Of a stretch of 64,000 bases of DNA, positions 1-64,000 are shown piece after piece; the stretch's first letter is position 1; each line of letters opens with the position of its first letter. This stretch comes from Candidatus Nomurabacteria bacterium (lineage in GTDB: Bacteria; Patescibacteriota; Minisyncoccia; Phycocordibacterales; UBA9973): the NCBI GenBank assembly GCA_023267375.1, contig JAHFNJ010000001.1, forward strand, positions 21,878-85,877, given 5' to 3'. The position numbers and the translations under genes were made by a program. The notes under the pieces were generated by a model, which did no database searches, had not been told where the DNA came from, and saw only the letters and a list, made by a program, of their open reading frames with translations.

Positions 1-214
1 GGTCGCCAGTTCGGACACATTTTTGGATATCGGCGATACGAGTACCTGCGGGATGTTTCTGTCCTAACAAATACGGCACGAGTGGCTGCATGCCGGCAGT
101 ATTAAAAAGCACCGAAGGATCATTTTCGGGCACAAGCGAAGCTGAGGGAATAATTGCATGGCCTCGCTTCTCAAAAAACTCTAGAAATCGTTTCCGTATC
201 TCATCTGAATGCAT
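1..214 (-). CDS. alaS: alanyl-tRNA synthetase, N-terminal fragment (the gene continues beyond the window start)
   Basis: Minus-strand translation from the ATG at 214 gives [61 protein letters not shown]. This is a typical AlaRS N-terminus. No ORF-track entry exists because the ORF is cut off by the window edge. Confidence 0.6.
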
Positions 215-217
215 ATA

Positions 218-697
218 TTAGTTTTTTTGATCTGGAGGAAATTGTTCAGACATTTTTCTGATCGGCTTTTCCAAAAGATTAAGGACGGTAAGAATAAAAA
301 GTACAAGAACAGTAACAATAATGGCAAGACTAAAGTAGCCAAATCCAGAAGCAATACCGATACTTGCAGAAACCCAGAGTCCCGAAGCGGTCGTTAACCC
401 TGCAATATGTGCTCCATGTTCCCGAAGAATGATCATACCTGCTCCCAAAAAGCCAACGCCTACAATAATCTGGGAAGCGATACGAGAAGGATCAAAACCA
501 GAGAGCCCTGGATGATTGAGAGGAATCATTTCTCCAATAAGCACAAACACCGCTGCTCCTAAAGCTACCAGTGCATGCGTCTTCATTCCTGCTTCTTTGT
601 GGACAAAAAGTCGTTCAGCTCCGATTGCCATACCTAAAACCATTGCAATGCCCAGTCGGGTAATAATATCACTATTGGTAATTAAAAATTGATGCAT
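218..697 (-). CDS. MgtC/SapB family membrane protein
   Basis: 159 aa and hydrophobic. The motifs MVLGMAIGAERLFVHKEAGMKTHALVALGAAVFVLIG and ASGLWVSASIGIASGFG are typical of MgtC. Confidence 0.65.
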   Translation of the reverse strand: MHQFLITNSDIITRLGIAMVLGMAIGAERLFVHKEAGMKTHALVALGAAVFVLIGEMIPLNHPGLSGFDPSRIASQIIVGVGFLGAGMIILREHGAHIAGLTTASGLWVSASIGIASGFGYFSLAIIVTVLVLFILTVLNLLEKPIRKMSEQFPPDQKN

Positions 698-711
698 GAA
701 ATTTATTGTAA

Positions 712-1137
712 TTATTTAGTAATGTTCAAATATCCTCTTACTTTTTCAACAAGTTCATCAAGCGTAAAGTTTGCCTTAATGACGTACTCTTGCACCCCAA
801 GCTCTTGTGCTCTATCGATATACTTCTGTTCACCGAGATTTGAGAAAATAATGACAGGAATACGCGCAAACGTAGCATTTGCTTTTATCTCCTTCAAGAT
901 CTCAAACCCATCCATACCAGGAAGCATAATATCCAAAATAATAATGTCGGGGAGTATCCCCTTATTGATAAGATAATCAAAAGCCTGAACGCTGCTTGGC
1001 GCAGGCATAGTTTGGAAACCTTCTGTAAGGAATTTCCTTGAAATAAGATCCTGAATAAACTGGTCGTCTTCGATTATCATCACCTTGGGTGGCATAGTTC
1101 TTTTATTATAGAGTGTATTACCCGCTCCGGCAAGCAA
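712..1137 (-). CDS. stand-alone response-regulator receiver domain (CheY-like)
   Basis: VMIIEDDQFIQDLISRKF..DIIILDIMLPGMDGFEILKEIK..IPVIIFSNLG matches the receiver-domain D/D/K signature. The true start is probably the internal MPPKV. Confidence 0.7.
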   Translation of the reverse strand: MLAGAGNTLYNKRTMPPKVMIIEDDQFIQDLISRKFLTEGFQTMPAPSSVQAFDYLINKGILPDIIILDIMLPGMDGFEILKEIKANATFARIPVIIFSNLGEQKYIDRAQELGVQEYVIKANFTLDELVEKVRGYLNITK

Positions 1138-2250
1138 CTAGGCCACGACGCCACCACCAACACAAACGGCTCCATCAAAAATAACGATTGATTGCCCAGG
1201 AGAAACAAGCTCTGGTTTTTTAAAAATAATATCAGCAGACGTTTCGCCGGTGACAGCAATAGTTACCGGAAGGAATTCACCATGGTAGCGAATTTGGGCA
1301 CGATATTTTTTTGAACCAGGGATACCGCTAATCCAATTCGTATGCGTCAACGAGATCGTACTGCCGGCAGTGTCGAGTAGCGAGAGCTTCTCATGAGAAA
1401 CAGTTACTGTATTTTTCAAGATATCTTTTGCTACCACATAATAAGGTGCCTCTGTCGCGGTTTTTTTTGTTACCGTAAAACCATGCCGCGTACCGAGCGT
1501 CAAAAAGACAGCACCATCATGCTCTCCAATAACCATACCATCCCGATCAAGAACTACTCCTTTTTTGGGGTGAATATAGTGTGAAAGAAAATCCTTCATA
1601 TCAAGTGGCCCCAAGAAACAAACACCTTGGCTGTCTTTTTTCTCTGCAGTAGGAAGACCATATTTCTCGGCAAGCTTTCGTACATACGGTTTTTTAAAAC
1701 CCCCAACAGGAAATAAAATGTGTGCAAGATCTTCTTGCTGTAGTGTCCAAAGAAAGTAACTCTGATCTTTTGCAGGATCGGCACCCATTTGTAATGTATT
1801 ACTATTTTTTTGTATTTTGTTTTGGGCATAGTGTCCTGTGGCAATATAGTCTGCCCCTTTTGCTTTTGCCCACTTCCAAAAAGCACCAAATTTCACCTCT
1901 CGATTACAAGCAACATCAGGATTTGGTGTTCGTCCCTCTTTGTATTCACGGATCATGTAATCAGCAACGCCTTCTTTATATTCTTTTTCCAGATCACATT
2001 CTAAGAACGGAATATCAAGATGCGCAGCAACGCGCATCGCGTCACGCCGTTCGCTTCGCCACGTACAGTCAATGAAATCGGGAGTCCAAGTGCGAATAAA
2101 AACTCCGACGACTTTGTAGCCCTCGTTCTTCAAAAGTGCAGCAGAAACAGAAGAATCCACGCCTCCGGAAAGACCGACAAAAACAGTGCCTTTTTTATTT
2201 TTTAATTTATGAGACATTGTATTATTAGTAAGTACGTTCATTTGAAACAA
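1138..2250 (-). CDS. mnmA: tRNA-specific 2-thiouridylase MnmA
   Basis: VFVGLSGGVDSSVSAALL PP-loop, and the whole protein aligns with MnmA. The start may be the internal MSHKLKNKK, 11 codons downstream of the ORF's first ATG. Confidence 0.85.
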   Translation of the reverse strand: MFQMNVLTNNTMSHKLKNKKGTVFVGLSGGVDSSVSAALLKNEGYKVVGVFIRTWTPDFIDCTWRSERRDAMRVAAHLDIPFLECDLEKEYKEGVADYMIREYKEGRTPNPDVACNREVKFGAFWKWAKAKGADYIATGHYAQNKIQKNSNTLQMGADPAKDQSYFLWTLQQEDLAHILFPVGGFKKPYVRKLAEKYGLPTAEKKDSQGVCFLGPLDMKDFLSHYIHPKKGVVLDRDGMVIGEHDGAVFLTLGTRHGFTVTKKTATEAPYYVVAKDILKNTVTVSHEKLSLLDTAGSTISLTHTNWISGIPGSKKYRAQIRYHGEFLPVTIAVTGETSADIIFKKPELVSPGQSIVIFDGAVCVGGGVVA

Positions 2251-2386
2251 TAACCTAGAAGCAGGCTCAGCTCCTTTGAGCGAGACTTTCCCTTTTTAGA
2301 ACATTGCGCAGTGCGTCGGCACGAGCATAGCGATTTTTCAACAGAAAAATACGCGTGTTCTCAAAAAGGGACAGGTAAGCGTATTT

Positions 2387-2653
2387 TTAGGATTTTGCAT
2401 AGAGGTCTTTTGTGACAAGTGCCTGGAGGGCTAGTCCACCCAGAAGACCAAAGAGGATACTATTATAGAACCCAAACAAAATCAACAAAATAAGCAAGAG
2501 AGCCGCAAGGTGTCCGTGATTAAAATGGACAATGTAAGCATAGATACGCACGTTTACGACTCGTAAAAATGCACGCTTCCCTAGTTTTCGCTGAGAAAAA
2601 AGCATGCCGATAATAAATCCTATTATGAAACTCAGTACAAATTGTGCGTACAT
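2387..2653 (-). CDS. hypothetical small membrane protein
   Basis: 88 aa with two predicted TM helices and no recognisable motif. Confidence 0.3.
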   Translation of the reverse strand: MYAQFVLSFIIGFIIGMLFSQRKLGKRAFLRVVNVRIYAYIVHFNHGHLAALLLILLILFGFYNSILFGLLGGLALQALVTKDLYAKS

Positions 2654-2797
2654 CCGGTAGTGAAAAATGGCATTATTGATTTCTGCTATTTTTTATTGAT
2701 GATAATGAATTGTCATAATTGTATAGTATGCCTATTCTCAGTCAATGCTCAGACTTTTCGTCTGAGCCATGCCATTTTCTACTACCGGATACATTTT

Positions 2798-3361
2798 TTA
2801 TAAAACAATTAATTTCTTATAGAGTTCAAAAGTTGCCCGAGCATCAGAGAGCGCACGATGCGAATGTTCATTTGCAATACCAAAATACTCACAGAGCGAG
2901 CGGAGCGAATATTTTTCAATCGTTTCATTCAAATTCAATTTCGCAAATGCGATCGAGATGGTGTCGAGTTTGAGATAATGCATTTGATTCCCGTATCCAG
3001 TCGACTTCAATACTTTGTCAAGAAAAGCAGAGTCAAAAGAAACATTGTGCCCGACCATAATCGCACCAACAGTCTTTTCAGAAAAAAGCTTCATTGCCTC
3101 TTCTTTTGAAATAGCATCTACCCATTCTTCATTAGTATAGCCATTTACCCGAAGCGACACAGGGTCAGCAGTACCCAACTGTTCTGGTTTTATCTTTATA
3201 TCAAACTCATCGAAAACACGAAAAGACGGCACTCCATCTTCTGTGTCCCAATCTTGCTCGACAAGCACGCAACCGATTTCAATTATTTCATGGCGCTCGA
3301 CATCGAGCCCGGTTGTTTCGGTATCGATGAAGGCGAGCCGTTGTTGTTTCATTTGGGTCAT
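2798..3361 (-). CDS. DEDDh 3'-5' exonuclease (DNA pol III epsilon-like)
   Basis: FIDTETTGLD (Exo I), GHNVSFDSAFL (Exo II) and HRALSDA (Exo III). Confidence 0.75.
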   Translation of the reverse strand: MTQMKQQRLAFIDTETTGLDVERHEIIEIGCVLVEQDWDTEDGVPSFRVFDEFDIKIKPEQLGTADPVSLRVNGYTNEEWVDAISKEEAMKLFSEKTVGAIMVGHNVSFDSAFLDKVLKSTGYGNQMHYLKLDTISIAFAKLNLNETIEKYSLRSLCEYFGIANEHSHRALSDARATFELYKKLIVL

Positions 3362-3366
3362 AAGAG

Positions 3367-4362
3367 CTACTTCAAATAGAGCGTTTGATTCTTCTTATGC
3401 TCCTCGAATGTTGTAGCGTAGTGAATTGTACCATTTGCATCGTGGAGATAAAACAGGTAGGGCGTCTTTGCCGGATGCGCAGCCGCTTTAAGCGACGCCA
3501 GCCCAGGATTGGCGATCGGAGCAGGAGGTAGCCCTGTATGGATATACGTATTGTACGGAGAATCAATTTTTAAGTCAGTAAGGGTAAGCTCGCTTGATGA
3601 TTTGCCAGTTATAAACGAAAGTGTGGCATCGGCTCCAAGCGGCATCCTTTTTGCTAAACGATTCATAAAAATGCCTGCAATCGTCGCGCGATCCGAGTCC
3701 CCCGCTGCCTCTTTTTCAACGATTGAAGCAAGGATTACCATATCAGCAAACTGGTTTGTGTTCATGTTTTTAAATTCTTTCGTTGCTACCAAAAAATTAT
3801 CTTCAAGTGTTTGCACAACAACTTCTGTTGTTGCTCCTGGAAAAAAGAAGTACGTGTCGGGGAATAAATACCCCTCCTTCCCTTCTGTTTGTTTTAAAAA
3901 TGTTTCAACGGAGAAGCCATCTAGTTTCTGAGATAAAACTTTCGCCATCTCAGATCTGGTCAGCCCTTCAGGAAGTGTTACTTTCACCATAGGAAGATTG
4001 TGATTCTTACTTGCAATCATTTCCGCAACAAGCACAACTGACGGCCGTGTGTCGAACAGATAATCGCCAGGCGCAATTTTTTTCTCACCACCAAACAAGA
4101 CCACAAAAAATTTAAAAACAAGGACTGAACGAATCACCTGAGCGCTCGCCAATGCTTCGCCAGCTTGCGTCAACGAAGAACCCTCTGCAATCGTGACGGT
4201 AGTTCCTTTTACAAACGCACCCGGAGGAGTAATGAGAGAGAAGTACGCCACAAAAACAGCTAGGCAGAAAAAGAAAGCGATAGTTGCTTTTCTTTTTCCT
4301 GGGCGCAACTTTTCTATGCCATAATCGTGTGGATTAATATGGGATGGTTGAGTATCGTTCAT
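3367..4362 (-). CDS. mltG: endolytic murein transglycosylase MltG (YceG family)
   Basis: N-terminal TM helix, then YceG motifs (ASIVEKEA, MPLGADATL, YNTYIHTGLPPAPIANPG). The start was moved to the internal MNDTQ. The longer ORF would overlap the upstream gene by 110 bp. Confidence 0.8.
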   Translation of the reverse strand: MNDTQPSHINPHDYGIEKLRPGKRKATIAFFFCLAVFVAYFSLITPPGAFVKGTTVTIAEGSSLTQAGEALASAQVIRSVLVFKFFVVLFGGEKKIAPGDYLFDTRPSVVLVAEMIASKNHNLPMVKVTLPEGLTRSEMAKVLSQKLDGFSVETFLKQTEGKEGYLFPDTYFFFPGATTEVVVQTLEDNFLVATKEFKNMNTNQFADMVILASIVEKEAAGDSDRATIAGIFMNRLAKRMPLGADATLSFITGKSSSELTLTDLKIDSPYNTYIHTGLPPAPIANPGLASLKAAAHPAKTPYLFYLHDANGTIHYATTFEEHKKNQTLYLK

Positions 4363-4372
4363 GAAATGATGC

Positions 4373-5686
4373 CTACATTGGCAAGTTGTGTGGTGGTTCT
4401 GATTTACGAGATTCAAGACGACGGAAGGTAGGTGTTTCAGATACACGACCGGGGAAGTGATAGAGTGTGGCGAGTTCTTCACTAGACATCACCATAATCT
4501 CTGGCTTTTGAGATGGAAAGAAATTCTCCAAAAAACCGTACGAAAATGTATCACGAATACGTAAATAAAAGAAAGCGCGCAATTTATATTTCTGGAGCAT
4601 ATCGCGCTTCAATTTTGTTTCTACCTTCCCCGTAATGTCTTGCCATGGATCATCCGCGTAGTTTGTCTTGTTTACGCGCTGAAATCCATTCAAGGTGTTG
4701 CTCTCATAACTCTTCAGCATCAATTCAATACCTTTTGAGGTGTATTTGTGGTAATTTTCTTTTTTGGCGATATAGAGAACACGAATACCTACATCAAACG
4801 GCAATTTATTTAAATTGCGTTCAATAGAAAAAATAATTTCTCGCTGCCCTTTCGTCATACCAGCTGGAGACTTCCCTTCTTCTTCATCATCTTCAACCGC
4901 ATGACTTGACCCCTTTGAGTACTTTTCTTTCAACTCATCGATCACGTGTTCCGCCTCTTCCATATACCCGTGGTGTCCATGAAAAAAGTGGTACAGATAT
5001 TCTGACTGTTGCGCACGAATAACGATCTGATACCAAATTTGTTCGCCTTTTCCAATCGAACCCATAAGCTCGATCTGACTTGTAATCGGATCAATACGTT
5101 CCTGTTCAGTATCTTCACCGGTTGTTTTATCAAGACCGTAGTCAACATACGTTTTTATAGGATAGACATTCGATTTTCTGAAACCAAATTCCGTTCCCCA
5201 CACTTCCCAACCATTTCCTTTTTCATACGGTGGCACGTTACTCGTATAGTCCGGAACGTCATGGATTTCGGCTTGTGGATATTGCGCATATATTTGTGAT
5301 TCTACTTCGCGGCGCAAACGCGATGGAGTCCAAATAAAAAAATACACTCTTCCTTCGATCGATACAATTTCCAAAGAAAACCAAATGCGAACGAGCCCTA
5401 GCCAAAATCGTTCATAAAATGTACCAAGACCACTTGTTTGATAAAACGCATTCGTTAAAATAACTTCCATTGCAAGCGGTGATTTATACACATCTTTCGG
5501 AAGCTGTATCTGTAAGAGTGTCCACTTCAATTTTGAAATATACACTTCACGAACATAGTGAATCCAGAAGCGGACTGCCGCATACCAAAAGAACCAGAGA
5601 AAAACAAATGGGATAATCCATCGTATGATGGCAACAATATAGAAAAGAAGTGAGTGGGTTATTTGAGAAACACCAATATCGAGCAT
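4373..5686 (-). CDS. hypothetical membrane protein (two N-terminal TM helices plus a large soluble domain)
   Basis: 437-aa ORF tightly packed between mltG and the next gene. No motif I can name. Confidence 0.5.
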   Translation of the reverse strand: MLDIGVSQITHSLLFYIVAIIRWIIPFVFLWFFWYAAVRFWIHYVREVYISKLKWTLLQIQLPKDVYKSPLAMEVILTNAFYQTSGLGTFYERFWLGLVRIWFSLEIVSIEGRVYFFIWTPSRLRREVESQIYAQYPQAEIHDVPDYTSNVPPYEKGNGWEVWGTEFGFRKSNVYPIKTYVDYGLDKTTGEDTEQERIDPITSQIELMGSIGKGEQIWYQIVIRAQQSEYLYHFFHGHHGYMEEAEHVIDELKEKYSKGSSHAVEDDEEEGKSPAGMTKGQREIIFSIERNLNKLPFDVGIRVLYIAKKENYHKYTSKGIELMLKSYESNTLNGFQRVNKTNYADDPWQDITGKVETKLKRDMLQKYKLRAFFYLRIRDTFSYGFLENFFPSQKPEIMVMSSEELATLYHFPGRVSETPTFRRLESRKSEPPHNLPM

Positions 5687-5704
5687 ATATAATTATTATA
5701 GCAT

Positions 5705-6202
5705 TTAGAATGAAACAGGCACATCAACAACACTTGGATGCCGACCGTGATCGCTTGATATATATATGTGTACCGTGGATGTTTGCAGGTCACCGAGAAT
5801 TGAAGGAATTGTCGTTTCAAAATATGCAGGTAGATTAAAATTCGAATCCTTGCGCAAAAGCGGATACTCTGCACTGATAAGTTGCCCGCGCTCATTTAAG
5901 ATCTTCACGTAACCAACAGTAATCGGCGCATTGTTCCAACCGCAGCCGTTTATATAACCACGAACAGTAATAGGCATCTGAACTTGCTGATTCGGCATTG
6001 GATCAAGTACGGTGATTCCACACGGCAAATGAGTCGGTCGTTCAAACTTAAGTGGACGTGAGCGTTCAGGAACTTGATAGGGATTCGTATTAGTACTAAC
6101 TACAGAATGCTTTACTGCAAAAAAACCAAAGAGAAGTAATATTAAAACTACTCCGACAAGAATGAGTATGACGTGCGTGAACCCCCTCGTGCCATTTTTC
6201 AT
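5705..6202 (-). CDS. hypothetical protein with N-terminal membrane anchor (possibly an Ig-like Gmad2-type domain)
   Basis: 165 aa. One TM helix followed by a beta-rich domain containing ...GCGWNNAPITVGYVKI... Confidence 0.4.
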   Translation of the reverse strand: MKNGTRGFTHVILILVGVVLILLLFGFFAVKHSVVSTNTNPYQVPERSRPLKFERPTHLPCGITVLDPMPNQQVQMPITVRGYINGCGWNNAPITVGYVKILNERGQLISAEYPLLRKDSNFNLPAYFETTIPSILGDLQTSTVHIYISSDHGRHPSVVDVPVSF

Positions 6203-6249
6203 AGATGATTCAAGTATAACAAAAATCTCCCGAAAAGGGAGATTTTTGT

Positions 6250-7278
6250 TTACGCTACACTATAGAGTCCGTTTTTATTCTTCTTGAAATATTTTGGATT
6301 CTGCAGATTGACGAGGATTGTATTTTTCTTAAGAAAACGTTCTTTGGAAACCTTATCGACAACATCATCTTTCGAGAGCGGTCCTTCTTTTTTCAAAATT
6401 TCCTTGATGACATCGCGGACAATTCCTTTTTTATATCCCCATTCAGAGAGTCCGTAAGTACCGCGACCAACCAACACGAAACGCCCATCTTTAATAAGTT
6501 CATTGTGACAGGTAGCCGTGTGACATTTCTTGTTGAACGTATCACCGATAGCTTTTGCAACTTCACGGAAGTGCATTGGTGAACCATGTTTTCGCATCAT
6601 AAGGAATGCGTAATCTTTGATACCGCGAGTCTTCACATTTGAAGATTCTGCCTTACCCCATTCACCGAGTGGATTGCGATTTATATTTTTTGAAATGTTC
6701 AACCAGCGACGAGCGATTTCTTCATTGCGGTATTTATCAGAAACGTTCTTGATGTTCTCAAGAAATCGACTGATCAAATCAGATTCGGAAATGAGTTCAT
6801 CATCAGAAAGAGAACTGTAGAGTTTGCGAAGTGACTCATGCACTTCTTTTGAAATTTCATCATCAACACTCCAGCGTGCACGGAACTCTTCATCTTCTTT
6901 TTCTTTCTTAAATTCGTCACCCAAGACGAGATAGAGGTGGATGTGGTTCTGCGTAGCTTTATCAGAAGAGAGATGTTCAAGGAAATCATCCTCAGAGACA
7001 ACGGCACCAAGCTCATGCATAGCAGTTTTGAGTTCTTCAAACGCCTGAGTTGCTTCCTTAAATGTTTCAGACTTTTTAACAGCAGCGAGCGCAGCGTTTT
7101 CAATCTGACGAACACGCTCACGAGTAATACCATATTTTTGACCGATAGCTTCAAGCGTCTTTCGTTCTGCATCTTCACCTAAACCGAAACGATTAAAGAC
7201 CACATCGTACGCGCGGTTCTGAAGTGGTGAGAGAATCTTTTTAGTAACTTGCTTAGGTTTGAAGGAAATTTTTGCCAT
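6250..7278 (-). CDS. DNA-binding protein: sigma-70 region-4-like HTH plus a C-terminal HARE-HTH domain
   Basis: N-terminal LEAIGQKYGITRERVRQIENAALAAVKK is a sigma-70 region 4 HTH. C-terminal ...MHFREVAKAIGD..GRFVLVGRGTYGLSEW is HARE-HTH-like, as in the RpoE delta N-terminal domain. Confidence 0.6.
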   Translation of the reverse strand: MAKISFKPKQVTKKILSPLQNRAYDVVFNRFGLGEDAERKTLEAIGQKYGITRERVRQIENAALAAVKKSETFKEATQAFEELKTAMHELGAVVSEDDFLEHLSSDKATQNHIHLYLVLGDEFKKEKEDEEFRARWSVDDEISKEVHESLRKLYSSLSDDELISESDLISRFLENIKNVSDKYRNEEIARRWLNISKNINRNPLGEWGKAESSNVKTRGIKDYAFLMMRKHGSPMHFREVAKAIGDTFNKKCHTATCHNELIKDGRFVLVGRGTYGLSEWGYKKGIVRDVIKEILKKEGPLSKDDVVDKVSKERFLKKNTILVNLQNPKYFKKNKNGLYSVA

Positions 7279-7332
7279 TTGTTTTATAAAATTAACGCTT
7301 ATAAAATATGATATTTATTAATCGGTGAACCC

Positions 7333-7360
7333 ATTCTACACTATGGTAAAAAATTGTCAA
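7333..7360 (-). promoter_or_regulatory. sigma-70-type promoter for the 6250..7278 gene
   Basis: The minus strand reads TTGACA, a 16-nt spacer, then TAGAAT. It lies about 50 nt upstream of the start codon at 7278. Confidence 0.4.
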
Positions 7361-7421
7361 CTATTTTTAAAACCCTTATTTAACAAGCTTTTTCTGTGAT
7401 TTCCCCCTTCCGCCAAACGAG

Positions 7422-9206
7422 CTATGACTTACTTTTGGCCTTATTTCGAGCCTGTTCATTAAGGTATTTTTTGCGTAGACGGACTGACCCAGGAGTGATT
7501 TCTAAGTATTCATCGTCAGCCATCACCTCAAGACCGCGCTCAATTGAGAGCGTATATGGAGGAGTCACAGTAATTGCTTCATCAGAACCAGATGCGCGCA
7601 TGTTGGTAAGCTGTTTTCCTTTAATCGGATTTACCGCGAGTTCTCCACCTTTGAGCACGTTACCGATAACCATACCTTCATACACTTCAGTACCGTGGCC
7701 GATATAGAGCAATCCGCGATCCTGCAAATTCCAGAGCGCAAAAGCAACCGCTTTACCAGCAATCATTGAAGTCATTGAACCAACATCTCGGCTCTTAATT
7801 TCTCCGGCATATGGACGGAAGCCAACTACGCGTGAAGACATAATCCCCTCGCCTTTGGTATCGATAACGAACATCCCTCGGTAGCCCAAAAGTCCGCGAG
7901 TTGGAATTTCAAATGAAAGTCGGGCAATTCCCTCTTTCTCATGCATCGCGGTCATAAGACCACGGCGGCGAGTAAGCTTTTCGATAACGGCGCCAGACAT
8001 TTCTTGTGGTACATCGATACTTACCTCTTCATACGGTTCCATTTTCTCCCCATCAACTTCTTTGATGATAACTTTTGGCTGTGACACCTGGAGTTCATAT
8101 CCTTCACGACGCATATTTTCAAGCAACACAGAAATGTGGAGTTCTCCACGTCCATAGACTTTGAAAAATTCACCTGAGTCGAAATCAACTTTCAATCCGA
8201 CGTTTATTTCAAGTTCACGTTCAAGACGCTCGCGAATCTGGCGAGAAGTAACAAATTTTCCTTCGCGACCAGCAAACGGTGAATCATTCACCAAAAATTC
8301 AAGCGAGATAGTCGGCTCATCAATTGCAATCGCAGGCATTGCAGGTGTTGCTTCATCAATAACAAGTGTTTCGCCGATGTAAATGTCAGGAATACCCGCA
8401 ACGATAGCAATTTCACCAGAGTTGATTGAATCTACTTCAGTACGTGCAATTCCTTCAAAATTGAATAGCTTCGTGATTTTTGCCTTACGTGATACACCAT
8501 CACTACTCTTTACGATAATAGGATCACTGGCCTTTATTGACCCACTGTAGACACGCACGATAGCAAGACGTCCCAAGAAGTTGTCATAGCCCAAGTTAAA
8601 TACTTGTGCTGAAAAAGACTTTTCAAGATCAACCGATGCAACAGGAACTTCTTCGAGTATCAAATCAAGCAACGGAGTGAGGTCTTTGCGTTCATCTTCG
8701 AGATTTTTCATAGCAACACCCTGTCGTCCGATAGCGTAAATGGTTTTGAAATCAATCTGTTCGTTTGTTGCGCCAAGTTCGATAAAGAGTTCCAAGATTT
8801 CATCGTGCGCCCGTGCTGGATCGGCTGCAGGCTTATCGATTTTGTTTAAAACGACGATCGGCTTCAATCCAAGCTCTAATGATTTCTTGAGCACAAAGCG
8901 AGTCTGCGGCATCGGACCTTCTTGTGCATCAACAACAAGAAGCACGTCGTCGATAGCACGAAGTACGCGTTCAACTTCTGAACCGAAGTCAGCGTGACCA
9001 GGAGTGTCTACGATGTTAATTTTTGTACCCTTATAGTTAACAGAAGTATTTTTTGCGTAAATAGTGATGCCACGCTCTTGCTCAAGTGCGTTTGAGTCCA
9101 TTGTTACACCCTCTTCAACCATTCCACACTGACGCATAAGCGCATCAGTAAGAGTTGTCTTGCCGTGGTCCACGTGAGCAATAATCGCAATGTTTCGAAT
9201 ATCCAT
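7422..9206 (-). CDS. typA: translational GTPase TypA/BipA
   Basis: AIIAHVDHGKTTL, DTPGHADF, NKID, and full-length similarity to BipA. Confidence 0.9.
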   Translation of the reverse strand: MDIRNIAIIAHVDHGKTTLTDALMRQCGMVEEGVTMDSNALEQERGITIYAKNTSVNYKGTKINIVDTPGHADFGSEVERVLRAIDDVLLVVDAQEGPMPQTRFVLKKSLELGLKPIVVLNKIDKPAADPARAHDEILELFIELGATNEQIDFKTIYAIGRQGVAMKNLEDERKDLTPLLDLILEEVPVASVDLEKSFSAQVFNLGYDNFLGRLAIVRVYSGSIKASDPIIVKSSDGVSRKAKITKLFNFEGIARTEVDSINSGEIAIVAGIPDIYIGETLVIDEATPAMPAIAIDEPTISLEFLVNDSPFAGREGKFVTSRQIRERLERELEINVGLKVDFDSGEFFKVYGRGELHISVLLENMRREGYELQVSQPKVIIKEVDGEKMEPYEEVSIDVPQEMSGAVIEKLTRRRGLMTAMHEKEGIARLSFEIPTRGLLGYRGMFVIDTKGEGIMSSRVVGFRPYAGEIKSRDVGSMTSMIAGKAVAFALWNLQDRGLLYIGHGTEVYEGMVIGNVLKGGELAVNPIKGKQLTNMRASGSDEAITVTPPYTLSIERGLEVMADDEYLEITPGSVRLRKKYLNEQARNKAKSKS

Positions 9207-9336
9207 GAAAAAGTAAATAAGTAAGCTTGTAAATTGGTAATCTAGAAAATAAAAAAGCCCTTACGGCTTGTTTTGTGTAGCTACTATACCAGCAAAAATG
9301 AATTGGTGCAAGACTGTGGCAGTCGTGTCAATTACC

Positions 9337-10293
9337 CTACGCGGTATCCTGTAATCTTTGTAGCCGCACTTTCAGCTCATCTGCGGTAAGAGATTTGTTA
9401 CTGTGTGAAAAAGAAAGATATTTATTTATTTCAAAATGTAGATGTTGGCCATGCCCTTTTAGGGTTGCATTTTTACCCGTATGGCCCACGGTTCCTAATA
9501 TCTCTCCTTCAAGTACCAATTCTCCAGGCTCTACTGCAACCTCCTTCAAATGTGCGTAGCGATAAAACTCTTTTGTTTGATAATTGAATATTATAACCGT
9601 GTTGCCGCCTCTCATAGAACTTGATGATGTCTCATCATTTGGTTTCCACCCCCTATCTGCCACCATAACTATACCACCACCAATAGCATATATTGGAGCT
9701 TGTTCGTGGGTAAACAAGTCTACTGCATCTTTATGATTTTCTCCTTTTCCAAAACTAAATTTCTGAAGAGGTACTTTTTCCTTACTTGATATTTTTTTAT
9801 TCTTAAGACGTTCTTTGTCTTTTGTTACTTGCTCAAGATAGCCTAAGTATGCGGCTCTAAAGTCAGGGGTAATAAGGCTTTTCACTTCTGCCATAATTTT
9901 TTCCGGTATAAAATGCTGCCGCGAAGGGTCTGTTGTTTCTGAAAGAAACCGTTGGGAGTAATACAGCAACGACGCCAAATAAGCATTGTCTTTGACTTTC
10001 TCATACCTTTTATTGGAGATAATATCTTTTATTTTTTGAACCTGATCAGCAATAAATGCTTCCGGCGTCATATTTTTTTCCTTAGAGATCACCCCCTCAG
10101 CCTTAGAAATAACTGGACCGAGAGCTACAGCGGTTCCCAAAATTGCCAACTTCTTAAGAAAACCGCGACGAGAATTATCTACCACTGGTTCTTCTGGGAA
10201 CTTATCTATATGCTCGTTATTTGTAGAATCATTAAACTGCTTTGATTCGAGATTGCTCATATTATAAGAAAATAATATCAGTAACATCACCAT
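9337..10293 (-). CDS. M23 family peptidoglycan metalloendopeptidase with a Tat-type signal
   Basis: N-terminal RRGFLKKLAILGTAVALG is a twin-arginine signal. C-terminal HTG...HLHFEI is the M23 LytM signature. Confidence 0.75.
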   Translation of the reverse strand: MVMLLILFSYNMSNLESKQFNDSTNNEHIDKFPEEPVVDNSRRGFLKKLAILGTAVALGPVISKAEGVISKEKNMTPEAFIADQVQKIKDIISNKRYEKVKDNAYLASLLYYSQRFLSETTDPSRQHFIPEKIMAEVKSLITPDFRAAYLGYLEQVTKDKERLKNKKISSKEKVPLQKFSFGKGENHKDAVDLFTHEQAPIYAIGGGIVMVADRGWKPNDETSSSSMRGGNTVIIFNYQTKEFYRYAHLKEVAVEPGELVLEGEILGTVGHTGKNATLKGHGQHLHFEINKYLSFSHSNKSLTADELKVRLQRLQDTA

Positions 10294-10373
10294 ACTGCAA
10301 CGTACTTTGAAATATACTACGAATAAGCTATAGTTTTAAAAAAAATAAATCTAAACTTCAAACCCCTACCGCC

Positions 10374-10754
10374 ATGAAAGAAATCGTCCAATTTATGTAC
10401 CTTGTACTTTTTACATTATCTCTACATCTTTTTTCTGATCAGTTAGGAGTAACACCAACTATTCAGAAAATACTATTTCACTCCTTCAGTTTTACACTAC
10501 TTTTATTCCTCTACTACCTTGTTTACCGCAAGACATACTACGGCCCGGAACTGCCAAGATGGACATACGTAATCATATATCCTAATGCGATTGTCTATGC
10601 CACAGTGATATGCTTGTTTCTATTTGGTTTTGGAGTACCACCGAGTAGTAGCGGAGGATGGATAATGGCAATCATTTTTGCAGTTATGTTTACTATTATA
10701 ATTGCAACAATATACGCAGTTAAAAATTTCAGAGAAATCTGGGGTGATTTGTAA
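10374..10754 (+). CDS. hypothetical membrane protein
   Basis: 126 aa with four predicted TM helices. Confidence 0.4.
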   Translation: MKEIVQFMYLVLFTLSLHLFSDQLGVTPTIQKILFHSFSFTLLLFLYYLVYRKTYYGPELPRWTYVIIYPNAIVYATVICLFLFGFGVPPSSSGGWIMAIIFAVMFTIIIATIYAVKNFREIWGDL

Positions 10755-10785
10755 AAATAGTAAATGGTAAAAATGTATACTAAAA

Positions 10786-10815
10786 CAAAAAACCTTCCTG
10801 TTTTTATGGGGAGGT
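10786..10815. terminator. bidirectional rho-independent terminator
   Basis: aaccttcc..ggggaggtt hairpin flanked by A and T runs, between convergent genes. Confidence 0.45.
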
Positions 10816-10841
10816 TTTTTTATTTCTCATTCAATTATTTT

Positions 10842-11954
10842 TTAAAACAACTTCACAATATCGTGATAGGTCACCACAAGCATCAGGATGATAAGAAGTG
10901 CGAAACCAACACTATTGAATGCATTGGCAATTTTAGGAGTAATGCGTGAACCCTTTATTTTTTCAATCAACAAAAAGAGTAATCGCCCACCATCAAGCGC
11001 AGGAAATGGAATAAAATTAATAACCGCAAGATTTATAGAAATGAGCGCGGTGAATGAAAGCAGATACACGAATCCGAAATGCGCAGCGTCACCAACAACT
11101 CCAACGATACCAACAGGTCCAGTTATAGAAGAAAGCGATCCGTGTCCAGTCACAGCATCTTTAATCAAATGATAGAGAGATGCTGCTGTTGCCCCAGTCA
11201 CTCGTGCTGTCATCGTCAGTCCTTCCCAAATAGCCTTATGCACTGGCAATTTAAGTGTACCAATCATCCCCATCGAAATACCAATTGCTGCTTTTTCTTT
11301 ATCATCAGGAATCACATTTTGTGCCGGTGTCACTGGAATAACAGTATGTTCTGTTCCGCGAACGACATCAATTTCAAGAGGGACTGTATCGTGCGCTGCG
11401 ATAAATTTCTGGAAGACATCTACTTCGGGCGTCACTAGCCCGCCATCCTTTTCTCCTACAATCGTCACTGCAGAAATTTTGTCGCCAATTTTCAATCCCG
11501 CTTGTTCAGCAGGTGTCCCCTTTGAAACTGAGGTTATAGTAAGTGCAGCATTATCAATATACTTGTTATCATAGCCAGAATCTAAAGCAGAAGGCATACC
11601 AGAAATAAATCCAACAGAGAACAAGAGCCACGCAAGCAGTAAATTGAAAAAAATACCAGCAAACAACACCATGGCCTGTACGCGAGCAGGCTTATTTACA
11701 AAACTACGACTGGCATCAGGTCCAGAGATTGATTCATCGTCGGGATTTTCTCCAAAAATTTTCACATACCCGCCAAGCGGTAACGCATTAAATGCATATG
11801 TTGTCTCCCCTTTCTTTTTAGAAAAAAGGCGTGGTGGAAAACCGAATGCAAATTCATCCACACGAATACCTGATTTTTTGGCAGTAATAAAATGCCCGAA
11901 CTCGTGAACAAGTACGAGCACTAAAAGTATAAGTAAAAAGATTAATATGTTCAT
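10842..11954 (-). CDS. rseP: RIP metalloprotease RseP (M50 site-2 protease with PDZ domain)
   Basis: HEFGHFITAK HExxH motif in TM1, PDZ-like middle domain, and C-terminal LDGG motif. Confidence 0.85.
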   Translation of the reverse strand: MNILIFLLILLVLVLVHEFGHFITAKKSGIRVDEFAFGFPPRLFSKKKGETTYAFNALPLGGYVKIFGENPDDESISGPDASRSFVNKPARVQAMVLFAGIFFNLLLAWLLFSVGFISGMPSALDSGYDNKYIDNAALTITSVSKGTPAEQAGLKIGDKISAVTIVGEKDGGLVTPEVDVFQKFIAAHDTVPLEIDVVRGTEHTVIPVTPAQNVIPDDKEKAAIGISMGMIGTLKLPVHKAIWEGLTMTARVTGATAASLYHLIKDAVTGHGSLSSITGPVGIVGVVGDAAHFGFVYLLSFTALISINLAVINFIPFPALDGGRLLFLLIEKIKGSRITPKIANAFNSVGFALLIILMLVVTYHDIVKLF

Positions 11955-11963
11955 TAGATTAGG

Positions 11964-11992
11964 TTTTAGGTTCTAGTTGCTAGGTTCTAGTT
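11964..11992. repeat. left inverted repeat of the four-helix-bundle cassette
   Basis: ttaggttctagttgctaggttctag. It matches the reverse complement of 12336..12369 over about 19 of 20 bp, plus extensions. Confidence 0.6.
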
Positions 11993-12335
11993 TATTAATA
12001 ATAGTTCGTAACATTTTACTTACTTCTTCAAGTAACGGCAATGACTCATCGACAGAAATACTATACAAATCCCTGCAAAGAAGTAGTTGGGTCTCAAGTT
12101 CTGCAGCAGATCCATACGCTAAATGCAGAAACTGGCAATAATCCTTTCTTGTTTTTCTATTACTACCTTCAGCAATATTGGATACGATTGAGACTGCAGA
12201 TCGGCGCACCTGAGATTGAAGTGCATATACTTCGGAATTTGGAAGTTTAATACTTATCTTGTAAACAATTTTTACCAACTCATATCCTTTCTGCCAAACA
12301 ATTAGATCTTTGTATGATTTTATTTTTGTATCCAT
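11973..12335 (-). CDS. four-helix-bundle protein (TIGR02436 family, the kind found in 23S rRNA intervening sequences)
   Basis: SQVRRSAVSIVSNIAEGSNRKTRKDYCQFLHLAYGSAAELETQL is the family signature. The ORF is bracketed by CTAG-rich inverted repeats. Confidence 0.8.
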   Translation of the reverse strand: MDTKIKSYKDLIVWQKGYELVKIVYKISIKLPNSEVYALQSQVRRSAVSIVSNIAEGSNRKTRKDYCQFLHLAYGSAAELETQLLLCRDLYSISVDESLPLLEEVSKMLRTIINKLEPSN

Positions 12336-12369
12336 ACTAGAAACCTAGCCCCTAGTAACTAGAACCTAA
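12336..12369. repeat. right inverted repeat of the four-helix-bundle cassette
   Basis: actagaaacctagcccctagtaactagaacctaa. Its reverse complement matches the left repeat. It overlaps the frr stop codon. Confidence 0.6.
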
Positions 12370-12917
12370 TTCATTACCTCCTTCTGTTTCTTCTCAAACA
12401 TTGCTTCAAGTGTTTTGTTTGCCTCATCAACGAGTTTCTGGAGTTCATCTTTACTCTTAAATTTCTCATCTTCGGTCAATGCTCCGTCTTTTTCGCGTTG
12501 CTGAATATCGTTCCAGGTTTTTTCACGGTCTTGCTTTACCGCAATGCGTGCCTCTTCAAGACGTTCTTTCAAGATTTTTACCAAGCGTTCGCGAGTTTCA
12601 GTCGTGAGCATTGGGAAAATCACCCGAAGCCCTGCATCATCGGTCGCAACCGAAAGACCCAAGTTCGCAGCAACGATAGCCTTTTCCACATCCTTAACCT
12701 GATTTTTGTCCCATGGGGCAATGCGGAGTGTTTTTGGATCCTCAATAGTGATTGAACCAATATTCTTAAGCGGTTGGAGGGCTCCATAAACAGAGACCAT
12801 CACGCCATCCAAAATGGCCGGCGTTGCACGACCAGTGTGTAATTGCGAGTACTCCTTGGCGAGCCACTCTTCTGACTTTTTTTCTTGTTGTTTAAATAGT
12901 GCGAAGTTATATTGCAT
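12366..12917 (-). CDS. frr: ribosome recycling factor
   Basis: 183 aa. Frr signature throughout (LHTGRATPAILDGVMVSVYG.. and coiled-coil). Confidence 0.9.
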   Translation of the reverse strand: MQYNFALFKQQEKKSEEWLAKEYSQLHTGRATPAILDGVMVSVYGALQPLKNIGSITIEDPKTLRIAPWDKNQVKDVEKAIVAANLGLSVATDDAGLRVIFPMLTTETRERLVKILKERLEEARIAVKQDREKTWNDIQQREKDGALTEDEKFKSKDELQKLVDEANKTLEAMFEKKQKEVMN

Positions 12918-13027
12918 GTGTCTATTATAGCAGAAAAAATAAAAAAGTGATTTGTTGACAAGTGGTTTTTTATATTCTAAGGTATAGCAAATTGTTTTAT
13001 ATTGTCTTACCTTAAAAAAATACCCCT

Positions 13028-13441
13028 ATGAAAAAAGATTCTAAAAATCTAATGACTGTTTTACTTGGTGATTTAAAAAATGGCATTCGTGCACATTTTG
13101 CAGATTCCGCTATTAAGAACAGCGCACTCAAAGAAGAAACCTTTTTACTATCCGCCAATGGTGTCGTACATTATCACCGTAAATGGATTTTTGAAAAATC
13201 AAACGATGGGTGCGATGAGATTAAACAGCATACAATACTTATCTCCAGAACTAAACTGGAAGAAATTATGTTACATTCTGCTATCACCGTATTCAAGCTG
13301 CCAAATACGGAACATCAGAAATGGGAACATGTCGATCCGGTATGGAGTGATCTAAATTTTAATCACAAATCTGATGCGGCTCCCATTTTTACATCAACCC
13401 TGAAGCAGGTAATTAAAAAAGATAGCGTCACCGCTGAATAA
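13028..13441 (+). CDS. hypothetical protein
   Basis: 137 aa with no recognisable motif. Followed by a terminator. Confidence 0.4.
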   Translation: MKKDSKNLMTVLLGDLKNGIRAHFADSAIKNSALKEETFLLSANGVVHYHRKWIFEKSNDGCDEIKQHTILISRTKLEEIMLHSAITVFKLPNTEHQKWEHVDPVWSDLNFNHKSDAAPIFTSTLKQVIKKDSVTAE

Positions 13442-13465
13442 TCTTACTGAATTAATTTTTTAAAA

Positions 13466-13487
13466 AAGCCCCGCATGTGCGGGGCTT
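13466..13487. terminator. bidirectional rho-independent terminator
   Basis: aagccccgcatgtgcggggctt hairpin with an A run 5' and a T run 3', between convergent genes. Confidence 0.6.
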
Positions 13488-14213
13488 TTACTTTTCCGGC
13501 ATCAAAAGTGCCACCGATTCTAAGAGCATTTTAACTGATGCTCCAGGTGTCTGCAGATATTCTCGAGACTTCCCTATTTGCTGAAATGCCATTTTTTCCG
13601 TATCAGTAAGTATGCTCATTTTTCCACCTTCATGGAGTACAAATTCAATACTATTTAAAAGCGAAACAGCCTGCGCACGGAGCGCGCCAAATTCGTCATC
13701 ATTTTCATGTGCTTTGATCAAAGATGCGACATGTTTCAATCGTGCTGGTTTTTTCATTGCTAAAAATTCACTTCCCGCTTTTGTACTTTTATTTTCTTCG
13801 GTGCTTCGGATATGCACGAGTCGTGATGCCAGCGTTTCCAAGAGCGCACCAATACGCGGAACGATTATGAAAAAATGAACATTTTGCGCGGGCTCTTCAA
13901 ATACTTTCAAAAGCGCCTGTTGTGCTTCACTGTTAAAAAAATCAGTTTGGATAATAAAAAATTTCTTACCCGATTGGATAGACGTACCACTTCCGATAGC
14001 TCGCTCCCCTTGCCGCGCTTTCAGCTGGCGACCATTTTCGATGGTAAACGTACTATATTTTTCAATGATGAGGTCAGGGTTACCGTGAATAGCAATATTC
14101 GCATTTTCAAAAAAGATAAGCAGGTTCGGCAAAACAACTTCCGAATTACCCTCAAGCAAATATGCATGGTGGAGAGAATTGATGTCTATAGATTGTGCAA
14201 GCTCTTCGAGCAT
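13488..14213 (-). CDS. DNA polymerase III delta'-like protein (HolB-like, no P-loop)
   Basis: HAYLLEG..DLII..AQQALLKVFEEP..LETLASRLVHI matches the clamp-loader delta' pattern. GxxGxGK is absent. Confidence 0.55.
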   Translation of the reverse strand: MLEELAQSIDINSLHHAYLLEGNSEVVLPNLLIFFENANIAIHGNPDLIIEKYSTFTIENGRQLKARQGERAIGSGTSIQSGKKFFIIQTDFFNSEAQQALLKVFEEPAQNVHFFIIVPRIGALLETLASRLVHIRSTEENKSTKAGSEFLAMKKPARLKHVASLIKAHENDDEFGALRAQAVSLLNSIEFVLHEGGKMSILTDTEKMAFQQIGKSREYLQTPGASVKMLLESVALLMPEK

Positions 14214-14224
14214 TGAGATAAAAA

Positions 14225-15238
14225 TTACCGCTTTGATATGATTGTCTTCTTATACATATCGAGGTGATCAAGTGCAACACCGGTGCCGTTTACCACACAG
14301 TACAGTGCTTCATCGGCAAGACGTGCTTTTACCCCTGTCTTGCGATACACAAGATCCGGGAAATTACGAAGCTGCGAAGTTCCCCCAGTCATAATGATGC
14401 CTTGATCAATAATGTCTGATGCGAGTTCGGGTGGCGTTTCCTGGAGCACCGCTTTGATCGCCTGTACGATTTGCTTCAATTCTTTATCAATCGCGCGAAC
14501 AATTTCATTTGTTGAGACCTGAGCAGAGCGCGGCAGACCCTGAATGAAATCGCGTCCTTTGATTGTCATTGTTAACTCTTCTTCAAGCGGAATGGCTGCA
14601 CCAATTTTTATTTTTACATCTTCAGCAGTTTTATCGCCGATCGCTAAGTTGAATGTTTTTTTGATATAGTCCGCAATCGCAGCATCAATTTTATTTCCCG
14701 CGCATTTTACTGACGTAGATGCAACGATACCTCCCAAGGAAATCACCGCAACGTCAGTCGTACCGCCGCCAATATCGACGATCATGTGTCCGCGTGATTC
14801 TTGAATTGGAATACCCGCACCAATCGCTGCCAAAATCGGCTCTTTCACCACGTAAGCATTTTTTGCACCAGCTTTTATTGCTGCTTCAACCACGGCGCGA
14901 CGTTCAGTCGATGTCACGCCAGCTGGCACAGAAATCATCACATCTGGTTTAAACAAATTGAATGGGCCGAGCGCTTTCGTAATGAAGTAACGAAGCATTG
15001 CTTCAGTGACTCGGTAGTCGGCGATCACGCCATCTTTCATAGGACGATATGCAATAATGCTTTCCGGTGTTTTTCCGATCATTTCTTTCGCTTCTACCCC
15101 GATCGCTAAAATTCGATTGTCTTGCTCTGAAACCGCTACCACCGAAGGCTCATTGAGCACAACGCCTTTTCCAGGAAGGAACACGAGTGTGTTGGCGGTC
15201 CCCAAATCAATACCTAGTTTTTTAGTAAAAAGCGCCAT
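14225..15238 (-). CDS. mreB: rod-shape-determining protein MreB
   Basis: LGIDLGTANTLVF..., DIGGGTTDVAVIS, and full-length actin-like ATPase. Confidence 0.9.
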   Translation of the reverse strand: MALFTKKLGIDLGTANTLVFLPGKGVVLNEPSVVAVSEQDNRILAIGVEAKEMIGKTPESIIAYRPMKDGVIADYRVTEAMLRYFITKALGPFNLFKPDVMISVPAGVTSTERRAVVEAAIKAGAKNAYVVKEPILAAIGAGIPIQESRGHMIVDIGGGTTDVAVISLGGIVASTSVKCAGNKIDAAIADYIKKTFNLAIGDKTAEDVKIKIGAAIPLEEELTMTIKGRDFIQGLPRSAQVSTNEIVRAIDKELKQIVQAIKAVLQETPPELASDIIDQGIIMTGGTSQLRNFPDLVYRKTGVKARLADEALYCVVNGTGVALDHLDMYKKTIISKR

Positions 15239-15335
15239 ATATAGTAGATAGAATATAGCACGATACTTCCGAGAGACAAAAAGTGGATCGTTTGATAATA
15301 CGTAAAATATATTATATAATTCGCAACATCAATTT

Positions 15336-16640
15336 ATGGCAAGTTTAAAGATACAAGGCGGGAAAAAACTAAGCGGCGAAATCATTCCGCAAGGAACAAA
15401 AAACGAAGCGCTCGAAGTCTTGTGCGCAACATTACTCACTGATGAAGAAATCCGGATCGAAAATGTTCCGGATATTTTGGATATACAAAACCTTCTCACG
15501 GTGCTTGAAAAATTGGGAGTAACTATTACAAAAGAAGATGCGCACACCTATACGTTTCGCGCACAGAATATTAACGTTGACTATTTAAATGGTAATGGCG
15601 ACATCGCCGAAGCAGCAACGATCCGTGGCTCACTCATGGTTGCGGGACCGCTTCTTGGCCGTTTTGGAAAAGCATACATGCCGAAGCCGGGCGGAGACAA
15701 AATTGGTCGCCGCAGACTCGATGCTCATATTTTCGGATTTGAAAAATTAGGAGCGACCGTAGCACGCTCAGAAAAAACAAATGCATACCTCATCTCGGCC
15801 CACAAACTCACTGGTGCAGATATTCTTTTTGATTATGCCTCTGTCACTGGAACAGCAAATACTATTATGGCAGCAGTACTCGCAGAAGGTACAACCACAC
15901 TCTACAACGCAGCGTGCGAACCCCACGTCCAACAATTATGCAGAATGCTAAACTCTATGGGCGCGCAGATCTCTGGTATTGGTTCAAACATGCTTGCAAT
16001 TACTGGTGTAGAAAAATTAAAAGGCTGCACGCACCGCATATTGCCCGACATGATTGAAATTGGTAGCTTCATCGGACTTGCCGCAATGACCGGCTCTGCG
16101 CTTACCATAAAAGATGCGGATTACGGACACCTGGGAAACATTCTTCCAACATTTCGCAAACTTGGTATTCAGATACAACAGGAAGGAAAAGATATCATCA
16201 TTCCAACACAAGAACACTACGCTATAGAAAAATTCTTAGATGGATCAATCTACACACTCATGGATGCAGTGTGGCCAGCCTTCCCTGCAGACTTGCTCTC
16301 AGTAGTACTCGTCGTTGCAACACAGGCAAAAGGAAGTATGCTAATCCATCAATCAATGTTTGAGAGCAGACTTTTCTTTGTTGATAAATTGATCGACATG
16401 GGTGCACAGATTATTTTATGTGATCCGCATCGTGCAGTTGTTGTCGGACTCGATCATGAAAGTTCTCTTCGCGGCATTACCATGTCATCTCCAGATATTC
16501 GCGCCGGCGTTGCACTCTTGATCGCCGCACTTTCCGCAAATGGAGAAAGCACTATTCACAATAGCGAACAAATCGATCGCGGCTATGAACGTATCGCTGA
16601 ACGACTTTCACTACTCGGAGCAAAAATTGAACGTTTTTAA
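15336..16640 (+). CDS. murA: UDP-N-acetylglucosamine 1-carboxyvinyltransferase
   Basis: 434 aa. LKIQGGKKLSGEI..KNEALEVLCA and full-length MurA similarity. Confidence 0.9.
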   Translation: MASLKIQGGKKLSGEIIPQGTKNEALEVLCATLLTDEEIRIENVPDILDIQNLLTVLEKLGVTITKEDAHTYTFRAQNINVDYLNGNGDIAEAATIRGSLMVAGPLLGRFGKAYMPKPGGDKIGRRRLDAHIFGFEKLGATVARSEKTNAYLISAHKLTGADILFDYASVTGTANTIMAAVLAEGTTTLYNAACEPHVQQLCRMLNSMGAQISGIGSNMLAITGVEKLKGCTHRILPDMIEIGSFIGLAAMTGSALTIKDADYGHLGNILPTFRKLGIQIQQEGKDIIIPTQEHYAIEKFLDGSIYTLMDAVWPAFPADLLSVVLVVATQAKGSMLIHQSMFESRLFFVDKLIDMGAQIILCDPHRAVVVGLDHESSLRGITMSSPDIRAGVALLIAALSANGESTIHNSEQIDRGYERIAERLSLLGAKIERF

Positions 16641-16657
16641 AAAATTAAATAAAAAGA

Positions 16658-16688
16658 AACCCGCCCTGCGTAAGCAAGACGGGTTTTT
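16658..16688 (+). terminator. rho-independent terminator of murA
   Basis: aaacccg..cgggttt stem followed by a T run. Confidence 0.5.
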
Positions 16689-16709
16689 TGTTTTTGTTTC
16701 CCTTTTTTT

Positions 16710-17120
16710 TCAATTATTTTTTTGTAATACATCCAGCTCTTTCTTAAAAAAGAGGATGTGGCGGCGATTTTCTTCGATTGTCATTAGCATTCCTGCAAAG
16801 AAACGTGAGATAACAATCACAAGAATAAAACCGATTGGAAAAAGAAACGATTCGACAACAGCCAAATCATTTGCTCTTCCAATAAAATAACTGAGGAAAA
16901 TGATAAGAGTAACTCCTGCACCAACAGGGGTAAGCACTTCAAACAATTTCTTGAAGCCAGTTCTTAATTGAGAAACCAGCGAATCAAGAATCACCACGAT
17001 TGGTGAGGGGCCAGCGGTAACTGCTTGGGAGTAATTCCATAATAATTGAGCGACTACAATATTCGCCCGCTTTTTTAATCTTTTCATTTTACTTTTTTGG
17101 GGTTTTTGGGGGTTGAACAC
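16710..17120 (-). CDS. hypothetical membrane protein
   Basis: 136 aa with three or four TM helices and a basic N-terminus. Confidence 0.4.
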   Translation of the reverse strand: MFNPQKPQKSKMKRLKKRANIVVAQLLWNYSQAVTAGPSPIVVILDSLVSQLRTGFKKLFEVLTPVGAGVTLIIFLSYFIGRANDLAVVESFLFPIGFILVIVISRFFAGMLMTIEENRRHILFFKKELDVLQKNN

Positions 17121-17268
17121 TATTATACTGTAAAAATAACAAGCCTAAATAATAGCATTCCATACCAAAAAGTCAAGCATCTTTTGCGTTAAAATGCCAA
17201 TATTTAAAGGATTTACTGGTTAAATGTACCCTTCTCCTTTAAGGAGAGTGTGATACACTAGCACTCGT

Positions 17269-19203
17269 ATGAAAGCAGTGACTGTTGTCCCTATCGCAAA
17301 AGGGATAGGCAAAGAGCATTTAACCTATTTTTCGGCCAAAGATATTACTGTTGGCACGATTGTTTCTGTACCGATTCGCAATAAAATTATTGATGCACTC
17401 GTCGTTGAAACCAGCGACGTTGAAAATACAAAATCTGAAATTAAAGAAGCATCCTATCAGCTTAAGAAAATAGAAAAAGTAAAAGGAACTTCCCTCTTTT
17501 CTGATGCATTTCTTCACACTGTTGATCTAGCTCGCCGCTACTACCTGACACAAACTGGTGCCATGATTGAAGCAGTTGTGCCAAAAGTACTCATGACTCA
17601 TGCACAGTCGCTCAATCATCCGGCAAAAGAAAAAGAGAGTGACAAGCCCACCATCAAACAAGAAAAAGTGGCATTCCAAGCGCCACTCGAAGATCGACTA
17701 GTCTACTACAAAACATTCATCCGCGAATCATTCGCTCGCAAGCAGTCAGTGTTTATTACACTACCGACGATTCACGAAATCGAAACGTTCGCGGAAACAC
17801 TCGCAAAAGGAATCGAGACGTACACATTTGTGCTTCATAGCGACCTGCCTGCTAAAGAAATTGTCTTGCTCTACAATCAAATCCTCGACGAACCGCATCC
17901 GGTGCTCATTATTGCAACACCATCATATGTGGTCATCCCTCGGCAAGACATTGGCACCTATATCGTTGAACGCGAAAACTCAAGTGCCTATCGCCTGATC
18001 GAACGCCCACAAATTGATATGCGTCTCTTTGTGGAATTTTATGCCCGTGAACGAAACAAAAAATATATTCTCGCAGACACCTTTCTCCGCGTTGAAACAC
18101 TCTTTCGTATTGATGTGCATGAATTGGGAGAAGTCGCCTCTTCTGTTTTTCGATTACCACAAGGCGTAGAAATAGATATCGTTGATACGAAGCGTTCCGA
18201 CGCACCAGTTGTTGTACGAAAGAAATTCCAAATCATCAGCGACGAAGCACTGGCGACCATCCGCTCGGCAATAGCTGCAAAAAAACATGTCTTTCTTTTC
18301 ACCCTTAAAAAAGGCTTAGGGTCAATTACACTCTGCAACGACTGTGGTGAAGCACTCTTGTGCGATATGTGCGCTTCGCCAATGCGGCTCGTGCAAAATG
18401 CTACCGGGGATCGCATGTATCGCTGTAACCGCTGCAAGCGCACAAAGGACGCCACGACTCCATGCTCGCTCTGCGGCAGCTGGAATTTGATCGCGCTTGG
18501 TATCGGCACCGACCGCGTCTATGAAGAATTGCATTCTCATTTTCCAGACGTTCCGCTATTTCGTGTCGATAAAGACATCACAAAAACGGATGCTGCTGCG
18601 CGAAAAGTAATGCGCGAATTTTATAAAACAAAAGGCGCAATTCTCTTGGGTACCGAAATGACTTTTTTCCATCTTGATAATAAAGTGGACTACAGTGTCA
18701 TCGTTTCATTTGATTCTCTCTTCTCATTGCCATCATTTCGCATCCACGAAAAAATTCTCCAACTCTACCTTACCCTTCATTCATACACAGAGAAAAAAAT
18801 AATAATCCAAACAAAAAATCCACGTGAAGAAATAATCATGGCTATCAAACATTCAAATGCGCTCAATTGGTACCGGAGTGAACTCAAAATGCGCGAAGCG
18901 GCACACTATCCACCATTTACGATGCTCATGAAAATTAGTTACCGCGGTATAAAAGACGAAGTCGAGAAAGCGAAGGCAGAATTTTTGCTTGCCCTCCACG
19001 ACTACCATCCAGTTGTTTTTCAATCGACCGAGGCAAAAATAAAAGGCGTCTATGTCGTCAACGCGGTACTCAAAATAGCTCGCGAACGCTGGATACTATC
19101 ATTCTTAAACGACAGCAACACCTATGACAAGAAGCTAGAGCGTATTTTACGCTCCCTGGACCCCGAAGCCTCTATTCAGATTGATCCGGAGGACCTTTTA
19201 TAA
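17269..19203 (+). CDS. priA: primosomal protein N' (PriA)-like, with degenerate helicase motifs
   Basis: PriA-like N-terminal 3'-DNA-binding region and Cys-rich zinc region (CNDCGEALLCDMC...YRCNRCKRT...CSLCGS). Where Walker A should be, the sequence is FQAPLEDR. DEEH is ERENSSAY. Confidence 0.7.
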   Translation: MKAVTVVPIAKGIGKEHLTYFSAKDITVGTIVSVPIRNKIIDALVVETSDVENTKSEIKEASYQLKKIEKVKGTSLFSDAFLHTVDLARRYYLTQTGAMIEAVVPKVLMTHAQSLNHPAKEKESDKPTIKQEKVAFQAPLEDRLVYYKTFIRESFARKQSVFITLPTIHEIETFAETLAKGIETYTFVLHSDLPAKEIVLLYNQILDEPHPVLIIATPSYVVIPRQDIGTYIVERENSSAYRLIERPQIDMRLFVEFYARERNKKYILADTFLRVETLFRIDVHELGEVASSVFRLPQGVEIDIVDTKRSDAPVVVRKKFQIISDEALATIRSAIAAKKHVFLFTLKKGLGSITLCNDCGEALLCDMCASPMRLVQNATGDRMYRCNRCKRTKDATTPCSLCGSWNLIALGIGTDRVYEELHSHFPDVPLFRVDKDITKTDAAARKVMREFYKTKGAILLGTEMTFFHLDNKVDYSVIVSFDSLFSLPSFRIHEKILQLYLTLHSYTEKKIIIQTKNPREEIIMAIKHSNALNWYRSELKMREAAHYPPFTMLMKISYRGIKDEVEKAKAEFLLALHDYHPVVFQSTEAKIKGVYVVNAVLKIARERWILSFLNDSNTYDKKLERILRSLDPEASIQIDPEDLL

Positions 19204-19243
19204 AATGACGAATGTCTAATTTCTAATGACTAATGAAAAATCC
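19204..19243 (-). repeat. copy A of the 'tagtcattagaaattag' repeat family (minus orientation, next to a terminator hairpin)
   Basis: Reverse complement reads ...cattagtcattagaaattagacattcgtcatt, immediately 3' of the hairpin containing cgattcgtgaaa. Confidence 0.55.
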
Positions 19244-19276
19244 CGACTCGCTTTCACGAATCGGGATTTTTTAATT
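19244..19276. terminator. bidirectional rho-independent terminator (priA-like / 19289..20029)
   Basis: atcccgactcg..cgaatcgggat, an 11-bp stem including G-U pairs, then a T run. Confidence 0.55.
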
Positions 19277-19288
19277 TTAAGAAATTAG

Positions 19289-20029
19289 TTACTTGAAACA
19301 CGCAACCATCGCATTCTCAATTTTAAAAGATCTGCCACAGAAACGAATGTCGTCTGATAAGTACATTTTCGGAAAATACTTTATCTGCCTATCCCAATGG
19401 TTTTCATAATCACATCCCATAAATCGAACATATGCATCTCCGTTCTCTGTTCCTCCATATTTTTTACCGTAAATAGTATTGAGAAACAAAGTAGGATACT
19501 CTTTCCATGATTCAGGGATTAAGTAACGAAAATCAAAAAGATAATCAGCAATACATCCGTTGCACAAGCTGAAATGCTTGCTGAAATATTCATGCATCAG
19601 CCAACCATTAATGATCCCTTTTTTACTTGCGAAATGATCTCTGTATTTAATAAGAGGAACAAGAGATATTTTTTTAGGATTCCAAGGAAAATCTGGCTGA
19701 GGAGTATGTTTCTTCAGATAATACCCATCCTGGGGATGGAAGAGATCTGGTTGAACATCTCCACAAATCATGTGGCTTTCATTTGGCATCCCTCCATTGT
19801 TAACAAATAGGATGAATTCTTTTACAAGTCGTTCATCATTTTTAATGAGTACTTGACTTCCCTCTTTGTTTAAGAGTTCTTCCATTTCTGGATACTTACT
19901 CAATAGGCAAGTGATCATTTTATGAAATTGACCAAGACTTGCTTTTTCATTTACTGGTTTCATTTTATTCTTTTTTATGGGTTTACGACACCCGACTACG
20001 GAATAGTACTTAGCAACATGGCTGTTCAA
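19289..20029 (-). CDS. hypothetical Cys-rich protein (orphan, flanked by inverted repeats)
   Basis: 246-aa ORF with nine Cys, several Trp/Tyr-rich stretches and no motif I recognise. It has its own terminator. Confidence 0.5.
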   Translation of the reverse strand: MNSHVAKYYSVVGCRKPIKKNKMKPVNEKASLGQFHKMITCLLSKYPEMEELLNKEGSQVLIKNDERLVKEFILFVNNGGMPNESHMICGDVQPDLFHPQDGYYLKKHTPQPDFPWNPKKISLVPLIKYRDHFASKKGIINGWLMHEYFSKHFSLCNGCIADYLFDFRYLIPESWKEYPTLFLNTIYGKKYGGTENGDAYVRFMGCDYENHWDRQIKYFPKMYLSDDIRFCGRSFKIENAMVACFK

Positions 20030-20069
20030 TTCAAACTAACCATACTATTTTTTAACATATAGTCAAGAT

Positions 20070-20108
20070 TACTACATTTTTTAGTCATTAGAAATTAATA
20101 ATTAGACA
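20070..20108 (+). repeat. copy C of the 'tagtcattagaaattag' repeat family
   Basis: ttttttagtcattagaaattaataattagacatt. This is the inverted partner of copy A. Confidence 0.55.
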
Positions 20109-20128
20109 TTTGCGTAATCACAACTGGT

Positions 20129-20395
20129 ATGTTATTATCCCCTCACATGATTTCAAATATAGCAGTCAGTAAAAATAACAACGAAAACAACCAGAGCTTG
20201 CTCCGCCGTTTTTCTCGTCGCGTACAAGAAACAAGCCTTTTGCCAAAAGTAAAAGGAAATCGCTATGCACAGCGCAAGAAATCAAAATTGGTAGTAAAAG
20301 CAGCAACCTTGAAGAAGCTCGCTCGTCGAAAAGAGATTGAAAAACTCAAGAAACTCGGCAAAATGGTAGAACGCGAAGGACGTGGATCTAAATAA
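20129..20395 (+). CDS. rpsU: 30S ribosomal protein S21
   Basis: LLRRFSRRVQETSLLPKVKGNRYAQRKKSKLVVKAATLKKLARRK matches the bS21 pattern. The start may be the in-frame ATG at 20147. Confidence 0.55.
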   Translation: MLLSPHMISNIAVSKNNNENNQSLLRRFSRRVQETSLLPKVKGNRYAQRKKSKLVVKAATLKKLARRKEIEKLKKLGKMVEREGRGSK

Positions 20396-20398
20396 TAA

Positions 20399-20791
20399 AT
20401 GAAGTACGAGGAAAAAGTTTCAATAACGTACATACAGACAAAAGGCAAGCTCCCCCGCTTGCCTTTTGTGCAGATGAAAGAGGCTATTTTGGGTAAAAAC
20501 TACGACCTCTCTATCGCCTGCGTCTCTCCTCTTATCTCAAAAAAACTAAACAACACCTACCGTGGCAAAAATAAGCCAACAAATATCTTAAGCTTCCCGC
20601 TTTCAAAAAAAGACGGCGAGCTAGTGCTTGATCTCGCACTCATCAAAAAAGAAGCGCCTAAATTTGAGCGTTCATACCGTCGATTTGTCGGTTTTTTACT
20701 TATCCACGGAATGCTCCATTTGAAAGGAATGCAACATGGTAGTACAATGGAGGGTAAGGAGAGAAAATTTCTAAAGAAATTTGAGCTCTAA
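20399..20791 (+). CDS. ybeY: rRNA maturation endoribonuclease YbeY
   Basis: LLIHGMLHLKGMQHG is the HxxxHxxGxxH zinc motif. Confidence 0.8.
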   Translation: MKYEEKVSITYIQTKGKLPRLPFVQMKEAILGKNYDLSIACVSPLISKKLNNTYRGKNKPTNILSFPLSKKDGELVLDLALIKKEAPKFERSYRRFVGFLLIHGMLHLKGMQHGSTMEGKERKFLKKFEL

Positions 20792-20904
20792 AAAAATATT
20801 GTCTCGATCTTAAGCATTTGTTTAAGATGAAACATTTGGATTTCGGAAGAGAAAACCGGAATGACAATTTTTTTGGAAATTTTCCCTTGTCTACATAATT
20901 ACAC

Positions 20905-22065
20905 ATGGCCATACGTAACATTACAGTCGGAATAGATGTGGGAACCTACGCGACACGCGTTGTTGTTGCTGAATATAAAAAAGGCGAAAAAATCCCTCAA
21001 ATATTAGGCACTGGCATGAGCGTTTCAAATGGCCTCCGTCACGGTTATATCATCAACAGTGATGAAGCGGTAAAAAGCATTCGCCGCGCAGTCGCTGACG
21101 CAGAAAAAAATGCTGGCATCAAAATTAAGCGCGCAGCTTTGTCTATCGGCGGCGTGAGCGTCGGATCTGCACTCAGTGTTGGCAGTACGATTATTTCAAA
21201 AGCTGATACTGAAGTCACCTCACTCGATATCGCCAAAGCCGTAAAAGAAGCAGAAGATAATCTCTCGCTCGCTAATAAAAAAATAATTGAAACAATCCCC
21301 GTCGCATACAAACTTGATGGGAAAGAAATCACCGGTCGCCCAGAAGGCATGCACGGGATCAAGCTCGAGGTTCGCGTACTCTTCATCACCTGCCTTGAAC
21401 AACATTTTGACGACTTAGTAGAAGCGGCAACTGATGCAGGTATTGAGGTTGTCGACGTTGTGCCTTCTCCGCTTGCAGCAAGCGCAATCGCCCTCTCAGA
21501 CCGCCAGAAATCAGTGGGGTCTATTTTGGTAAATATCGGCGCCGAAACAGTTTCTATCGCCGTCTTTGAAAACGGGCATGCGATCTCGCTCCACATATTT
21601 TCCATCGGTTCTACTGATATCACCAATGACATCGCCCTAGGACTGAAAGTGCCGCTTGATGAAGCAGAAGGAATTAAAATTGGATCAGTCATGGGCAACT
21701 ATCCAAAAAAGAAACTGGATGAAATCATTGAAGCACGACTCTCAGATATTTTTGAACTCATCGACAATCATTTGAAAAAAATAAAACGTAGCGAACTTTT
21801 ACCGGCAGGAATAATCATCACCGGCGGCGGTGCGCAAATTGCAATGATTGATGAGATGGCAAAATCATTTCTTAAACTTCCAGCGCGTATCGGTGTCGCT
21901 GAATTTTTCGGTAATGCAAAGAGCAAGATTCGCGATTCGTCATGGTTTGTAGCGACAGGGTTATGTGTTCATGATTCTCATCGAAACATGGGTGGTAGTG
22001 AGAGCGGTTTCGGTAAAGAAATCAAGAATTTCTTCAAAAATATAGGGAAACAATTGCTCCCGTAG
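20905..22065 (+). CDS. ftsA: cell division protein FtsA
   Basis: VGIDVGTYATRVVVAE, an actin-like fold over the full length, and located directly upstream of ftsZ. Confidence 0.9.
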   Translation: MAIRNITVGIDVGTYATRVVVAEYKKGEKIPQILGTGMSVSNGLRHGYIINSDEAVKSIRRAVADAEKNAGIKIKRAALSIGGVSVGSALSVGSTIISKADTEVTSLDIAKAVKEAEDNLSLANKKIIETIPVAYKLDGKEITGRPEGMHGIKLEVRVLFITCLEQHFDDLVEAATDAGIEVVDVVPSPLAASAIALSDRQKSVGSILVNIGAETVSIAVFENGHAISLHIFSIGSTDITNDIALGLKVPLDEAEGIKIGSVMGNYPKKKLDEIIEARLSDIFELIDNHLKKIKRSELLPAGIIITGGGAQIAMIDEMAKSFLKLPARIGVAEFFGNAKSKIRDSSWFVATGLCVHDSHRNMGGSESGFGKEIKNFFKNIGKQLLP

Positions 22066-22168
22066 TCAACTTGTCTTTTCTTGACAAGGAGAGCACGTAC
22101 AAGCTATCCTATTAACACTTAGCGTGGCCGAAAGTCCTATTCATAATTAATTTATATTCAATTTTTAT

Positions 22169-23416
22169 ATGCCAAAAATAAGCCCAGAAATAGAAACATT
22201 TGCTCGAATTAAAGTCATTGGCGTCGGCGGATCAGGTAAAAACGCCTTGAACCATATGATCGTTTCGAAAGTAAAAGGTGTCGAGTTTATTGCAATGAAC
22301 ACCGATACACAGGACCTCCACAATTCTCTTGCAGACAAGAAAATCCACATTGGTAAAAATTTGACAAAAGGCTTGGGGGCTGGCATGAATCCGGAAGTCG
22401 GCAAACGTGCAGCAGAAGAAACCAAAGCTGAAATCCAAGATGTCATCAAGGGCTCTGACATGGTCTTTATCGCATGTGGATTAGGCGGTGGTACTGGTAC
22501 TGGCGCTGCTCCGATTGTTGCACGTGCAGCAAAAGAACAAGGAGTACTCACTGTTGCTGTTGTCACTCGTCCATTTTCATTCGAAGGAACACAACGTACA
22601 AAACTTGCAGAAAAAGGATTGGAAGAACTTTCAAAAGAAGTAGACGCTATCATCGTGATTCCAAACGACCGTCTCCTTTTGATTGCAAATAAAGATACTG
22701 GGTTCAAACAAGCATTCGCGATGTGCGATGAAGTGCTCCGCCAAGCAGTTGAAGGCATTTCTGATCTCATCACTACCCCAGGCGTCATCAACGTCGACTT
22801 CGCTGATATCAAAGCAGTCATGTCTGATGCAGGAAGCGCACTTATGGGTATCGGTATGGCTTCTGGTGAAGATCGCGCAAAGAAAGCAGCTACCGAAGCA
22901 ATCAATTCCCCCCTCCTCGACATTTCAATTCACGGTGCACGCGGCGTCCTCTTTGCTATCTCTGGCGGTGAAGACCTCGGTATTCTTGAAGTACAGGAAG
23001 CAGCAAAGGTTATCACTGAATCTATCGACAAAGAAGCACGGGTTATCTTTGGTACTATCAAGGACGATCGTCTAAAGAAAGGTGAAATCAAAGTTACGGT
23101 GATCGCTTCAGCATTCCCAACCGACGCTCCAAAGAAATCACTCTTTGCCGGACAACAAAAAGAGCAGCGAGAACAAGCTCCAGCAGTAGCTCCAAAAACC
23201 ATCTCTTCTATTCTCCGCGAAGATGTAAACTTAGGAACAAGTAACACTGAAAAAGAAAAGAAGGAAATTCACAACAGTCTGCCAGTCAACGAATATGTTA
23301 AGAAAATCGACAACAGCCAAACAAACAAGAAACCTGATATCGAAGTTCTAACCGATGACGATGATGATACTGGTGACTGGAGTGCGGTCCCTGCATTTCT
23401 CCGAAGAAAAAAGTAA
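22169..23416 (+). CDS. ftsZ: cell division protein FtsZ
   Basis: IKVIGVGGSGKNALNHM and GGGTGTGAAPIVA tubulin signatures, with an acidic C-terminal tail. Confidence 0.95.
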   Translation: MPKISPEIETFARIKVIGVGGSGKNALNHMIVSKVKGVEFIAMNTDTQDLHNSLADKKIHIGKNLTKGLGAGMNPEVGKRAAEETKAEIQDVIKGSDMVFIACGLGGGTGTGAAPIVARAAKEQGVLTVAVVTRPFSFEGTQRTKLAEKGLEELSKEVDAIIVIPNDRLLLIANKDTGFKQAFAMCDEVLRQAVEGISDLITTPGVINVDFADIKAVMSDAGSALMGIGMASGEDRAKKAATEAINSPLLDISIHGARGVLFAISGGEDLGILEVQEAAKVITESIDKEARVIFGTIKDDRLKKGEIKVTVIASAFPTDAPKKSLFAGQQKEQREQAPAVAPKTISSILREDVNLGTSNTEKEKKEIHNSLPVNEYVKKIDNSQTNKKPDIEVLTDDDDDTGDWSAVPAFLRRKK

Positions 23417-23432
23417 GCTACTCACTAAAAAA

Positions 23433-23455
23433 ACACCCATTAGGGTGTTTTTTTA
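23433..23455 (+). terminator. rho-independent terminator of ftsZ
   Basis: acacccattagggtgt hairpin followed by T7. Confidence 0.6.
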
Positions 23456-23469
23456 TTTCTTGACTCACG

Positions 23470-23478
23470 TGGTATAAT
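23470..23478 (+). promoter_or_regulatory. extended -10 promoter (TGgTATAAT) for trxB, predicting a leaderless transcript
   Basis: tggtataat ends 6 nt before the trxB ATG at 23485. Confidence 0.4.
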
Positions 23479-23484
23479 GCCCGA

Positions 23485-24414
23485 ATGTTATACGATTTGA
23501 TCATTATCGGTGGTGGACCAGCAGGCTGTGCTGCGGCTGTGTATGCTGCCCGTAAACGCTTAAAAACCCTCCTTATTGCCGAATCTTTTGGTGGTCAGTC
23601 TACCGACTCAATGGGAGTCCAAAACTGGATCGGAACGATTAATATTTCTGGTGTAGACCTCGCCAAAAACCTCCGCGAGCATGCATTTGCTTACAAGAGC
23701 GATGTACTCGATATCAAAGAAGGCGAACGAGCTCAAAAAATTGAACAAAAAGGAGAAAACCATTTTGCTGTAAGTACCCAAAACGGCGAAACGTTTGAAT
23801 CAAAAACAGTCCTCGTTACCACTGGTTCTGGTCGCCGAAAACTCCCTGCAAAAAATGCAGACAAGTTCGAACACAAAGGACTCACCTATTGCGCTTCCTG
23901 TGATGGACCACTCTTTAGCGATCAAGACGTCGTGGTTGTCGGTGGCGGCAATGCTGGCTTCGAATCAGCTGCGCAGCTTCTTGCCTACTGCAAAAGCGTG
24001 ACACTGCTTAACCGAAGCGACAGTTTTCGTGCAGATGAAATTACCGTCACCAAGGTGCTTTCAAATCCAAAAATGAAAGCAATCAAAAATGTGGATATTC
24101 TTGAAGTCACGGGTGATCAGTTCGTACAAGGAATTATTTACAAAGATGCAAAATCAGGAGAAACAATCACGCTTCCCGTTGCTGGCATTTTTGTTGAAAT
24201 CGGACAAATTCCAAACACCGGCTTTGTTGATGGATTCTTAAAGCTTGATGAAAATAAGAAGATAATTGTTGACCCAATGAATCAGCGCACGTCCGTAAAT
24301 GGCATCTGGTGCGCTGGCGATGCGACCAACGGTCTCTACCACCAGAACAACATCGCTGCTGGTGATGCAGTTAAAGCACTCGAAGACATCTACCTCTATC
24401 TGAACGCAAAATAA
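23485..24414 (+). CDS. trxB: thioredoxin-disulfide reductase
   Basis: IIIGGGPAGCAAAVYAAR FAD site, CASCDG redox-active CxxC, VVVGGGNAGFESA NADPH site. Confidence 0.85.
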   Translation: MLYDLIIIGGGPAGCAAAVYAARKRLKTLLIAESFGGQSTDSMGVQNWIGTINISGVDLAKNLREHAFAYKSDVLDIKEGERAQKIEQKGENHFAVSTQNGETFESKTVLVTTGSGRRKLPAKNADKFEHKGLTYCASCDGPLFSDQDVVVVGGGNAGFESAAQLLAYCKSVTLLNRSDSFRADEITVTKVLSNPKMKAIKNVDILEVTGDQFVQGIIYKDAKSGETITLPVAGIFVEIGQIPNTGFVDGFLKLDENKKIIVDPMNQRTSVNGIWCAGDATNGLYHQNNIAAGDAVKALEDIYLYLNAK

Positions 24415-24421
24415 AAAAAAA

Positions 24422-24447
24422 TCCCCGCAAAAGCGGGGACTTTTTTT
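24422..24447. terminator. rho-independent terminator after trxB
   Basis: tccccgcaaaagcgggga hairpin followed by T7. Confidence 0.6.
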
Positions 24448-24458
24448 ATTTAAGATAT

Positions 24459-24947
24459 CTAAGCTGCAATAGGTTTTTTAATCCTAAAAAATTTACAGAC
24501 CCGAGAAGTCATCTTCCCCACTTTAACAGCAGGAAAATCATGGCCGAATATTTCCCTGGTGGGAGAATATTTTAATCTTGGGTGGTAGTAGCTTAACTCT
24601 ACTCCTTCGTTTAATACAAATCGAAACACAATTTTTTTCTTCGACTGTGGACGAGTTAAATCAATGGACGGAGTTCGCTCTCCTCCTCGCCTTTCCTCAG
24701 GCAAAGTTGGAGAAACGGAAACATTTGTCCCAACAATAATTTGTTGAGCAAGTGAAGTTAATCTATTTTCAAGCCCTCTCTTTTTAAATTTTCCGGGCTG
24801 AAAAGTTAATCGCTGTGATTTCATTTTTTTCGGGGGTTTTATAGGTGAAACAAAATGTTGAGAACAATTTTGCAAAGAGTGTAGCAAAATGAGCGCAAAC
24901 GTCAATACGTTTGCGCTCATTTGTATCAAATATTTACGGATGGACAA
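24459..24947 (-). CDS. hypothetical basic protein (doubtful gene)
   Basis: 162-aa ORF that fills a 520-bp gap. Its first ~20 codons overlap the terminator hairpin of the upstream gene, so a real gene would be shorter. No motifs. Confidence 0.2.
   Translation of the reverse strand: MSIRKYLIQMSANVLTFALILLHSLQNCSQHFVSPIKPPKKMKSQRLTFQPGKFKKRGLENRLTSLAQQIIVGTNVSVSPTLPEERRGGERTPSIDLTRPQSKKKIVFRFVLNEGVELSYYHPRLKYSPTREIFGHDFPAVKVGKMTSRVCKFFRIKKPIAA
24890..24920 (-). terminator. rho-independent terminator of the 24934..25683 gene
   Basis: tgagcgcaaacg..cgtttgcgctca perfect 12-bp hairpin, followed on the minus strand by TTTTGCT. Confidence 0.5.
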
Positions 24948-25683
24948 TACTGTGTGCCAACTCGAGCTGTTCTTGAGTATTCACTCCAAGAGCTTCATGC
25001 GGATCAATAACGATCGAAGCAATTGGTTTCGATTCATTACAAGCCGCTTCAACCAAATCCGTGAGATAGTATTCTTGTTGAGCATTATTGTTCTTGAGCC
25101 CATGAAGCTCTCTCCACATCCATGCTGCATTAAAACAGAAATAGCACGGATTTACTTCAGTTATTTTTTTCTCTTCTTCAGTCGCATCTTTATTTTCAAC
25201 TGTTCGTAAAATCTTTCCATCAGCATCACGAATAATCCGTGAGAAGTTCGTAAAACCACCACGCCAGTCCTCAAAATCCTCCACCACGGTTGTGGCCATG
25301 GTCAGATATGCGCCTGAGGATACATGCATCTCTGCGAGCTTTCTGATGGTCTCCGCGCTCATATAGGGCTGATCGCCATAGAGCACCATAATGTTCTCTG
25401 CTTTGTCCTTTAAAAGCGATTCTGTGGACATTACAGCGTGACCTGTACCCAACTGCTCAGCCTGTACGGCGTAGGTATAGCCATCGCCTAAAGCCGCACG
25501 TACCTGATCACCCTTCTGCCCAATAACAATCACCGGATCAGCACACACTCCTGACTCTTTGATTGAGTCTAAAAGATGCACAATGAGCGGTTTCCCGTGG
25601 AGTGGAGTGAGTACTTTCGGGATTTCAGAATTCATGCGCTTACCGTGACCAGCTGCCAGAATAACAATTTGAATTTTTTGCAT
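24934..25683 (-). CDS. sugar-1-phosphate nucleotidyltransferase (GlmU N-terminal uridyltransferase domain only)
   Basis: ILAAGHGKRMNSEIPKVLTPLHGKPLI.. and GTGHAV match the GlmU pyrophosphorylase domain. There is no C-terminal left-handed beta-helix acetyltransferase domain. Confidence 0.75.
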   Translation of the reverse strand: MQKIQIVILAAGHGKRMNSEIPKVLTPLHGKPLIVHLLDSIKESGVCADPVIVIGQKGDQVRAALGDGYTYAVQAEQLGTGHAVMSTESLLKDKAENIMVLYGDQPYMSAETIRKLAEMHVSSGAYLTMATTVVEDFEDWRGGFTNFSRIIRDADGKILRTVENKDATEEEKKITEVNPCYFCFNAAWMWRELHGLKNNNAQQEYYLTDLVEAACNESKPIASIVIDPHEALGVNTQEQLELAHSIVHP

Positions 25684-25689
25684 ATAATT

Positions 25690-27000
25690 TTAGTGTTCTG
25701 TCGTATCTAAAATACTATCAGCGACTTGGAATATATCCCCGGCGCCAACTGTAATAATAATATCATGATCAGTCGCTGTTTCAGCAAGGTATGAAGCAAT
25801 TGAAGCAAAGCTGTCGAATGAACGCGCATCGACACCTTTCTTGGTAAGTGCCTCAGCAATCATGTGTGAGCTGATTGATGGATCAAATGGTTCTCGGGCC
25901 GGATAGATGGGCGCAAAAAGTGCTTCGCTCACGCCAGTAAACGAATCAACGAAATCACTGAAAAGCGACTTTGTTCGTGAGTAGAGATGCGGTTGAAACA
26001 CGAGCACAATATCGAGTCCTGGATACTCTTCTTTCACGCCAGCAATGAGCGCACGAATTTCATTTGGATGATGGGCATAGTCATCGTACACGAGTGCGCC
26101 AGAATTGAGCATTCCTTTGTATTCAAATCTCCGCCACGTACCAGCAAATGTTTCAAGCGCGCCACGAGTTGTTTCTTCGGCAACACCAAGTGTTGCAAGT
26201 ACTGAAAGTGCTGCCATTGCATTCTGCTGATTGTGTTTTCCGGGTAATGATAAATCGATCGGACTATCTCCATATTCCATATAATCAACAACTGTTCCTT
26301 TGCAACGCGCAATAACGGATGCTAGCCGCGTATCAGCCGTATTACAGATCAAATATCCATCTACCGGAATTCGCTCAGCGAGTTCACCAAACGCATTCTC
26401 AATATCAACCAGATTCTTGTAGTAGTCGAGATGATCAGCATCAATATTTGTAATAACTAAAATCGTTGGATGGAGGTGTAAAAATGAGCGACGATATTCG
26501 CATGCTTCAGCAAGAAAATAATTGCTTTTCCCGGCAATAAAATTACTTTTGACATCGAGCATCATCGAACCCACAATTACCGTTGGATCAAGCTTCGCTT
26601 CGATCATCGCGTGTGCAATCATGGCAGTGGTGGTTGTCTTGCCATGTGTTCCCGAAACAGCAATCGTGAATTTATTTTTAGAAATGATTTCAAGCGCTTC
26701 TGGGTATGAAATAATCGGCACAGATGATGCCTGTAGCTTTTCCAAAAGCGGCTTGTCGTATTCAGCAATCGCGATTGTATAAATCACGAGATCTGTATCA
26801 GAATCGATAAAATGCACATCCTGCCCGATATCGATATGCGCGCCGGCTTTCTCAAGCTCGAGGGTTATCATCGAGGGACTGGTATCAGATCCGCGGACTG
26901 TTTTGCCTTCAGCGAGCATCATGCGAGCGATGGCTGAAACACCGATTCCGCCGATGCCAATAAAGTACACTTTTTCAATTTTTGCAAAGTCTATTTCCAT
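25690..27000 (-). CDS. murC: UDP-N-acetylmuramate--L-alanine ligase
   Basis: YFIGIGGIGVSAIA and GTHGKTTTTAMIAH, a full-length Mur ligase. Confidence 0.9.
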   Translation of the reverse strand: MEIDFAKIEKVYFIGIGGIGVSAIARMMLAEGKTVRGSDTSPSMITLELEKAGAHIDIGQDVHFIDSDTDLVIYTIAIAEYDKPLLEKLQASSVPIISYPEALEIISKNKFTIAVSGTHGKTTTTAMIAHAMIEAKLDPTVIVGSMMLDVKSNFIAGKSNYFLAEACEYRRSFLHLHPTILVITNIDADHLDYYKNLVDIENAFGELAERIPVDGYLICNTADTRLASVIARCKGTVVDYMEYGDSPIDLSLPGKHNQQNAMAALSVLATLGVAEETTRGALETFAGTWRRFEYKGMLNSGALVYDDYAHHPNEIRALIAGVKEEYPGLDIVLVFQPHLYSRTKSLFSDFVDSFTGVSEALFAPIYPAREPFDPSISSHMIAEALTKKGVDARSFDSFASIASYLAETATDHDIIITVGAGDIFQVADSILDTTEH

Positions 27001-27041
27001 AAAAACGCTTTAATTGTAGCGTATTTTTTGTCTTTTATTTA

Positions 27042-27070
27042 TTGACAAATACATATTAATATGCTATTAT
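27042..27070 (+). promoter_or_regulatory. sigma-70-type promoter (TTGACA-17-TATTAT)
   Basis: Consensus -35 and -10 with a 17-nt spacer, upstream of the 27145 ORF. The 'ttattgacaaatac' core recurs at 47323. Confidence 0.4.
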
Positions 27071-27144
27071 ATCGCAGTAATTGCTCTTTAATATTTTTGA
27101 TTTTTTGTAGCTATTTGGTAAACCATCCCTACTCCTTTTGGTAG

Positions 27145-27483
27145 TTGAGATGGTTTACTAAATTAGTCTCACAATTTAATCTTAATATTATGAATTATAA
27201 ATTGAATCTTAAAGGCACAGAGGTGGATGTAGAATTTTCACCTGATGAAAAAATAGTCATTGTTGAAGAAATTCATCTTTCACCTTACACCTATGGCGTA
27301 CTTGATTTAATAAAGAAAAAAGAAGGTATTCCTGCAGGGGAAGTAATTGTTACAAATGGCATTTTTAGTCTCATGAAAAAACGTGATCAGGAAGCGTATA
27401 TCGTTGACTGTAGAGACTATCAAAAAATCTGTAACATTTCAGAGATACAGGAGTTAAAACTTTCTCAACCTATAAAAGGTTAA
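27145..27483 (+). CDS. hypothetical protein inserted in the mur cluster
   Basis: 112-aa ORF (possibly starting at MNYKL, 27190) with no motifs. Followed by a terminator plus copy B of the repeat family. Confidence 0.35.
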   Translation: MRWFTKLVSQFNLNIMNYKLNLKGTEVDVEFSPDEKIVIVEEIHLSPYTYGVLDLIKKKEGIPAGEVIVTNGIFSLMKKRDQEAYIVDCRDYQKICNISEIQELKLSQPIKG

Positions 27484-27517
27484 TTACACCAAGGTAGCCT
27501 CTGATGAAACTGGTAAA

Positions 27518-27592
27518 ATAGAAACTCGCGATTCGTGAAAACGGACCGCGAGTTTTTCTTTTTTAGTCATTAGATATTAGAAATTAGTCATT
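27518..27592 (+). repeat. copy B of the terminator-associated repeat family
   Basis: aaactcgcgattcgtgaaaacggaccgcgagttttt hairpin, then ttttttagtcattagatattagaaattagtcatt. It shares cgattcgtgaaa and the tail with the copy at 19204..19285. Confidence 0.55.
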
Positions 27593-27594
27593 TC

Positions 27595-28935
27595 CTACCC
27601 CTGCAATCTGCTTACTATTTCATTAAACTGCTCTCCCCTGTCGTATTCATTTTTAAACATACCAAACGAAGCAAAGCCAGGACTAAAGAGCACAATATCT
27701 CCGGGGAGAGATTGATGCAAGGCTTCGCGCACCGCTTCCTCCAGATTTTCTGCATTATACTTCTCTACTTGAAGATCATATTCAGTTTCCAGACGTTCTG
27801 TTCCAGACCCTGGAAGCAAAATCAATCGCTTGGCATACTTCGGCATTTTGTTTACCAAGACACTCATATCAAGATGTTTATCTGCGCCACCCATGATCAG
27901 CACCACATTGTCATCATACGAAAGCGCTTTGAGTCCTGCGAGTGTCGCATCAGGAGTTGTCGAGGTAGTATCGTTATAAATTTCAACACCGCGGTACTCG
28001 CCGACACGCTGCAATCTGCCTGGCACACCCTTAAATGATTGTACAGCGACCTGAATGATACTCTCATCAACATTGAGTGCACGCGCAGCCCCGACAGCAA
28101 GTTCGACATTGTGCCGATTGTGTTCACCAGGAACGGTAATTTTCCATGCAGGAGAAAGATGGTGCGCAAAGACAATGTGTGATTTTATATCATCGTGATA
28201 TCGCTTCTTCAGATGCTCATACAATCCTTCAGTCACCACAAGAATATCGTGGCCAGATTGATAGAGAAAAATATTTGCCTTGTCGGCCAAATACCGATCA
28301 CGGTCACCACTATAATAATTTAAATGGTCATCCATGAAATTCGTAAACACGGCAATATGTGGAGAAATGTTGTCTTCACCAAAACCTTGCAGCTGCCATG
28401 AATCAAGTTCGAGCACTACAATGTCCCCCTCCTTCACTTCACGGATTAAGGGCAAAGTCGCCCTGCCCTGCAGATTGCCCGCAGCAAAAACTTTTGTGTC
28501 ACTTTCTCCATGAGCTTTTTTTAGTATTTCATAAATGAGAAGTGTGGTTGTGGTCTTGCCACGCGTACCCGTTACGCCGACAATCGTCACACCTTTCGCA
28601 AGCTTTGCAAAAAGCGATGCATCCATTTCAATCGGTATATTATTTTCTCGTGCGTGCGCAATGTACGGTGAATCAAGCGGCACTCCAGCAGCCTTGAGAA
28701 TAAAATCTTTGTTTTCAAAATCTTCCATGCGATGCTCGCCCAAAACAAACGTAATATTCGGGAGATGTGTAAGTTCTGCAAGCGACGGTTCAAGTTCTTC
28801 TTTTTTCTTTAAATCGGTAACGGTAAGAATCGCCCCGGCTTCCGCCAAGAATTTAATATCGCCGATCCCGCGCCCAAGAAGCCCGAGTCCCATTACGGTT
28901 ACTTTTTTCCCTTTAAAATAGTCAGGGTGAATCAT
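27595..28935 (-). CDS. murD: UDP-N-acetylmuramoylalanine--D-glutamate ligase
   Basis: VMGLGLLGRG and GVTGTRGKTTTT, a full-length Mur ligase. Confidence 0.9.
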   Translation of the reverse strand: MIHPDYFKGKKVTVMGLGLLGRGIGDIKFLAEAGAILTVTDLKKKEELEPSLAELTHLPNITFVLGEHRMEDFENKDFILKAAGVPLDSPYIAHARENNIPIEMDASLFAKLAKGVTIVGVTGTRGKTTTTLLIYEILKKAHGESDTKVFAAGNLQGRATLPLIREVKEGDIVVLELDSWQLQGFGEDNISPHIAVFTNFMDDHLNYYSGDRDRYLADKANIFLYQSGHDILVVTEGLYEHLKKRYHDDIKSHIVFAHHLSPAWKITVPGEHNRHNVELAVGAARALNVDESIIQVAVQSFKGVPGRLQRVGEYRGVEIYNDTTSTTPDATLAGLKALSYDDNVVLIMGGADKHLDMSVLVNKMPKYAKRLILLPGSGTERLETEYDLQVEKYNAENLEEAVREALHQSLPGDIVLFSPGFASFGMFKNEYDRGEQFNEIVSRLQG

Positions 28936-28950
28936 AGTTTGTGGAGAAAA

Positions 28951-30396
28951 CTAACTGCGAAAAGCCTGCTCTACTACCTCAAAATCAGAGAAAGGTTGCT
29001 TAAACCCTTTTATTTCTTGGTAGAGCTCATGCCCCTTCCCAGCAATTAGTACCACATCATTACTTTGAGCCATTTTGACAGCCATGTCAATTGCCTTCCG
29101 GCGGTCTGGCTCTGTGGCCACTTTTTTCATTTCATCCGGAGTAAGAGACGTTCCCATACTCGAAATAATGACAGCGGGGTCTTCACTGCGAGGATTGTCA
29201 GCGGTAAAAATAGCCGCATCGGAGAGTTTTGCAGCGATACTTCCCATAGGAGCGCGCTTTGAGGGGTCACGATCGCCCCCACAGCCAACAACAGTGATAA
29301 TACGCCCATTCGTATCTATAATTCCACGAATCGTTTCTAGAACATTTTGAAGGGCATCAGGACTGTGCGCATAATCGACAATAACCGTACTCCCATTCGG
29401 TGCTTTCATCTTATGGAAACGACCTGTCGCACCCTGAAGTTTTGAAAGATGTGCGAGTACATTCTTCTTTTCCTCGCCAAGAAGCACTGCTGTGCCATAA
29501 ATAGCTAAAATGTTGTACATATTAAATTTCCCCACAAGCTCAAACGACGTAGTTTCATTTTCAATCGAGAGCGCCATTTCGTTAATATTCATAGAAACAA
29601 TTTTTCCTGAAAAATAACCGATTTCGCCGTACGTATATTTTTTTGCACGTGTATCTGCGAGAATCTTTTCTCCGTACGCATCATTTTTATTCGTCAGTGC
29701 AAATGCGGTTTCGGATAAATCGTCAAAGAATTTTTTCTTGGCAGCAAAATATGCTTCAAAGGTTTTGTGGTAATCGAGATGATCGTGCGTAAGATTTGTA
29801 AAAATACCGCCCGTAAAATGGAGTCCGGCGATGCGATTTTGATCTACCGCATGGGAACTCACTTCCATAAAGCAATGGGTAATCCCCTCATCCACCATCT
29901 TTGCCAAAAGTTCATGGAGCACAATCAAGTCTGGAGTGGTTTGTGTCGCTGGAAGCACGGTTTCATGAATTCGATTTTCAACCGTTGAAAATAATCCAGC
30001 TTTATAACCAAGCGACTCGAAGAGCTTATACAGTACCGTGGCGATAGTCGTCTTGCCGTTTGTCCCAGTCACACCAACAAGAGCGAGTTTCTGCGATGGA
30101 TGTCCGTAGAACATGTCAGCAATGAACCCAAGTGCTTCGGGTGTATGTGCCACCTGCACGTACGTCACCCCCGATATGGGTGACGCAGGCATTTTTTCAC
30201 ACACAATAACCGTTGCGCCATTTTGAATGGCACTGTCGATAAAGGTGTGTCCATCGACATGTGTACCAACTATTGCCGCAAACAATCCCCCCTTGGTTAC
30301 TTTCGCTGAGTCGGAAGCGAGCGAAGCAATATTTTTCTCGAGTGAACCTTCCGTCGCAATATATGAAATATTATTTAAAATGTCTGAAAGTAACAT
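28951..30396 (-). CDS. murE: UDP-N-acetylmuramoyl-L-alanyl-D-glutamate--2,6-diaminopimelate (or L-lysine) ligase
   Basis: VGVTGTNGKTTIATV, the DNPRSEDP motif and full-length MurE. Confidence 0.9.
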   Translation of the reverse strand: MLLSDILNNISYIATEGSLEKNIASLASDSAKVTKGGLFAAIVGTHVDGHTFIDSAIQNGATVIVCEKMPASPISGVTYVQVAHTPEALGFIADMFYGHPSQKLALVGVTGTNGKTTIATVLYKLFESLGYKAGLFSTVENRIHETVLPATQTTPDLIVLHELLAKMVDEGITHCFMEVSSHAVDQNRIAGLHFTGGIFTNLTHDHLDYHKTFEAYFAAKKKFFDDLSETAFALTNKNDAYGEKILADTRAKKYTYGEIGYFSGKIVSMNINEMALSIENETTSFELVGKFNMYNILAIYGTAVLLGEEKKNVLAHLSKLQGATGRFHKMKAPNGSTVIVDYAHSPDALQNVLETIRGIIDTNGRIITVVGCGGDRDPSKRAPMGSIAAKLSDAAIFTADNPRSEDPAVIISSMGTSLTPDEMKKVATEPDRRKAIDMAVKMAQSNDVVLIAGKGHELYQEIKGFKQPFSDFEVVEQAFRS

Positions 30397-30400
30397 AGAA

Positions 30401-31555
30401 TTATATAAGTATTCTCTTTAACAGCGGCGAAATACGAGTCGTGACTTCGTAGTTGATGGTATCGATCGTTTCCGCAAACTGTTCAGACGTAATTTGTTCA
30501 TCACCCTGTTGTCCGATAATAACTACTTCATCTTCAATTTTCACTTGCGGTACGTGCGTCACATCAACCACAAACATATTCATAGCAACACGACCAATAA
30601 TTTTACAGCGTTTACCGCCAATAAGCACCATGCCTTTATTTGAAAGCGAACGTGGCAAGCCATCGCTGTATCCTTGCGGAATAAGTGCGATTTTTGTCAG
30701 TCGGCGTGTCATATAGGTCAACCCGTAGCCAACAGTGTGACCTGGTGGCAACATCTTCACGAGTGCTACGTGCGTTTTCCATGAGAGCACTGGCCTCAAT
30801 TTAAATTTTTTCTTTTCGTATAAAAATTCGAGGTGCTCTGATGGCCACATGCCATAGAGACCAATGCCAATACGCGCAATCGCGTGAATGCCCTTTTTTT
30901 GTTCATATGCCAAAACACCCGATGTAGCAGAAATGTGCGTCTGGAGTTTTGTATAACCCATTTTTTTTGCAATACGCAATGCTTTATCAAATGTTTGAAT
31001 CTGTTTTTTGGCAAATGATAAATTGGTAGTATCTTCAATGTTTGCAAAGTGCGCATACATCCCTGTCATACGAATATGCTTAAGTTTCTTTAGTTCAAGC
31101 AACGCGGTATGAAGCTCTCCAACCATCACGCCTTCTCGCCCCAAGTGCGCATCAATTGCTAAATGTATTTCTTGAATCGTTTTTTTCTTTGCGGAAATTG
31201 CATCAATAGCTCGTGCTTGCTCAAGCGAAAACACACCGATCACGCAACCAAGTTTACTTGCGTGTGCGATATCGGCTTCTTGCACATAGCCAAAAACAAA
31301 TGTTTGTTTTTTGGTAAGCTTGCGAAGTAATTCCAATTCATCGACATGGTTTACAATAAAATAATCGACATACGGAAGAATCGCTTCCGCGACTTCATTT
31401 TGTCCATGACCATACGCATTAGCCTTGATGACCCCGGCAATTTTTGTTTTTTTTGAGATGAGTCCCCGAAACTGCTTCACATTGTGAACAAGATTTTCTC
31501 TTGATATTTCGATATACGAAAGTGGTTGGGACATATAATTTGTCCAGTATATCAT
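30401..31555 (-). CDS. alr: alanine racemase
   Basis: AGVIKANAYGHG PLP-lysine motif and a full-length fold type III enzyme. Confidence 0.85.
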   Translation of the reverse strand: MIYWTNYMSQPLSYIEISRENLVHNVKQFRGLISKKTKIAGVIKANAYGHGQNEVAEAILPYVDYFIVNHVDELELLRKLTKKQTFVFGYVQEADIAHASKLGCVIGVFSLEQARAIDAISAKKKTIQEIHLAIDAHLGREGVMVGELHTALLELKKLKHIRMTGMYAHFANIEDTTNLSFAKKQIQTFDKALRIAKKMGYTKLQTHISATSGVLAYEQKKGIHAIARIGIGLYGMWPSEHLEFLYEKKKFKLRPVLSWKTHVALVKMLPPGHTVGYGLTYMTRRLTKIALIPQGYSDGLPRSLSNKGMVLIGGKRCKIIGRVAMNMFVVDVTHVPQVKIEDEVVIIGQQGDEQITSEQFAETIDTINYEVTTRISPLLKRILI

Positions 31556-31587
31556 AAAAAAATGCCTATTTTTAAGGGTTTTTATCC

Positions 31588-32043
31588 TTGACTTATTATA
31601 TATTATATGCTATTATTTCTTCAAATTCTTTAACTAAAAACTATAATAAAATGAAGAGGAATATTCTAATCATCTTAGGTGCTGTAGGATTAATTTCACT
31701 ACCACTTGCAGTATTGATACCCATCAATACTGCCCCGCCCATTATCGCAGAAATTTTAGTGGGTTATGTATATGGAATCATTGTTCCATTTATCCGCGCA
31801 AACTTCCGTAAGAGTTTATCGGAAGAAGAAAAAACGCCTCTTAATTATTATATAATTTGCTTCATAATAATGGCGGGATTGATGTCACTTAAATACGTTA
31901 TCGGCGACCTTACTTTAATTAACGTAAGTATTGAAAATATTAGTTATTTTGCCAGTTTTGGAGCACTCGCAATTGGGCTTATCGCAGGATTATCTTACAT
32001 GGATTGCTTCTTTGATAAAAAAGTTGCAAAAAATGAGGATTAA
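31588..32043 (+). CDS. hypothetical membrane protein
   Basis: 151 aa with four TM helices. Confidence 0.4.
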   Translation: MTYYILYAIISSNSLTKNYNKMKRNILIILGAVGLISLPLAVLIPINTAPPIIAEILVGYVYGIIVPFIRANFRKSLSEEEKTPLNYYIICFIIMAGLMSLKYVIGDLTLINVSIENISYFASFGALAIGLIAGLSYMDCFFDKKVAKNED

Positions 32044-32081
32044 ATTAAAAAAGGAGTGGATCGACAAGATTCACTCCTTTT

Positions 32082-33428
32082 CTATTTCAACAACTCTTTT
32101 ATCTTTACCGAAATCTCATCAAGCACTTCTTTTTTATTTGTTTCTCCAAACAAGCGCAATATCGGCTCAGTATTTGACGGACGGATATGCACCCAAGTCT
32201 TATCTGGAAAAGCGAGGCGTAAACCGTCTTCGCGATTTATCGAAGCTTCTGGGAATAGCACGATTATTTTTTCATACAGCATGTTGTAGTCAGCGCCCTT
32301 TTCGATATCGAATTTTGTTTTCGACATTTCATATTTCGGAAGTTCGTTTGCAAGCTCACTCAATTTTTTGCCTGTGCGACGCATAAGACTAATCACAGCG
32401 ACAATTCCTGCCATGCAATCACGGCCATAGTTTATAGTCGGATTGATAATACCACCGCTTCCCTCTCCGCCGAAAAATGCTTGCTCCTTTTTCATGAGTG
32501 CCACCACATTTGCTTCTCCAACTGGGGCGCGGAGCACCGTTACTCCTTTCCCTTCCGCGACATCTTCGGTCATGCGGCTCGTTGAAAGATTGATTACGAC
32601 TTTCCCTTGTTTCCCTTCGGCGATCATTTCTTGGAGTACCAACGGGAGCGTTGTCTCTTCGTGCAGCAAATTCCCCGCCTCATCGATGAGCACGAGTCGG
32701 TCAGCATCCGGATCAACAACTACGCACAAATCATATGAAAGTCCTTGCAGTTTTTCTTGCGTCCAGACCAGATTTTCTGGTTTTGGTTCTGGAATATGCG
32801 GAAAAGGCTGGGAGGGATCCGTCGCAATTGGTACAACTTCACAACCGATTTCTTCCAAAAATTTTGGCACAATAAATGAACCGGCACCGTTTGTGGCATC
32901 AAGCGCCACAATCAATTTCCGGCCCGGGAAAATAGTTGCCTTCACCTTATCTAGGTGAATACGCATTGCTTCTTCTTGGATATTTTTTACTTGAGCAGTT
33001 TTCTCACCCACGGCAGTTTCTTCTGGAAGTGCCTCAATAAAAGTACGTACTTTTTCTAAAATAGTTTTATCAACAAACTCACCTTCTCCATTCAAAAATT
33101 TGAGGCCGTTGTATTCAATGGGGTTGTGACTGGCAGTGACATCAATTCCACCAGCAGCTTTGAACTCACGCACCGCAATCTGTGTCGTCGGAAGCGGAAT
33201 AAGATCAGCATCGAGCACAGTGCGACCTTCTTCCGCAAGCGCTGCCAGTACGGCCGCCTTTAGCGCAAAGCCTGATGCGCGCGAATCACGAGAGACAACA
33301 ATCGGCCCCGATGGAATACTTTTCGAGAAACCAAGAGTAAATGCGTATGCCAGCGCAGGGCTTAATTTTTCAGGAGCATGTCCGCGAATACCGGAAATGC
33401 TTATCATTAGTTCTTTAGGGATTTCCAT
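32082..33428 (-). CDS. glmM: phosphoglucosamine mutase / phosphohexomutase
   Basis: TASHNPIEYNGLKF active-site serine loop and a four-domain alpha-D-phosphohexomutase architecture. Confidence 0.8.
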   Translation of the reverse strand: MEIPKELMISISGIRGHAPEKLSPALAYAFTLGFSKSIPSGPIVVSRDSRASGFALKAAVLAALAEEGRTVLDADLIPLPTTQIAVREFKAAGGIDVTASHNPIEYNGLKFLNGEGEFVDKTILEKVRTFIEALPEETAVGEKTAQVKNIQEEAMRIHLDKVKATIFPGRKLIVALDATNGAGSFIVPKFLEEIGCEVVPIATDPSQPFPHIPEPKPENLVWTQEKLQGLSYDLCVVVDPDADRLVLIDEAGNLLHEETTLPLVLQEMIAEGKQGKVVINLSTSRMTEDVAEGKGVTVLRAPVGEANVVALMKKEQAFFGGEGSGGIINPTINYGRDCMAGIVAVISLMRRTGKKLSELANELPKYEMSKTKFDIEKGADYNMLYEKIIVLFPEASINREDGLRLAFPDKTWVHIRPSNTEPILRLFGETNKKEVLDEISVKIKELLK

Positions 33429-33493
33429 AGCTTAAGTCTGCTCATTATACACCGGCAATCATGTTTTAAAAATAGAGCGTATTTACTGCTTTT

Positions 33494-33522
33494 TTGCAAT
33501 TTTCTCAAAAAAGTGTTATATT
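33494..33522 (+). promoter_or_regulatory. sigma-70-type promoter for the tRNA cluster (TTGCAA-17-TATATT)
   Basis: Near-consensus hexamers with a 17-nt spacer, about 20 nt upstream of the first tRNA-like element. Confidence 0.45.
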
Positions 33523-33543
33523 TTCAGGCGTTACTTTTTGTTT

Positions 33544-33625
33544 GGCTCCATCGTCTAACCAAGTTAAAGGATAGCGGACTCGGCTTTTCAAAAGCCTAGG
33601 ACAGGGAAAATGGGAAAGTAACTTA
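33544..33625 (+). pseudogene. tRNA-like fragment or pseudo-tRNA (duplicate of the tRNA-Glu 5' half)
   Basis: ttggctccatcgtctaac is identical to the first 18 nt of the downstream tRNA-Glu. No T-arm and no foldable cloverleaf. Confidence 0.3.
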
Positions 33626-33638
33626 CATATTTATATTT

Positions 33639-33710
33639 GGCTCCATCGTCTAACGGTTAGGACATCGGCTTTTCAAGCCGGTAATCGGGGTTCGATTCCC
33701 CGTGGAGTCA
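33639..33710 (+). tRNA. tRNA-Glu(UUC)
   Basis: Manual cloverleaf: acceptor ggctcca/tggagtc, D-stem cgtc.., anticodon loop ttTTCaa, T-arm cgggg-ttcgatt-ccccg. Confidence 0.85.
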
Positions 33711-33759
33711 CACCACTAAAAATCCCTGCTACAGAAGAAGTGGGGATTTTTTGGTTTTT

Positions 33760-33846
33760 GGAGAGGTGGCTGAGTGGTTGAAGGCACTGGTTTCGAAAAC
33801 CAGCATGGGAGAAATCTCATCGAGGGTTCAAATCCCTCCCTCTCCG
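33760..33846 (+). tRNA. tRNA-Ser(CGA), type II with long variable arm
   Basis: Acceptor ggagagg/cctctcc, anticodon loop ttCGAaa, long variable arm, T-arm gaggg-ttcaaat-ccctc. Confidence 0.85.
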
Positions 33847-33962
33847 CAACAAATTGAAATACTACAGCAAGGCAAAGGGCCTTGTTTTTTGTTTGACTAT
33901 TTATATTATGTATGTTATTTTATTAAAAAATAAATCTAATCTTTAAATCAGAATAAAAAAAA

Positions 33963-34859
33963 ATGGAAACTTGGATTATTATTGTCCTCTGTGTCACGAT
34001 AGTGGTGCTTGGATTTGTTATTGCTAAAAAGAATAGCAGAATTAAGGTAGAGGAAAAACTGAAAATTAGCGCTGTTGATCGATTAGAGCATCGACTCAAC
34101 CAGCTGAAATGGTATAACGACCTCTTTACATCTCATGCTGAGTATAAAGTATTCTCTTTACCAACAGTAAGAACGATTCTTACAAATTTGGAGAACGAAA
34201 AGAATGCTGAGGATAGAACTCTTGAAGAAGATGAGCGAAAGAAATTAAGAGAATTCTTCCTTGAACTCCAAGGCATCTTATTTGAAAAATTCATCATGGG
34301 ACTTCCGGCAGAAGTCGAATCTCTGAGCGCCATCATTGAATTTGACACCAAACACTTGCTTTCAAAATTTGTAACCAAAAGACTTGAAGACAGGGTCATG
34401 GAAATATGGAAAGTTTATGTGGAGGATGCAGTAAGAGATGCGGATGAAGTGGATTATGCTTTTGAATTAGTTAAAGGAAAAACATTCTTTCACTATCACA
34501 TTTCGGGCGTTGACAGCAGTATTTCCACTGGACCATGGTATGAAATTCTTCAAAGAAAAGCCGACGCTATCGCTACATCGAATTTGCGAAGCCGTCAGGA
34601 TGAAATGAATGAATACATGCATGAATATGGTGGAGAGAAACTTTCCGCTGTACTGCCTTATGTAATTGAGATCGCCGAAAGAAAACATTTAAGCAGCAAC
34701 GGTAAAACACTAATTTTGAGTAGGCTTGAACCAGTAATTGAAAAAGCTCTCAAGTTTGTGTACATGAAAGCAAATGATTCTAAATATCTGGCGCAAAAAT
34801 TTGCCGAATTTAAGGAAATACAGGAACGATTATATCCAAAGGCTAAAGCAACAGCCTAA
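33963..34859 (+). CDS. hypothetical protein with N-terminal TM anchor
   Basis: 298 aa. N-terminal helix then a mostly alpha-helical region. No motifs. Confidence 0.45.
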   Translation: METWIIIVLCVTIVVLGFVIAKKNSRIKVEEKLKISAVDRLEHRLNQLKWYNDLFTSHAEYKVFSLPTVRTILTNLENEKNAEDRTLEEDERKKLREFFLELQGILFEKFIMGLPAEVESLSAIIEFDTKHLLSKFVTKRLEDRVMEIWKVYVEDAVRDADEVDYAFELVKGKTFFHYHISGVDSSISTGPWYEILQRKADAIATSNLRSRQDEMNEYMHEYGGEKLSAVLPYVIEIAERKHLSSNGKTLILSRLEPVIEKALKFVYMKANDSKYLAQKFAEFKEIQERLYPKAKATA

Positions 34860-34931
34860 AAGATTTCCTATTCATCAATTTTAAAAAAACCTCCCACTCG
34901 AACTAAAATTCGTTGGGAGGTTTTTTCTTTT

Positions 34932-35903
34932 TTACGGATGCTCTACGAGATTTTTGACTGAGCTTGAATTGTGAATACCCATAATACTATCCGCCAACTC
35001 CCCTGCTACAGATAAAATTTCAAGTTGTTTAAAGTGTTTTTCTTTTGGCACTGGGATCGTATCGGTTACCACTACTTTTTTGAATTCAGAATTTTTGAGT
35101 CGCTCTATCGCAGCTCCAGAAAAAATACCATGTGTTGCCATCATATAGACATCTTTTGCTCCTTTGTCTTTCAAAAACTTCGCTGCCTCACATGCAGTGC
35201 CAGCCGTATCGATCATATCGTCGTACATAATACAGGTCATACCAGTCACATCACCAACCAAGTGCATAGGCGTTGTTTCTTGTTTTGCACTGTGACGGCG
35301 TTTGTTGACGATCGCAAAGTCGAGTCCGATACTTTCAGCAAATTTTCCCGCCTTCGCTACCCCACCCAAATCTGGCGCAACCACTTTAAACTTTTTCGGG
35401 TCATTCATTTTATTTTTCTTCACGTAGTCGATAAAGAGGCTCTTTGTAGACTTGTTGTCACAGTATGTTGAGAAAAATCCTTGTTCTTGATCGGAGTGGA
35501 GCGTCATAGTGAGCACATAGTCGGCACCAGCTGCTTTCAATAGATCTGCAACGAGACGGCCAGTAATCGGTTCGCGTGCTTTTGTCTTTCGATCCTGTCG
35601 CATGTATGGCAAAAAAGGAATAATAGCGCAAATACGCCCCGCCGCTGCACGGCGCATCGCATCAATAAAGACAAATAGTTCCATCAAGTCTGCATCAACT
35701 GAGCCAGTACGCGCAGTTTGAATAATAAAAATATCTTTACCGCGAACAGTCTCCAGTGGAAATATTTTCACTTCTCCATTTTGAAAGCGAATATGTTCTA
35801 CTTCACCGAGTGTAATACCCAACTTTTTTGCAATTTTTTCAGAAAGTTCTGGATGACTTGTTCCTGAAAATACTTTAAAGCTGGTATCTGTGTTTTTTTT
35901 CAT
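34932..35903 (-). CDS. prs: ribose-phosphate pyrophosphokinase
   Basis: FSGTSHPELSEKIAKKLG.., a divalent-cation site and a PRPP-binding loop. Confidence 0.9.
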   Translation of the reverse strand: MKKNTDTSFKVFSGTSHPELSEKIAKKLGITLGEVEHIRFQNGEVKIFPLETVRGKDIFIIQTARTGSVDADLMELFVFIDAMRRAAAGRICAIIPFLPYMRQDRKTKAREPITGRLVADLLKAAGADYVLTMTLHSDQEQGFFSTYCDNKSTKSLFIDYVKKNKMNDPKKFKVVAPDLGGVAKAGKFAESIGLDFAIVNKRRHSAKQETTPMHLVGDVTGMTCIMYDDMIDTAGTACEAAKFLKDKGAKDVYMMATHGIFSGAAIERLKNSEFKKVVVTDTIPVPKEKHFKQLEILSVAGELADSIMGIHNSSSVKNLVEHP

Positions 35904-35949
35904 ACGTTGTTATATAAATAAATGAGTGCAATAATGCCTACACGGTACC

Positions 35950-36984
35950 ATGAAATACCTCTTTTATACAACATCAGAAACAGCCTGGGATGGCCTCTTT
36001 GAGGCCATGCAAGCAGCCCAAAAATCGATATATCTCGAAATGTATATTTTCGTCGATGACACCGAAAAAGAAAATGACTTTATTTCCCTCTTATCCGCAA
36101 AAGCACGCGCGGGAGTATCGGTTCGAATGATTCTCGACATGTTTGGAAGCGCGGATCTTTCAGACAAAGCTCGAAAAGAACTTGAAGACGCCGGCGTTGA
36201 ATTACTCTTTTTCAGAAAATGGTTTCGTAGACTGCATAAAAAAATTGTTATCGTCGATGAAAAAGTTGGATTCTTGGGGGGCGTCAATATTCATCAATCA
36301 GCACGACTTTGGAGCGATCTCCTCATCCGTCTACAAGGACCTATCGTGCACTCACTTATCCGCTCATTTAAACGGACCTATCGCACATCAGGAGGCCGTG
36401 ATCAATACGTTCTTTCATTCAAGAAAAAAGCAGTGCTCGGTCATACGCGTATATGGCTCTTTGAACACATCCCTGATCTGCGCCAACCGCGATTGCGCGA
36501 TATTTATACAGAATCGATCCTCAAAGCAAAAAAACAATTGATTCTAGTGACACCATACTTCCTCCCCCATAAATGGCTCATCCAACTTCTCAAAGAAACA
36601 GTCGCGCGCGGAGTTGAGGTGCAAGTGATTGTACCAACCAAAACAGATCTTACTTTTATCACGCGCGCAAATCGATTTTTTGTAAATCTGCTCGCAGGTG
36701 ATGGAATTACCTTTTTCGAAACACCAAAAATGAATCATGCAAAACTGCTCCTCATTGATGAGAATCTCGCGCTTGTCGGTTCGCAAAATATCGATGCCAT
36801 GTCGTTTGATTTCAACGCAGAAGTTGGAGTTTTTTTTAATGATAAAAAAATGATCCATGACCTTTTTGCAATAGTCGATGGATGGAGATCAGCTGCACAA
36901 AAAATAACCACTCCTTCAAAAAATATAACATGGGATGACAAACTATTCTCTTTTTTAATTCGCGCACTACAGCCGTTATTATAA
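35950..36984 (+). CDS. phospholipase D family protein (cardiolipin synthase-like, two HKD motifs)
   Basis: HKKIVIVDEKVGFLGGVNI and HAKLLLIDENLALVGSQNID. Confidence 0.75.
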   Translation: MKYLFYTTSETAWDGLFEAMQAAQKSIYLEMYIFVDDTEKENDFISLLSAKARAGVSVRMILDMFGSADLSDKARKELEDAGVELLFFRKWFRRLHKKIVIVDEKVGFLGGVNIHQSARLWSDLLIRLQGPIVHSLIRSFKRTYRTSGGRDQYVLSFKKKAVLGHTRIWLFEHIPDLRQPRLRDIYTESILKAKKQLILVTPYFLPHKWLIQLLKETVARGVEVQVIVPTKTDLTFITRANRFFVNLLAGDGITFFETPKMNHAKLLLIDENLALVGSQNIDAMSFDFNAEVGVFFNDKKMIHDLFAIVDGWRSAAQKITTPSKNITWDDKLFSFLIRALQPLL

Positions 36985-36989
36985 AAGTG

Positions 36990-37062
36990 TGCGCGATACA
37001 GGATTCGAACCTGTGACCTACCCCACGTCAAGGGGTCGCTCTACCAACTGAGCTAACCGCGC
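36990..37062 (-). tRNA. tRNA-Val(GAC)
   Basis: Reverse complement reads gcgcggt ta gctcagttggtagagc g acccc ttGACgt ggggt aggtc acagg-ttcgaat-cctgt atcgcgc a. Confidence 0.85.
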
Positions 37063-37128
37063 AAATCAATACCGTAAGATTACAAAATATTAGGCATTCT
37101 GGCAACTTAATGAAAAAAATAATAATAA

Positions 37129-38340
37129 ATGCTAGAATGCCCGGACATGCGCATCCTTGCTATCGAAACCTCGTGCGACGAAACAGCTATCTCAATAATT
37201 GAAGCCTACGGCGGATTAAAAAATCCGCGTTTTCGTGTTTTAGGAAATAAAATAGCTTCGCAAGCAGCATTCCACGCACAATATGGCGGCGTCTTTCCTA
37301 TGATGGCAAAACGAGAACACTCAAAAAATATTGTTCCGCTTTTTCTATCAGTACTCAAAGAAGCAAAAGTATTGAAGATAAACCCTAAAGCTACCTTTAC
37401 CACTGTCCAGGAAAATAAAATCAAAAAAATGCTCGAGCGTGAACCTGAAATGCTCGATTTATTTTTAGAGAAAATTTCAAGACTCGCGAAACCTCGCTTT
37501 GATGTAATCGCGGTAACCGTCGGCCCAGGGCTCGAGCCTGCGCTTTGGGTTGGCATCAACTTCGCAAAAACACTTGCAACGATTTGGAAAATCCCGGTCA
37601 TACCAGTAAACCACATGGAAGGACACTTTCTTTCAGTGCTTATGCAAAAAAATGGAAAAAACCTGCCTGCCGGCAAGCAGGTACAATTTCCTGCTTTGTC
37701 ATTACTTGTGTCAGGAGGACATACCGAACTTGTACTTGCAACTGATTGGCTGAAATATAAAAAAATCGGTCAGACTCGCGATGACGCTGCCGGTGAAGCA
37801 TTTGATAAAGTCGCGCGTATGCTCGAACTTCCTTATCCTGGCGGGCCTGAAATTTCAAAACTCGCCGCGCAATTCCCTAAAGACCATCCTCAGACGATCA
37901 AGCTTCCTCGCCCAATGATCCAAAGCGGAGATTTTGATTTTTCCTTTTCTGGACTTAAAACAGCAGTGCTCTACCTTTTACGCGACATGACAAAAATAAA
38001 TCCTGCTGTTTTACAAAATAGCGACACAAAAAGAGAAATTGCATTTGAGTTTCAAAATGCCGTAGTTGAAGTACTCGTGACCAAAACGATGCGCGCACTG
38101 CAAAAATATAAAGCAAAAACGCTGATTGTCGGCGGTGGCGTATCTGCAAACAAAGAACTCCAAAAAGGATTACGAATGGCAACACAGAAAGAAAAAATTA
38201 TACTTCATTTTCCAATCAAAGACCTTTCCACAGACAACTCCCTTATGATTGGTATCGCCGGTTACTTTCAATTTTTGAAAAATAAAAAACGAGGCAAACC
38301 CCTTACATCGCTCAAAGCAATTGGTAATCTTTCGCTCTAA
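37129..38340 (+). CDS. tsaD: tRNA N6-adenosine threonylcarbamoyltransferase TsaD
   Basis: MRILAIETSCDETAISI, HMEGH metal site, and the Kae1/TsaD family over the full length. Carries a ~45-aa lineage-specific insertion. The start may be MRIL at 37147. Confidence 0.85.
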   Translation: MLECPDMRILAIETSCDETAISIIEAYGGLKNPRFRVLGNKIASQAAFHAQYGGVFPMMAKREHSKNIVPLFLSVLKEAKVLKINPKATFTTVQENKIKKMLEREPEMLDLFLEKISRLAKPRFDVIAVTVGPGLEPALWVGINFAKTLATIWKIPVIPVNHMEGHFLSVLMQKNGKNLPAGKQVQFPALSLLVSGGHTELVLATDWLKYKKIGQTRDDAAGEAFDKVARMLELPYPGGPEISKLAAQFPKDHPQTIKLPRPMIQSGDFDFSFSGLKTAVLYLLRDMTKINPAVLQNSDTKREIAFEFQNAVVEVLVTKTMRALQKYKAKTLIVGGGVSANKELQKGLRMATQKEKIILHFPIKDLSTDNSLMIGIAGYFQFLKNKKRGKPLTSLKAIGNLSL

Positions 38341-38350
38341 CATAAATAAA

Positions 38351-38372
38351 AAAGCCCGCTCTATAGCGGGCT
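38351..38372. terminator. bidirectional rho-independent terminator
   Basis: aagcccgctctatagcgggctt hairpin flanked by A6 and T7. Confidence 0.6.
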
Positions 38373-38402
38373 TTTTTTAGGATTGTAATTACATACACAC
38401 AA

Positions 38403-39350
38403 TTACTGCAGCACTGTTGGGCGACCTGAAATACTAGTGCCTCTGTCTGCAGAATGCTTGAACGATCGCACATGCAAAGTCATTTCCTTCTCCTTTGCTA
38501 AAAGAATTGCTTGAGGATGTACAATCTGTGCTTTCTTTTCTGTCACCAAAATGTAGGCATCATCGTATGAAATATTTTCATACCGCTTCGCGTCCGGATT
38601 AACATTTGGGTCTTCTGTATAGACACCCGGCACATCTGTCCACTTTGTAGCGGATTTTGCACCAAGAGCATACGCAATAATAGCCAAAGAATAGTCAGAA
38701 CCTTCACGACCAAGTGTTGTAACACCGCTCAGTGTTCCGCCAACAAAACCTTGAGTCATAGCAACATGTCGTAAAAAAAGTGCTTTTTCAATACTGCTGA
38801 GCGTAATCGCTGCAACTGTTTCAGGAAGCAGTACTTGTGCACGGGTGTGCACACTGTCGGTTTTGATCAATTCTGGCGCATCAAAAACAGCAACCTTGAT
38901 TCCGTTTGAATCAAAAACCTCATGCATAATAGCTGTAGCGAAAAACTCACCACAAGAAACGATGCGATCGTAAATTTCACCGTACGTAGCTTCCGTGATT
39001 ACTTGAGATGCCATAAATCTGACAATTCTATCGCGGAGCATTCTTAAGCTTCCTATTGCTTGGCGTTTATTTTTAGAATGCAAATGCAGGCTCTCAACAA
39101 GCCGGTACTGTTTTTGCACCACGGTATCAAAAAGAGCGATCCATGCTGTATCGCCTTTTTTCCAACATTCGAATACTTCTTCAAGGTCATTCGTTGTTTT
39201 GCCCGGTGCAGAGAAAACAAACAGTAAAGGAAAGAGGCTATGTTTTTTGTTTACAACGGCAAAAGTTTGATTAATAGCATGCGCATCAGCGATAGCCTTG
39301 CCACCAAACTTGTGCACTTCTAGGTGTTTGATAAATGGCTCCATAATCAT
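38403..39350 (-). CDS. aspartokinase-like amino-acid kinase (catalytic domain only, no ACT domains)
   Basis: VHKFGGKAI..VFSAPGKTTNDL N-terminal motifs and GREGSDYSLAIIAYALGAKSATKWTDVPGVYTEDP match aspartate kinase. The protein ends before any ACT regulatory domains. Confidence 0.6.
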   Translation of the reverse strand: MIMEPFIKHLEVHKFGGKAIADAHAINQTFAVVNKKHSLFPLLFVFSAPGKTTNDLEEVFECWKKGDTAWIALFDTVVQKQYRLVESLHLHSKNKRQAIGSLRMLRDRIVRFMASQVITEATYGEIYDRIVSCGEFFATAIMHEVFDSNGIKVAVFDAPELIKTDSVHTRAQVLLPETVAAITLSSIEKALFLRHVAMTQGFVGGTLSGVTTLGREGSDYSLAIIAYALGAKSATKWTDVPGVYTEDPNVNPDAKRYENISYDDAYILVTEKKAQIVHPQAILLAKEKEMTLHVRSFKHSADRGTSISGRPTVLQ

Positions 39351-39517
39351 AGGGGATTTTAATTTTTAGAATGAATTTCTCCATACCGTACTTTTTTTAG
39401 GATACTTTGTCAATTTATTAAAGAAGAGTATTTATTTAAGCACTATTCTTTTAAGGAAGAAGAATCTTTCACTAAAACCTTTAAAAATGCTATGGTTAAA
39501 ATAAAAACTACCTTGCC

Positions 39518-39796
39518 ATGAAAAAATACTTCTCTATCCGCAACTATCCTCATTTACTCTTATGGAGAAATAGGACTATCAAAAGAGTAACTACTGCCAC
39601 CAGTAAGTACTTTTCTATCCGTCATTACCCGTATTTATTCATTATCGTAATGATCCTTACACTTCTATTTGGCCTGATCTGGCATAGAATTGCAATCTTC
39701 TTTGTAGCTATTGCCCTTGGATTCACATCCTTGATAATGCTTGCCGGCTATCTTTACGAAGAAATAAAAGAAGAAATCAGATACAGATTGCCTTAG
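39518..39796 (+). CDS. hypothetical small membrane protein with an internal duplication
   Basis: 92 aa. KYFSIRNYPHLL and KYFSIRHYPYLF duplicated segments, then two TM helices. Confidence 0.3.
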   Translation: MKKYFSIRNYPHLLLWRNRTIKRVTTATSKYFSIRHYPYLFIIVMILTLLFGLIWHRIAIFFVAIALGFTSLIMLAGYLYEEIKEEIRYRLP

Positions 39797-39907
39797 AATA
39801 CACCTACGTGGAAAACAAAAAGACGGCTTAAGCAATTGCGAGAGCTGTCTTTTCATTTACCAAAAACCTGTGCAAAAACAGCCTAAAATGTTATATTTTA
39901 AAGGCAT

Positions 39908-42124
39908 ATGAAAGAAAACGAGACAACCCCGGAGAAACTGCTCAAGCCCTACAACCCAGCAGAAACTGAAGACAAAATATACAAGCTCTGGGAAGAGGGC
40001 GGTTTTTTTAACCCAGATGTCTGTATAGAAAAAGGATTCACGCAGGCAGAAGCTGAGGCATTTTCGATGGTTTTACCGCCACCGAATGTGACGGGAACAC
40101 TCCACACTGGCCACGCACTCACCCTTGCTATTGAAGACATCATGGTTCGCTACGCACGCATGCAGGGTAAAAAGACACTCTGGGTTCCTGGTACAGACCA
40201 CGCAGCGATCGCCACACAATCAAAAGTTGAAAAAATTCTTGAAAAAGAAGAAAGCAAGCGCAAAGGAGACTTGGGCCGTGAAGAATTCCTAAAACGCGTA
40301 GAAAAATTTGCCCAAGAGTCTCACGACACAATCATCAACCAAGCAAAAAAAATGGGGGCGTCACTTGATTGGTCACGCGAAGCATTTACGCTCGATAAAA
40401 AACGTGAGAAGGCAGTCTACACAGCATTCAAGCGAATGTATGACGACGGACTTATTTATCGTGGCTATCGCGTCGTAAACTGGGACCCTAAAGGCCAAAC
40501 AACCATTTCTGATGACGAGCTCGTGTATGAAGAACGCAAAGCAAAACTCTACACTTTCAAATACTCAAAAGACTTCCCTATTTCTATTTCAACTACTCGC
40601 CCCGAAACAAAACTCGGTGATACCGCTGTTGCCGTGCATCCAGATGACCCGCGTTATAAAGAATTTGTTGGCAAAGAATACGATGCTGTATTTTGCGGAG
40701 CGCCGATTCATATAAAAATAATCGCCGATGATTCAGTCGAAATGGAATTTGGTACGGGGGCACTTGGTGTGACACCAGCGCACAGTATGGCTGACTGGGA
40801 AATGGGACAGAAGCACAACTTGCCGCTCGTTCCAGTCATCAATGAATTCGCCAAAATGATTTTGGGTAATGAATCAGTGCTTGGTAAAAAAACAACTGAA
40901 GCCCGCGAAGCAGTCGTGGAATGGCTCCGCACCGAAGGACTCCTCGAGAAAGAAGAAGAAATCTCACAAAATGTTTCAACAGCTGAACGCACTGGCGCAA
41001 TTATTGAACCACTGCCAAAACTCCAATGGTTTATAAACGTAAACAAACCAATTGCTTCACGCGGCAACAAAACTCTCAAAGAGCTTATGCTTGAGCCAGT
41101 ACGTGATGGAAAGATTAAAGTTCTTCCCGATCGATTTGAACGCGTGTATTACAATTGGATTGAAAACCTCCGCGACTGGTGCATCTCAAGACAGATTTGG
41201 TATGGACACCAAGTACCTGTTTGGTATAAAAATGAAGCGCTCTATTGCGGTACAGAAGCCCCACAAGAGGAAGGTTGGATTCAAGACCCCGACACCCTCG
41301 ACACCTGGTTTTCTTCAGGTCTTTGGACGTTCTCTACACTCGGCTGGCCAGATGAAACTCCCGATCTTAAAACCTATCACCCAACAACGGTCCTTGAAAC
41401 TGGTTACGACATTTTATTCTTTTGGATCGCTCGAATGATTTTGATGAGTCAGTATTTACTCGGTGATATTCCATTCAAAAATGTCTACCTGCACGGCTTA
41501 GTACGCGATAAAGACGGCAAAAAAATGTCGAAATCGCTCGGCAATGCTATGGATCCACTCGAGCTCATTAAAAAGTATGGGACCGATGCCGTACGTATGG
41601 CACTTATTATCGGCACAGCTCCCGGTAACGATTCCAAGCTTGCTGAAGAAAACATTCGTGGCTACGGCAGATTCGCAAATAAAATGTGGAATGTCGCACG
41701 ATTCGTTGTTGAAAATACCACAGATCTCGATACAAGCGGTACACCAGCATTCGATGAAGAAGATGAGGCATCTCTCAAAGAACTTTCATCACTCATTGAT
41801 GAAATTACAAAAGAGATGGATGAGTATAAATTCTATCTTGTTGCCGAAAAGTTATACCACTACTTCTGGCACACCTTTGCTGATATAATTATTGAACGAA
41901 GTAAAAAGAAAATTGCTGAAGGTGACGCACAAGCAATCCTCTCAGCAAAATGGATTCTCGTAAGCCACTTAAACACATTACTTCGCGCCCTTCATCCGTT
42001 CATGCCATTCGTTACTGAAGAAATTTGGGGTTTGTTGTTTACCCGAAATGTTTCTACTGAAACAGGCGGGCCAAGCACATCTTCCAAAATGCTCATCGTT
42101 GAATCGTGGCCGTCTCAATCGTAG
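39908..42124 (+). CDS. valS: valyl-tRNA synthetase
   Basis: PPPNVTGTLHTGHAL (HIGH), KMSKSLGN, and an editing domain. At 738 aa it is short and seems to lack the usual C-terminal coiled-coil. Confidence 0.9.
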   Translation: MKENETTPEKLLKPYNPAETEDKIYKLWEEGGFFNPDVCIEKGFTQAEAEAFSMVLPPPNVTGTLHTGHALTLAIEDIMVRYARMQGKKTLWVPGTDHAAIATQSKVEKILEKEESKRKGDLGREEFLKRVEKFAQESHDTIINQAKKMGASLDWSREAFTLDKKREKAVYTAFKRMYDDGLIYRGYRVVNWDPKGQTTISDDELVYEERKAKLYTFKYSKDFPISISTTRPETKLGDTAVAVHPDDPRYKEFVGKEYDAVFCGAPIHIKIIADDSVEMEFGTGALGVTPAHSMADWEMGQKHNLPLVPVINEFAKMILGNESVLGKKTTEAREAVVEWLRTEGLLEKEEEISQNVSTAERTGAIIEPLPKLQWFINVNKPIASRGNKTLKELMLEPVRDGKIKVLPDRFERVYYNWIENLRDWCISRQIWYGHQVPVWYKNEALYCGTEAPQEEGWIQDPDTLDTWFSSGLWTFSTLGWPDETPDLKTYHPTTVLETGYDILFFWIARMILMSQYLLGDIPFKNVYLHGLVRDKDGKKMSKSLGNAMDPLELIKKYGTDAVRMALIIGTAPGNDSKLAEENIRGYGRFANKMWNVARFVVENTTDLDTSGTPAFDEEDEASLKELSSLIDEITKEMDEYKFYLVAEKLYHYFWHTFADIIIERSKKKIAEGDAQAILSAKWILVSHLNTLLRALHPFMPFVTEEIWGLLFTRNVSTETGGPSTSSKMLIVESWPSQS

Positions 42125-42160
42125 TAGTTTACGTTTGCCCATACACATCACCACATCCGA

Positions 42161-42847
42161 ATGATAGGAAATTATCCAATCTTGATAGCAGTTATTGGCG
42201 GATTTATTCCAGCCTTTTTATGGCTCTTGTTTTGGCTTCGCGAGGACCCACACCCTGAACCAAAAGGGCTTCTGTTTATTACTTTTTTAATCGGCATGGC
42301 GTCGGTTATCTTGATTGTGCCACTTGAACAGTTTGCGCGTGCAAACTTCACCCAAAGCACAGGCCTGACCGTAGTGTGGGCAGCACTTGAGGAGATCATA
42401 AAATACTTTGCTGTGGCAGTTGTTGCCCTTAAAAGCGCTGCCGTTGATGAACCTATCGACTACCCTATTTATTTCATTACCGCAGCACTCGGCTTTGCGT
42501 CTTTTGAAAACACCCTCTTCTTGATTCATCCCTTAACAACAGATCAAGCAACAGTCAGCTTGCTCACCGGGAGTCTTCGATTCCTTGGAGCAAACCTACT
42601 TCACTCAACAGCAAGTGCCCTAGTAGGCATTTCACTTGGCCTTGCGTTTTATCAGGGATGGCTATCACGCAAAATCCACCTTTTTATTGGACTTGCCGCT
42701 GCAGTTACCTTGCATAGTATCTTTAATTTCTTTATAATTAAAAACAGCGGAGGAAGTTTTTTTGGAATTTTTGGTTTTCTCTGGGTCGCAACCATAATTA
42801 CCTTCCTTCTTTTTGAAAAGCTACGCCGATTAAATAATCTGGAGTAG
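42161..42847 (+). CDS. PrsW-family intramembrane metalloprotease
   Basis: EEIIKYFAV, FENTLFL and HSTASALVGISLG motifs in a polytopic membrane protein. Confidence 0.6.
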   Translation: MIGNYPILIAVIGGFIPAFLWLLFWLREDPHPEPKGLLFITFLIGMASVILIVPLEQFARANFTQSTGLTVVWAALEEIIKYFAVAVVALKSAAVDEPIDYPIYFITAALGFASFENTLFLIHPLTTDQATVSLLTGSLRFLGANLLHSTASALVGISLGLAFYQGWLSRKIHLFIGLAAAVTLHSIFNFFIIKNSGGSFFGIFGFLWVATIITFLLFEKLRRLNNLE

Positions 42848-42902
42848 CAATTATCAATAGAACTTAAAAAAAATTGAAGTTCTAACCTTTTAAAACACAA
42901 TT

Positions 42903-43382
42903 ATGTTATTTAAGAAAAAATCTTTTTTGGAACGACTCACCGGCGCGGCTCGCATGGATGACGAAATAGAAGAAGAGGCTCCACACGAACTAAAACCAAA
43001 AAGTATTGGAGGTCATAGCAAGGATTCAAACTGGATGGAAGAAGAAGCTGAAGAAGGACAGCTAACGGTGGATGTATACCAAACACCAAACGAAATAGTT
43101 GTGCAAACAATGGTTGCTGGTGTTCGCCCAGAAGATTTGAGTATCTCTATCACCCGCGACATGATCACTATTCGCGGTAAACGCGAAGAAAATAGATCTA
43201 TCAACGACGAAAATTACTTTACCAAAGAGCTCTATTGGGGATCATTCTCTCGTACAATCCTCCTTCCCCAAGAAATTGACCCAGAGGAAGCTGAAGCAGT
43301 AGAAAAACACGGATTGCTTGTGGTAAAGCTTCCGAAAATAGACAAGGAGCGAAAGACAAACCTCCGAATTAAATCGCTTTAA
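42903..43382 (+). CDS. Hsp20/alpha-crystallin small heat-shock protein
   Basis: Alpha-crystallin domain (DVYQTPNEIVVQTMVAGVRPEDLSISITRDMITIRGKRE ... GLLVVKLPK). Confidence 0.85.
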   Translation: MLFKKKSFLERLTGAARMDDEIEEEAPHELKPKSIGGHSKDSNWMEEEAEEGQLTVDVYQTPNEIVVQTMVAGVRPEDLSISITRDMITIRGKREENRSINDENYFTKELYWGSFSRTILLPQEIDPEEAEAVEKHGLLVVKLPKIDKERKTNLRIKSL

Positions 43383-43386
43383 AATC

Positions 43387-43412
43387 AAAAGACGCCACAT
43401 CGGGCGTCTTTT
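43387..43412. terminator. rho-independent terminator after hsp20
   Basis: aaaagacgcc-acatcg-ggcgtctttt hairpin. Confidence 0.55.
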
Positions 43413-43425
43413 GATTTACGGTGTG

Positions 43426-43498
43426 TGCTTGGGACCAGATTTGAACTGGTGACATCTCCCTCTTCAGGGGAGCGCTCTACCAACTGAGCTACCCAAGC
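43426..43498 (-). tRNA. tRNA-Phe(GAA)
   Basis: Reverse complement reads gcttggg ta gctcagttggtagagc g ctccc ctGAAga gggag atgtc accag-ttcaaat-ctggt cccaagc a. Confidence 0.85.
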
Positions 43499-43596
43499 AA
43501 CTAACTATGCTACAGTAGCATATTTTGACATAAATATGCAAAAACCCCATAAGAAAACTAGACATTCTGCGATATCTAGTTTTCTTACTAGTTTTT

Positions 43597-44013
43597 TTAA
43601 TTCACTCCTTGAGCTGGCTTAAAGAAATCTTTAAAATTCGTGAAATTTTGTGCTCCTTGTGTATAGAGAGCCATTGCTTTATCAAAGTATGGCTTTGCAA
43701 AGTAGTACGCACCCACACTAATGCCAAGAATGATGATCCAATAGATGAGGTGGAGCGTAAACGTACGACGTTGTGCGCGGCGCATTTTTTTCAAAATATT
43801 ATTGTTCTCTCGAGCAAAGTTCAGTGTTTCTTGAACCATATTTCTCAAATCATTTGTATTTTCACCCATAAAGTTGCCTGGCATATTCATACTGTTTGGC
43901 ATCATGTTCGGTACTATGTTAGGCATAGCTGGTGGCGGAGTACTTGGAGTCATATTAGGAATAGCGTTTGGCACAGCACCTGGTTGCGTTGTGTTAATGT
44001 TATTGTTTTCCAT
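43597..44013 (-). CDS. hypothetical protein (Pro/Asn/Met-rich N-terminus, C-terminal TM helix)
   Basis: 138 aa. Low-complexity PNM repeats then LIYWIIILGISVGAYYF. Confidence 0.4.
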   Translation of the reverse strand: MENNNINTTQPGAVPNAIPNMTPSTPPPAMPNIVPNMMPNSMNMPGNFMGENTNDLRNMVQETLNFARENNNILKKMRRAQRRTFTLHLIYWIIILGISVGAYYFAKPYFDKAMALYTQGAQNFTNFKDFFKPAQGVN

Positions 44014-44080
44014 ATACAGTAAATTGTAACATGAGAAAAAGTGAGGGCAATGTGGGTAACTTAAATCTTGTGGTCACAGA

Positions 44081-44179
44081 TAATTTTCTGCTGAAAATTT
44101 CCGCGACCCCGCCTCGCGCCGTCGCGCTCCGGCCGGCACCAATACAAAAGAGTGACTTTGAGTCACTCTTTTGTATTGG
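44081..44179. repeat. structured block: hairpin, then 40-nt ~97% GC island, then a perfect 19-bp-stem palindrome abutting the tRNA-Arg CCA end
   Basis: aattttctgctgaaaatt hairpin. ccgcgaccccgcctcgcgccgtcgcgctccggccggcacc in an AT-rich genome. accaatacaaaagagtgact-ttg-agtcactcttttgtattggt. Confidence 0.5.
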
Positions 44180-44251
44180 TGCCCCCACTCCGAATCGAAC
44201 GGGGATCTATTCCTTAGGACGGAACTGTTCTATCCATTGAACTATGGGGGC
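44177..44251 (-). tRNA. tRNA-Arg(CCU) with encoded CCA
   Basis: Reverse complement reads gccccca ta gttcaatggatagaac a gttcc gtCCTaa ggaat agat ccccg-ttcgatt-cggag tgggggc a cca. One T-stem mismatch. Confidence 0.7.
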
Positions 44252-44256
44252 AACGT

Positions 44257-44283
44257 AAAAGCACCGTTGTGACGGTGCTTTTA
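44257..44283. terminator. bidirectional rho-independent terminator
   Basis: aaaagcaccgt-tgtgac-ggtgctttt. Confidence 0.5.
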
Positions 44284-44315
44284 CTATCATAGGATATTTC
44301 TGCTAAAAAATGAAA

Positions 44316-44558
44316 CTAGACAGCTTCCCCCTTGAGTAATTTTTCAATAACAGGCTTATTAAAACCGATAACAAGATTATTGCCAATTTGAATAACTGGC
44401 ACGCCCATTTGTCCGCTTTTTTGGATCATTTCAGTGCGTTTTTCTGTATCAGCTGCCACATTAAACTCCTCGTATTCTACGTTATTCTCCTTAAAATAAA
44501 CTTTTGCCAGCTGGCAGAAGTGGCATGTCGGGGTTGTATATATGAATGCTTTTTGCAT
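44316..44558 (-). CDS. glutaredoxin-like protein (NrdH/YruB type)
   Basis: 80 aa. CHFC active site at the N-terminus and a thioredoxin fold (..GVPVIQIGNNLVIGF..). Confidence 0.75.
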   Translation of the reverse strand: MQKAFIYTTPTCHFCQLAKVYFKENNVEYEEFNVAADTEKRTEMIQKSGQMGVPVIQIGNNLVIGFNKPVIEKLLKGEAV

Positions 44559-44628
44559 GACAGTTAAAATAATTGATTAATAATTTCCTTACTTCTCTAG
44601 TATAGCATACGAGTCAAGTACCTGGTTT

Positions 44629-44650
44629 TTGTGCGGAATGGGAGAATCGA
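44629..44650 (-). repeat. 22-bp direct repeat of the tRNA-Gly 3' end
   Basis: tgtgcggaatgggagaatcgaa is identical to 44785..44806, the T-arm and acceptor 3' end of tRNA-Gly. An inverted partial copy, ttcgattctccca, lies at 44728..44741. Confidence 0.6.
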
Positions 44651-44786
44651 AACTTACAGTTTCAGTACACCTTTTCGATTGATTCGGAGCAAAGCTCCTC
44701 ATCCATAACGAAAAGCTCTTCGATTCTCCCACGCGAGTGAAGCAGTTCACTCGCTATTCTCTCAATAAAAATCTTCGATTTTTATG

Positions 44787-44857
44787 TGCGGAATGGGAGA
44801 ATCGAACTCCCGCCCAATGCTTGGGAAGCACTAGTTCTACCACTAAACTAATTCCGC
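44787..44857 (-). tRNA. tRNA-Gly(CCC)
   Basis: Reverse complement reads gcggaat ta gttt agtggta gaac t agtgc ttCCCaa gcatt gggc gggag-ttcgatt-ctccc attccgc a. Confidence 0.8.
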
Positions 44858-44863
44858 AGGTTA

Positions 44864-45313
44864 CTACTTTTTAGCATTTTCTGGCCTTTTTTCAAACATT
44901 CCTTTGATAAAATTCCAAAATCCATGCTCTTGTGCCACACCTCCATCAATTGGCCCAGTATCAGTATCTTTAGGCGCATCCGTAATAACGACCAGTCCTT
45001 CCCCGTCCTTTACCACACGATACTTCTCCCGAATGGAATCTTCAACACCCTGATCAGTGCTTAAGGTATCCACCGCAGATTGCAGTGAGGCTTGTTTTGC
45101 TTTAAGAGTATCAAGCTCTGAAAGCGCCATGGCAAGATTTTTATTTGTCTCATGGCTTTTCCTAATGAGACCACTTACATTGTAGGCAAAAAAGATAGTC
45201 AAAAGACCTAGTGTGACAAGACTATATTTTGAATATAGTATCCGCGGCCACTTTTTCTCTTTTTGAAACGATGCCATATATATGCTATCATAGCACCATG
45301 ATTTTAAATCCAA
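44864..45313 (-). CDS. septum formation initiator (FtsB/DivIC-like)
   Basis: TM helix, then a coiled-coil (LSELDTLKAKQASLQSAVDTL), then IREKYRVVKDGEGLVV, typical of the FtsB/DivIC family. The start is probably the internal MASFQ. Confidence 0.5.
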   Translation of the reverse strand: MDLKSWCYDSIYMASFQKEKKWPRILYSKYSLVTLGLLTIFFAYNVSGLIRKSHETNKNLAMALSELDTLKAKQASLQSAVDTLSTDQGVEDSIREKYRVVKDGEGLVVITDAPKDTDTGPIDGGVAQEHGFWNFIKGMFEKRPENAKK

Positions 45314-45486
45314 AACACCGCAAGAAAATAGCTCGAGTTTGGGCCGTTATTTGCGTGCTTATCATTATTTCAATGATAATGCTCTATACCCCAATATTCA
45401 AATAGCTTTTAGCTTGATTAGAAAAATCACTTGAGAGCCAGGCTCCCAAGTGATTTTTCATGTTTCTGAAATTTAGTCGTTAGATT

Positions 45487-47286
45487 CTACTCCCCACTTT
45501 TCATCATCTTCATAAAAACCTCATGTGGAATATTCACCTTGCCCCGTTCCTGCATTTTCTTCTTGCCTTTCTTCTGTTTCTCACGGAGTTTCATTTTTCG
45601 CGTAATATCGCCACCATACATGTGCTGCGTCACATCTTTGCGGAACGCAGAAAGCGTTTTAGCTGAAAGAATACGTCCTAAGCCATATGCCTGCATCTTT
45701 ATCTGAATCTGTTGTCGCGGCAAAATATCTGCCAATTTTTCAATCGCTTTTTCTGCATCTTTTTCAACCTGTCGTTTTGAAACTACTCGAGAAAATGCAG
45801 GGACGACTTCCTCGTTGATCATGATATCAAGACGCGTGACATCCGCGTCGCGAAGTTCTGCTACTTCGTACGAGACTGAAGCATAACCGGATGAAATACT
45901 CTTGAGCTCATCGAAAAAGTTACGCATCATTTCGCGGAGCGGAATCTGTACCTCTACACGAGAGCGGTTATCACCGAAGTTATCTGTAGCACCCACTTCT
46001 GCTTCGTGCTCGTACAACAGCTGCATTAAGGCGCCCAAATAATCTATCGGTGTAATGATGGTGAGCTTTACCCATGGCTCGCGCGCAGAAAGATAGGTCT
46101 TATCATCCGGAAACAAGTGCGGTGAATAAATAATTTCTTCTTTGCCGGATTTATTGGTGATGTAATAAGTAATAGACGGCGTGGTAACAATAAGAGAAAG
46201 ATTGAACTCACGGCGCAAACGCTCGCTAATTATTTCCAAATGGAGCATTCCCAAAAATCCACAACGATAGCCACGGCCGAGGGCGCCAGATGTTTCTTCG
46301 TCATATGAAAAAGATGAATCCGAAAGACGCAGCTTGCCGAGTGCGCTTTTCAATTCAGGAAAATCATCCTGCGACTCCGGATAGATAGATGCCCAAACCA
46401 CCGGCGATGGCCGCATGTATCCTGGCAACGCCGGCAATGGCTTTTTCAGAAGCGTAATCGTATCACCCACTGATGCGATACCTGGTTTTTTAATTCCGGT
46501 CACGATATAGCCGATCTCTCCAGCAGAAAGTTTTTCCGTTTCTTTTTCAAACGGCGTAAAGATACCGACTTCGAGCGATATGAATTTTTCGTTTGCGATA
46601 GAAAAAAGAAGCGGTGTATTGCGTGTGACAACACCATCGAGTACGCGGACATAGACGATCACCCCTTTGTGATTTGAATACTTAAAATCAAAGACAAGTC
46701 CGCGAAACGTATTGCCATCGGTAAATTCTGCTTCTGGCGGCGGAATGCGCTTGATCACTTCTTGAATCAATTTTTCTACGCCTTCGCCGGTCTTTCCGGA
46801 AACCAAAAGCACTTCATCGACACTGCAATCAAGCAGCTTCACCACTTCATTTTTCACATCCTCAACTCGGGCTAAAGGGCTGTCTATTTTTGACAATACA
46901 GGAATGATTTTAAGCCCAGAATCGCGTGCCATCTGCAGTGTAGTTAGTGTCTGTGCTTGGACTCCTTGCGTCGCGTCTACGAGCAAAATAGAGCCTTCTA
47001 CGGCCTTTAAAGCGCGAGATACTTCATATGAGAAGTCGATATGCCCCGGGGTATCGATGAGGTTTAAGGTATAGCTCACTCCGTCCAACTTGTAGCTCAT
47101 GCAAACAGGCGTCATTTTGATGGTGATACCGCGTTCTTTTTCAAGTTCCATGGTGTCGAGCACTTGGTTGGTCATTTTGCGCTTCTCAATCGTACCCGTC
47201 ATTTCAAGCATCCGGTCAGCCAACGTGGACTTGCCGTGGTCAATGTGCGCTATGATGCTAAAGTTTCTGATGTGCTTTAAATCCAT
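45487..47286 (-). CDS. lepA: elongation factor 4 (LepA)
   Basis: FSIIAHIDHGKSTLADR, DTPGHIDF, and the LepA-specific C-terminal domain. Confidence 0.9.
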   Translation of the reverse strand: MDLKHIRNFSIIAHIDHGKSTLADRMLEMTGTIEKRKMTNQVLDTMELEKERGITIKMTPVCMSYKLDGVSYTLNLIDTPGHIDFSYEVSRALKAVEGSILLVDATQGVQAQTLTTLQMARDSGLKIIPVLSKIDSPLARVEDVKNEVVKLLDCSVDEVLLVSGKTGEGVEKLIQEVIKRIPPPEAEFTDGNTFRGLVFDFKYSNHKGVIVYVRVLDGVVTRNTPLLFSIANEKFISLEVGIFTPFEKETEKLSAGEIGYIVTGIKKPGIASVGDTITLLKKPLPALPGYMRPSPVVWASIYPESQDDFPELKSALGKLRLSDSSFSYDEETSGALGRGYRCGFLGMLHLEIISERLRREFNLSLIVTTPSITYYITNKSGKEEIIYSPHLFPDDKTYLSAREPWVKLTIITPIDYLGALMQLLYEHEAEVGATDNFGDNRSRVEVQIPLREMMRNFFDELKSISSGYASVSYEVAELRDADVTRLDIMINEEVVPAFSRVVSKRQVEKDAEKAIEKLADILPRQQIQIKMQAYGLGRILSAKTLSAFRKDVTQHMYGGDITRKMKLREKQKKGKKKMQERGKVNIPHEVFMKMMKSGE

Positions 47287-47399
47287 AAAGTACTCTCATA
47301 CTAGCAGAAAATCAGTATTTTTTCAGCTTTTATTGACAAATACTACAAAGATGATACTGTTTTTAAAAATACTATCATTCACTTAAAAAAATAACACTT

Positions 47400-47726
47400 A
47401 TGGATTCTTTAACTTTTAAAAAAATTAATGGTGGCTATACGTTAGAACTTAGCCCGCTTTCAGGAATTATTTTATCTCTCCAGGATATAGCTGGACATAG
47501 AGTAGCGCTCAACGATATCGTGGTGTCGAATGGAAACATTGGCCCGAGCAAAGACACCCAAGGACGTGTCATCGAGATTCTTGAGCCAGGCACACAAGGA
47601 CATAGTAGCGACGTGATTCTTTGCGACTTCAACGGAGAAGTATCTTTCATGAAGTTTGGAGACTTAGAACACGATAGAAATGGTCACATCTTTCATCCAG
47701 CTCCCGGAGAATCCATCGCTGAATAA
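47400..47726 (+). CDS. hypothetical protein
   Basis: 108 aa with no motifs. Followed by the terminator at 47747..47776. Confidence 0.35.
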   Translation: MDSLTFKKINGGYTLELSPLSGIILSLQDIAGHRVALNDIVVSNGNIGPSKDTQGRVIEILEPGTQGHSSDVILCDFNGEVSFMKFGDLEHDRNGHIFHPAPGESIAE

Positions 47727-47746
47727 ACGAAAAACAAAATAAAGAA

Positions 47747-47776
47747 AAGCATTCCGCTTCTAAGCGGGATGCTTTT
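47747..47776. terminator. bidirectional rho-independent terminator
   Basis: agcattccgc-ttctaa-gcgggatgct followed by T7. Confidence 0.5.
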
Positions 47777-47783
47777 TTATTTT

Positions 47784-49484
47784 CTAACTAAGGTCTTCCG
47801 GACCTGGTGAGAATACTTTCGTTCCCCAAATCTTGTGGTGGAGCGACGTCAGCACATTTTCAATTTCTTTATTTTTCATAAGTTTAAGCGCAAGTACGGC
47901 AACCAAAATACCCAAGATACCCGCGATCAAACCTTGCCCGAAGACACCCCAAAACGATGAGAGACCGAAGATCGGACCGAGAAATGCGAGCGTTGCGTAC
48001 GAGACAATTCCTAAACAAAGTGCAGCAGTAAGACTCTGGAAAAAAGTTCGTGACAATTCCCATGGATGACCTTGCATGAAATCGCGACGGAATAAAATCC
48101 AGTGCGCAAAGAAGTTGAAGATTGAGCCGATAGAATATGCGAGCGGCAGCATCAATATTGCCGATCCCTGAATATTATCGACACGGAGTAATGTTCGGAA
48201 GAAATTTTGCATAGCCACGGAAGTACCGTAGCAGTACATCAGCACGTAGGCTAAGATAATTGTAATGACCGAGGCAACAATATTTACCAAAAGCGGTTGG
48301 CGAGTTTTCCCGGATGCATAGTACGCACGGACAAAAAGTAATACGAGCCCTTGTGCCACAATTGAAATTGAAAAAAGTGCGAGCGCAGCAGCAGTCAATC
48401 GTGTTGAAGACCATGAGAATTCGCCGGAACCTAAGATCACGCGCACAATCTGCGCACGGATGACGATAAAAAGCACCATGATCGGCAGCGACCAGAAAAT
48501 CATCTGGCGTGCGGTAATCATGGTGTAGTCGATAAAACGCTTAATATTCCCCACCGCATACGCTTCGGCAAGAATCGGGAAAACTGCCACTGAATAAGAA
48601 GTACCGATAATATTGAGCGGTACGGTTTCCAGATTGTAGGCAAACGTAAAAATAGAAATAGAACCTTCTTTGATGAGCGATGCGAGCGCTACAATCACGA
48701 TGAGCGTAATGCTATTCAATGATAGCGCCAACGTACGCGGTAATGAGATCGCTGTCACTTCGCGTATTTGCTTCCAATCGATCTTTTTTACAAAATGCGG
48801 AACAAAACCATGTTTAATAATGACTGGCAACTGAATTGCAAAGTGAAGCAACGCACCTAAAACAACACCGATTGCCAATCCATACACACCAAACAGTGGA
48901 TAGAAAAAGAGCACCCCGGAAATGATGCCGATGTTATAAAAAACGGGAGACAGCGCATAGACAAAAAAATTCTTGTAATACTGCGTGATCGAACCAAGTA
49001 CATTTGAAATACCGATAAAGAGCGGCGAAAGAAGCATAATGCGCGAGGTCATGATGAGCTCAGCCAGCTCTTTTGCATCAAAGCCTGGTGCAATATAGCG
49101 TGCAATATACGGCATTAAAATCGCAATGACTGCGGAGAGAATAACCATCGCCCCGAAAAAGACCGTAAAAACTTGGTTGAGAAACTTTCGCCCCTCTTCT
49201 TTTCCGGTTTCATCACTCGCGTTACCATTCATTCGCTTGATCAAAAATGGAATAATAACCGTAATCGAAACGAGTGATGCGATAGACACGTATAAAAAGT
49301 CTGGCACTCGAAATGCCGCGTAGTAAACATCAAGATGAGCAGAAGGACCAAGGAAGTGCGCAAGTGAACGATCACGGACGAGCGCCAAAAGCTGTGAAAT
49401 GAGGGTAAAAAATCCCATCAGCAAAGCTGCATCGTGGATTCCGTTTGATTCTTTGTGGAGCAGCGCAAATATCTTTTTAACCAT
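47784..49484 (-). CDS. murJ: lipid II flippase MurJ (MviN)
   Basis: 566 aa with about 14 TM helices. N-terminal region typical of MurJ (..LALVRDRSLAHFLGPSAHLDVYYAAFRVPDFLY..). Confidence 0.85.
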   Translation of the reverse strand: MVKKIFALLHKESNGIHDAALLMGFFTLISQLLALVRDRSLAHFLGPSAHLDVYYAAFRVPDFLYVSIASLVSITVIIPFLIKRMNGNASDETGKEEGRKFLNQVFTVFFGAMVILSAVIAILMPYIARYIAPGFDAKELAELIMTSRIMLLSPLFIGISNVLGSITQYYKNFFVYALSPVFYNIGIISGVLFFYPLFGVYGLAIGVVLGALLHFAIQLPVIIKHGFVPHFVKKIDWKQIREVTAISLPRTLALSLNSITLIVIVALASLIKEGSISIFTFAYNLETVPLNIIGTSYSVAVFPILAEAYAVGNIKRFIDYTMITARQMIFWSLPIMVLFIVIRAQIVRVILGSGEFSWSSTRLTAAALALFSISIVAQGLVLLFVRAYYASGKTRQPLLVNIVASVITIILAYVLMYCYGTSVAMQNFFRTLLRVDNIQGSAILMLPLAYSIGSIFNFFAHWILFRRDFMQGHPWELSRTFFQSLTAALCLGIVSYATLAFLGPIFGLSSFWGVFGQGLIAGILGILVAVLALKLMKNKEIENVLTSLHHKIWGTKVFSPGPEDLS

Positions 49485-49486
49485 GA

Positions 49487-52345
49487 TTATGCAGCGACAA
49501 TGTTCACCAATTTATTTTTTACGTAAATTATTTTTCGAATCGTCTTGCCTGCTATCCATGATTGTATCATAGGATGATTCTTTGCTATTTCTTCTGCTTC
49601 TTTTTCTGATAGTGAAACAGGGACTGTTGCTTCGGCGCGAACTTTGCTATTTACCTGTATGACGAGCGTAAAGGTATCATCAACAATTTTCTTCGGATCA
49701 TACTTTGGCCACTTTGAAAGATGGATAGATTTCTTCTCTCCCATCTCTCGCCAAAGCTCTTCAGCAACGTGCGGGATAAATGGCGCGACTATCTGCAAAA
49801 ATAGCTTGAAATCTTTTACCGAAAGGCTTTCTGCCTTCTCCATTTCATTTACACAAATCATCATCGATGAAATCGCAGTATTGAAACCCATGATTTCAAT
49901 ATCTTCAGTCACCTTTTTAATTGCCTTATGGAGTAATCGTTCTATCTCTTTACTGCTTGTCTTCGCTTTTGCACTCATTACCTTTTCTCCTAGTCGCCAG
50001 ACTTTTTCAATAAAGCGTCGTGAACCGATCATGCTCTCCGTTGACCACACCACTGCTTGATCAAATGGACCAAGAAACATCTCATAGAGACGAAGTGTAT
50101 CAGCGCCGTAGGTTTTGACGATATCGTCAGGATTTACTACATTACCCCGAGATTTTGACATCTTCTCTCCTCCTTCAGCCAAAATAAGTCCATGCGATGT
50201 ACGCTTCTTGTATGGCTCACTCGTCGGCACTAATTTCAAATCATAGAGGAATTTGTGCCAGAAACGAGAATAGAGCAGGTGAAGTGTGGTGTGTTCCATT
50301 CCCCCGTTATACCAATCAACTGGCGTCCAATATTTCAAATTTTTCTTTGACGCAAACTCTTTTTTATTTTTCGGATCGGTGTAGCGAAGATAGTACCAAG
50401 AACTTCCTGCCCAGTTTGGCATCGTATCAGTTTCGCGTTTTGCTTTACCTTTGCATTTTGGACACTTCGTATTTACCCATGAAGTAATAGCGGAAAGTGG
50501 CGATTCCCCAGTATCAGTCGGCTGGTAACTTTTTACTTTTGGCAATTTGAGTGGCAATTCTTTCTCTGGTACTGGCACCCAGCCACACTTTTCACAATTG
50601 ACGAGCGGAATCGGTTCACCCCAATAACGCTGCCGAGAGAACACCCAATCACGAAGTTTGAATTTCGTCACCATTTTTCCGCCGACAAATTCAGTTATAT
50701 TCTTTTTTACTTCTTGAGAAGAAAGACCATTGAACTGGCCGGAGTTAATCAAAACACCACCTTCAGTGTAGGCACCTATTTTCCCAAGATACTTATTCCA
50801 AGAAAGTTTATGATTGCCATGCACCAAAAAATCTTCCATCTTATTTTTTTCTATCCAAAGCGGCTCATGTTTTTTTAACTCCTCTTCATCAACGTTATTC
50901 TGCGCGCCACTTCCAAGTTCGATCACTATCGTTTGTGCTTTCGCATAACGGTTTTCGCCTTTTTGGTGTTGATAAAATTTTGAATGTACTTCAAACTGTA
51001 AATCATATGCTTTCTTAAAATCAGTAAACCCTGTTTCTTCTGAAACCTCACGCTTCATAGCACTTACTGCATCTTCCCCTGTATCAATACCTCCCATAAC
51101 AAGCGACGTCCAATGATCTACTTGTTTCCATTTAAGTGCCAAATATTTATCCTCACTCCAATGTTTAATGATTGCATAGGCAACATCACGCTCAATTACA
51201 GGTTTACCCGCAACAGGCTTATCAGGATGACCTTCTCCAGATTCAAACATCGGTGCAATAACCTGCTTAATCGGCAATTTGTATTTTGTCGCAAACGCAA
51301 AATCACGCTCATCATGTGCGGGTACCGCCATAACCGCGCCCGTACCGTAATTTACCAATGCATAATCAGCCACCCAGACTGAAACCTTTTCACCATTTGC
51401 TGGGTTGATTGCTTCTACACCTTTCAATTCCACGCCAGTCTTTTCTTTGTCGGCCGCTGTTCGGGTCAATTCATCTTTCTTTTTTGCTAGAGCTATATAT
51501 TTCTCAACCTCGTCCCAATTTTTAACTTTCGACTTTAGACTTTCGACTAATGTATGTTCAGGCGCAAGTATCACGTAGGTTGCACCAAAAATAGTATCTG
51601 CACGTGTTGTAAATACTTTGATTCCCAATTCTGAATCTGTAATTTTAAATTCAATTTCACTGCCTTCTGATTTTCCAATCCAATTTCGCTGTTGTGTTTT
51701 GACTTGCGGCAGATAATCTACCGTATCCAAATCTTTATCGAGACGGTCAGCATATTTTGTGATCGCAAGCATCCATTGTTCTTTCTCACGCTTTTCAGTC
51801 AGCGTACCGCAGCGCTCGCAGCAACCATTGATCACTTCTTCGTTCGCTAAACCAATTTTATCTTTTGGACACCAGTTAATGACGGTCTTGGTTTTGTACG
51901 CCAAACCTTTTTTAAAAAATTGCAGAAATATCCACTGCGTCCATTTATAGTACGCAGGGTCAGTGGTATTTACTTCACGAGACCAATCAAACGAAACTGC
52001 CAATGATTTTATCTGTCGACGAAAGTTATCACTGTTTTTCTTGGTGACTTTCTCCGGCGCAATACCTGTCTTGATCGCATAGTTTTCGGTGGGCAGTCCG
52101 AACGCATCCCAACCAATCGGATAAAGCACATTATAGCCTTCCATGCGACGCTTACGAGAAATAATATCCATACCTATATATGGACGCGGGTGACCGACGT
52201 GAAGGCCATCACCTGATGGATATGGGAACTCAATTAAACCGTAGAATTTTTTACCCTTAAGCTTATTTTGAGCGTTATAAATTTTCTTCTTTTCCCATTC
52301 CTTCTGCCATTTGCCCTCGATTTTCTTGTGATCGTAATTCTTCAT
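49487..52345 (-). CDS. leuS: leucyl-tRNA synthetase carrying an inserted Nudix hydrolase domain
   Basis: FPYPSGDGLHVGH (HIGH), CP1 editing domain (TRADTIFGATYVILAPEH...AVPAHDERDFAFA), KMSKS. Between CP1 and the YTEGGVLINSGQFNGL segment there is an extra ~160 aa containing GGIDTGEDAVSAMKREVSEETGF, a canonical Nudix box. Confidence 0.9.
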   Translation of the reverse strand: MKNYDHKKIEGKWQKEWEKKKIYNAQNKLKGKKFYGLIEFPYPSGDGLHVGHPRPYIGMDIISRKRRMEGYNVLYPIGWDAFGLPTENYAIKTGIAPEKVTKKNSDNFRRQIKSLAVSFDWSREVNTTDPAYYKWTQWIFLQFFKKGLAYKTKTVINWCPKDKIGLANEEVINGCCERCGTLTEKREKEQWMLAITKYADRLDKDLDTVDYLPQVKTQQRNWIGKSEGSEIEFKITDSELGIKVFTTRADTIFGATYVILAPEHTLVESLKSKVKNWDEVEKYIALAKKKDELTRTAADKEKTGVELKGVEAINPANGEKVSVWVADYALVNYGTGAVMAVPAHDERDFAFATKYKLPIKQVIAPMFESGEGHPDKPVAGKPVIERDVAYAIIKHWSEDKYLALKWKQVDHWTSLVMGGIDTGEDAVSAMKREVSEETGFTDFKKAYDLQFEVHSKFYQHQKGENRYAKAQTIVIELGSGAQNNVDEEELKKHEPLWIEKNKMEDFLVHGNHKLSWNKYLGKIGAYTEGGVLINSGQFNGLSSQEVKKNITEFVGGKMVTKFKLRDWVFSRQRYWGEPIPLVNCEKCGWVPVPEKELPLKLPKVKSYQPTDTGESPLSAITSWVNTKCPKCKGKAKRETDTMPNWAGSSWYYLRYTDPKNKKEFASKKNLKYWTPVDWYNGGMEHTTLHLLYSRFWHKFLYDLKLVPTSEPYKKRTSHGLILAEGGEKMSKSRGNVVNPDDIVKTYGADTLRLYEMFLGPFDQAVVWSTESMIGSRRFIEKVWRLGEKVMSAKAKTSSKEIERLLHKAIKKVTEDIEIMGFNTAISSMMICVNEMEKAESLSVKDFKLFLQIVAPFIPHVAEELWREMGEKKSIHLSKWPKYDPKKIVDDTFTLVIQVNSKVRAEATVPVSLSEKEAEEIAKNHPMIQSWIAGKTIRKIIYVKNKLVNIVAA

Positions 52346-52413
52346 ATAGTTTTACCACTATAGCAAAAAATCCCCGAAAATTCGAGGATTTTTTGACTGT
52401 GGAAAGAAAGATA

Positions 52414-53025
52414 CTATTCTTTCATCTTCTTCACTCCAACCCAGATAAGTGCGGCTAGAGCAACTGCGAGTATTACCACTCGAATGACATCATTCATATC
52501 ACTCCAGTAACGCATCGAACCGATAATGAGCGAAACAACTCCCCCGAACGCTAGTCCGAGAGAAACAGCTCCCACACTTGAGAAGACAGTGATTCCAAGC
52601 ACAAGCGATATCACGCCAAGGATTACGAGGATAATGAACACATTGCGGTTATATACCGACTGCGCATCATTGAAGTGCATGCTACATGTGTACGTTGCAT
52701 TACAATACCCAGAAATCTGAACAGTATTAGCAGGCAGCGGTTTCGTCATCCCTTTGGCATCAGCTGTTACCGGCACCGTTGTCTCAACCCACTGACCACC
52801 CACAGTAGTACACTCCTCGCTTGTTTGGTACACTTTGACGTTTAAATCATTCGGGCAAAATGTTTCAAATTTTGGTTCTTCATACAGCAAGTGAATTGTG
52901 TAATTGAAAAATAAATTAAGTACAATAATAATTCCCAATATGAGCGCCCACTTTACGACTTTTGTATTTTTCTTCGCTGACTGGCTACTTGGAGCCATAG
53001 TGTTATTTGTTTCCATATTCTGCAT
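52414..53025 (-). CDS. hypothetical membrane protein
   Basis: 203 aa. N-terminal TM, a Cys-containing extracytoplasmic segment, then four C-terminal TM helices. Confidence 0.4.
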   Translation of the reverse strand: MQNMETNNTMAPSSQSAKKNTKVVKWALILGIIIVLNLFFNYTIHLLYEEPKFETFCPNDLNVKVYQTSEECTTVGGQWVETTVPVTADAKGMTKPLPANTVQISGYCNATYTCSMHFNDAQSVYNRNVFIILVILGVISLVLGITVFSSVGAVSLGLAFGGVVSLIIGSMRYWSDMNDVIRVVILAVALAALIWVGVKKMKE

Positions 53026-53055
53026 TATATCATTTTTTTGCTACAATAGCAGACA

Positions 53056-53538
53056 ATGACTCGCGCAGAAAGAAACCGAAAACGTATAGAGACAGCCTCG
53101 ATAAAGCTTACTCGCTGGATCGGTTCAACACCATCTGTGATCGTCCACACGATCTTTTTTGCGATTATGCTCGCCCTTCCGTTTTGGGGCGTTGGTTTTG
53201 ACAGAATACTACTCGTCCTTACCACAGCCGTCTCGCTTGAAGCGATCTATCTTTCCATATTTATCCAAATGACGGTGAACCGACACAGTAAAGAACTTGA
53301 AGAAGTATCAGAAGATATTGAAGAGATTCAGGAAGATGTGGAAGAGATTCAGGAAGATGTGGATGAAATTCAAGAGGATGTCGACGAAATCCAGGAAGAC
53401 GTGAGTGAAATTCAAGAGGATGTCGAAGACATCGAAGAAGAAACTCAATCAGACGATGATAGAACGATGGAGAAAATTGAAACAACCTTGGCCGATCTCA
53501 TGCGCGAAATAAAAGAGCTCAAAAACTCAAAAAAGTAA
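53056..53538 (+). CDS. DUF1003-like membrane protein with an acidic heptad-repeat tail
   Basis: Two TM helices plus IFIQMTVNRHSKE (DUF1003-like), then (E/D)(E/D)IQEDV repeated five or more times, encoded by 21-bp tandem repeats. Confidence 0.5.
   Translation: MTRAERNRKRIETASIKLTRWIGSTPSVIVHTIFFAIMLALPFWGVGFDRILLVLTTAVSLEAIYLSIFIQMTVNRHSKELEEVSEDIEEIQEDVEEIQEDVDEIQEDVDEIQEDVSEIQEDVEDIEEETQSDDDRTMEKIETTLADLMREIKELKNSKK
53299..53440 (+). repeat. 21-bp tandem repeat array inside the 53056..53538 CDS (about 6 units)
   Basis: gaagagattcaggaagatgtg occurs as two perfect units, followed by degenerate units. Confidence 0.7.
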
Positions 53539-53541
53539 CAC

Positions 53542-54129
53542 CTACGGACGGAGAACGACAGGAACGCCAGTAACTAAAGAAATAATCTTAGATGGTTTTG
53601 ATTTGCGAGTGCCTGCTGACATATAAAAATCAATCGTATCGCCAAAATATTTTTTCGCGTCAGAAATAGTAAGTGCAGGAGGAAATCCTTCTTTATTTGC
53701 CGACGGCGCAACCAATGGGCCTGTTTTTTTAAGAATAGCGATCAGTGCTTTTTTATTCGGAAAGCGGAAAGCCAAAGACTCTACCCCACGATGCAAGTAT
53801 GTAATTTTTTTCTGACTCTTTTTTTCTACCGGCAACACGATACTGACCTTCCCTGGCCAGACTTTTTCTAACATACTTTTGTTTGCACGAATAAGTTCTG
53901 GTGAGATGCCAAACTTTTGTAAATCATGTATGGAGCTAATTAAAATAATGCACGGTTTCTTTGGATCACGTCCACGAACTTTATATATGCGTTCAACTGT
54001 TTTTTTTGAAAACGCACTGCCAACAACACCATAGAGTGTGTCGGTTGGAATGACACCAACTCCGCCTTTTTTTAATATTTTTACCAAATCCATAATAACG
54101 ATAGTAACATAGTTCCCGTCTATTGACAC
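53542..54129 (-). CDS. tsaC: L-threonylcarbamoyladenylate synthase (TsaC/YrdC family)
   Basis: GGVGVIPTDTLYGVVGSAFSKKTVERIYKVRGRDPKKPCIILI, a YrdC-fold signature. Confidence 0.8.
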   Translation of the reverse strand: MSIDGNYVTIVIMDLVKILKKGGVGVIPTDTLYGVVGSAFSKKTVERIYKVRGRDPKKPCIILISSIHDLQKFGISPELIRANKSMLEKVWPGKVSIVLPVEKKSQKKITYLHRGVESLAFRFPNKKALIAILKKTGPLVAPSANKEGFPPALTISDAKKYFGDTIDFYMSAGTRKSKPSKIISLVTGVPVVLRP

Positions 54130-54204
54130 TTATCCACAATACTCTACTATTAACCTCAAATATTCTTATTTCATTCATTGTCTAATTAAATACCCCCTAC
54201 ATCT

Positions 54205-54927
54205 ATGAAGAAGTTCAATCCTTTAAGCTTCATGCTACAGGTAGCATGTGCTCTATTAGTAGCGTTCTTTATTCCAAAAGGAACTACTGCTCAGTACACA
54301 GAAGAAAAATCTGATACAACGGAACAAAGTCTGGATAGCACCAGCAACAAAAAACTGCCACCTCCTATCGAATACCACCCTCAGTACGTAAAAGAGAAGT
54401 TTGCACTGGAACTGAGTTTAGGAAGTTCCTTAAACAGCAAGCTGCTGCCAATTGATTACAGGCCAAACTGGTCAGCAAACGCTCTTATTTCATTAGGCAA
54501 GAGAGGGATAATTGTTGTCGGAATGCTTTCACAAGGAAACTATGTCCGCGCTGATCTCAAGAGTAACGCCGAAGATGAACTGAATGCTGATGCAGAAGCA
54601 ACAGCATTTGAAGTCTGCGTTGGAGGCAATATCCCAAAATCTACAACTTCTCTTATTCTGCAAAAAATTGCGGGAAGTGGTGGAAGATTTTTTTATGGTT
54701 TTGGTTTTGGACCAGCAACGACCGGATTCTATCCCGCAACACATACGGGATTAGAATTGATCTTAACCACAAACCTTACCCCGAGAGCCAAGTATGCTTT
54801 TAATCCACTTATTGGATATATAAAATCATTCTGGGACTCGTACGAGAGTACACACGGAGCAGCAGCTCCTCGAAAAAATGATGCATCGTACCTGTACTTT
54901 GGTTTCCGATTTGGAGTTACGGGATAA
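54205..54927 (+). CDS. hypothetical secreted protein
   Basis: 240 aa. N-terminal signal peptide (MKKFNPLSFMLQVACALLVAFFIP). Ser/Gly-rich, beta-rich. Confidence 0.4.
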   Translation: MKKFNPLSFMLQVACALLVAFFIPKGTTAQYTEEKSDTTEQSLDSTSNKKLPPPIEYHPQYVKEKFALELSLGSSLNSKLLPIDYRPNWSANALISLGKRGIIVVGMLSQGNYVRADLKSNAEDELNADAEATAFEVCVGGNIPKSTTSLILQKIAGSGGRFFYGFGFGPATTGFYPATHTGLELILTTNLTPRAKYAFNPLIGYIKSFWDSYESTHGAAAPRKNDASYLYFGFRFGVTG

Positions 54928-54948
54928 AACTTCATTGTGTAAAAACAA

Positions 54949-54979
54949 AAAGCGGCCGTGCATAACGGCCGCTTTTTTT
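54949..54979. terminator. bidirectional rho-independent terminator
   Basis: aaaaagcggccg-tgcataa-cggccgcttttttt. Confidence 0.6.
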
Positions 54980-54981
54980 AT

Positions 54982-56094
54982 TTAAATTTTGAATTCGATT
55001 ACATCTCCATCTTTCACGATATATTCCTTCCCTTCCGTTCGCACTTTTCCTTTGGCGCGAGCTTCTCCGTATGAACCAGCATCGAGTAGATCTTTCCAAA
55101 AAACAACTTCGGCACGAATAAATTTATCCTTGAAGTCGGTATGGATTGCCGTACCAGCGATTGGCGCAGTGCTCCCCTTCTTGATGGTCCACGCGCGAGT
55201 CTCGTCTTCGCCTGTGGTGAAATAAGTATCAAGTCCAAGCAGTTTGTACCCCTCACTAATCAGATCATTGATACCATCATGTTCTCCGCCCATTTCTTTA
55301 CGGAACATATCTTTTTCTTCACCTTCAAAATCTTTAAGTTCGTCTTCAATCTTTGCATCGAGCACCACATACCGCGCACCAGTTGAAACGATATAATCAG
55401 TCAGCTCTTTGAAGAGTTCCGGGTTTGATTCATCGAGATTCTTTGATCCGCCTCGCTTATTCAATCCATAGAGAATCGGTTTGATAGTAAGCAAATTAAA
55501 TTGCTTCGCGCGTATAGCTTCTTTTTCATCAAGCACCACCGTGTTTGCCATCTGTTCTGCTTCAAGAGCTTGGAGTATTTTTTCAAGCACCACATTTTCA
55601 GCAATAGCTTCTTTGTCTCCCCGCTTCACATCGCGAGAAATATTCGCTATGCGTTTTGAGACTGTTTCAAGATCTGAAAGAATGAGTTCGAGATTAATTA
55701 CTTTAATATCACGGAGTGGATCAATGTCACCGTAGACATGCATAACATCGTTTCCTTTTTCTGCCTTTAGTGGAAAAATACGCACCATTTCAAAAATAGC
55801 ATCTGTCTCGCGAATATTGGCAAGAAATTTATTCCCAAGTCCTTCACCTTTCGAGGCGCCTGCAACTAGACCTGCAATATCAACAAATTCGATGGCTGCA
55901 GGAATTGTCTTTGCTGATTTTGAAAAAGTAGAAAGCTTCCAAAGACGTTCATCGGGTACCGCCACAATACCCACTGATGGATCAATAGTGCAAAATGGAT
56001 AGTTTTCAGCCGGCACCCCTTTCTTTGTTAGGGCATTAAAAAGCGTCGATTTACCGACGTTTGGAAGACCTACGATTCCTATTGATAGTGACAT
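54982..56094 (-). CDS. ychF: ribosome-binding ATPase YchF
   Basis: IGIVGLPNVGKSTLFNALT, and a TGS domain at the C-terminus. Confidence 0.9.
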   Translation of the reverse strand: MSLSIGIVGLPNVGKSTLFNALTKKGVPAENYPFCTIDPSVGIVAVPDERLWKLSTFSKSAKTIPAAIEFVDIAGLVAGASKGEGLGNKFLANIRETDAIFEMVRIFPLKAEKGNDVMHVYGDIDPLRDIKVINLELILSDLETVSKRIANISRDVKRGDKEAIAENVVLEKILQALEAEQMANTVVLDEKEAIRAKQFNLLTIKPILYGLNKRGGSKNLDESNPELFKELTDYIVSTGARYVVLDAKIEDELKDFEGEEKDMFRKEMGGEHDGINDLISEGYKLLGLDTYFTTGEDETRAWTIKKGSTAPIAGTAIHTDFKDKFIRAEVVFWKDLLDAGSYGEARAKGKVRTEGKEYIVKDGDVIEFKI

Positions 56095-56165
56095 GGGAGA
56101 AATATAACAGAAAAACCCTTTCTACTCAATGAGGAGAAAGGGTTTTTCTTATTATTATTTTTTTA

Positions 56166-59100
56166 TTACAACCCCAATGCTTGCAGTATCGCTGCCCAGG
56201 TTACTGGACCAACAACACCATCAACCGGAGCAAGACCTTTTGCAGCTTGGAATGCTTTCACCGCTGCTTCGGTCTGTAATCCGAAGTATGCATTTTCATT
56301 ACCAGGAGAACCGCCACCAGTTGTTGAAACGATGAATCCCAATTTGTTGAGTGATTGCTGAAGGAACATTACATCAGGACCGGTTGATTTGTATTTCAAT
56401 ACTCCAGTGTATGGATGACCGTTTGATGATGCTCCTGCATTACTGTTCCCTGATGGAGGAGTAACGCCAGCACACGACTGACCGGTTGATGGAGAGAAGA
56501 GGAAGCCTGCAGCACAGTCTGTTGGAGGGGTTGCTGGGGTTGCAGGAGGAGTTACTTTTGGACGTGATGATCCTCCACCGCCTCCACCACTAATGCTGGT
56601 GCCAGACGATGACTTATTAAATGTTGCAGTGCAGGTCTTGTCATCATCCATTGTAATTGTAATCGTCGCATTTGTACTTGAAGAACAGCCAGACCAATTC
56701 TTGAACGTAGATTTTGCTGCCGCTACTGCATAGAGTGTTACTTCTGTACCATCATCATAATCAGGTCCTTCTGGGTCAACATGGATAGTGCCTGTGCCAT
56801 TTCCTGAAGTATTGGTAGTTAAAGTAAATTGTTCAGGACCAGTCGAAACAAATGTTGCATGAATAGAATGGTTACCAGTAACATCTGTAAATTCATACGT
56901 TGTAACTGCGCCAACAGAAACATCATCTACAGTTACATCATCAATTGCGTATCCTTCGCTTGGAGCTACTGTAAAGGATTGGTCATCTCCTTCTGCAACG
57001 GACACCACTCCACTTGGAGTGACTGTTCCATTACCACCAGTTGTAGCGGTAATGTGATGCGTTTGAACGAGTGTAGGATAATCACCAACATTTGTTTTCC
57101 ATATGGTGTCAAAATTCCAGCTACCATTATCAAATGGATGATTAGCGGTGACGTCGCCGAAGAAATAGTTTGCACCAAGGGCAACAGGCGCGTTCACTCC
57201 TTCACATTCACCTGCAGTATCGTTTGCAACAGGAGGATCGATCCAGTCAGTAAATATCGAACAATGATCCTGTCCACTTCGATCTATATCGTAATAGTTA
57301 TTTGAGAGAGTTGCGCCATCATCATTTTCACCGAGAAAGCCGGCAGTAAAGATTCCAAATCCGGAAACTTCTTCAACTGCACCAGCAGAGAAACTGTTTG
57401 AGATAGTACCGCCTTCAGTTTCACCCACAAGTCCGCCGACTTCAGATTCAGTTTCTTGAACATCTGTTTCTAAATCTTCATCCCACATAAGCAACCCTGT
57501 AAGATCTCCCGTTACATCACCAGAAGCATATGAGTGGTCAATAATTGTTTCGTCAGCAAACCCTACGAGGCCACCAACCGAACGTGTTCCTGAAACATCA
57601 CCACTCGCATAAGAGTTATCGATTGTAAGAACACCTTCTGAATCTCCAATAAGACCTCCGGTATCCTGACCTCCAGTAACATCACCAGTCGCATATGAAG
57701 TGGTAATAGTTGTATCATCATCTGCTCCACCTATAAGTCCACCGAATCCATAGTAATCATTATCAATTTGAGATGTTATATTACCAGTTGCATGAGAATC
57801 AGTAATATTCACAGTTACTAAATCACTCGTCCACCCAACTAAGCCACCCAAATACTCATAGATACTTGAAACATCATTTGTTGCATAGCTTTGATCAATG
57901 TTTACTGTTGTTGGATTTTCACCCCACCACCAACCTGACTCTACTGAACCGAGTAGTCCACCAGCGTATCCTTCATCAATACTACCAAGTTCATCTGACG
58001 CGCCAATATCTCCCACAGCATTTGAGTTGGTAATGTTTATAACTTGGTGACCTCCACTATTTATCGAATAACCTATAAGCCCACCGATAGAGGAACTTCC
58101 AATTTCAATCGGAACGTCACTATAACTATCAGTTACGGTGAGCGTATTTGTTTCACCTGTATCGCCACCTGTATAAAATTCTCCTATCAATCCTCCAATG
58201 TATTCACCATCTTCTGTTGTACTTGAGATGGTTCCTGTAGCGCTACTTCCATCAATCACTGCTGTTGCTTGATCATTAAGTTCAATTTCACCAATAAGAC
58301 CTCCAGCGTAACCTTCTGGTGCGGTAACCACGTTCCCACTTTCATTAGTCCATGAACTATCAGTTATAGTAAGCTCATCTCCATTTTCAACATTAGCATA
58401 ACCAATTAGTCCGCCAACTTCCTCATTACCTGTAACATCTTCAGTTGAAGTACTATTTTCTATAGTAATGTCAGCATCGTATATTTCACCTAAAAATCCA
58501 CCTATACCATAAGATTCACTTGTATTTGTAATAACATTTGCAGAATTTGTACTATCAGTAATCGTTATTGCTCCACTATTATTATCATCCCCATCATACT
58601 CTCCGATAAATCCACCCACTCCCTCTCCATTACCTGTTGTAACTGCTCCCTGATTTGTTGCATCATCAAAATTAATAGTAAAAGGTATATCCTCTGAGTA
58701 TGCATGTCCGATGAAGCCACCTATATAATAATTCCAAGTAGTACCCTCATTATCTGTGGCAGTTACACTTGCATTATTGTAACTCTCTCCTTCTATACTT
58801 ATAGAACTATTACGAGAATCTACTTGCCCAATAAATCCTCCAAGACTGTATATATCGTTACCACTTGAAGTACTACCAATACTTCCATCAACATAACTAT
58901 TATCTACAGTAATCACGCTGTTATAACGGATTATAGAATAACCTATAAGTCCACCGATATACCCACTATTTGTAGCAGAAATATTTACGTTAGCATCTGA
59001 ATCTGAAATAGTTACATTACTTCCAAAGCGCTGCTCCAATCTTCCAAACATTCCACCTAAATTATTCTGACCATCATCTACTGAAAGCTGTCCTTCGGTG

Positions 59101-60566
59101 CCATAATTTACGGAAGTATTTGAAACCGTGAGTGTTGCTCCGTGGTATGCATCTCCATATCCAACAAGACCACCGACATCATAATTACCGTGCACAGCTC
59201 CATCAACTCCACCAACAATAGTATCTGAAATAGTTAAAGAAGAATCGTAATACATCTCGTATCCTCCTATAAGACCACCGACATCACTATCCCCAGTTAA
59301 ATGAAGATTACTTGTACTGTTTGTTATTGAAAGCAAACTATCACGTGCATCCCAGTATCCAACAAATCCTCCTATATCACTCCACGCACTATCAATTGTT
59401 CCATCGGCACTTGTATCATCTATGTAAACACTACCTGCGGAAGATTCCCAATAATCATCATTGTTAACATAACCAATAATTCCACCAACATCATATATAT
59501 TATCTCCATTGCCAATATCTACAGTGGCATGAGAACCGCCATTAATAACAAGTGAACCACCACGATACTGTTCTACTTCTCCAACAAGTCCACCAATATC
59601 ATATCCTGGAATTATTCCACCTTCATCTATAAGTACATTAGTATCTACGTTTGTAAGCGTGAGAACAGAACCACCAGATTCAATATCTGCATAACCGACA
59701 GCTCCACCCAATTCTCCTTGACCATTTATAGTTGCCTCTCCATCCCCCCAAGAAGTGTCACTAAGAGTAGCTTTTGCCGAGGAATCAAGATATACATAAC
59801 CAATAAGTCCCCCAACATCATTACTACCTGACGCAACATCACCAGTTACCACTACATCATCAACAGTAAGACTCGCATTATTGGACATATTTACATATCC
59901 AATAAGTCCACCTGTTGCCCAACCATCATTCGTGACATTCACCGATACAGATCCTCCTGTTATTGAAACAGCACTACTTGCAGCATCCCCATATACTTCT
60001 CCGACAAGTCCACCGATATAGTAGTTTACTCCATGAACAGTTCCGCTTGCTGACACATTTTCAACCGTTGAATCATATTGAAGGTACCCAGCAAGTGCTC
60101 CGATATTATAAGCTCCACTCATATTAACGTCTGTAAGTGTAAAATCATGAATATATGCACCATTATTTGTATCACTGAAAAGTCCTACACCATCCTCACC
60201 TGGACGATTTATATATAAGCCAGTAATTGTATTACTGTTTCCGTCCAAGGTTCCAGAGAAATTTTCAAGTGGAGAAAAACCATAAAATCCACCTTCTCCA
60301 TTATCATTCCAGGTGGTTGTACCCGAACAATTAATAACTCCTTCGCCACCATTTAATTGATAGTAAACTCCTGGAGCTACATTGTTACCAATTGCTTGCA
60401 ATTCTTCACACGTAGTAATGAGATAAGGATTATCGGCAGTACCATCGGGATCAGCAAACGATGTTTTTGGGTAGACAGCAACCAAGGTAACTAGCACTAT
60501 CGCAAAAATTCCCGTTGGAACAAATGAAAACTTCCTGAATTTTTTAAAAAAGTTTGTGGTAATCAT
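56166..60566 (-). CDS. giant cell-surface protein: signal anchor, ~35 GLUG-type repeats, InlB-B-like repeat, Cys motif, and a C-terminal peptidoglycan-binding domain
   Basis: 1466 aa. Reiterated ..(I/V)GG(L/F)(I/V)G(Y/E).. units of ~25 to 30 aa (GLUG motif). C-terminus ...PSEGYAIDDVTVDDVSVG..YEFTDVTGNHSIHATF, G6SS linker, DCAAGFLFSPSTGQSC, then LxxGxxGxxVxxLQ...DGVVGPVT (PG_binding_1-like). Confidence 0.7.
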   Translation of the reverse strand: MITTNFFKKFRKFSFVPTGIFAIVLVTLVAVYPKTSFADPDGTADNPYLITTCEELQAIGNNVAPGVYYQLNGGEGVINCSGTTTWNDNGEGGFYGFSPLENFSGTLDGNSNTITGLYINRPGEDGVGLFSDTNNGAYIHDFTLTDVNMSGAYNIGALAGYLQYDSTVENVSASGTVHGVNYYIGGLVGEVYGDAASSAVSITGGSVSVNVTNDGWATGGLIGYVNMSNNASLTVDDVVVTGDVASGSNDVGGLIGYVYLDSSAKATLSDTSWGDGEATINGQGELGGAVGYADIESGGSVLTLTNVDTNVLIDEGGIIPGYDIGGLVGEVEQYRGGSLVINGGSHATVDIGNGDNIYDVGGIIGYVNNDDYWESSAGSVYIDDTSADGTIDSAWSDIGGFVGYWDARDSLLSITNSTSNLHLTGDSDVGGLIGGYEMYYDSSLTISDTIVGGVDGAVHGNYDVGGLVGYGDAYHGATLTVSNTSVNYGTEGQLSVDDGQNNLGGMFGRLEQRFGSNVTISDSDANVNISATNSGYIGGLIGYSIIRYNSVITVDNSYVDGSIGSTSSGNDIYSLGGFIGQVDSRNSSISIEGESYNNASVTATDNEGTTWNYYIGGFIGHAYSEDIPFTINFDDATNQGAVTTGNGEGVGGFIGEYDGDDNNSGAITITDSTNSANVITNTSESYGIGGFLGEIYDADITIENSTSTEDVTGNEEVGGLIGYANVENGDELTITDSSWTNESGNVVTAPEGYAGGLIGEIELNDQATAVIDGSSATGTISSTTEDGEYIGGLIGEFYTGGDTGETNTLTVTDSYSDVPIEIGSSSIGGLIGYSINSGGHQVINITNSNAVGDIGASDELGSIDEGYAGGLLGSVESGWWWGENPTTVNIDQSYATNDVSSIYEYLGGLVGWTSDLVTVNITDSHATGNITSQIDNDYYGFGGLIGGADDDTTITTSYATGDVTGGQDTGGLIGDSEGVLTIDNSYASGDVSGTRSVGGLVGFADETIIDHSYASGDVTGDLTGLLMWDEDLETDVQETESEVGGLVGETEGGTISNSFSAGAVEEVSGFGIFTAGFLGENDDGATLSNNYYDIDRSGQDHCSIFTDWIDPPVANDTAGECEGVNAPVALGANYFFGDVTANHPFDNGSWNFDTIWKTNVGDYPTLVQTHHITATTGGNGTVTPSGVVSVAEGDDQSFTVAPSEGYAIDDVTVDDVSVGAVTTYEFTDVTGNHSIHATFVSTGPEQFTLTTNTSGNGTGTIHVDPEGPDYDDGTEVTLYAVAAAKSTFKNWSGCSSSTNATITITMDDDKTCTATFNKSSSGTSISGGGGGGSSRPKVTPPATPATPPTDCAAGFLFSPSTGQSCAGVTPPSGNSNAGASSNGHPYTGVLKYKSTGPDVMFLQQSLNKLGFIVSTTGGGSPGNENAYFGLQTEAAVKAFQAAKGLAPVDGVVGPVTWAAILQALGL

Positions 60567-60571
60567 AGTAA

Positions 60572-61045
60572 TTATTGTTGCGCCGGAGCAATAATATCTG
60601 CTAATGCTGTCTCATAGTTTTCAAGTTGATCAATGGTTGTAGTAGATTGAATATTTTCCTTGAGTGCCTGGAGTTGCGAAATTAAACCACTACTTGATTG
60701 AATTGTTTTTTTTGTACCATTTTGATGAATCGATAGTGCTTGAATGCTTGCAATTTTTGTATTACGAGCATCTTCTGATTGAAGATGTCTGATAACACGC
60801 TCCACATTCAAAATCTCGCGCGCTTTTTCAGCAACAAACCGAGATGTTGACTGTGCTAAACGCGCATCTTGTGGGTGTCGTGCGCTAAATGAAGTAGCCT
60901 GGCGAGATTTCGCGGCAGTCTCATTCCTCGTTGCATGGTCCGATGCTTTTGATGCCTGCGCCGTATGTATCGAAAAAATGCCAATACCAACAAGTAGTAC
61001 GGCAGAGATAATTAAAAAAGTATATTTTTTCATAGCAAAAAACAT
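60572..61045 (-). CDS. hypothetical secreted protein
   Basis: 157 aa. Signal peptide (LIISAVLLVGIGIFSIHTAQA), a Ser/Thr/Gln-rich middle region and a helical C-terminal region. Confidence 0.4.
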   Translation of the reverse strand: MFFAMKKYTFLIISAVLLVGIGIFSIHTAQASKASDHATRNETAAKSRQATSFSARHPQDARLAQSTSRFVAEKAREILNVERVIRHLQSEDARNTKIASIQALSIHQNGTKKTIQSSSGLISQLQALKENIQSTTTIDQLENYETALADIIAPAQQ

Positions 61046-61215
61046 TTAACACAACACTTTTGAGCGCTGCGTAATTAATTCATAATAAATAAAACTTCAA
61101 CTCTTATATTTTAAGTGTTCTCGAACTATTTGTCATTATTTTATGGGGATAACTCGCACACAAAGAGCACGCAATCTCTGCGTATGCAACAAAGTAAGTA
61201 GATCAATGATCTACA

Positions 61216-63936
61216 CTATTTCATTCTACTTGCCGTTACTGGACCAACGACACCATCAGCAGGAAGTCCGTTCATTCGTTGAAAGAGTTGCACCGCTTGC
61301 ATTGTTTTAGTACCAAACGAATTTGTTTCAAATCCTTTTGAGCCAGTACCAGAGAGAGAAACGGGGTATCCATGCGTATTCAAATATTTTTGCAACAGGA
61401 GTACGTCGTTCCCGATCATGCCAAATTTGAGTGTGCGAACATAGACATAGGGTGCACCACCACTCGTTTGATTTCCTAAAAACAGTGACTGCAGTGGCGC
61501 GCTACCGCCTGTGCATGATTGCCCAGTTGACGGACTAAAGGCAAAACCAAGTGAACAATCAGCGGGCTTGGCGAGAGCCGGACATGCCCTTCCAGTCGAA
61601 GGACTAAAAGCAAAACCAAGTGAACAATCAGCGGGAACTACCGGTTTTGGAGCACCGCCTCCCCCTCCACCACCACCACTAGAAGTATTTTTTTTAAACG
61701 TTACGCTGATTGTATGGTCTTCGTTCACTCCCGAAAATGTATATTTTTTTACTGACCCAACTGATGAACCATCAACAAGCACTTTATTTACTGAGTATCC
61801 CCGTGCCGGAGTGATTGTAAAGAGTTGACTGCCACCAAATGAAACAGTAACGGCTCCTGTTGGAGTGATTGTTCCATTTGCGTCTGCTGAAGCAGTAATA
61901 TGCGGGGAAACAATGCCGCTACTAAAAGTAGCGACAGCGGCATTGAGAGTCACCAGTGCCGCGTCAACAGTTGCTTGCGCGACAGCATTGGTTATTGATG
62001 AGGCGGTATCAATTGCAGTTTGGAGTGTCGCTTTCGAACCAACAGCATATTGTCCGGTTGCCGTACCTTCTACAGCTCCGTCGTATAATGTTTGCGCAGA
62101 AGAAATTGCAGCAGTGAGCGCAGTTAAATCGGATGGTGGCACTACTGAAGCATAAAATGTTGTTTCAGCGCTAACTAATGCAGCCAGTGCAGAATTTATT
62201 GTTGATTGAGATGAGCTTATTGTGTTCGCCACTGCTTGAGCAGCATCTATCGCAGATTGAAATAGTGCCTTCGAACCCACCACATGATCTCCTGGGGTTG
62301 TGCCTTCGATTGCATCATCGTGGAGTCCTTGTGCGGTCACAATCTCAACATTTAAAGCATCGAAATCAGCCGGAACAATACCTGACAGAAACACTCCAGT
62401 TGCAGCATCGAGCGCACTGACTCCATCGGCAATGAAACTCGAGGAGGAATCACTGTCATCTAAAATTGCAGTTGCGGCGTCAATTGCCGTTTGGTAAGTA
62501 GCTTTTGAGCCGACACTGTACTGTCCTGGACTTGTTCCCTCAACGGCGCTGTCATGGACACCTTGGGCGTAGAGAATATCAGCATCAAACAAGGCTTTCT
62601 GAGCATTTATTCTTTTTTCAGAAACAGTCTTGCCGGAATATCCCGCCTTAGTATCTCCAGTATTTAAAATGATGCTTCTTACTTGTGTCGCAGTGAGATT
62701 ATTTTTATATCCCCAAATAAGCCCTGCTAAACCTGCGACGTACGGAGTCGCCATTGAAGTACCTGAAAGGTATGCGTACGCATTTTGCGTAATCGTACTT
62801 GCGATATTTTCTCCCGGAGCGGCGACATCCACAGAGGTAGCCCCATAATTTGAGAATGAGGTAAGCGCATCATTTTGATCAGTGGCCGCAACTGAAATAA
62901 TACTTGGCAAATCATAATCTGAAGGATAAAAATGAGAAGTATCGTTATTGTTAGTATCATTCCCTGCCGCAGCCACAAAAATTCCTCCGGCGTTTTGGAA
63001 GCGCTCAATTGCATCATATTCGGCTTGAGAAAATCCTCCACCCCCAAAGGAAGCATTGATAACTTTTGCGCCATTTTGAATCGCAAAATCAATTGCCTTC
63101 ACTTCGGACGATACTGTGAGCGCAAAACGAAGTGCCATTATTTTTGCATGCGGCGCAATACCCAAGACTCCGATGCCGTTATTTTTTTCTGCAGCAATAA
63201 TTCCAGCAACGTGAGTACCATGATAATCCGAGTTGGTCCCTGGTAATGGCGTTTTGTCATTACCACTATAATCATACCCATAGTTACATCCACCAAGTAC
63301 CGCACCAGTATTACTCTTGCAGTTGGTGCCATCCCACATATTCGTAGCCAAATCAGGGTGTGTATATGAGACACCGATATCAATCACCGCAACAACAACA
63401 GCTGCATTTGTTCCTTCATTTATTGCCCATGCTTCTGGAGCATCAACATCTGCGTCGGCGGTTCCAGTGATATTCGCCCAATCACCATTTATCGTCTGAC
63501 CAGTGTTATCGAGTCCCCAAAGTAATGCTCGATGGGTATCATCCGAACTAATCGTTGTAATATCTCGCACGTAGTTTGGTTCAGCATATTCGATATTTGG
63601 ATCATTTTGCAAATCAGCAATAGTCTCCTCTACTGTTTTTACTGAATCCGTTTTGAGTAGTGAAATATTTTCTTTTTGAAAATGCTCTTCAATAGAAAGT
63701 GCTTGCTTTTTACTGAGCGCATCAGCAAGAGCTCTCCCTGAGGCAGTCTTTAAATTCACTTTCTCTTCTTTGTATTTCACCAGAACTTCATCCGGAACAT
63801 AGTGATGCACCTCTTGGCTTTTCATTTGCGGGACTGGAATAATAACGTCGTCCGCAGAAGCAAGTGGTGCCACAACAAGCATACTAAACAGAAGTATGCT
63901 TGTTACAAACAGAGTTTTGCTTTTTATGGTAAGCAT
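61216..63936 (-). CDS. secreted S8 subtilisin-like serine protease with FIVAR-like repeats and a C-terminal peptidoglycan-binding domain
   Basis: Signal peptide. D (VIDIGV), H (HGTHVAGIIAA), S (GTSMATPYVAGLAGL) catalytic triad. Four ~55-aa repeats (..EGT.PGQY.VGSKAT.QTAIDAA..). InlB-B-like repeat, G8 linker, 2x DCSLGFAFSPSTG(R/Q)xC, and a PG-binding domain. Confidence 0.8.
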   Translation of the reverse strand: MLTIKSKTLFVTSILLFSMLVVAPLASADDVIIPVPQMKSQEVHHYVPDEVLVKYKEEKVNLKTASGRALADALSKKQALSIEEHFQKENISLLKTDSVKTVEETIADLQNDPNIEYAEPNYVRDITTISSDDTHRALLWGLDNTGQTINGDWANITGTADADVDAPEAWAINEGTNAAVVVAVIDIGVSYTHPDLATNMWDGTNCKSNTGAVLGGCNYGYDYSGNDKTPLPGTNSDYHGTHVAGIIAAEKNNGIGVLGIAPHAKIMALRFALTVSSEVKAIDFAIQNGAKVINASFGGGGFSQAEYDAIERFQNAGGIFVAAAGNDTNNNDTSHFYPSDYDLPSIISVAATDQNDALTSFSNYGATSVDVAAPGENIASTITQNAYAYLSGTSMATPYVAGLAGLIWGYKNNLTATQVRSIILNTGDTKAGYSGKTVSEKRINAQKALFDADILYAQGVHDSAVEGTSPGQYSVGSKATYQTAIDAATAILDDSDSSSSFIADGVSALDAATGVFLSGIVPADFDALNVEIVTAQGLHDDAIEGTTPGDHVVGSKALFQSAIDAAQAVANTISSSQSTINSALAALVSAETTFYASVVPPSDLTALTAAISSAQTLYDGAVEGTATGQYAVGSKATLQTAIDTASSITNAVAQATVDAALVTLNAAVATFSSGIVSPHITASADANGTITPTGAVTVSFGGSQLFTITPARGYSVNKVLVDGSSVGSVKKYTFSGVNEDHTISVTFKKNTSSGGGGGGGGAPKPVVPADCSLGFAFSPSTGRACPALAKPADCSLGFAFSPSTGQSCTGGSAPLQSLFLGNQTSGGAPYVYVRTLKFGMIGNDVLLLQKYLNTHGYPVSLSGTGSKGFETNSFGTKTMQAVQLFQRMNGLPADGVVGPVTASRMK
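61521..61634 (-). repeat. ~57-bp tandem duplication inside the S8 protease CDS, encoding the duplicated DCSLGFAFSPSTGxxC motif
   Basis: actaaaggcaaaaccaagtgaacaatcagcggg and actaaaagcaaaaccaagtgaacaatcagcggg are nearly identical cores, 57 bp apart. Confidence 0.6.
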
Positions 63937-64000
63937 TCGTGGCTTCTATTATAAACAAAACTTTCTTTTTTAGCGAGAATGATGAGATGAACAAGGACAC

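Follow-up and report, generated by a model that had tools for sequence, protein, structure and literature searches.

Three adjacent minus-strand genes in a 64-kb window (the whole stretch of DNA analysed here) probably represent a conserved surface-protein cassette of Patescibacteria, made up of an exported subtilase, a secreted protein of 157 aa and a giant protein with a predicted β-helix body, the two large products being held on the wall by a shared C-terminal tail. Much of bacterial diversity falls to Patescibacteria, which are mostly cell-attached and whose surface biology is almost uncharacterised. Most are episymbionts (PMC12281837 and related reviews). The tail, which combines poly-Gly, a Cx13C loop and a PG_binding_1 domain, is a sequence handle for listing the resident surface proteome of patescibacterial genomes, including that of the cultured Minisyncoccus archaeiphilus, and the cassette nominates candidates for host-contact or surface-remodelling functions. 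Even if the cassette is ordinary, the tail is a generic predicted anchor and not a locus-specific pairing device, which corrects the first reading of the locus. Searches of the literature on patescibacterial GLUG proteins and on CPR peptidoglycan-binding and protease proteins, and searches with the motif strings, found no published description of the Cx13C motif or of the cassette.

Three exported gene products

The source is a Paceibacteria/Nomurabacteria-type Patescibacterium, judging from patescibacterial names among the homologues. It is predicted to make its own murein, because genes for MurA, MurC, MurD, MurE, Alr, MurJ and MreB lie in the window. The features of the locus are collected in Table 1; the strand and sizes of the three genes and the span 56166-63936 are exactly those of the preliminary description. 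A Sec-type signal peptide (basic n-region, hydrophobic core, AxA-type site) is recognizable by inspection on each product. An identical copy of the giant is carried by an ENA contig, found via the neighbouring gene ychF, and the start of the protease differs in the database copy.

Table 1. Features of the locus, in window positions
Feature	Positions	Strand	Basis
Giant GLUG-repeat surface protein, 1466 aa	56166..60566	-	ORF, Pfam
Giant signal peptide, aa 1-38, ...TSFA|DPDG	60453..60566	-	Read from sequence
Right-handed β-helix body (predicted), aa ~45-1125, ~28 GLUG rungs of ~35 aa	57192..60434	-	AF2, repeats
Two Flg_new_2 (InlB B-repeat-like) domains, aa ~1172-1319	56610..57053	-	PF18998, 56.3 bits, 2 stretches
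Giant poly-Gly (G6) linker	56571..56588	-	Sequence
Giant Cys loop (CAAGFLFSPSTGQSC)	56472..56516	-	Motif scan
Giant PG_binding_1 domain, aa 1395-1460	56187..56384	-	PF01471, 59.1 bits, cutoff 23
Intrinsic-terminator-like hairpin after giant (AAAAACCCTTTCT...AGAAAGGGTTTTT)	56111..56148	-	Read from sequence
Small secreted protein, 157 aa; signal peptide aa 1-31, AQA|SKAS	60572..61045	-	ORF, sequence
Best promoter-like site of region, ATGACA-17-TAAAAT, in S8-small spacer	61108..61136	-	Consensus scan only
Pre-pro subtilase, putatively wall-tethered S8 protease, 906 aa	61216..63936	-	ORF; Pfam Peptidase_S8
Protease signal peptide, aa 1-28, ...PLASA|DD	63853..63936	-	Read from sequence (ASA|DDV)
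Fervidolysin-type N-terminal propeptide, aa 37-121	63574..63828	-	PF22148, 47.7 bits, cutoff 21
S8 catalytic domain, aa 179-429, with D186, H239, N326, S394	62650..63402	-	Pfam and residue check
Three FIVAR-like helical repeats, ~85 aa each, aa 433-678	61903..62640	-	PF07554
Protease Flg_new_2 (divergent InlB B-repeat)-like β domain, aa 680-750	61687..61899	-	PF18998
Protease poly-Gly (G8) linker	61654..61677	-	Sequence
Protease Cys loop 1 (CSLGFAFSPSTGRAC)	61582..61626	-	Motif scan
Protease Cys loop 2 (CSLGFAFSPSTGQSC)	61513..61557	-	Motif scan
Protease PG_binding_1 domain, aa 842-905	61222..61413	-	PF01471, 53.9 bits, cutoff 23

The protease is an intact pro-subtilase and putatively active. 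Peptidase_S8 (PF00082) scores 186.2 bits against a Pfam cutoff of 21.8, and the catalytic order Asp-His-Ser is intact together with the oxyanion Asn: D186 (VAVIDIGV), H239 (HGTHVAG), S394 (GTSMATP) and N326 (AAGN). Whether the enzyme has a propeptide had been left as a question; a Fervidolysin_NPro-like one is present, with PF22148 above its Pfam cutoff. FIVAR (PF07554) scores 24.6 bits on the whole protein, below its cutoff of 29.2, and 38 bits when aa 433-678 are scanned alone. The domain before the linker comes 1 bit under the cutoff for PF18998 (22.5 against 23.6 bits), with model positions 3-72 of 73 covered, and shares 45% identity with its counterpart in the giant in a pairwise comparison (E = 3e-11). 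The nearest solved structure is that of deseasin MCP-01 (3VV3, E = 1e-69), and the closest solved relatives in general are broad-specificity degradative subtilases.

The body of the giant is confidently predicted to be a very acidic right-handed β-helix rod. Pfam reports Glug (PF07581) at 115 bits in seven stretches, and 26 GG[LFIM]xG cores follow one another at a spacing of 28-46 aa. The body has a net charge of about -168 and is almost without Lys or Arg. Its AF2 model (pLDDT 84.4, pTM 0.80) is all-β with about three strands per repeat, and the top Foldseek matches, none of them at E <= 1e-3, are all β-helices, including the GLUG domains of IgA1 proteases. At 4.8 Å per rung, the rod would be roughly 14 nm long. 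By analogy, the giant may serve as an adhesin. Two-partner secretion was considered for it and rejected: Pfam finds no TPS domain (PF05860), and the neighbouring gene encodes the 157-aa orphan and not an Omp85-type partner (Pfam, NCBIfam).

The small protein has no match in Pfam, NCBIfam or PDB, and single-sequence phmmer places its family in only four clusters among 1.84 billion representatives. A polymorphic toxin/immunity pairing of giant and small protein was rejected: the giant's C-terminus is PG_binding_1, and the small gene lies upstream and encodes a signal peptide.

Both large proteins have a soluble PG_binding_1 domain at the C-terminal end (...ILQALGL and ...VTASRMK). No LPXTG-type sorting signal was found at either C-terminus, and no LPXTG family scored above threshold in NCBIfam. 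Covalent anchoring by sortase was accordingly rejected, with the C-terminal LPXTG-like motif, the hydrophobic segment and the basic tail all missing.

The C-terminal tail and its distribution

The giant and the protease end alike, in a Flg_new_2 domain (in the protease a Flg_new_2-like one, just under the cutoff), a poly-Gly run, the Cys loop and PG_binding_1. The common terminal module that the preliminary description had seen in them is thus real and goes beyond the generic peptidoglycan-binding domain, with the Cys motif single in the giant and double in the protease. Its Cys-x14-Cys spacing was wrong; 13 residues separate the two Cys (Cx13C). Six-frame translation of the window yields C..GF.FSPSTG..C exactly three times, at the loops of Table 1, and PG-binding tails and poly-Gly runs occur within the 64 kb in these two proteins only. 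On direct comparison the cores of the two protease loops share 44 of 47 nt, with a duplication unit of 69 nt, which indicates a recent tandem duplication; Tandem Repeats Finder detected nothing in the region.

Aligned over 174 aa, the two window tails are 44% identical (E = 4e-27). In a comparison that included orthologues they are 47% identical, and each is nearer to the tails of its own orthologues (54-66% identical). The window tails are therefore old paralogues with no specific match between them, and recent gene conversion between them was rejected for the same reason. Elsewhere, tandem giants do show tail homogenisation: in one such pair (P0127 and P0128) identity is 94% between the tails and 44% between the bodies.

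In an alignment of 23 tails both Cys and the Gly of the loop are invariant. Every Cys in the giant (eight) and in the protease (six) belongs to a local pair. AF2 models the giant's loop at moderate pLDDT (65-69) as hairpin-like, with one β-bridge and no docking on the PG domain. The giant's tail, the only one modelled, has three helices (58-69, 91-104 and 115-125; pLDDT 78-91), and its PG_binding_1 model superposes in Foldseek on the N-domain of SleB (6TCI) with a TM of 0.90 and an rmsd of 1.5 Å. Nothing in PDB aligned with the loop, and its sole Pfam match at E <= 10, PsV_CP_C, was rejected as chance (22 bits, below the threshold of 27). We infer a disulfide here; the loop is most likely a disulfide-stapled β-hairpin that assists PG_binding_1 as a spacer or by contacting the wall.

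No curated family covers the tail. It is defined in this analysis by the strict motif C-x2-G-[FY]-x-F-S-P-x-T-G-x2-C within about 20-40 aa of PG_binding_1. The motif is a 39-bit pattern for which about 2 chance matches are expected; among 185,579 species genomes its 21 matches were all in Patescibacteria. In the best 120 S8 homologues, it was present in 22 of the 48 that have PG_binding_1 and in none of the 72 that do not (Fisher p = 4e-11), always 83-109 aa from the C-terminus. All five closest giants carry it, and about 115 non-patescibacterial GLUG proteins lack it. The conservation in homologues that the preliminary description expected of the Cys motif is borne out by these giants and S8 proteases. 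A word-index search with the protease tail only, limited by its k-mer prefilter, gave four poly-Gly and PG_binding_1 tails, none with the motif.

PG_binding_1 adjoins the motif in nine of ten carriers scanned, the passengers of the tail being esterases, FG-GAP, fn3, GEVED, Big_12 and S-layer-like proteins. The motif can lie on either side of the domain and at either protein terminus, the N-terminus included. The tail is a general, modular, recombining and putatively wall-tethering cassette of Patescibacteria and is not locus-specific. What had been called lineage-specific is so for the motif, but the module is no feature of this locus: it is phylum-wide and found on many passengers.

The loop had also been proposed as a recognition tag, taken here as one read by an enzyme dedicated to sorting, cross-linking or modification. 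Such a tag would suit a motif that is short, highly conserved, phylum-restricted and constant in its spacing to the anchor domain, and the Ser/Thr/Pro-rich core (FSPSTG) could be a modification site. The loop is, however, missing from one orthologue (P0008) and from one giant of the cassette loci (L029), and its copy number changes quickly, being 0, 1, 2 or 3 among orthologues and paralogues. An obligatory tag is therefore argued against. Placement of the motif on both sides of PG_binding_1 and at both termini tells in the same direction, as do tandem degenerate copies that behave like a small structural repeat and the lack of a conserved candidate enzyme beside the carriers. The invariant positions, two Cys, one Gly and aromatic residues, are as expected for a stapled hairpin. 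We consider the tag very improbable.

We regard it as quite unlikely that the tail is a targeting device, one that would steer effectors, once freely secreted, to murein belonging to a bacterial host or prey, in the manner of the cell-wall-binding domains of endolysins, with the protease and the β-helix acting on the host surface. Patescibacteria are largely episymbionts (PMC12281837), which would fit such a role. The nearest PG_binding_1 structures include phiKZ gp144, the AP3 endolysin and SleB (phage lysins and lytic transglycosylases), and nothing else would retain the proteins once the signal peptide is cleaved. Against it, the organism is predicted to have murein of its own, S-layer-like giants and many structural passengers carry the module, as is typical of resident surface proteins, and poly-Gly linkers suit a wall-spanning tether. 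The obligate host of M. archaeiphilus, an archaeon, is not known to have murein. Binding to the cell's own wall is favoured because the module is found in a 1185-aa protein of that bacterium, whose sole host is the archaeon (PMC12281837). On this reading the PG_binding_1 tails would attach both large proteins to peptidoglycan of the cell that makes them.

Gene order and expression signals

The order S8, small, giant was found in seven loci (the window, L002, L003, L004, L005, the P0212 contig and L029), in line with the co-location in related genomes that the preliminary description had looked for. Three of the seven come from one assembly (GCA_040384425.1), and the independent sampling is therefore less than seven genomes; the proteins of these three are 41-67% identical. 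A metagenome scan with the giant's N-cap yielded only distant GLUG proteins, which serve as a negative control: of the 14 loci for which 4 kb or more of upstream sequence was available, none had an S8 or small-family gene there; the same is true of two further GLUG loci (P0210 and P0229).

The small and giant genes are separated by 5 nt, and the S8 and small genes by 170 nt. The longer spacer holds two hairpins (61168-61214), upstream of the best promoter-like site of the region. A terminator-like hairpin after the giant was not listed by the consensus scan, because its loop exceeds 8 nt. Wherever the small family occurs, its gene is directly upstream of the giant's. The small and giant genes are, on these signals, a tight unit predicted to be transcribed and translated together, and the S8 gene appears to be transcribed separately. 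The tightly coupled pair is small and giant, and not the protease and giant that the preliminary description had paired. Since these two share a unit, the small protein is most likely an accessory factor specific to the giant, for folding or assembly or as a partner.

A different role for the small protein would be to inhibit or regulate the subtilase outside the cell, in the manner of SSI-type inhibitors or of PopD for PopC, sparing the giant until a signal. Its gene lies between those of protease and giant in 7/7 loci, and the protein is secreted, small and fast-evolving (about 25-35% identical across cassette loci). We find this very doubtful: the small gene duplicates with the giant and not with the protease, as in L005, where one S8 is followed by two small-giant pairs in tandem; it is 5 nt from the giant against 170 nt, with hairpins, from the S8; and the protein has no similarity to inhibitor families or solved structures.

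It is also conceivable that the protease and the giant are independent neighbours, a general nutritional or host-degrading exoprotease beside an unrelated giant, brought together by clustering, vertical inheritance in a small clade and the standard anchor of the phylum. Several observations are as this would have it. Many unrelated passengers bear the generic tail, and the tails of the window S8 and giant have no specific similarity (47%). Proteases with S8 and PG_binding_1 are abundant without the cassette, PG_binding_1 being present in 48 of the best 120 homologues, and the protease may have a general role because such proteins occur outside it (L006). The S8 gene seems to have terminator-like hairpins of its own, and the small gene a promoter-like site of its own; the closest solved relatives of the protease are the degradative enzymes named above. 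Yet synteny survives deep divergence, with giants at 28-50% identity and the small proteins at the low identity given above, and it holds even where the S8 is a 2146-aa protein of different architecture (NHL/Big_5). Flanking genes differ among the loci, and none of the 14 control GLUG loci has an S8 upstream. Independence is a serious possibility that we nonetheless judge unlikely, and we retain the cassette as the probable reading.

Proposed surface pathway and precedents

In the pathway that we propose for the cassette, three Sec-exported products would be made. After loss of signal peptide and propeptide, the subtilase would be an active deseasin/thermitase-like endopeptidase; the mature small protein would be an orphan of about 125 aa. 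Cleavage of the signal peptide would remove the sole membrane anchor of both large proteins, and these would then be kept non-covalently on the cell's own murein by the C-terminal tail, in the order flexible poly-Gly linker, one or two 15-residue Cys loops and three-helix PG_binding_1. The co-tethered protease would process or release the giant or the small protein, or alternatively would clear host surface protein at the site of β-helix contact.

The link between S8 and giant is most likely membership of the same surface pathway. Anchor and compartment would be common to both, each ending in poly-Gly, Cys loop and PG_binding_1, and the genes are linked in 7/7 subfamily loci against 0/14 control GLUG loci. 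The subtilase may plausibly mature or shed the giant, a suggestion drawn from the conserved synteny.

A bolder form of the proposal would make the Cx13C loop and PG_binding_1 an undescribed display system specific to Patescibacteria, with the loop as a second element for wall recognition or covalent attachment, and the cassette a device for protease-controlled adhesin deployment, in which the small protein chaperones or caps the β-helix and the subtilase trims or releases it at host attachment or detachment. We rate this as quite improbable.

The best precedent for co-anchored maturation comes from Clostridioides difficile, where the cysteine protease Cwp84 and its substrate, the S-layer precursor SlpA, share a locus (a single cluster of cell-wall-protein genes) and a non-covalent wall module. 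That module consists of CWB2 repeats, which bind a secondary wall polymer. The present case differs in its S8 serine protease, its anchor of PG_binding_1 and Cys loop, its β-helix giant as putative substrate and its extra small protein.

The Bordetella subtilisin-like protease SphB1 is surface-tethered and matures the β-helical adhesin FhaB/FHA. That organism is a diderm, secretion is of the TPS type via FhaC, SphB1 is a lipoprotein autotransporter and the genes are not adjacent. A surface-tethered S8 protease and a long right-handed β-helix surface protein are the points of likeness; in contrast, our giant has no TPS domain and comes from a Gram-positive-type Patescibacterium.

In sequence and in fold, the giant's body is best matched by the GLUG N-domains of streptococcal and Gemella IgA1 proteases/Zmp (6XJA, 6XJB, 7JGJ, 7UVK, 7UVL) and by BACOVA_03286 (3N6Z). 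These share with it the repeat family (PF07581; PF05342 region) and the predicted fold, but they span 200-400 residues in LPXTG proteins with an M26 metalloprotease, whereas the predicted helix of the giant is non-catalytic, runs for ~1080 residues and has a PG_binding_1 anchor.

The same three-helix PG_binding_1 places an enzyme on murein in SleB (6TCI), the CtpB protease (4C2E), the Streptomyces albus Zn DD-peptidase (1LBU) and phiKZ gp144 (3BKH), of which CtpB is a precedent for a protease with this domain. These four are without a poly-Gly linker or Cx13C loop, and the domain is usually N-terminal there. Lactococcal PrtP, Bacillus WprA and deseasin MCP-01 (3VV3) are, like the window protease as predicted, S8 proteases of pre-pro type with several domains that stay at the envelope, although no conserved cassette joins any of them to a β-helix giant. 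PrtP is LPXTG- or membrane-anchored and needs the PrtM maturase, and deseasin, unlike the window protease, has a PPC/PKD collagen-binding tail.

Three secreted proteins and the tail common to the two large ones

The preliminary description had placed three minus-strand ORFs at one end of the window, and they lie exactly there, encoding a 1466-aa GLUG-repeat protein (the giant), a 157-aa secreted protein (the small protein) and a 906-aa subtilase (S8; see the table). In all three N-termini a basic n-region can be read directly from the sequence, as can a hydrophobic core and an AxA-type site, in agreement with the signal peptides proposed for each product; the cleavage sites (slash) are SFA/DPDG, AQA/SKAS and ASA/DDV.

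Pfam annotation of the giant gives Glug (115 bits, seven stretches), two copies of Flg_new_2 (56 bits) and PG_binding_1 (59 bits). The protease has Peptidase_S8 (186 bits), PG_binding_1 (53.9 bits) and a propeptide, the presence of which had been left to be checked (Fervidolysin-type N-propeptide, 47.7 bits). Its catalytic residues are D186, H239, N326 and S394, and among solved structures deseasin MCP-01 (E = 1e-69) and thermitase come nearest to it. Two further domains proposed for it are borderline: FIVAR falls short in the whole protein (24.6 bits against a cutoff of 29.2) but reaches 38 bits, above the cutoff, in a scan restricted to the repeat region, and the InlB-B-like domain before the linker covers the whole Flg_new_2 model but scores 1 bit below cutoff. 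The latter domain is 45% identical to the giant's Flg_new_2 copy.

The giant and the protease do share a C-terminal module, as had been suggested: their tails, each poly-Gly, Cys loop(s) and PG_binding_1, can be aligned over 174 aa with 44% identity (E = 4e-27), and are the sole PG-binding tails and sole poly-Gly runs in the 64 kb. Six-frame translation yields exactly three occurrences of C..GF.FSPSTG..C in the window, one in the giant and two in tandem in the protease, as described; the spacing, given earlier as Cys-x14-Cys, is Cx13C. The S8 tail is closer to orthologous S8 tails (54-65% identity) than to the giant's (47%), and the giant's tail is closer to that of the giant at the related locus L003 (66%), so the two do not form a matched pair.

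Behind its signal peptide the giant is modeled as a capped continuous beta-solenoid (aa ~45-1125; AF2 pLDDT 84.4, pTM 0.80) of ~28 GLUG rungs of ~35 aa each. This body has a net charge of about -168, with 0.2% Lys and 0.8% Arg; this composition could reflect cation binding, surface charge repulsion or resistance to trypsin-like proteases. Structure comparison of the body gave no significant specific match; GLUG beta-helix domains from IgA1 proteases, together with 3N6Z, come nearest among solved folds, followed by Fap2, pertactin, Ag43, PfbA, tailspikes and PL6 lyases. In both Bacteria and Archaea, GLUG giants are found with varied anchors (T9SS tails, SLH, PGF-CTERM, TPS domains, flagellin termini), and in this one the anchor alone is lineage-specific. 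Proteins of ~2100-2490 aa (P0177-P0179, P0184, P0219, P0226, P0228, P0232, P0237, P0242 and P0244) have GLUG repeats along with the N- and C-terminal domains of flagellin (PF00669, PF00700); they are giant flagellins whose variable central domain is a GLUG beta-helix.

Positions of the features discussed and gene order at cassette loci
Feature	Sequence	Position	Strand	Length or gene order
Giant	window	56166-60566	minus	1466 aa
Giant beta-helix body	window	57192-60434	minus	
Small protein	window	60572-61045	minus	157 aa
S8 protease	window	61216-63936	minus	906 aa
Leucyl-tRNA synthetase	window	49487-52345	minus	952 aa
DUF1003-like membrane protein	window	53056-53538	plus	160 aa
Cassette	L002			S8, small, giant
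Cassette	L003			S8, small, giant; second small gene, scaffold gap
602-aa tail carrier	L003	8191-9999		602 aa
Cassette	L004			S8 (without Cys loop), small (split by stop codon), giant
Split small gene	L004 (Ca. Nomurabacteria MAG GCA_026395955.1)	12691-13148		ORFs of 69 aa and 77 aa
Giant	L004	13150-16773		
Cassette	L005			S8, small, giant, small, giant
Giant P0127	L005	12972-17360		
Giant P0128	L005	18015-22418		
Cassette	P0212 contig			2146-aa S8 with NHL/Big_5, 148-aa small, 1344-aa giant, second GLUG giant
Cassette	L029			Upstream gene fragment with S8-type tail end, 139-aa small, 1127-aa giant
Loop-bearing protein	L008 (Minisyncoccus archaeiphilus NZ_AP038758.1)	3926-7480	plus	1185 aa

The Cys loop as companion of PG_binding_1

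PG_binding_1 is found on 48 of the 120 best S8 homologues. A relaxed loop pattern (C-x4-x-[FYLN]-[STND]-x2-[TS]-G-x2-C) matches 22 of these 48, in one or two copies, and none of the 72 without the domain (Fisher p = 4e-11); in the 22 carriers it always lies 83-109 aa before the C-terminus. Each of the five closest giants carries the loop once or twice, and it was not found in ~115 GLUG proteins of other phyla.

For a wider search the strict pattern, C-x2-G-[FY]-x-F-S-P-x-T-G-x2-C, was back-translated (~39 bits, ~2 chance matches expected) and scanned against 185,579 species genomes. It matched at 21 loci, all 21 in Patescibacteria: Paceibacterota, Nomurabacteria, Minisyncoccia, Parcubacteria and MAGs labelled Saccharibacteria, with the cultured Minisyncoccus archaeiphilus as one carrier. 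Their passengers are mutually unrelated (S8, SASA esterase, Big_12, fn3, FG-GAP, GEVED, a short GLUG protein, acidic repeat proteins and S-layer-like giants), so the module is phylum-wide, and lineage-specific in being restricted to this phylum, but is not specific to the locus. The loop adjoins PG_binding_1 at either end of the carrier, in three layouts: passenger, polyG, loop(s), PG_binding_1; signal, PG_binding_1, loop(s), passenger; and two loops, PG_binding_1, passenger. Across 23 aligned tails both Cys and the Gly never vary, and conservation of F and S reaches at least 90%. A Pfam scan of the loop region found no curated family covering it, and a literature search found no published description. 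Two subtypes of PG_binding_1 domain can be told apart (A1 alignment; P0010-P0012, P0021, P0029, P0035, P0127, P0128), a long one with an inserted loop, VS.SG.GS.G.ET, and a short one lacking it that has its own conserved Cys pair, C...LK.GS.G..VKC.Q; the Cx13C loop co-occurs with both.

In the AlphaFold2 model of the giant's tail, PG_binding_1 (pLDDT 78-91) is separated by a disordered linker from the loop. Solved PG_binding_1 domains can be superposed on the ordered part (SleB 6TCI, TM 0.90), and a PDB search with the model found no structure aligning to the loop. The loop itself is modeled at moderate pLDDT (65-69), with a single beta-bridge consistent with a hairpin. All cysteines of the two large window proteins, eight in the giant and six in the protease, lie in local pairs, which fits extracytoplasmic disulfides.

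The loop is labile in copy number. In the protease the cores of the two copies have 44 of 47 nt in common, and orthologues have one copy; P0008, an orthologue at 64% identity, has none, nor has the L029 giant. Our reading of the loop is therefore that of a small hairpin repeat, stapled by a disulfide, which accompanies PG_binding_1 as a spacer or accessory wall contact and is not an obligatory sorting tag; the recognition tag suggested earlier is very unlikely given this lability.

Whole tails also recombine. Identity between the tandem paralogous giants P0127 and P0128 is 44.5% in the body but rises to 94% over the final 140 aa, a stretch with two Cys loops and PG_binding_1; this points to concerted evolution of these anchoring tails by gene conversion. 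The L004 giant and the unrelated 602-aa protein encoded upstream of S8 at L003 have tails with 65% identity. Together these identities indicate that tails are shuffled and homogenised as modules. At L002 a 589-aa homologue of the 602-aa gene abuts S8; the equivalent position in our contig falls past the window end (64000).

The S8-small-giant cassette

The gene order S8, small, giant is found at seven loci including the window, three of them from one assembly (GCA_040384425.1), upholding the expectation that protease and giant genes are co-located in related genomes. Identities across these loci are 59-67% for S8, 28-50% for giants and ~19-38% for small proteins, and flanking genes vary from locus to locus. 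For the small-protein family only four clusters were found among 1.84 billion representatives, at 145-161 aa and never fused, and this orphan family has no Pfam, NCBIfam or PDB match. The L004 small gene with its in-frame stop may be a pseudogene; the stop may also be recoded or come from a sequencing error.

Within the window 5 nt separate small and giant genes, a clean terminator hairpin lies 3′ of the giant, and the 170-nt spacer between S8 and small holds two hairpins and the region's best promoter-like site. These consensus matches suggest two transcription units, S8 alone and small plus giant. The small protein would be an accessory factor specific to the giant; a role as S8 inhibitor we consider decidedly improbable.

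From synteny only, we infer that S8 may cleave the giant. That the two are independent neighbours is rather unlikely in our estimation, although the more distant S8 at L006 occurs without the cassette. Two distant GLUG and PG_binding_1 giants have no S8 nearby, and 27 metagenome loci with distant relatives of the giant's N-cap have neither S8 nor small-family genes (0 of each; upstream sequence of at least 4 kb in 14 of the 27).

In C. difficile, Cwp84 and SlpA use a common non-covalent anchor and are encoded at one locus; in Bordetella, SphB1 is a tethered subtilase and FHA a beta-helix adhesin. Functionally, these two are the nearest precedents for the cassette. TPS, sortase/LPXTG and toxin-immunity systems were ruled out, their defining features being missing (Pfam, NCBIfam). 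Each domain family of the cassette is already known; the Cx13C loop as phylum-restricted PG_binding_1 companion, the orphan small protein and the conserved three-gene arrangement appear undescribed so far.

Probable tethering to the cell's own wall, and other genes of the window

Close homologues bear the names Candidatus Nomurabacteria, Paceibacterota or Patescibacteria group, and an identical contig with giant and ychF occurs in an ENA metagenome. The window encodes MurA, MurC, MurD, MurE, Alr, MurJ and MreB, so the cell has its own murein wall. M. archaeiphilus, which depends obligately on an archaeal host (PMC12281837), has the tail module as well. Both points support binding to the self wall and speak against targeting of a host wall, which is improbable.

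We lean, with somewhat better than even confidence, towards the following picture. The proteins would be exported by Sec and their signal peptides cleaved, and propeptide removal would activate the subtilase. The tail would retain both large proteins non-covalently on the cell's own wall, the acidic beta-helix projecting as a rod of ~14 nm for host contact or as a surface coat, with the small protein as accessory; the co-tethered, constantly adjacent subtilase would act in the same surface pathway. The 1185-aa loop-bearing protein of M. archaeiphilus offers a tractable model for the module; it consists, in this order, of a signal peptide, PG_binding_1, two Cys loops, CSSGAAFDPTTGQPC and CLPGYAFSPTTGQSC, and a large beta-rich S-layer-like region.

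Elsewhere in the window, the leucyl-tRNA synthetase has an inserted NUDIX domain (aa 408-503; PF00293, 30.2 bits against a cutoff of 21.1) with a perfect Nudix box, GGIDTGEDAVSAMKREVSEETGF, directly after the CP1 editing domain, whose match covers model positions 1-145 of 185 only. A Nudix hydrolase within a class-I aaRS is unusual. The DUF1003-like membrane protein has six tandem acidic repeats of the EEIQEDV type.
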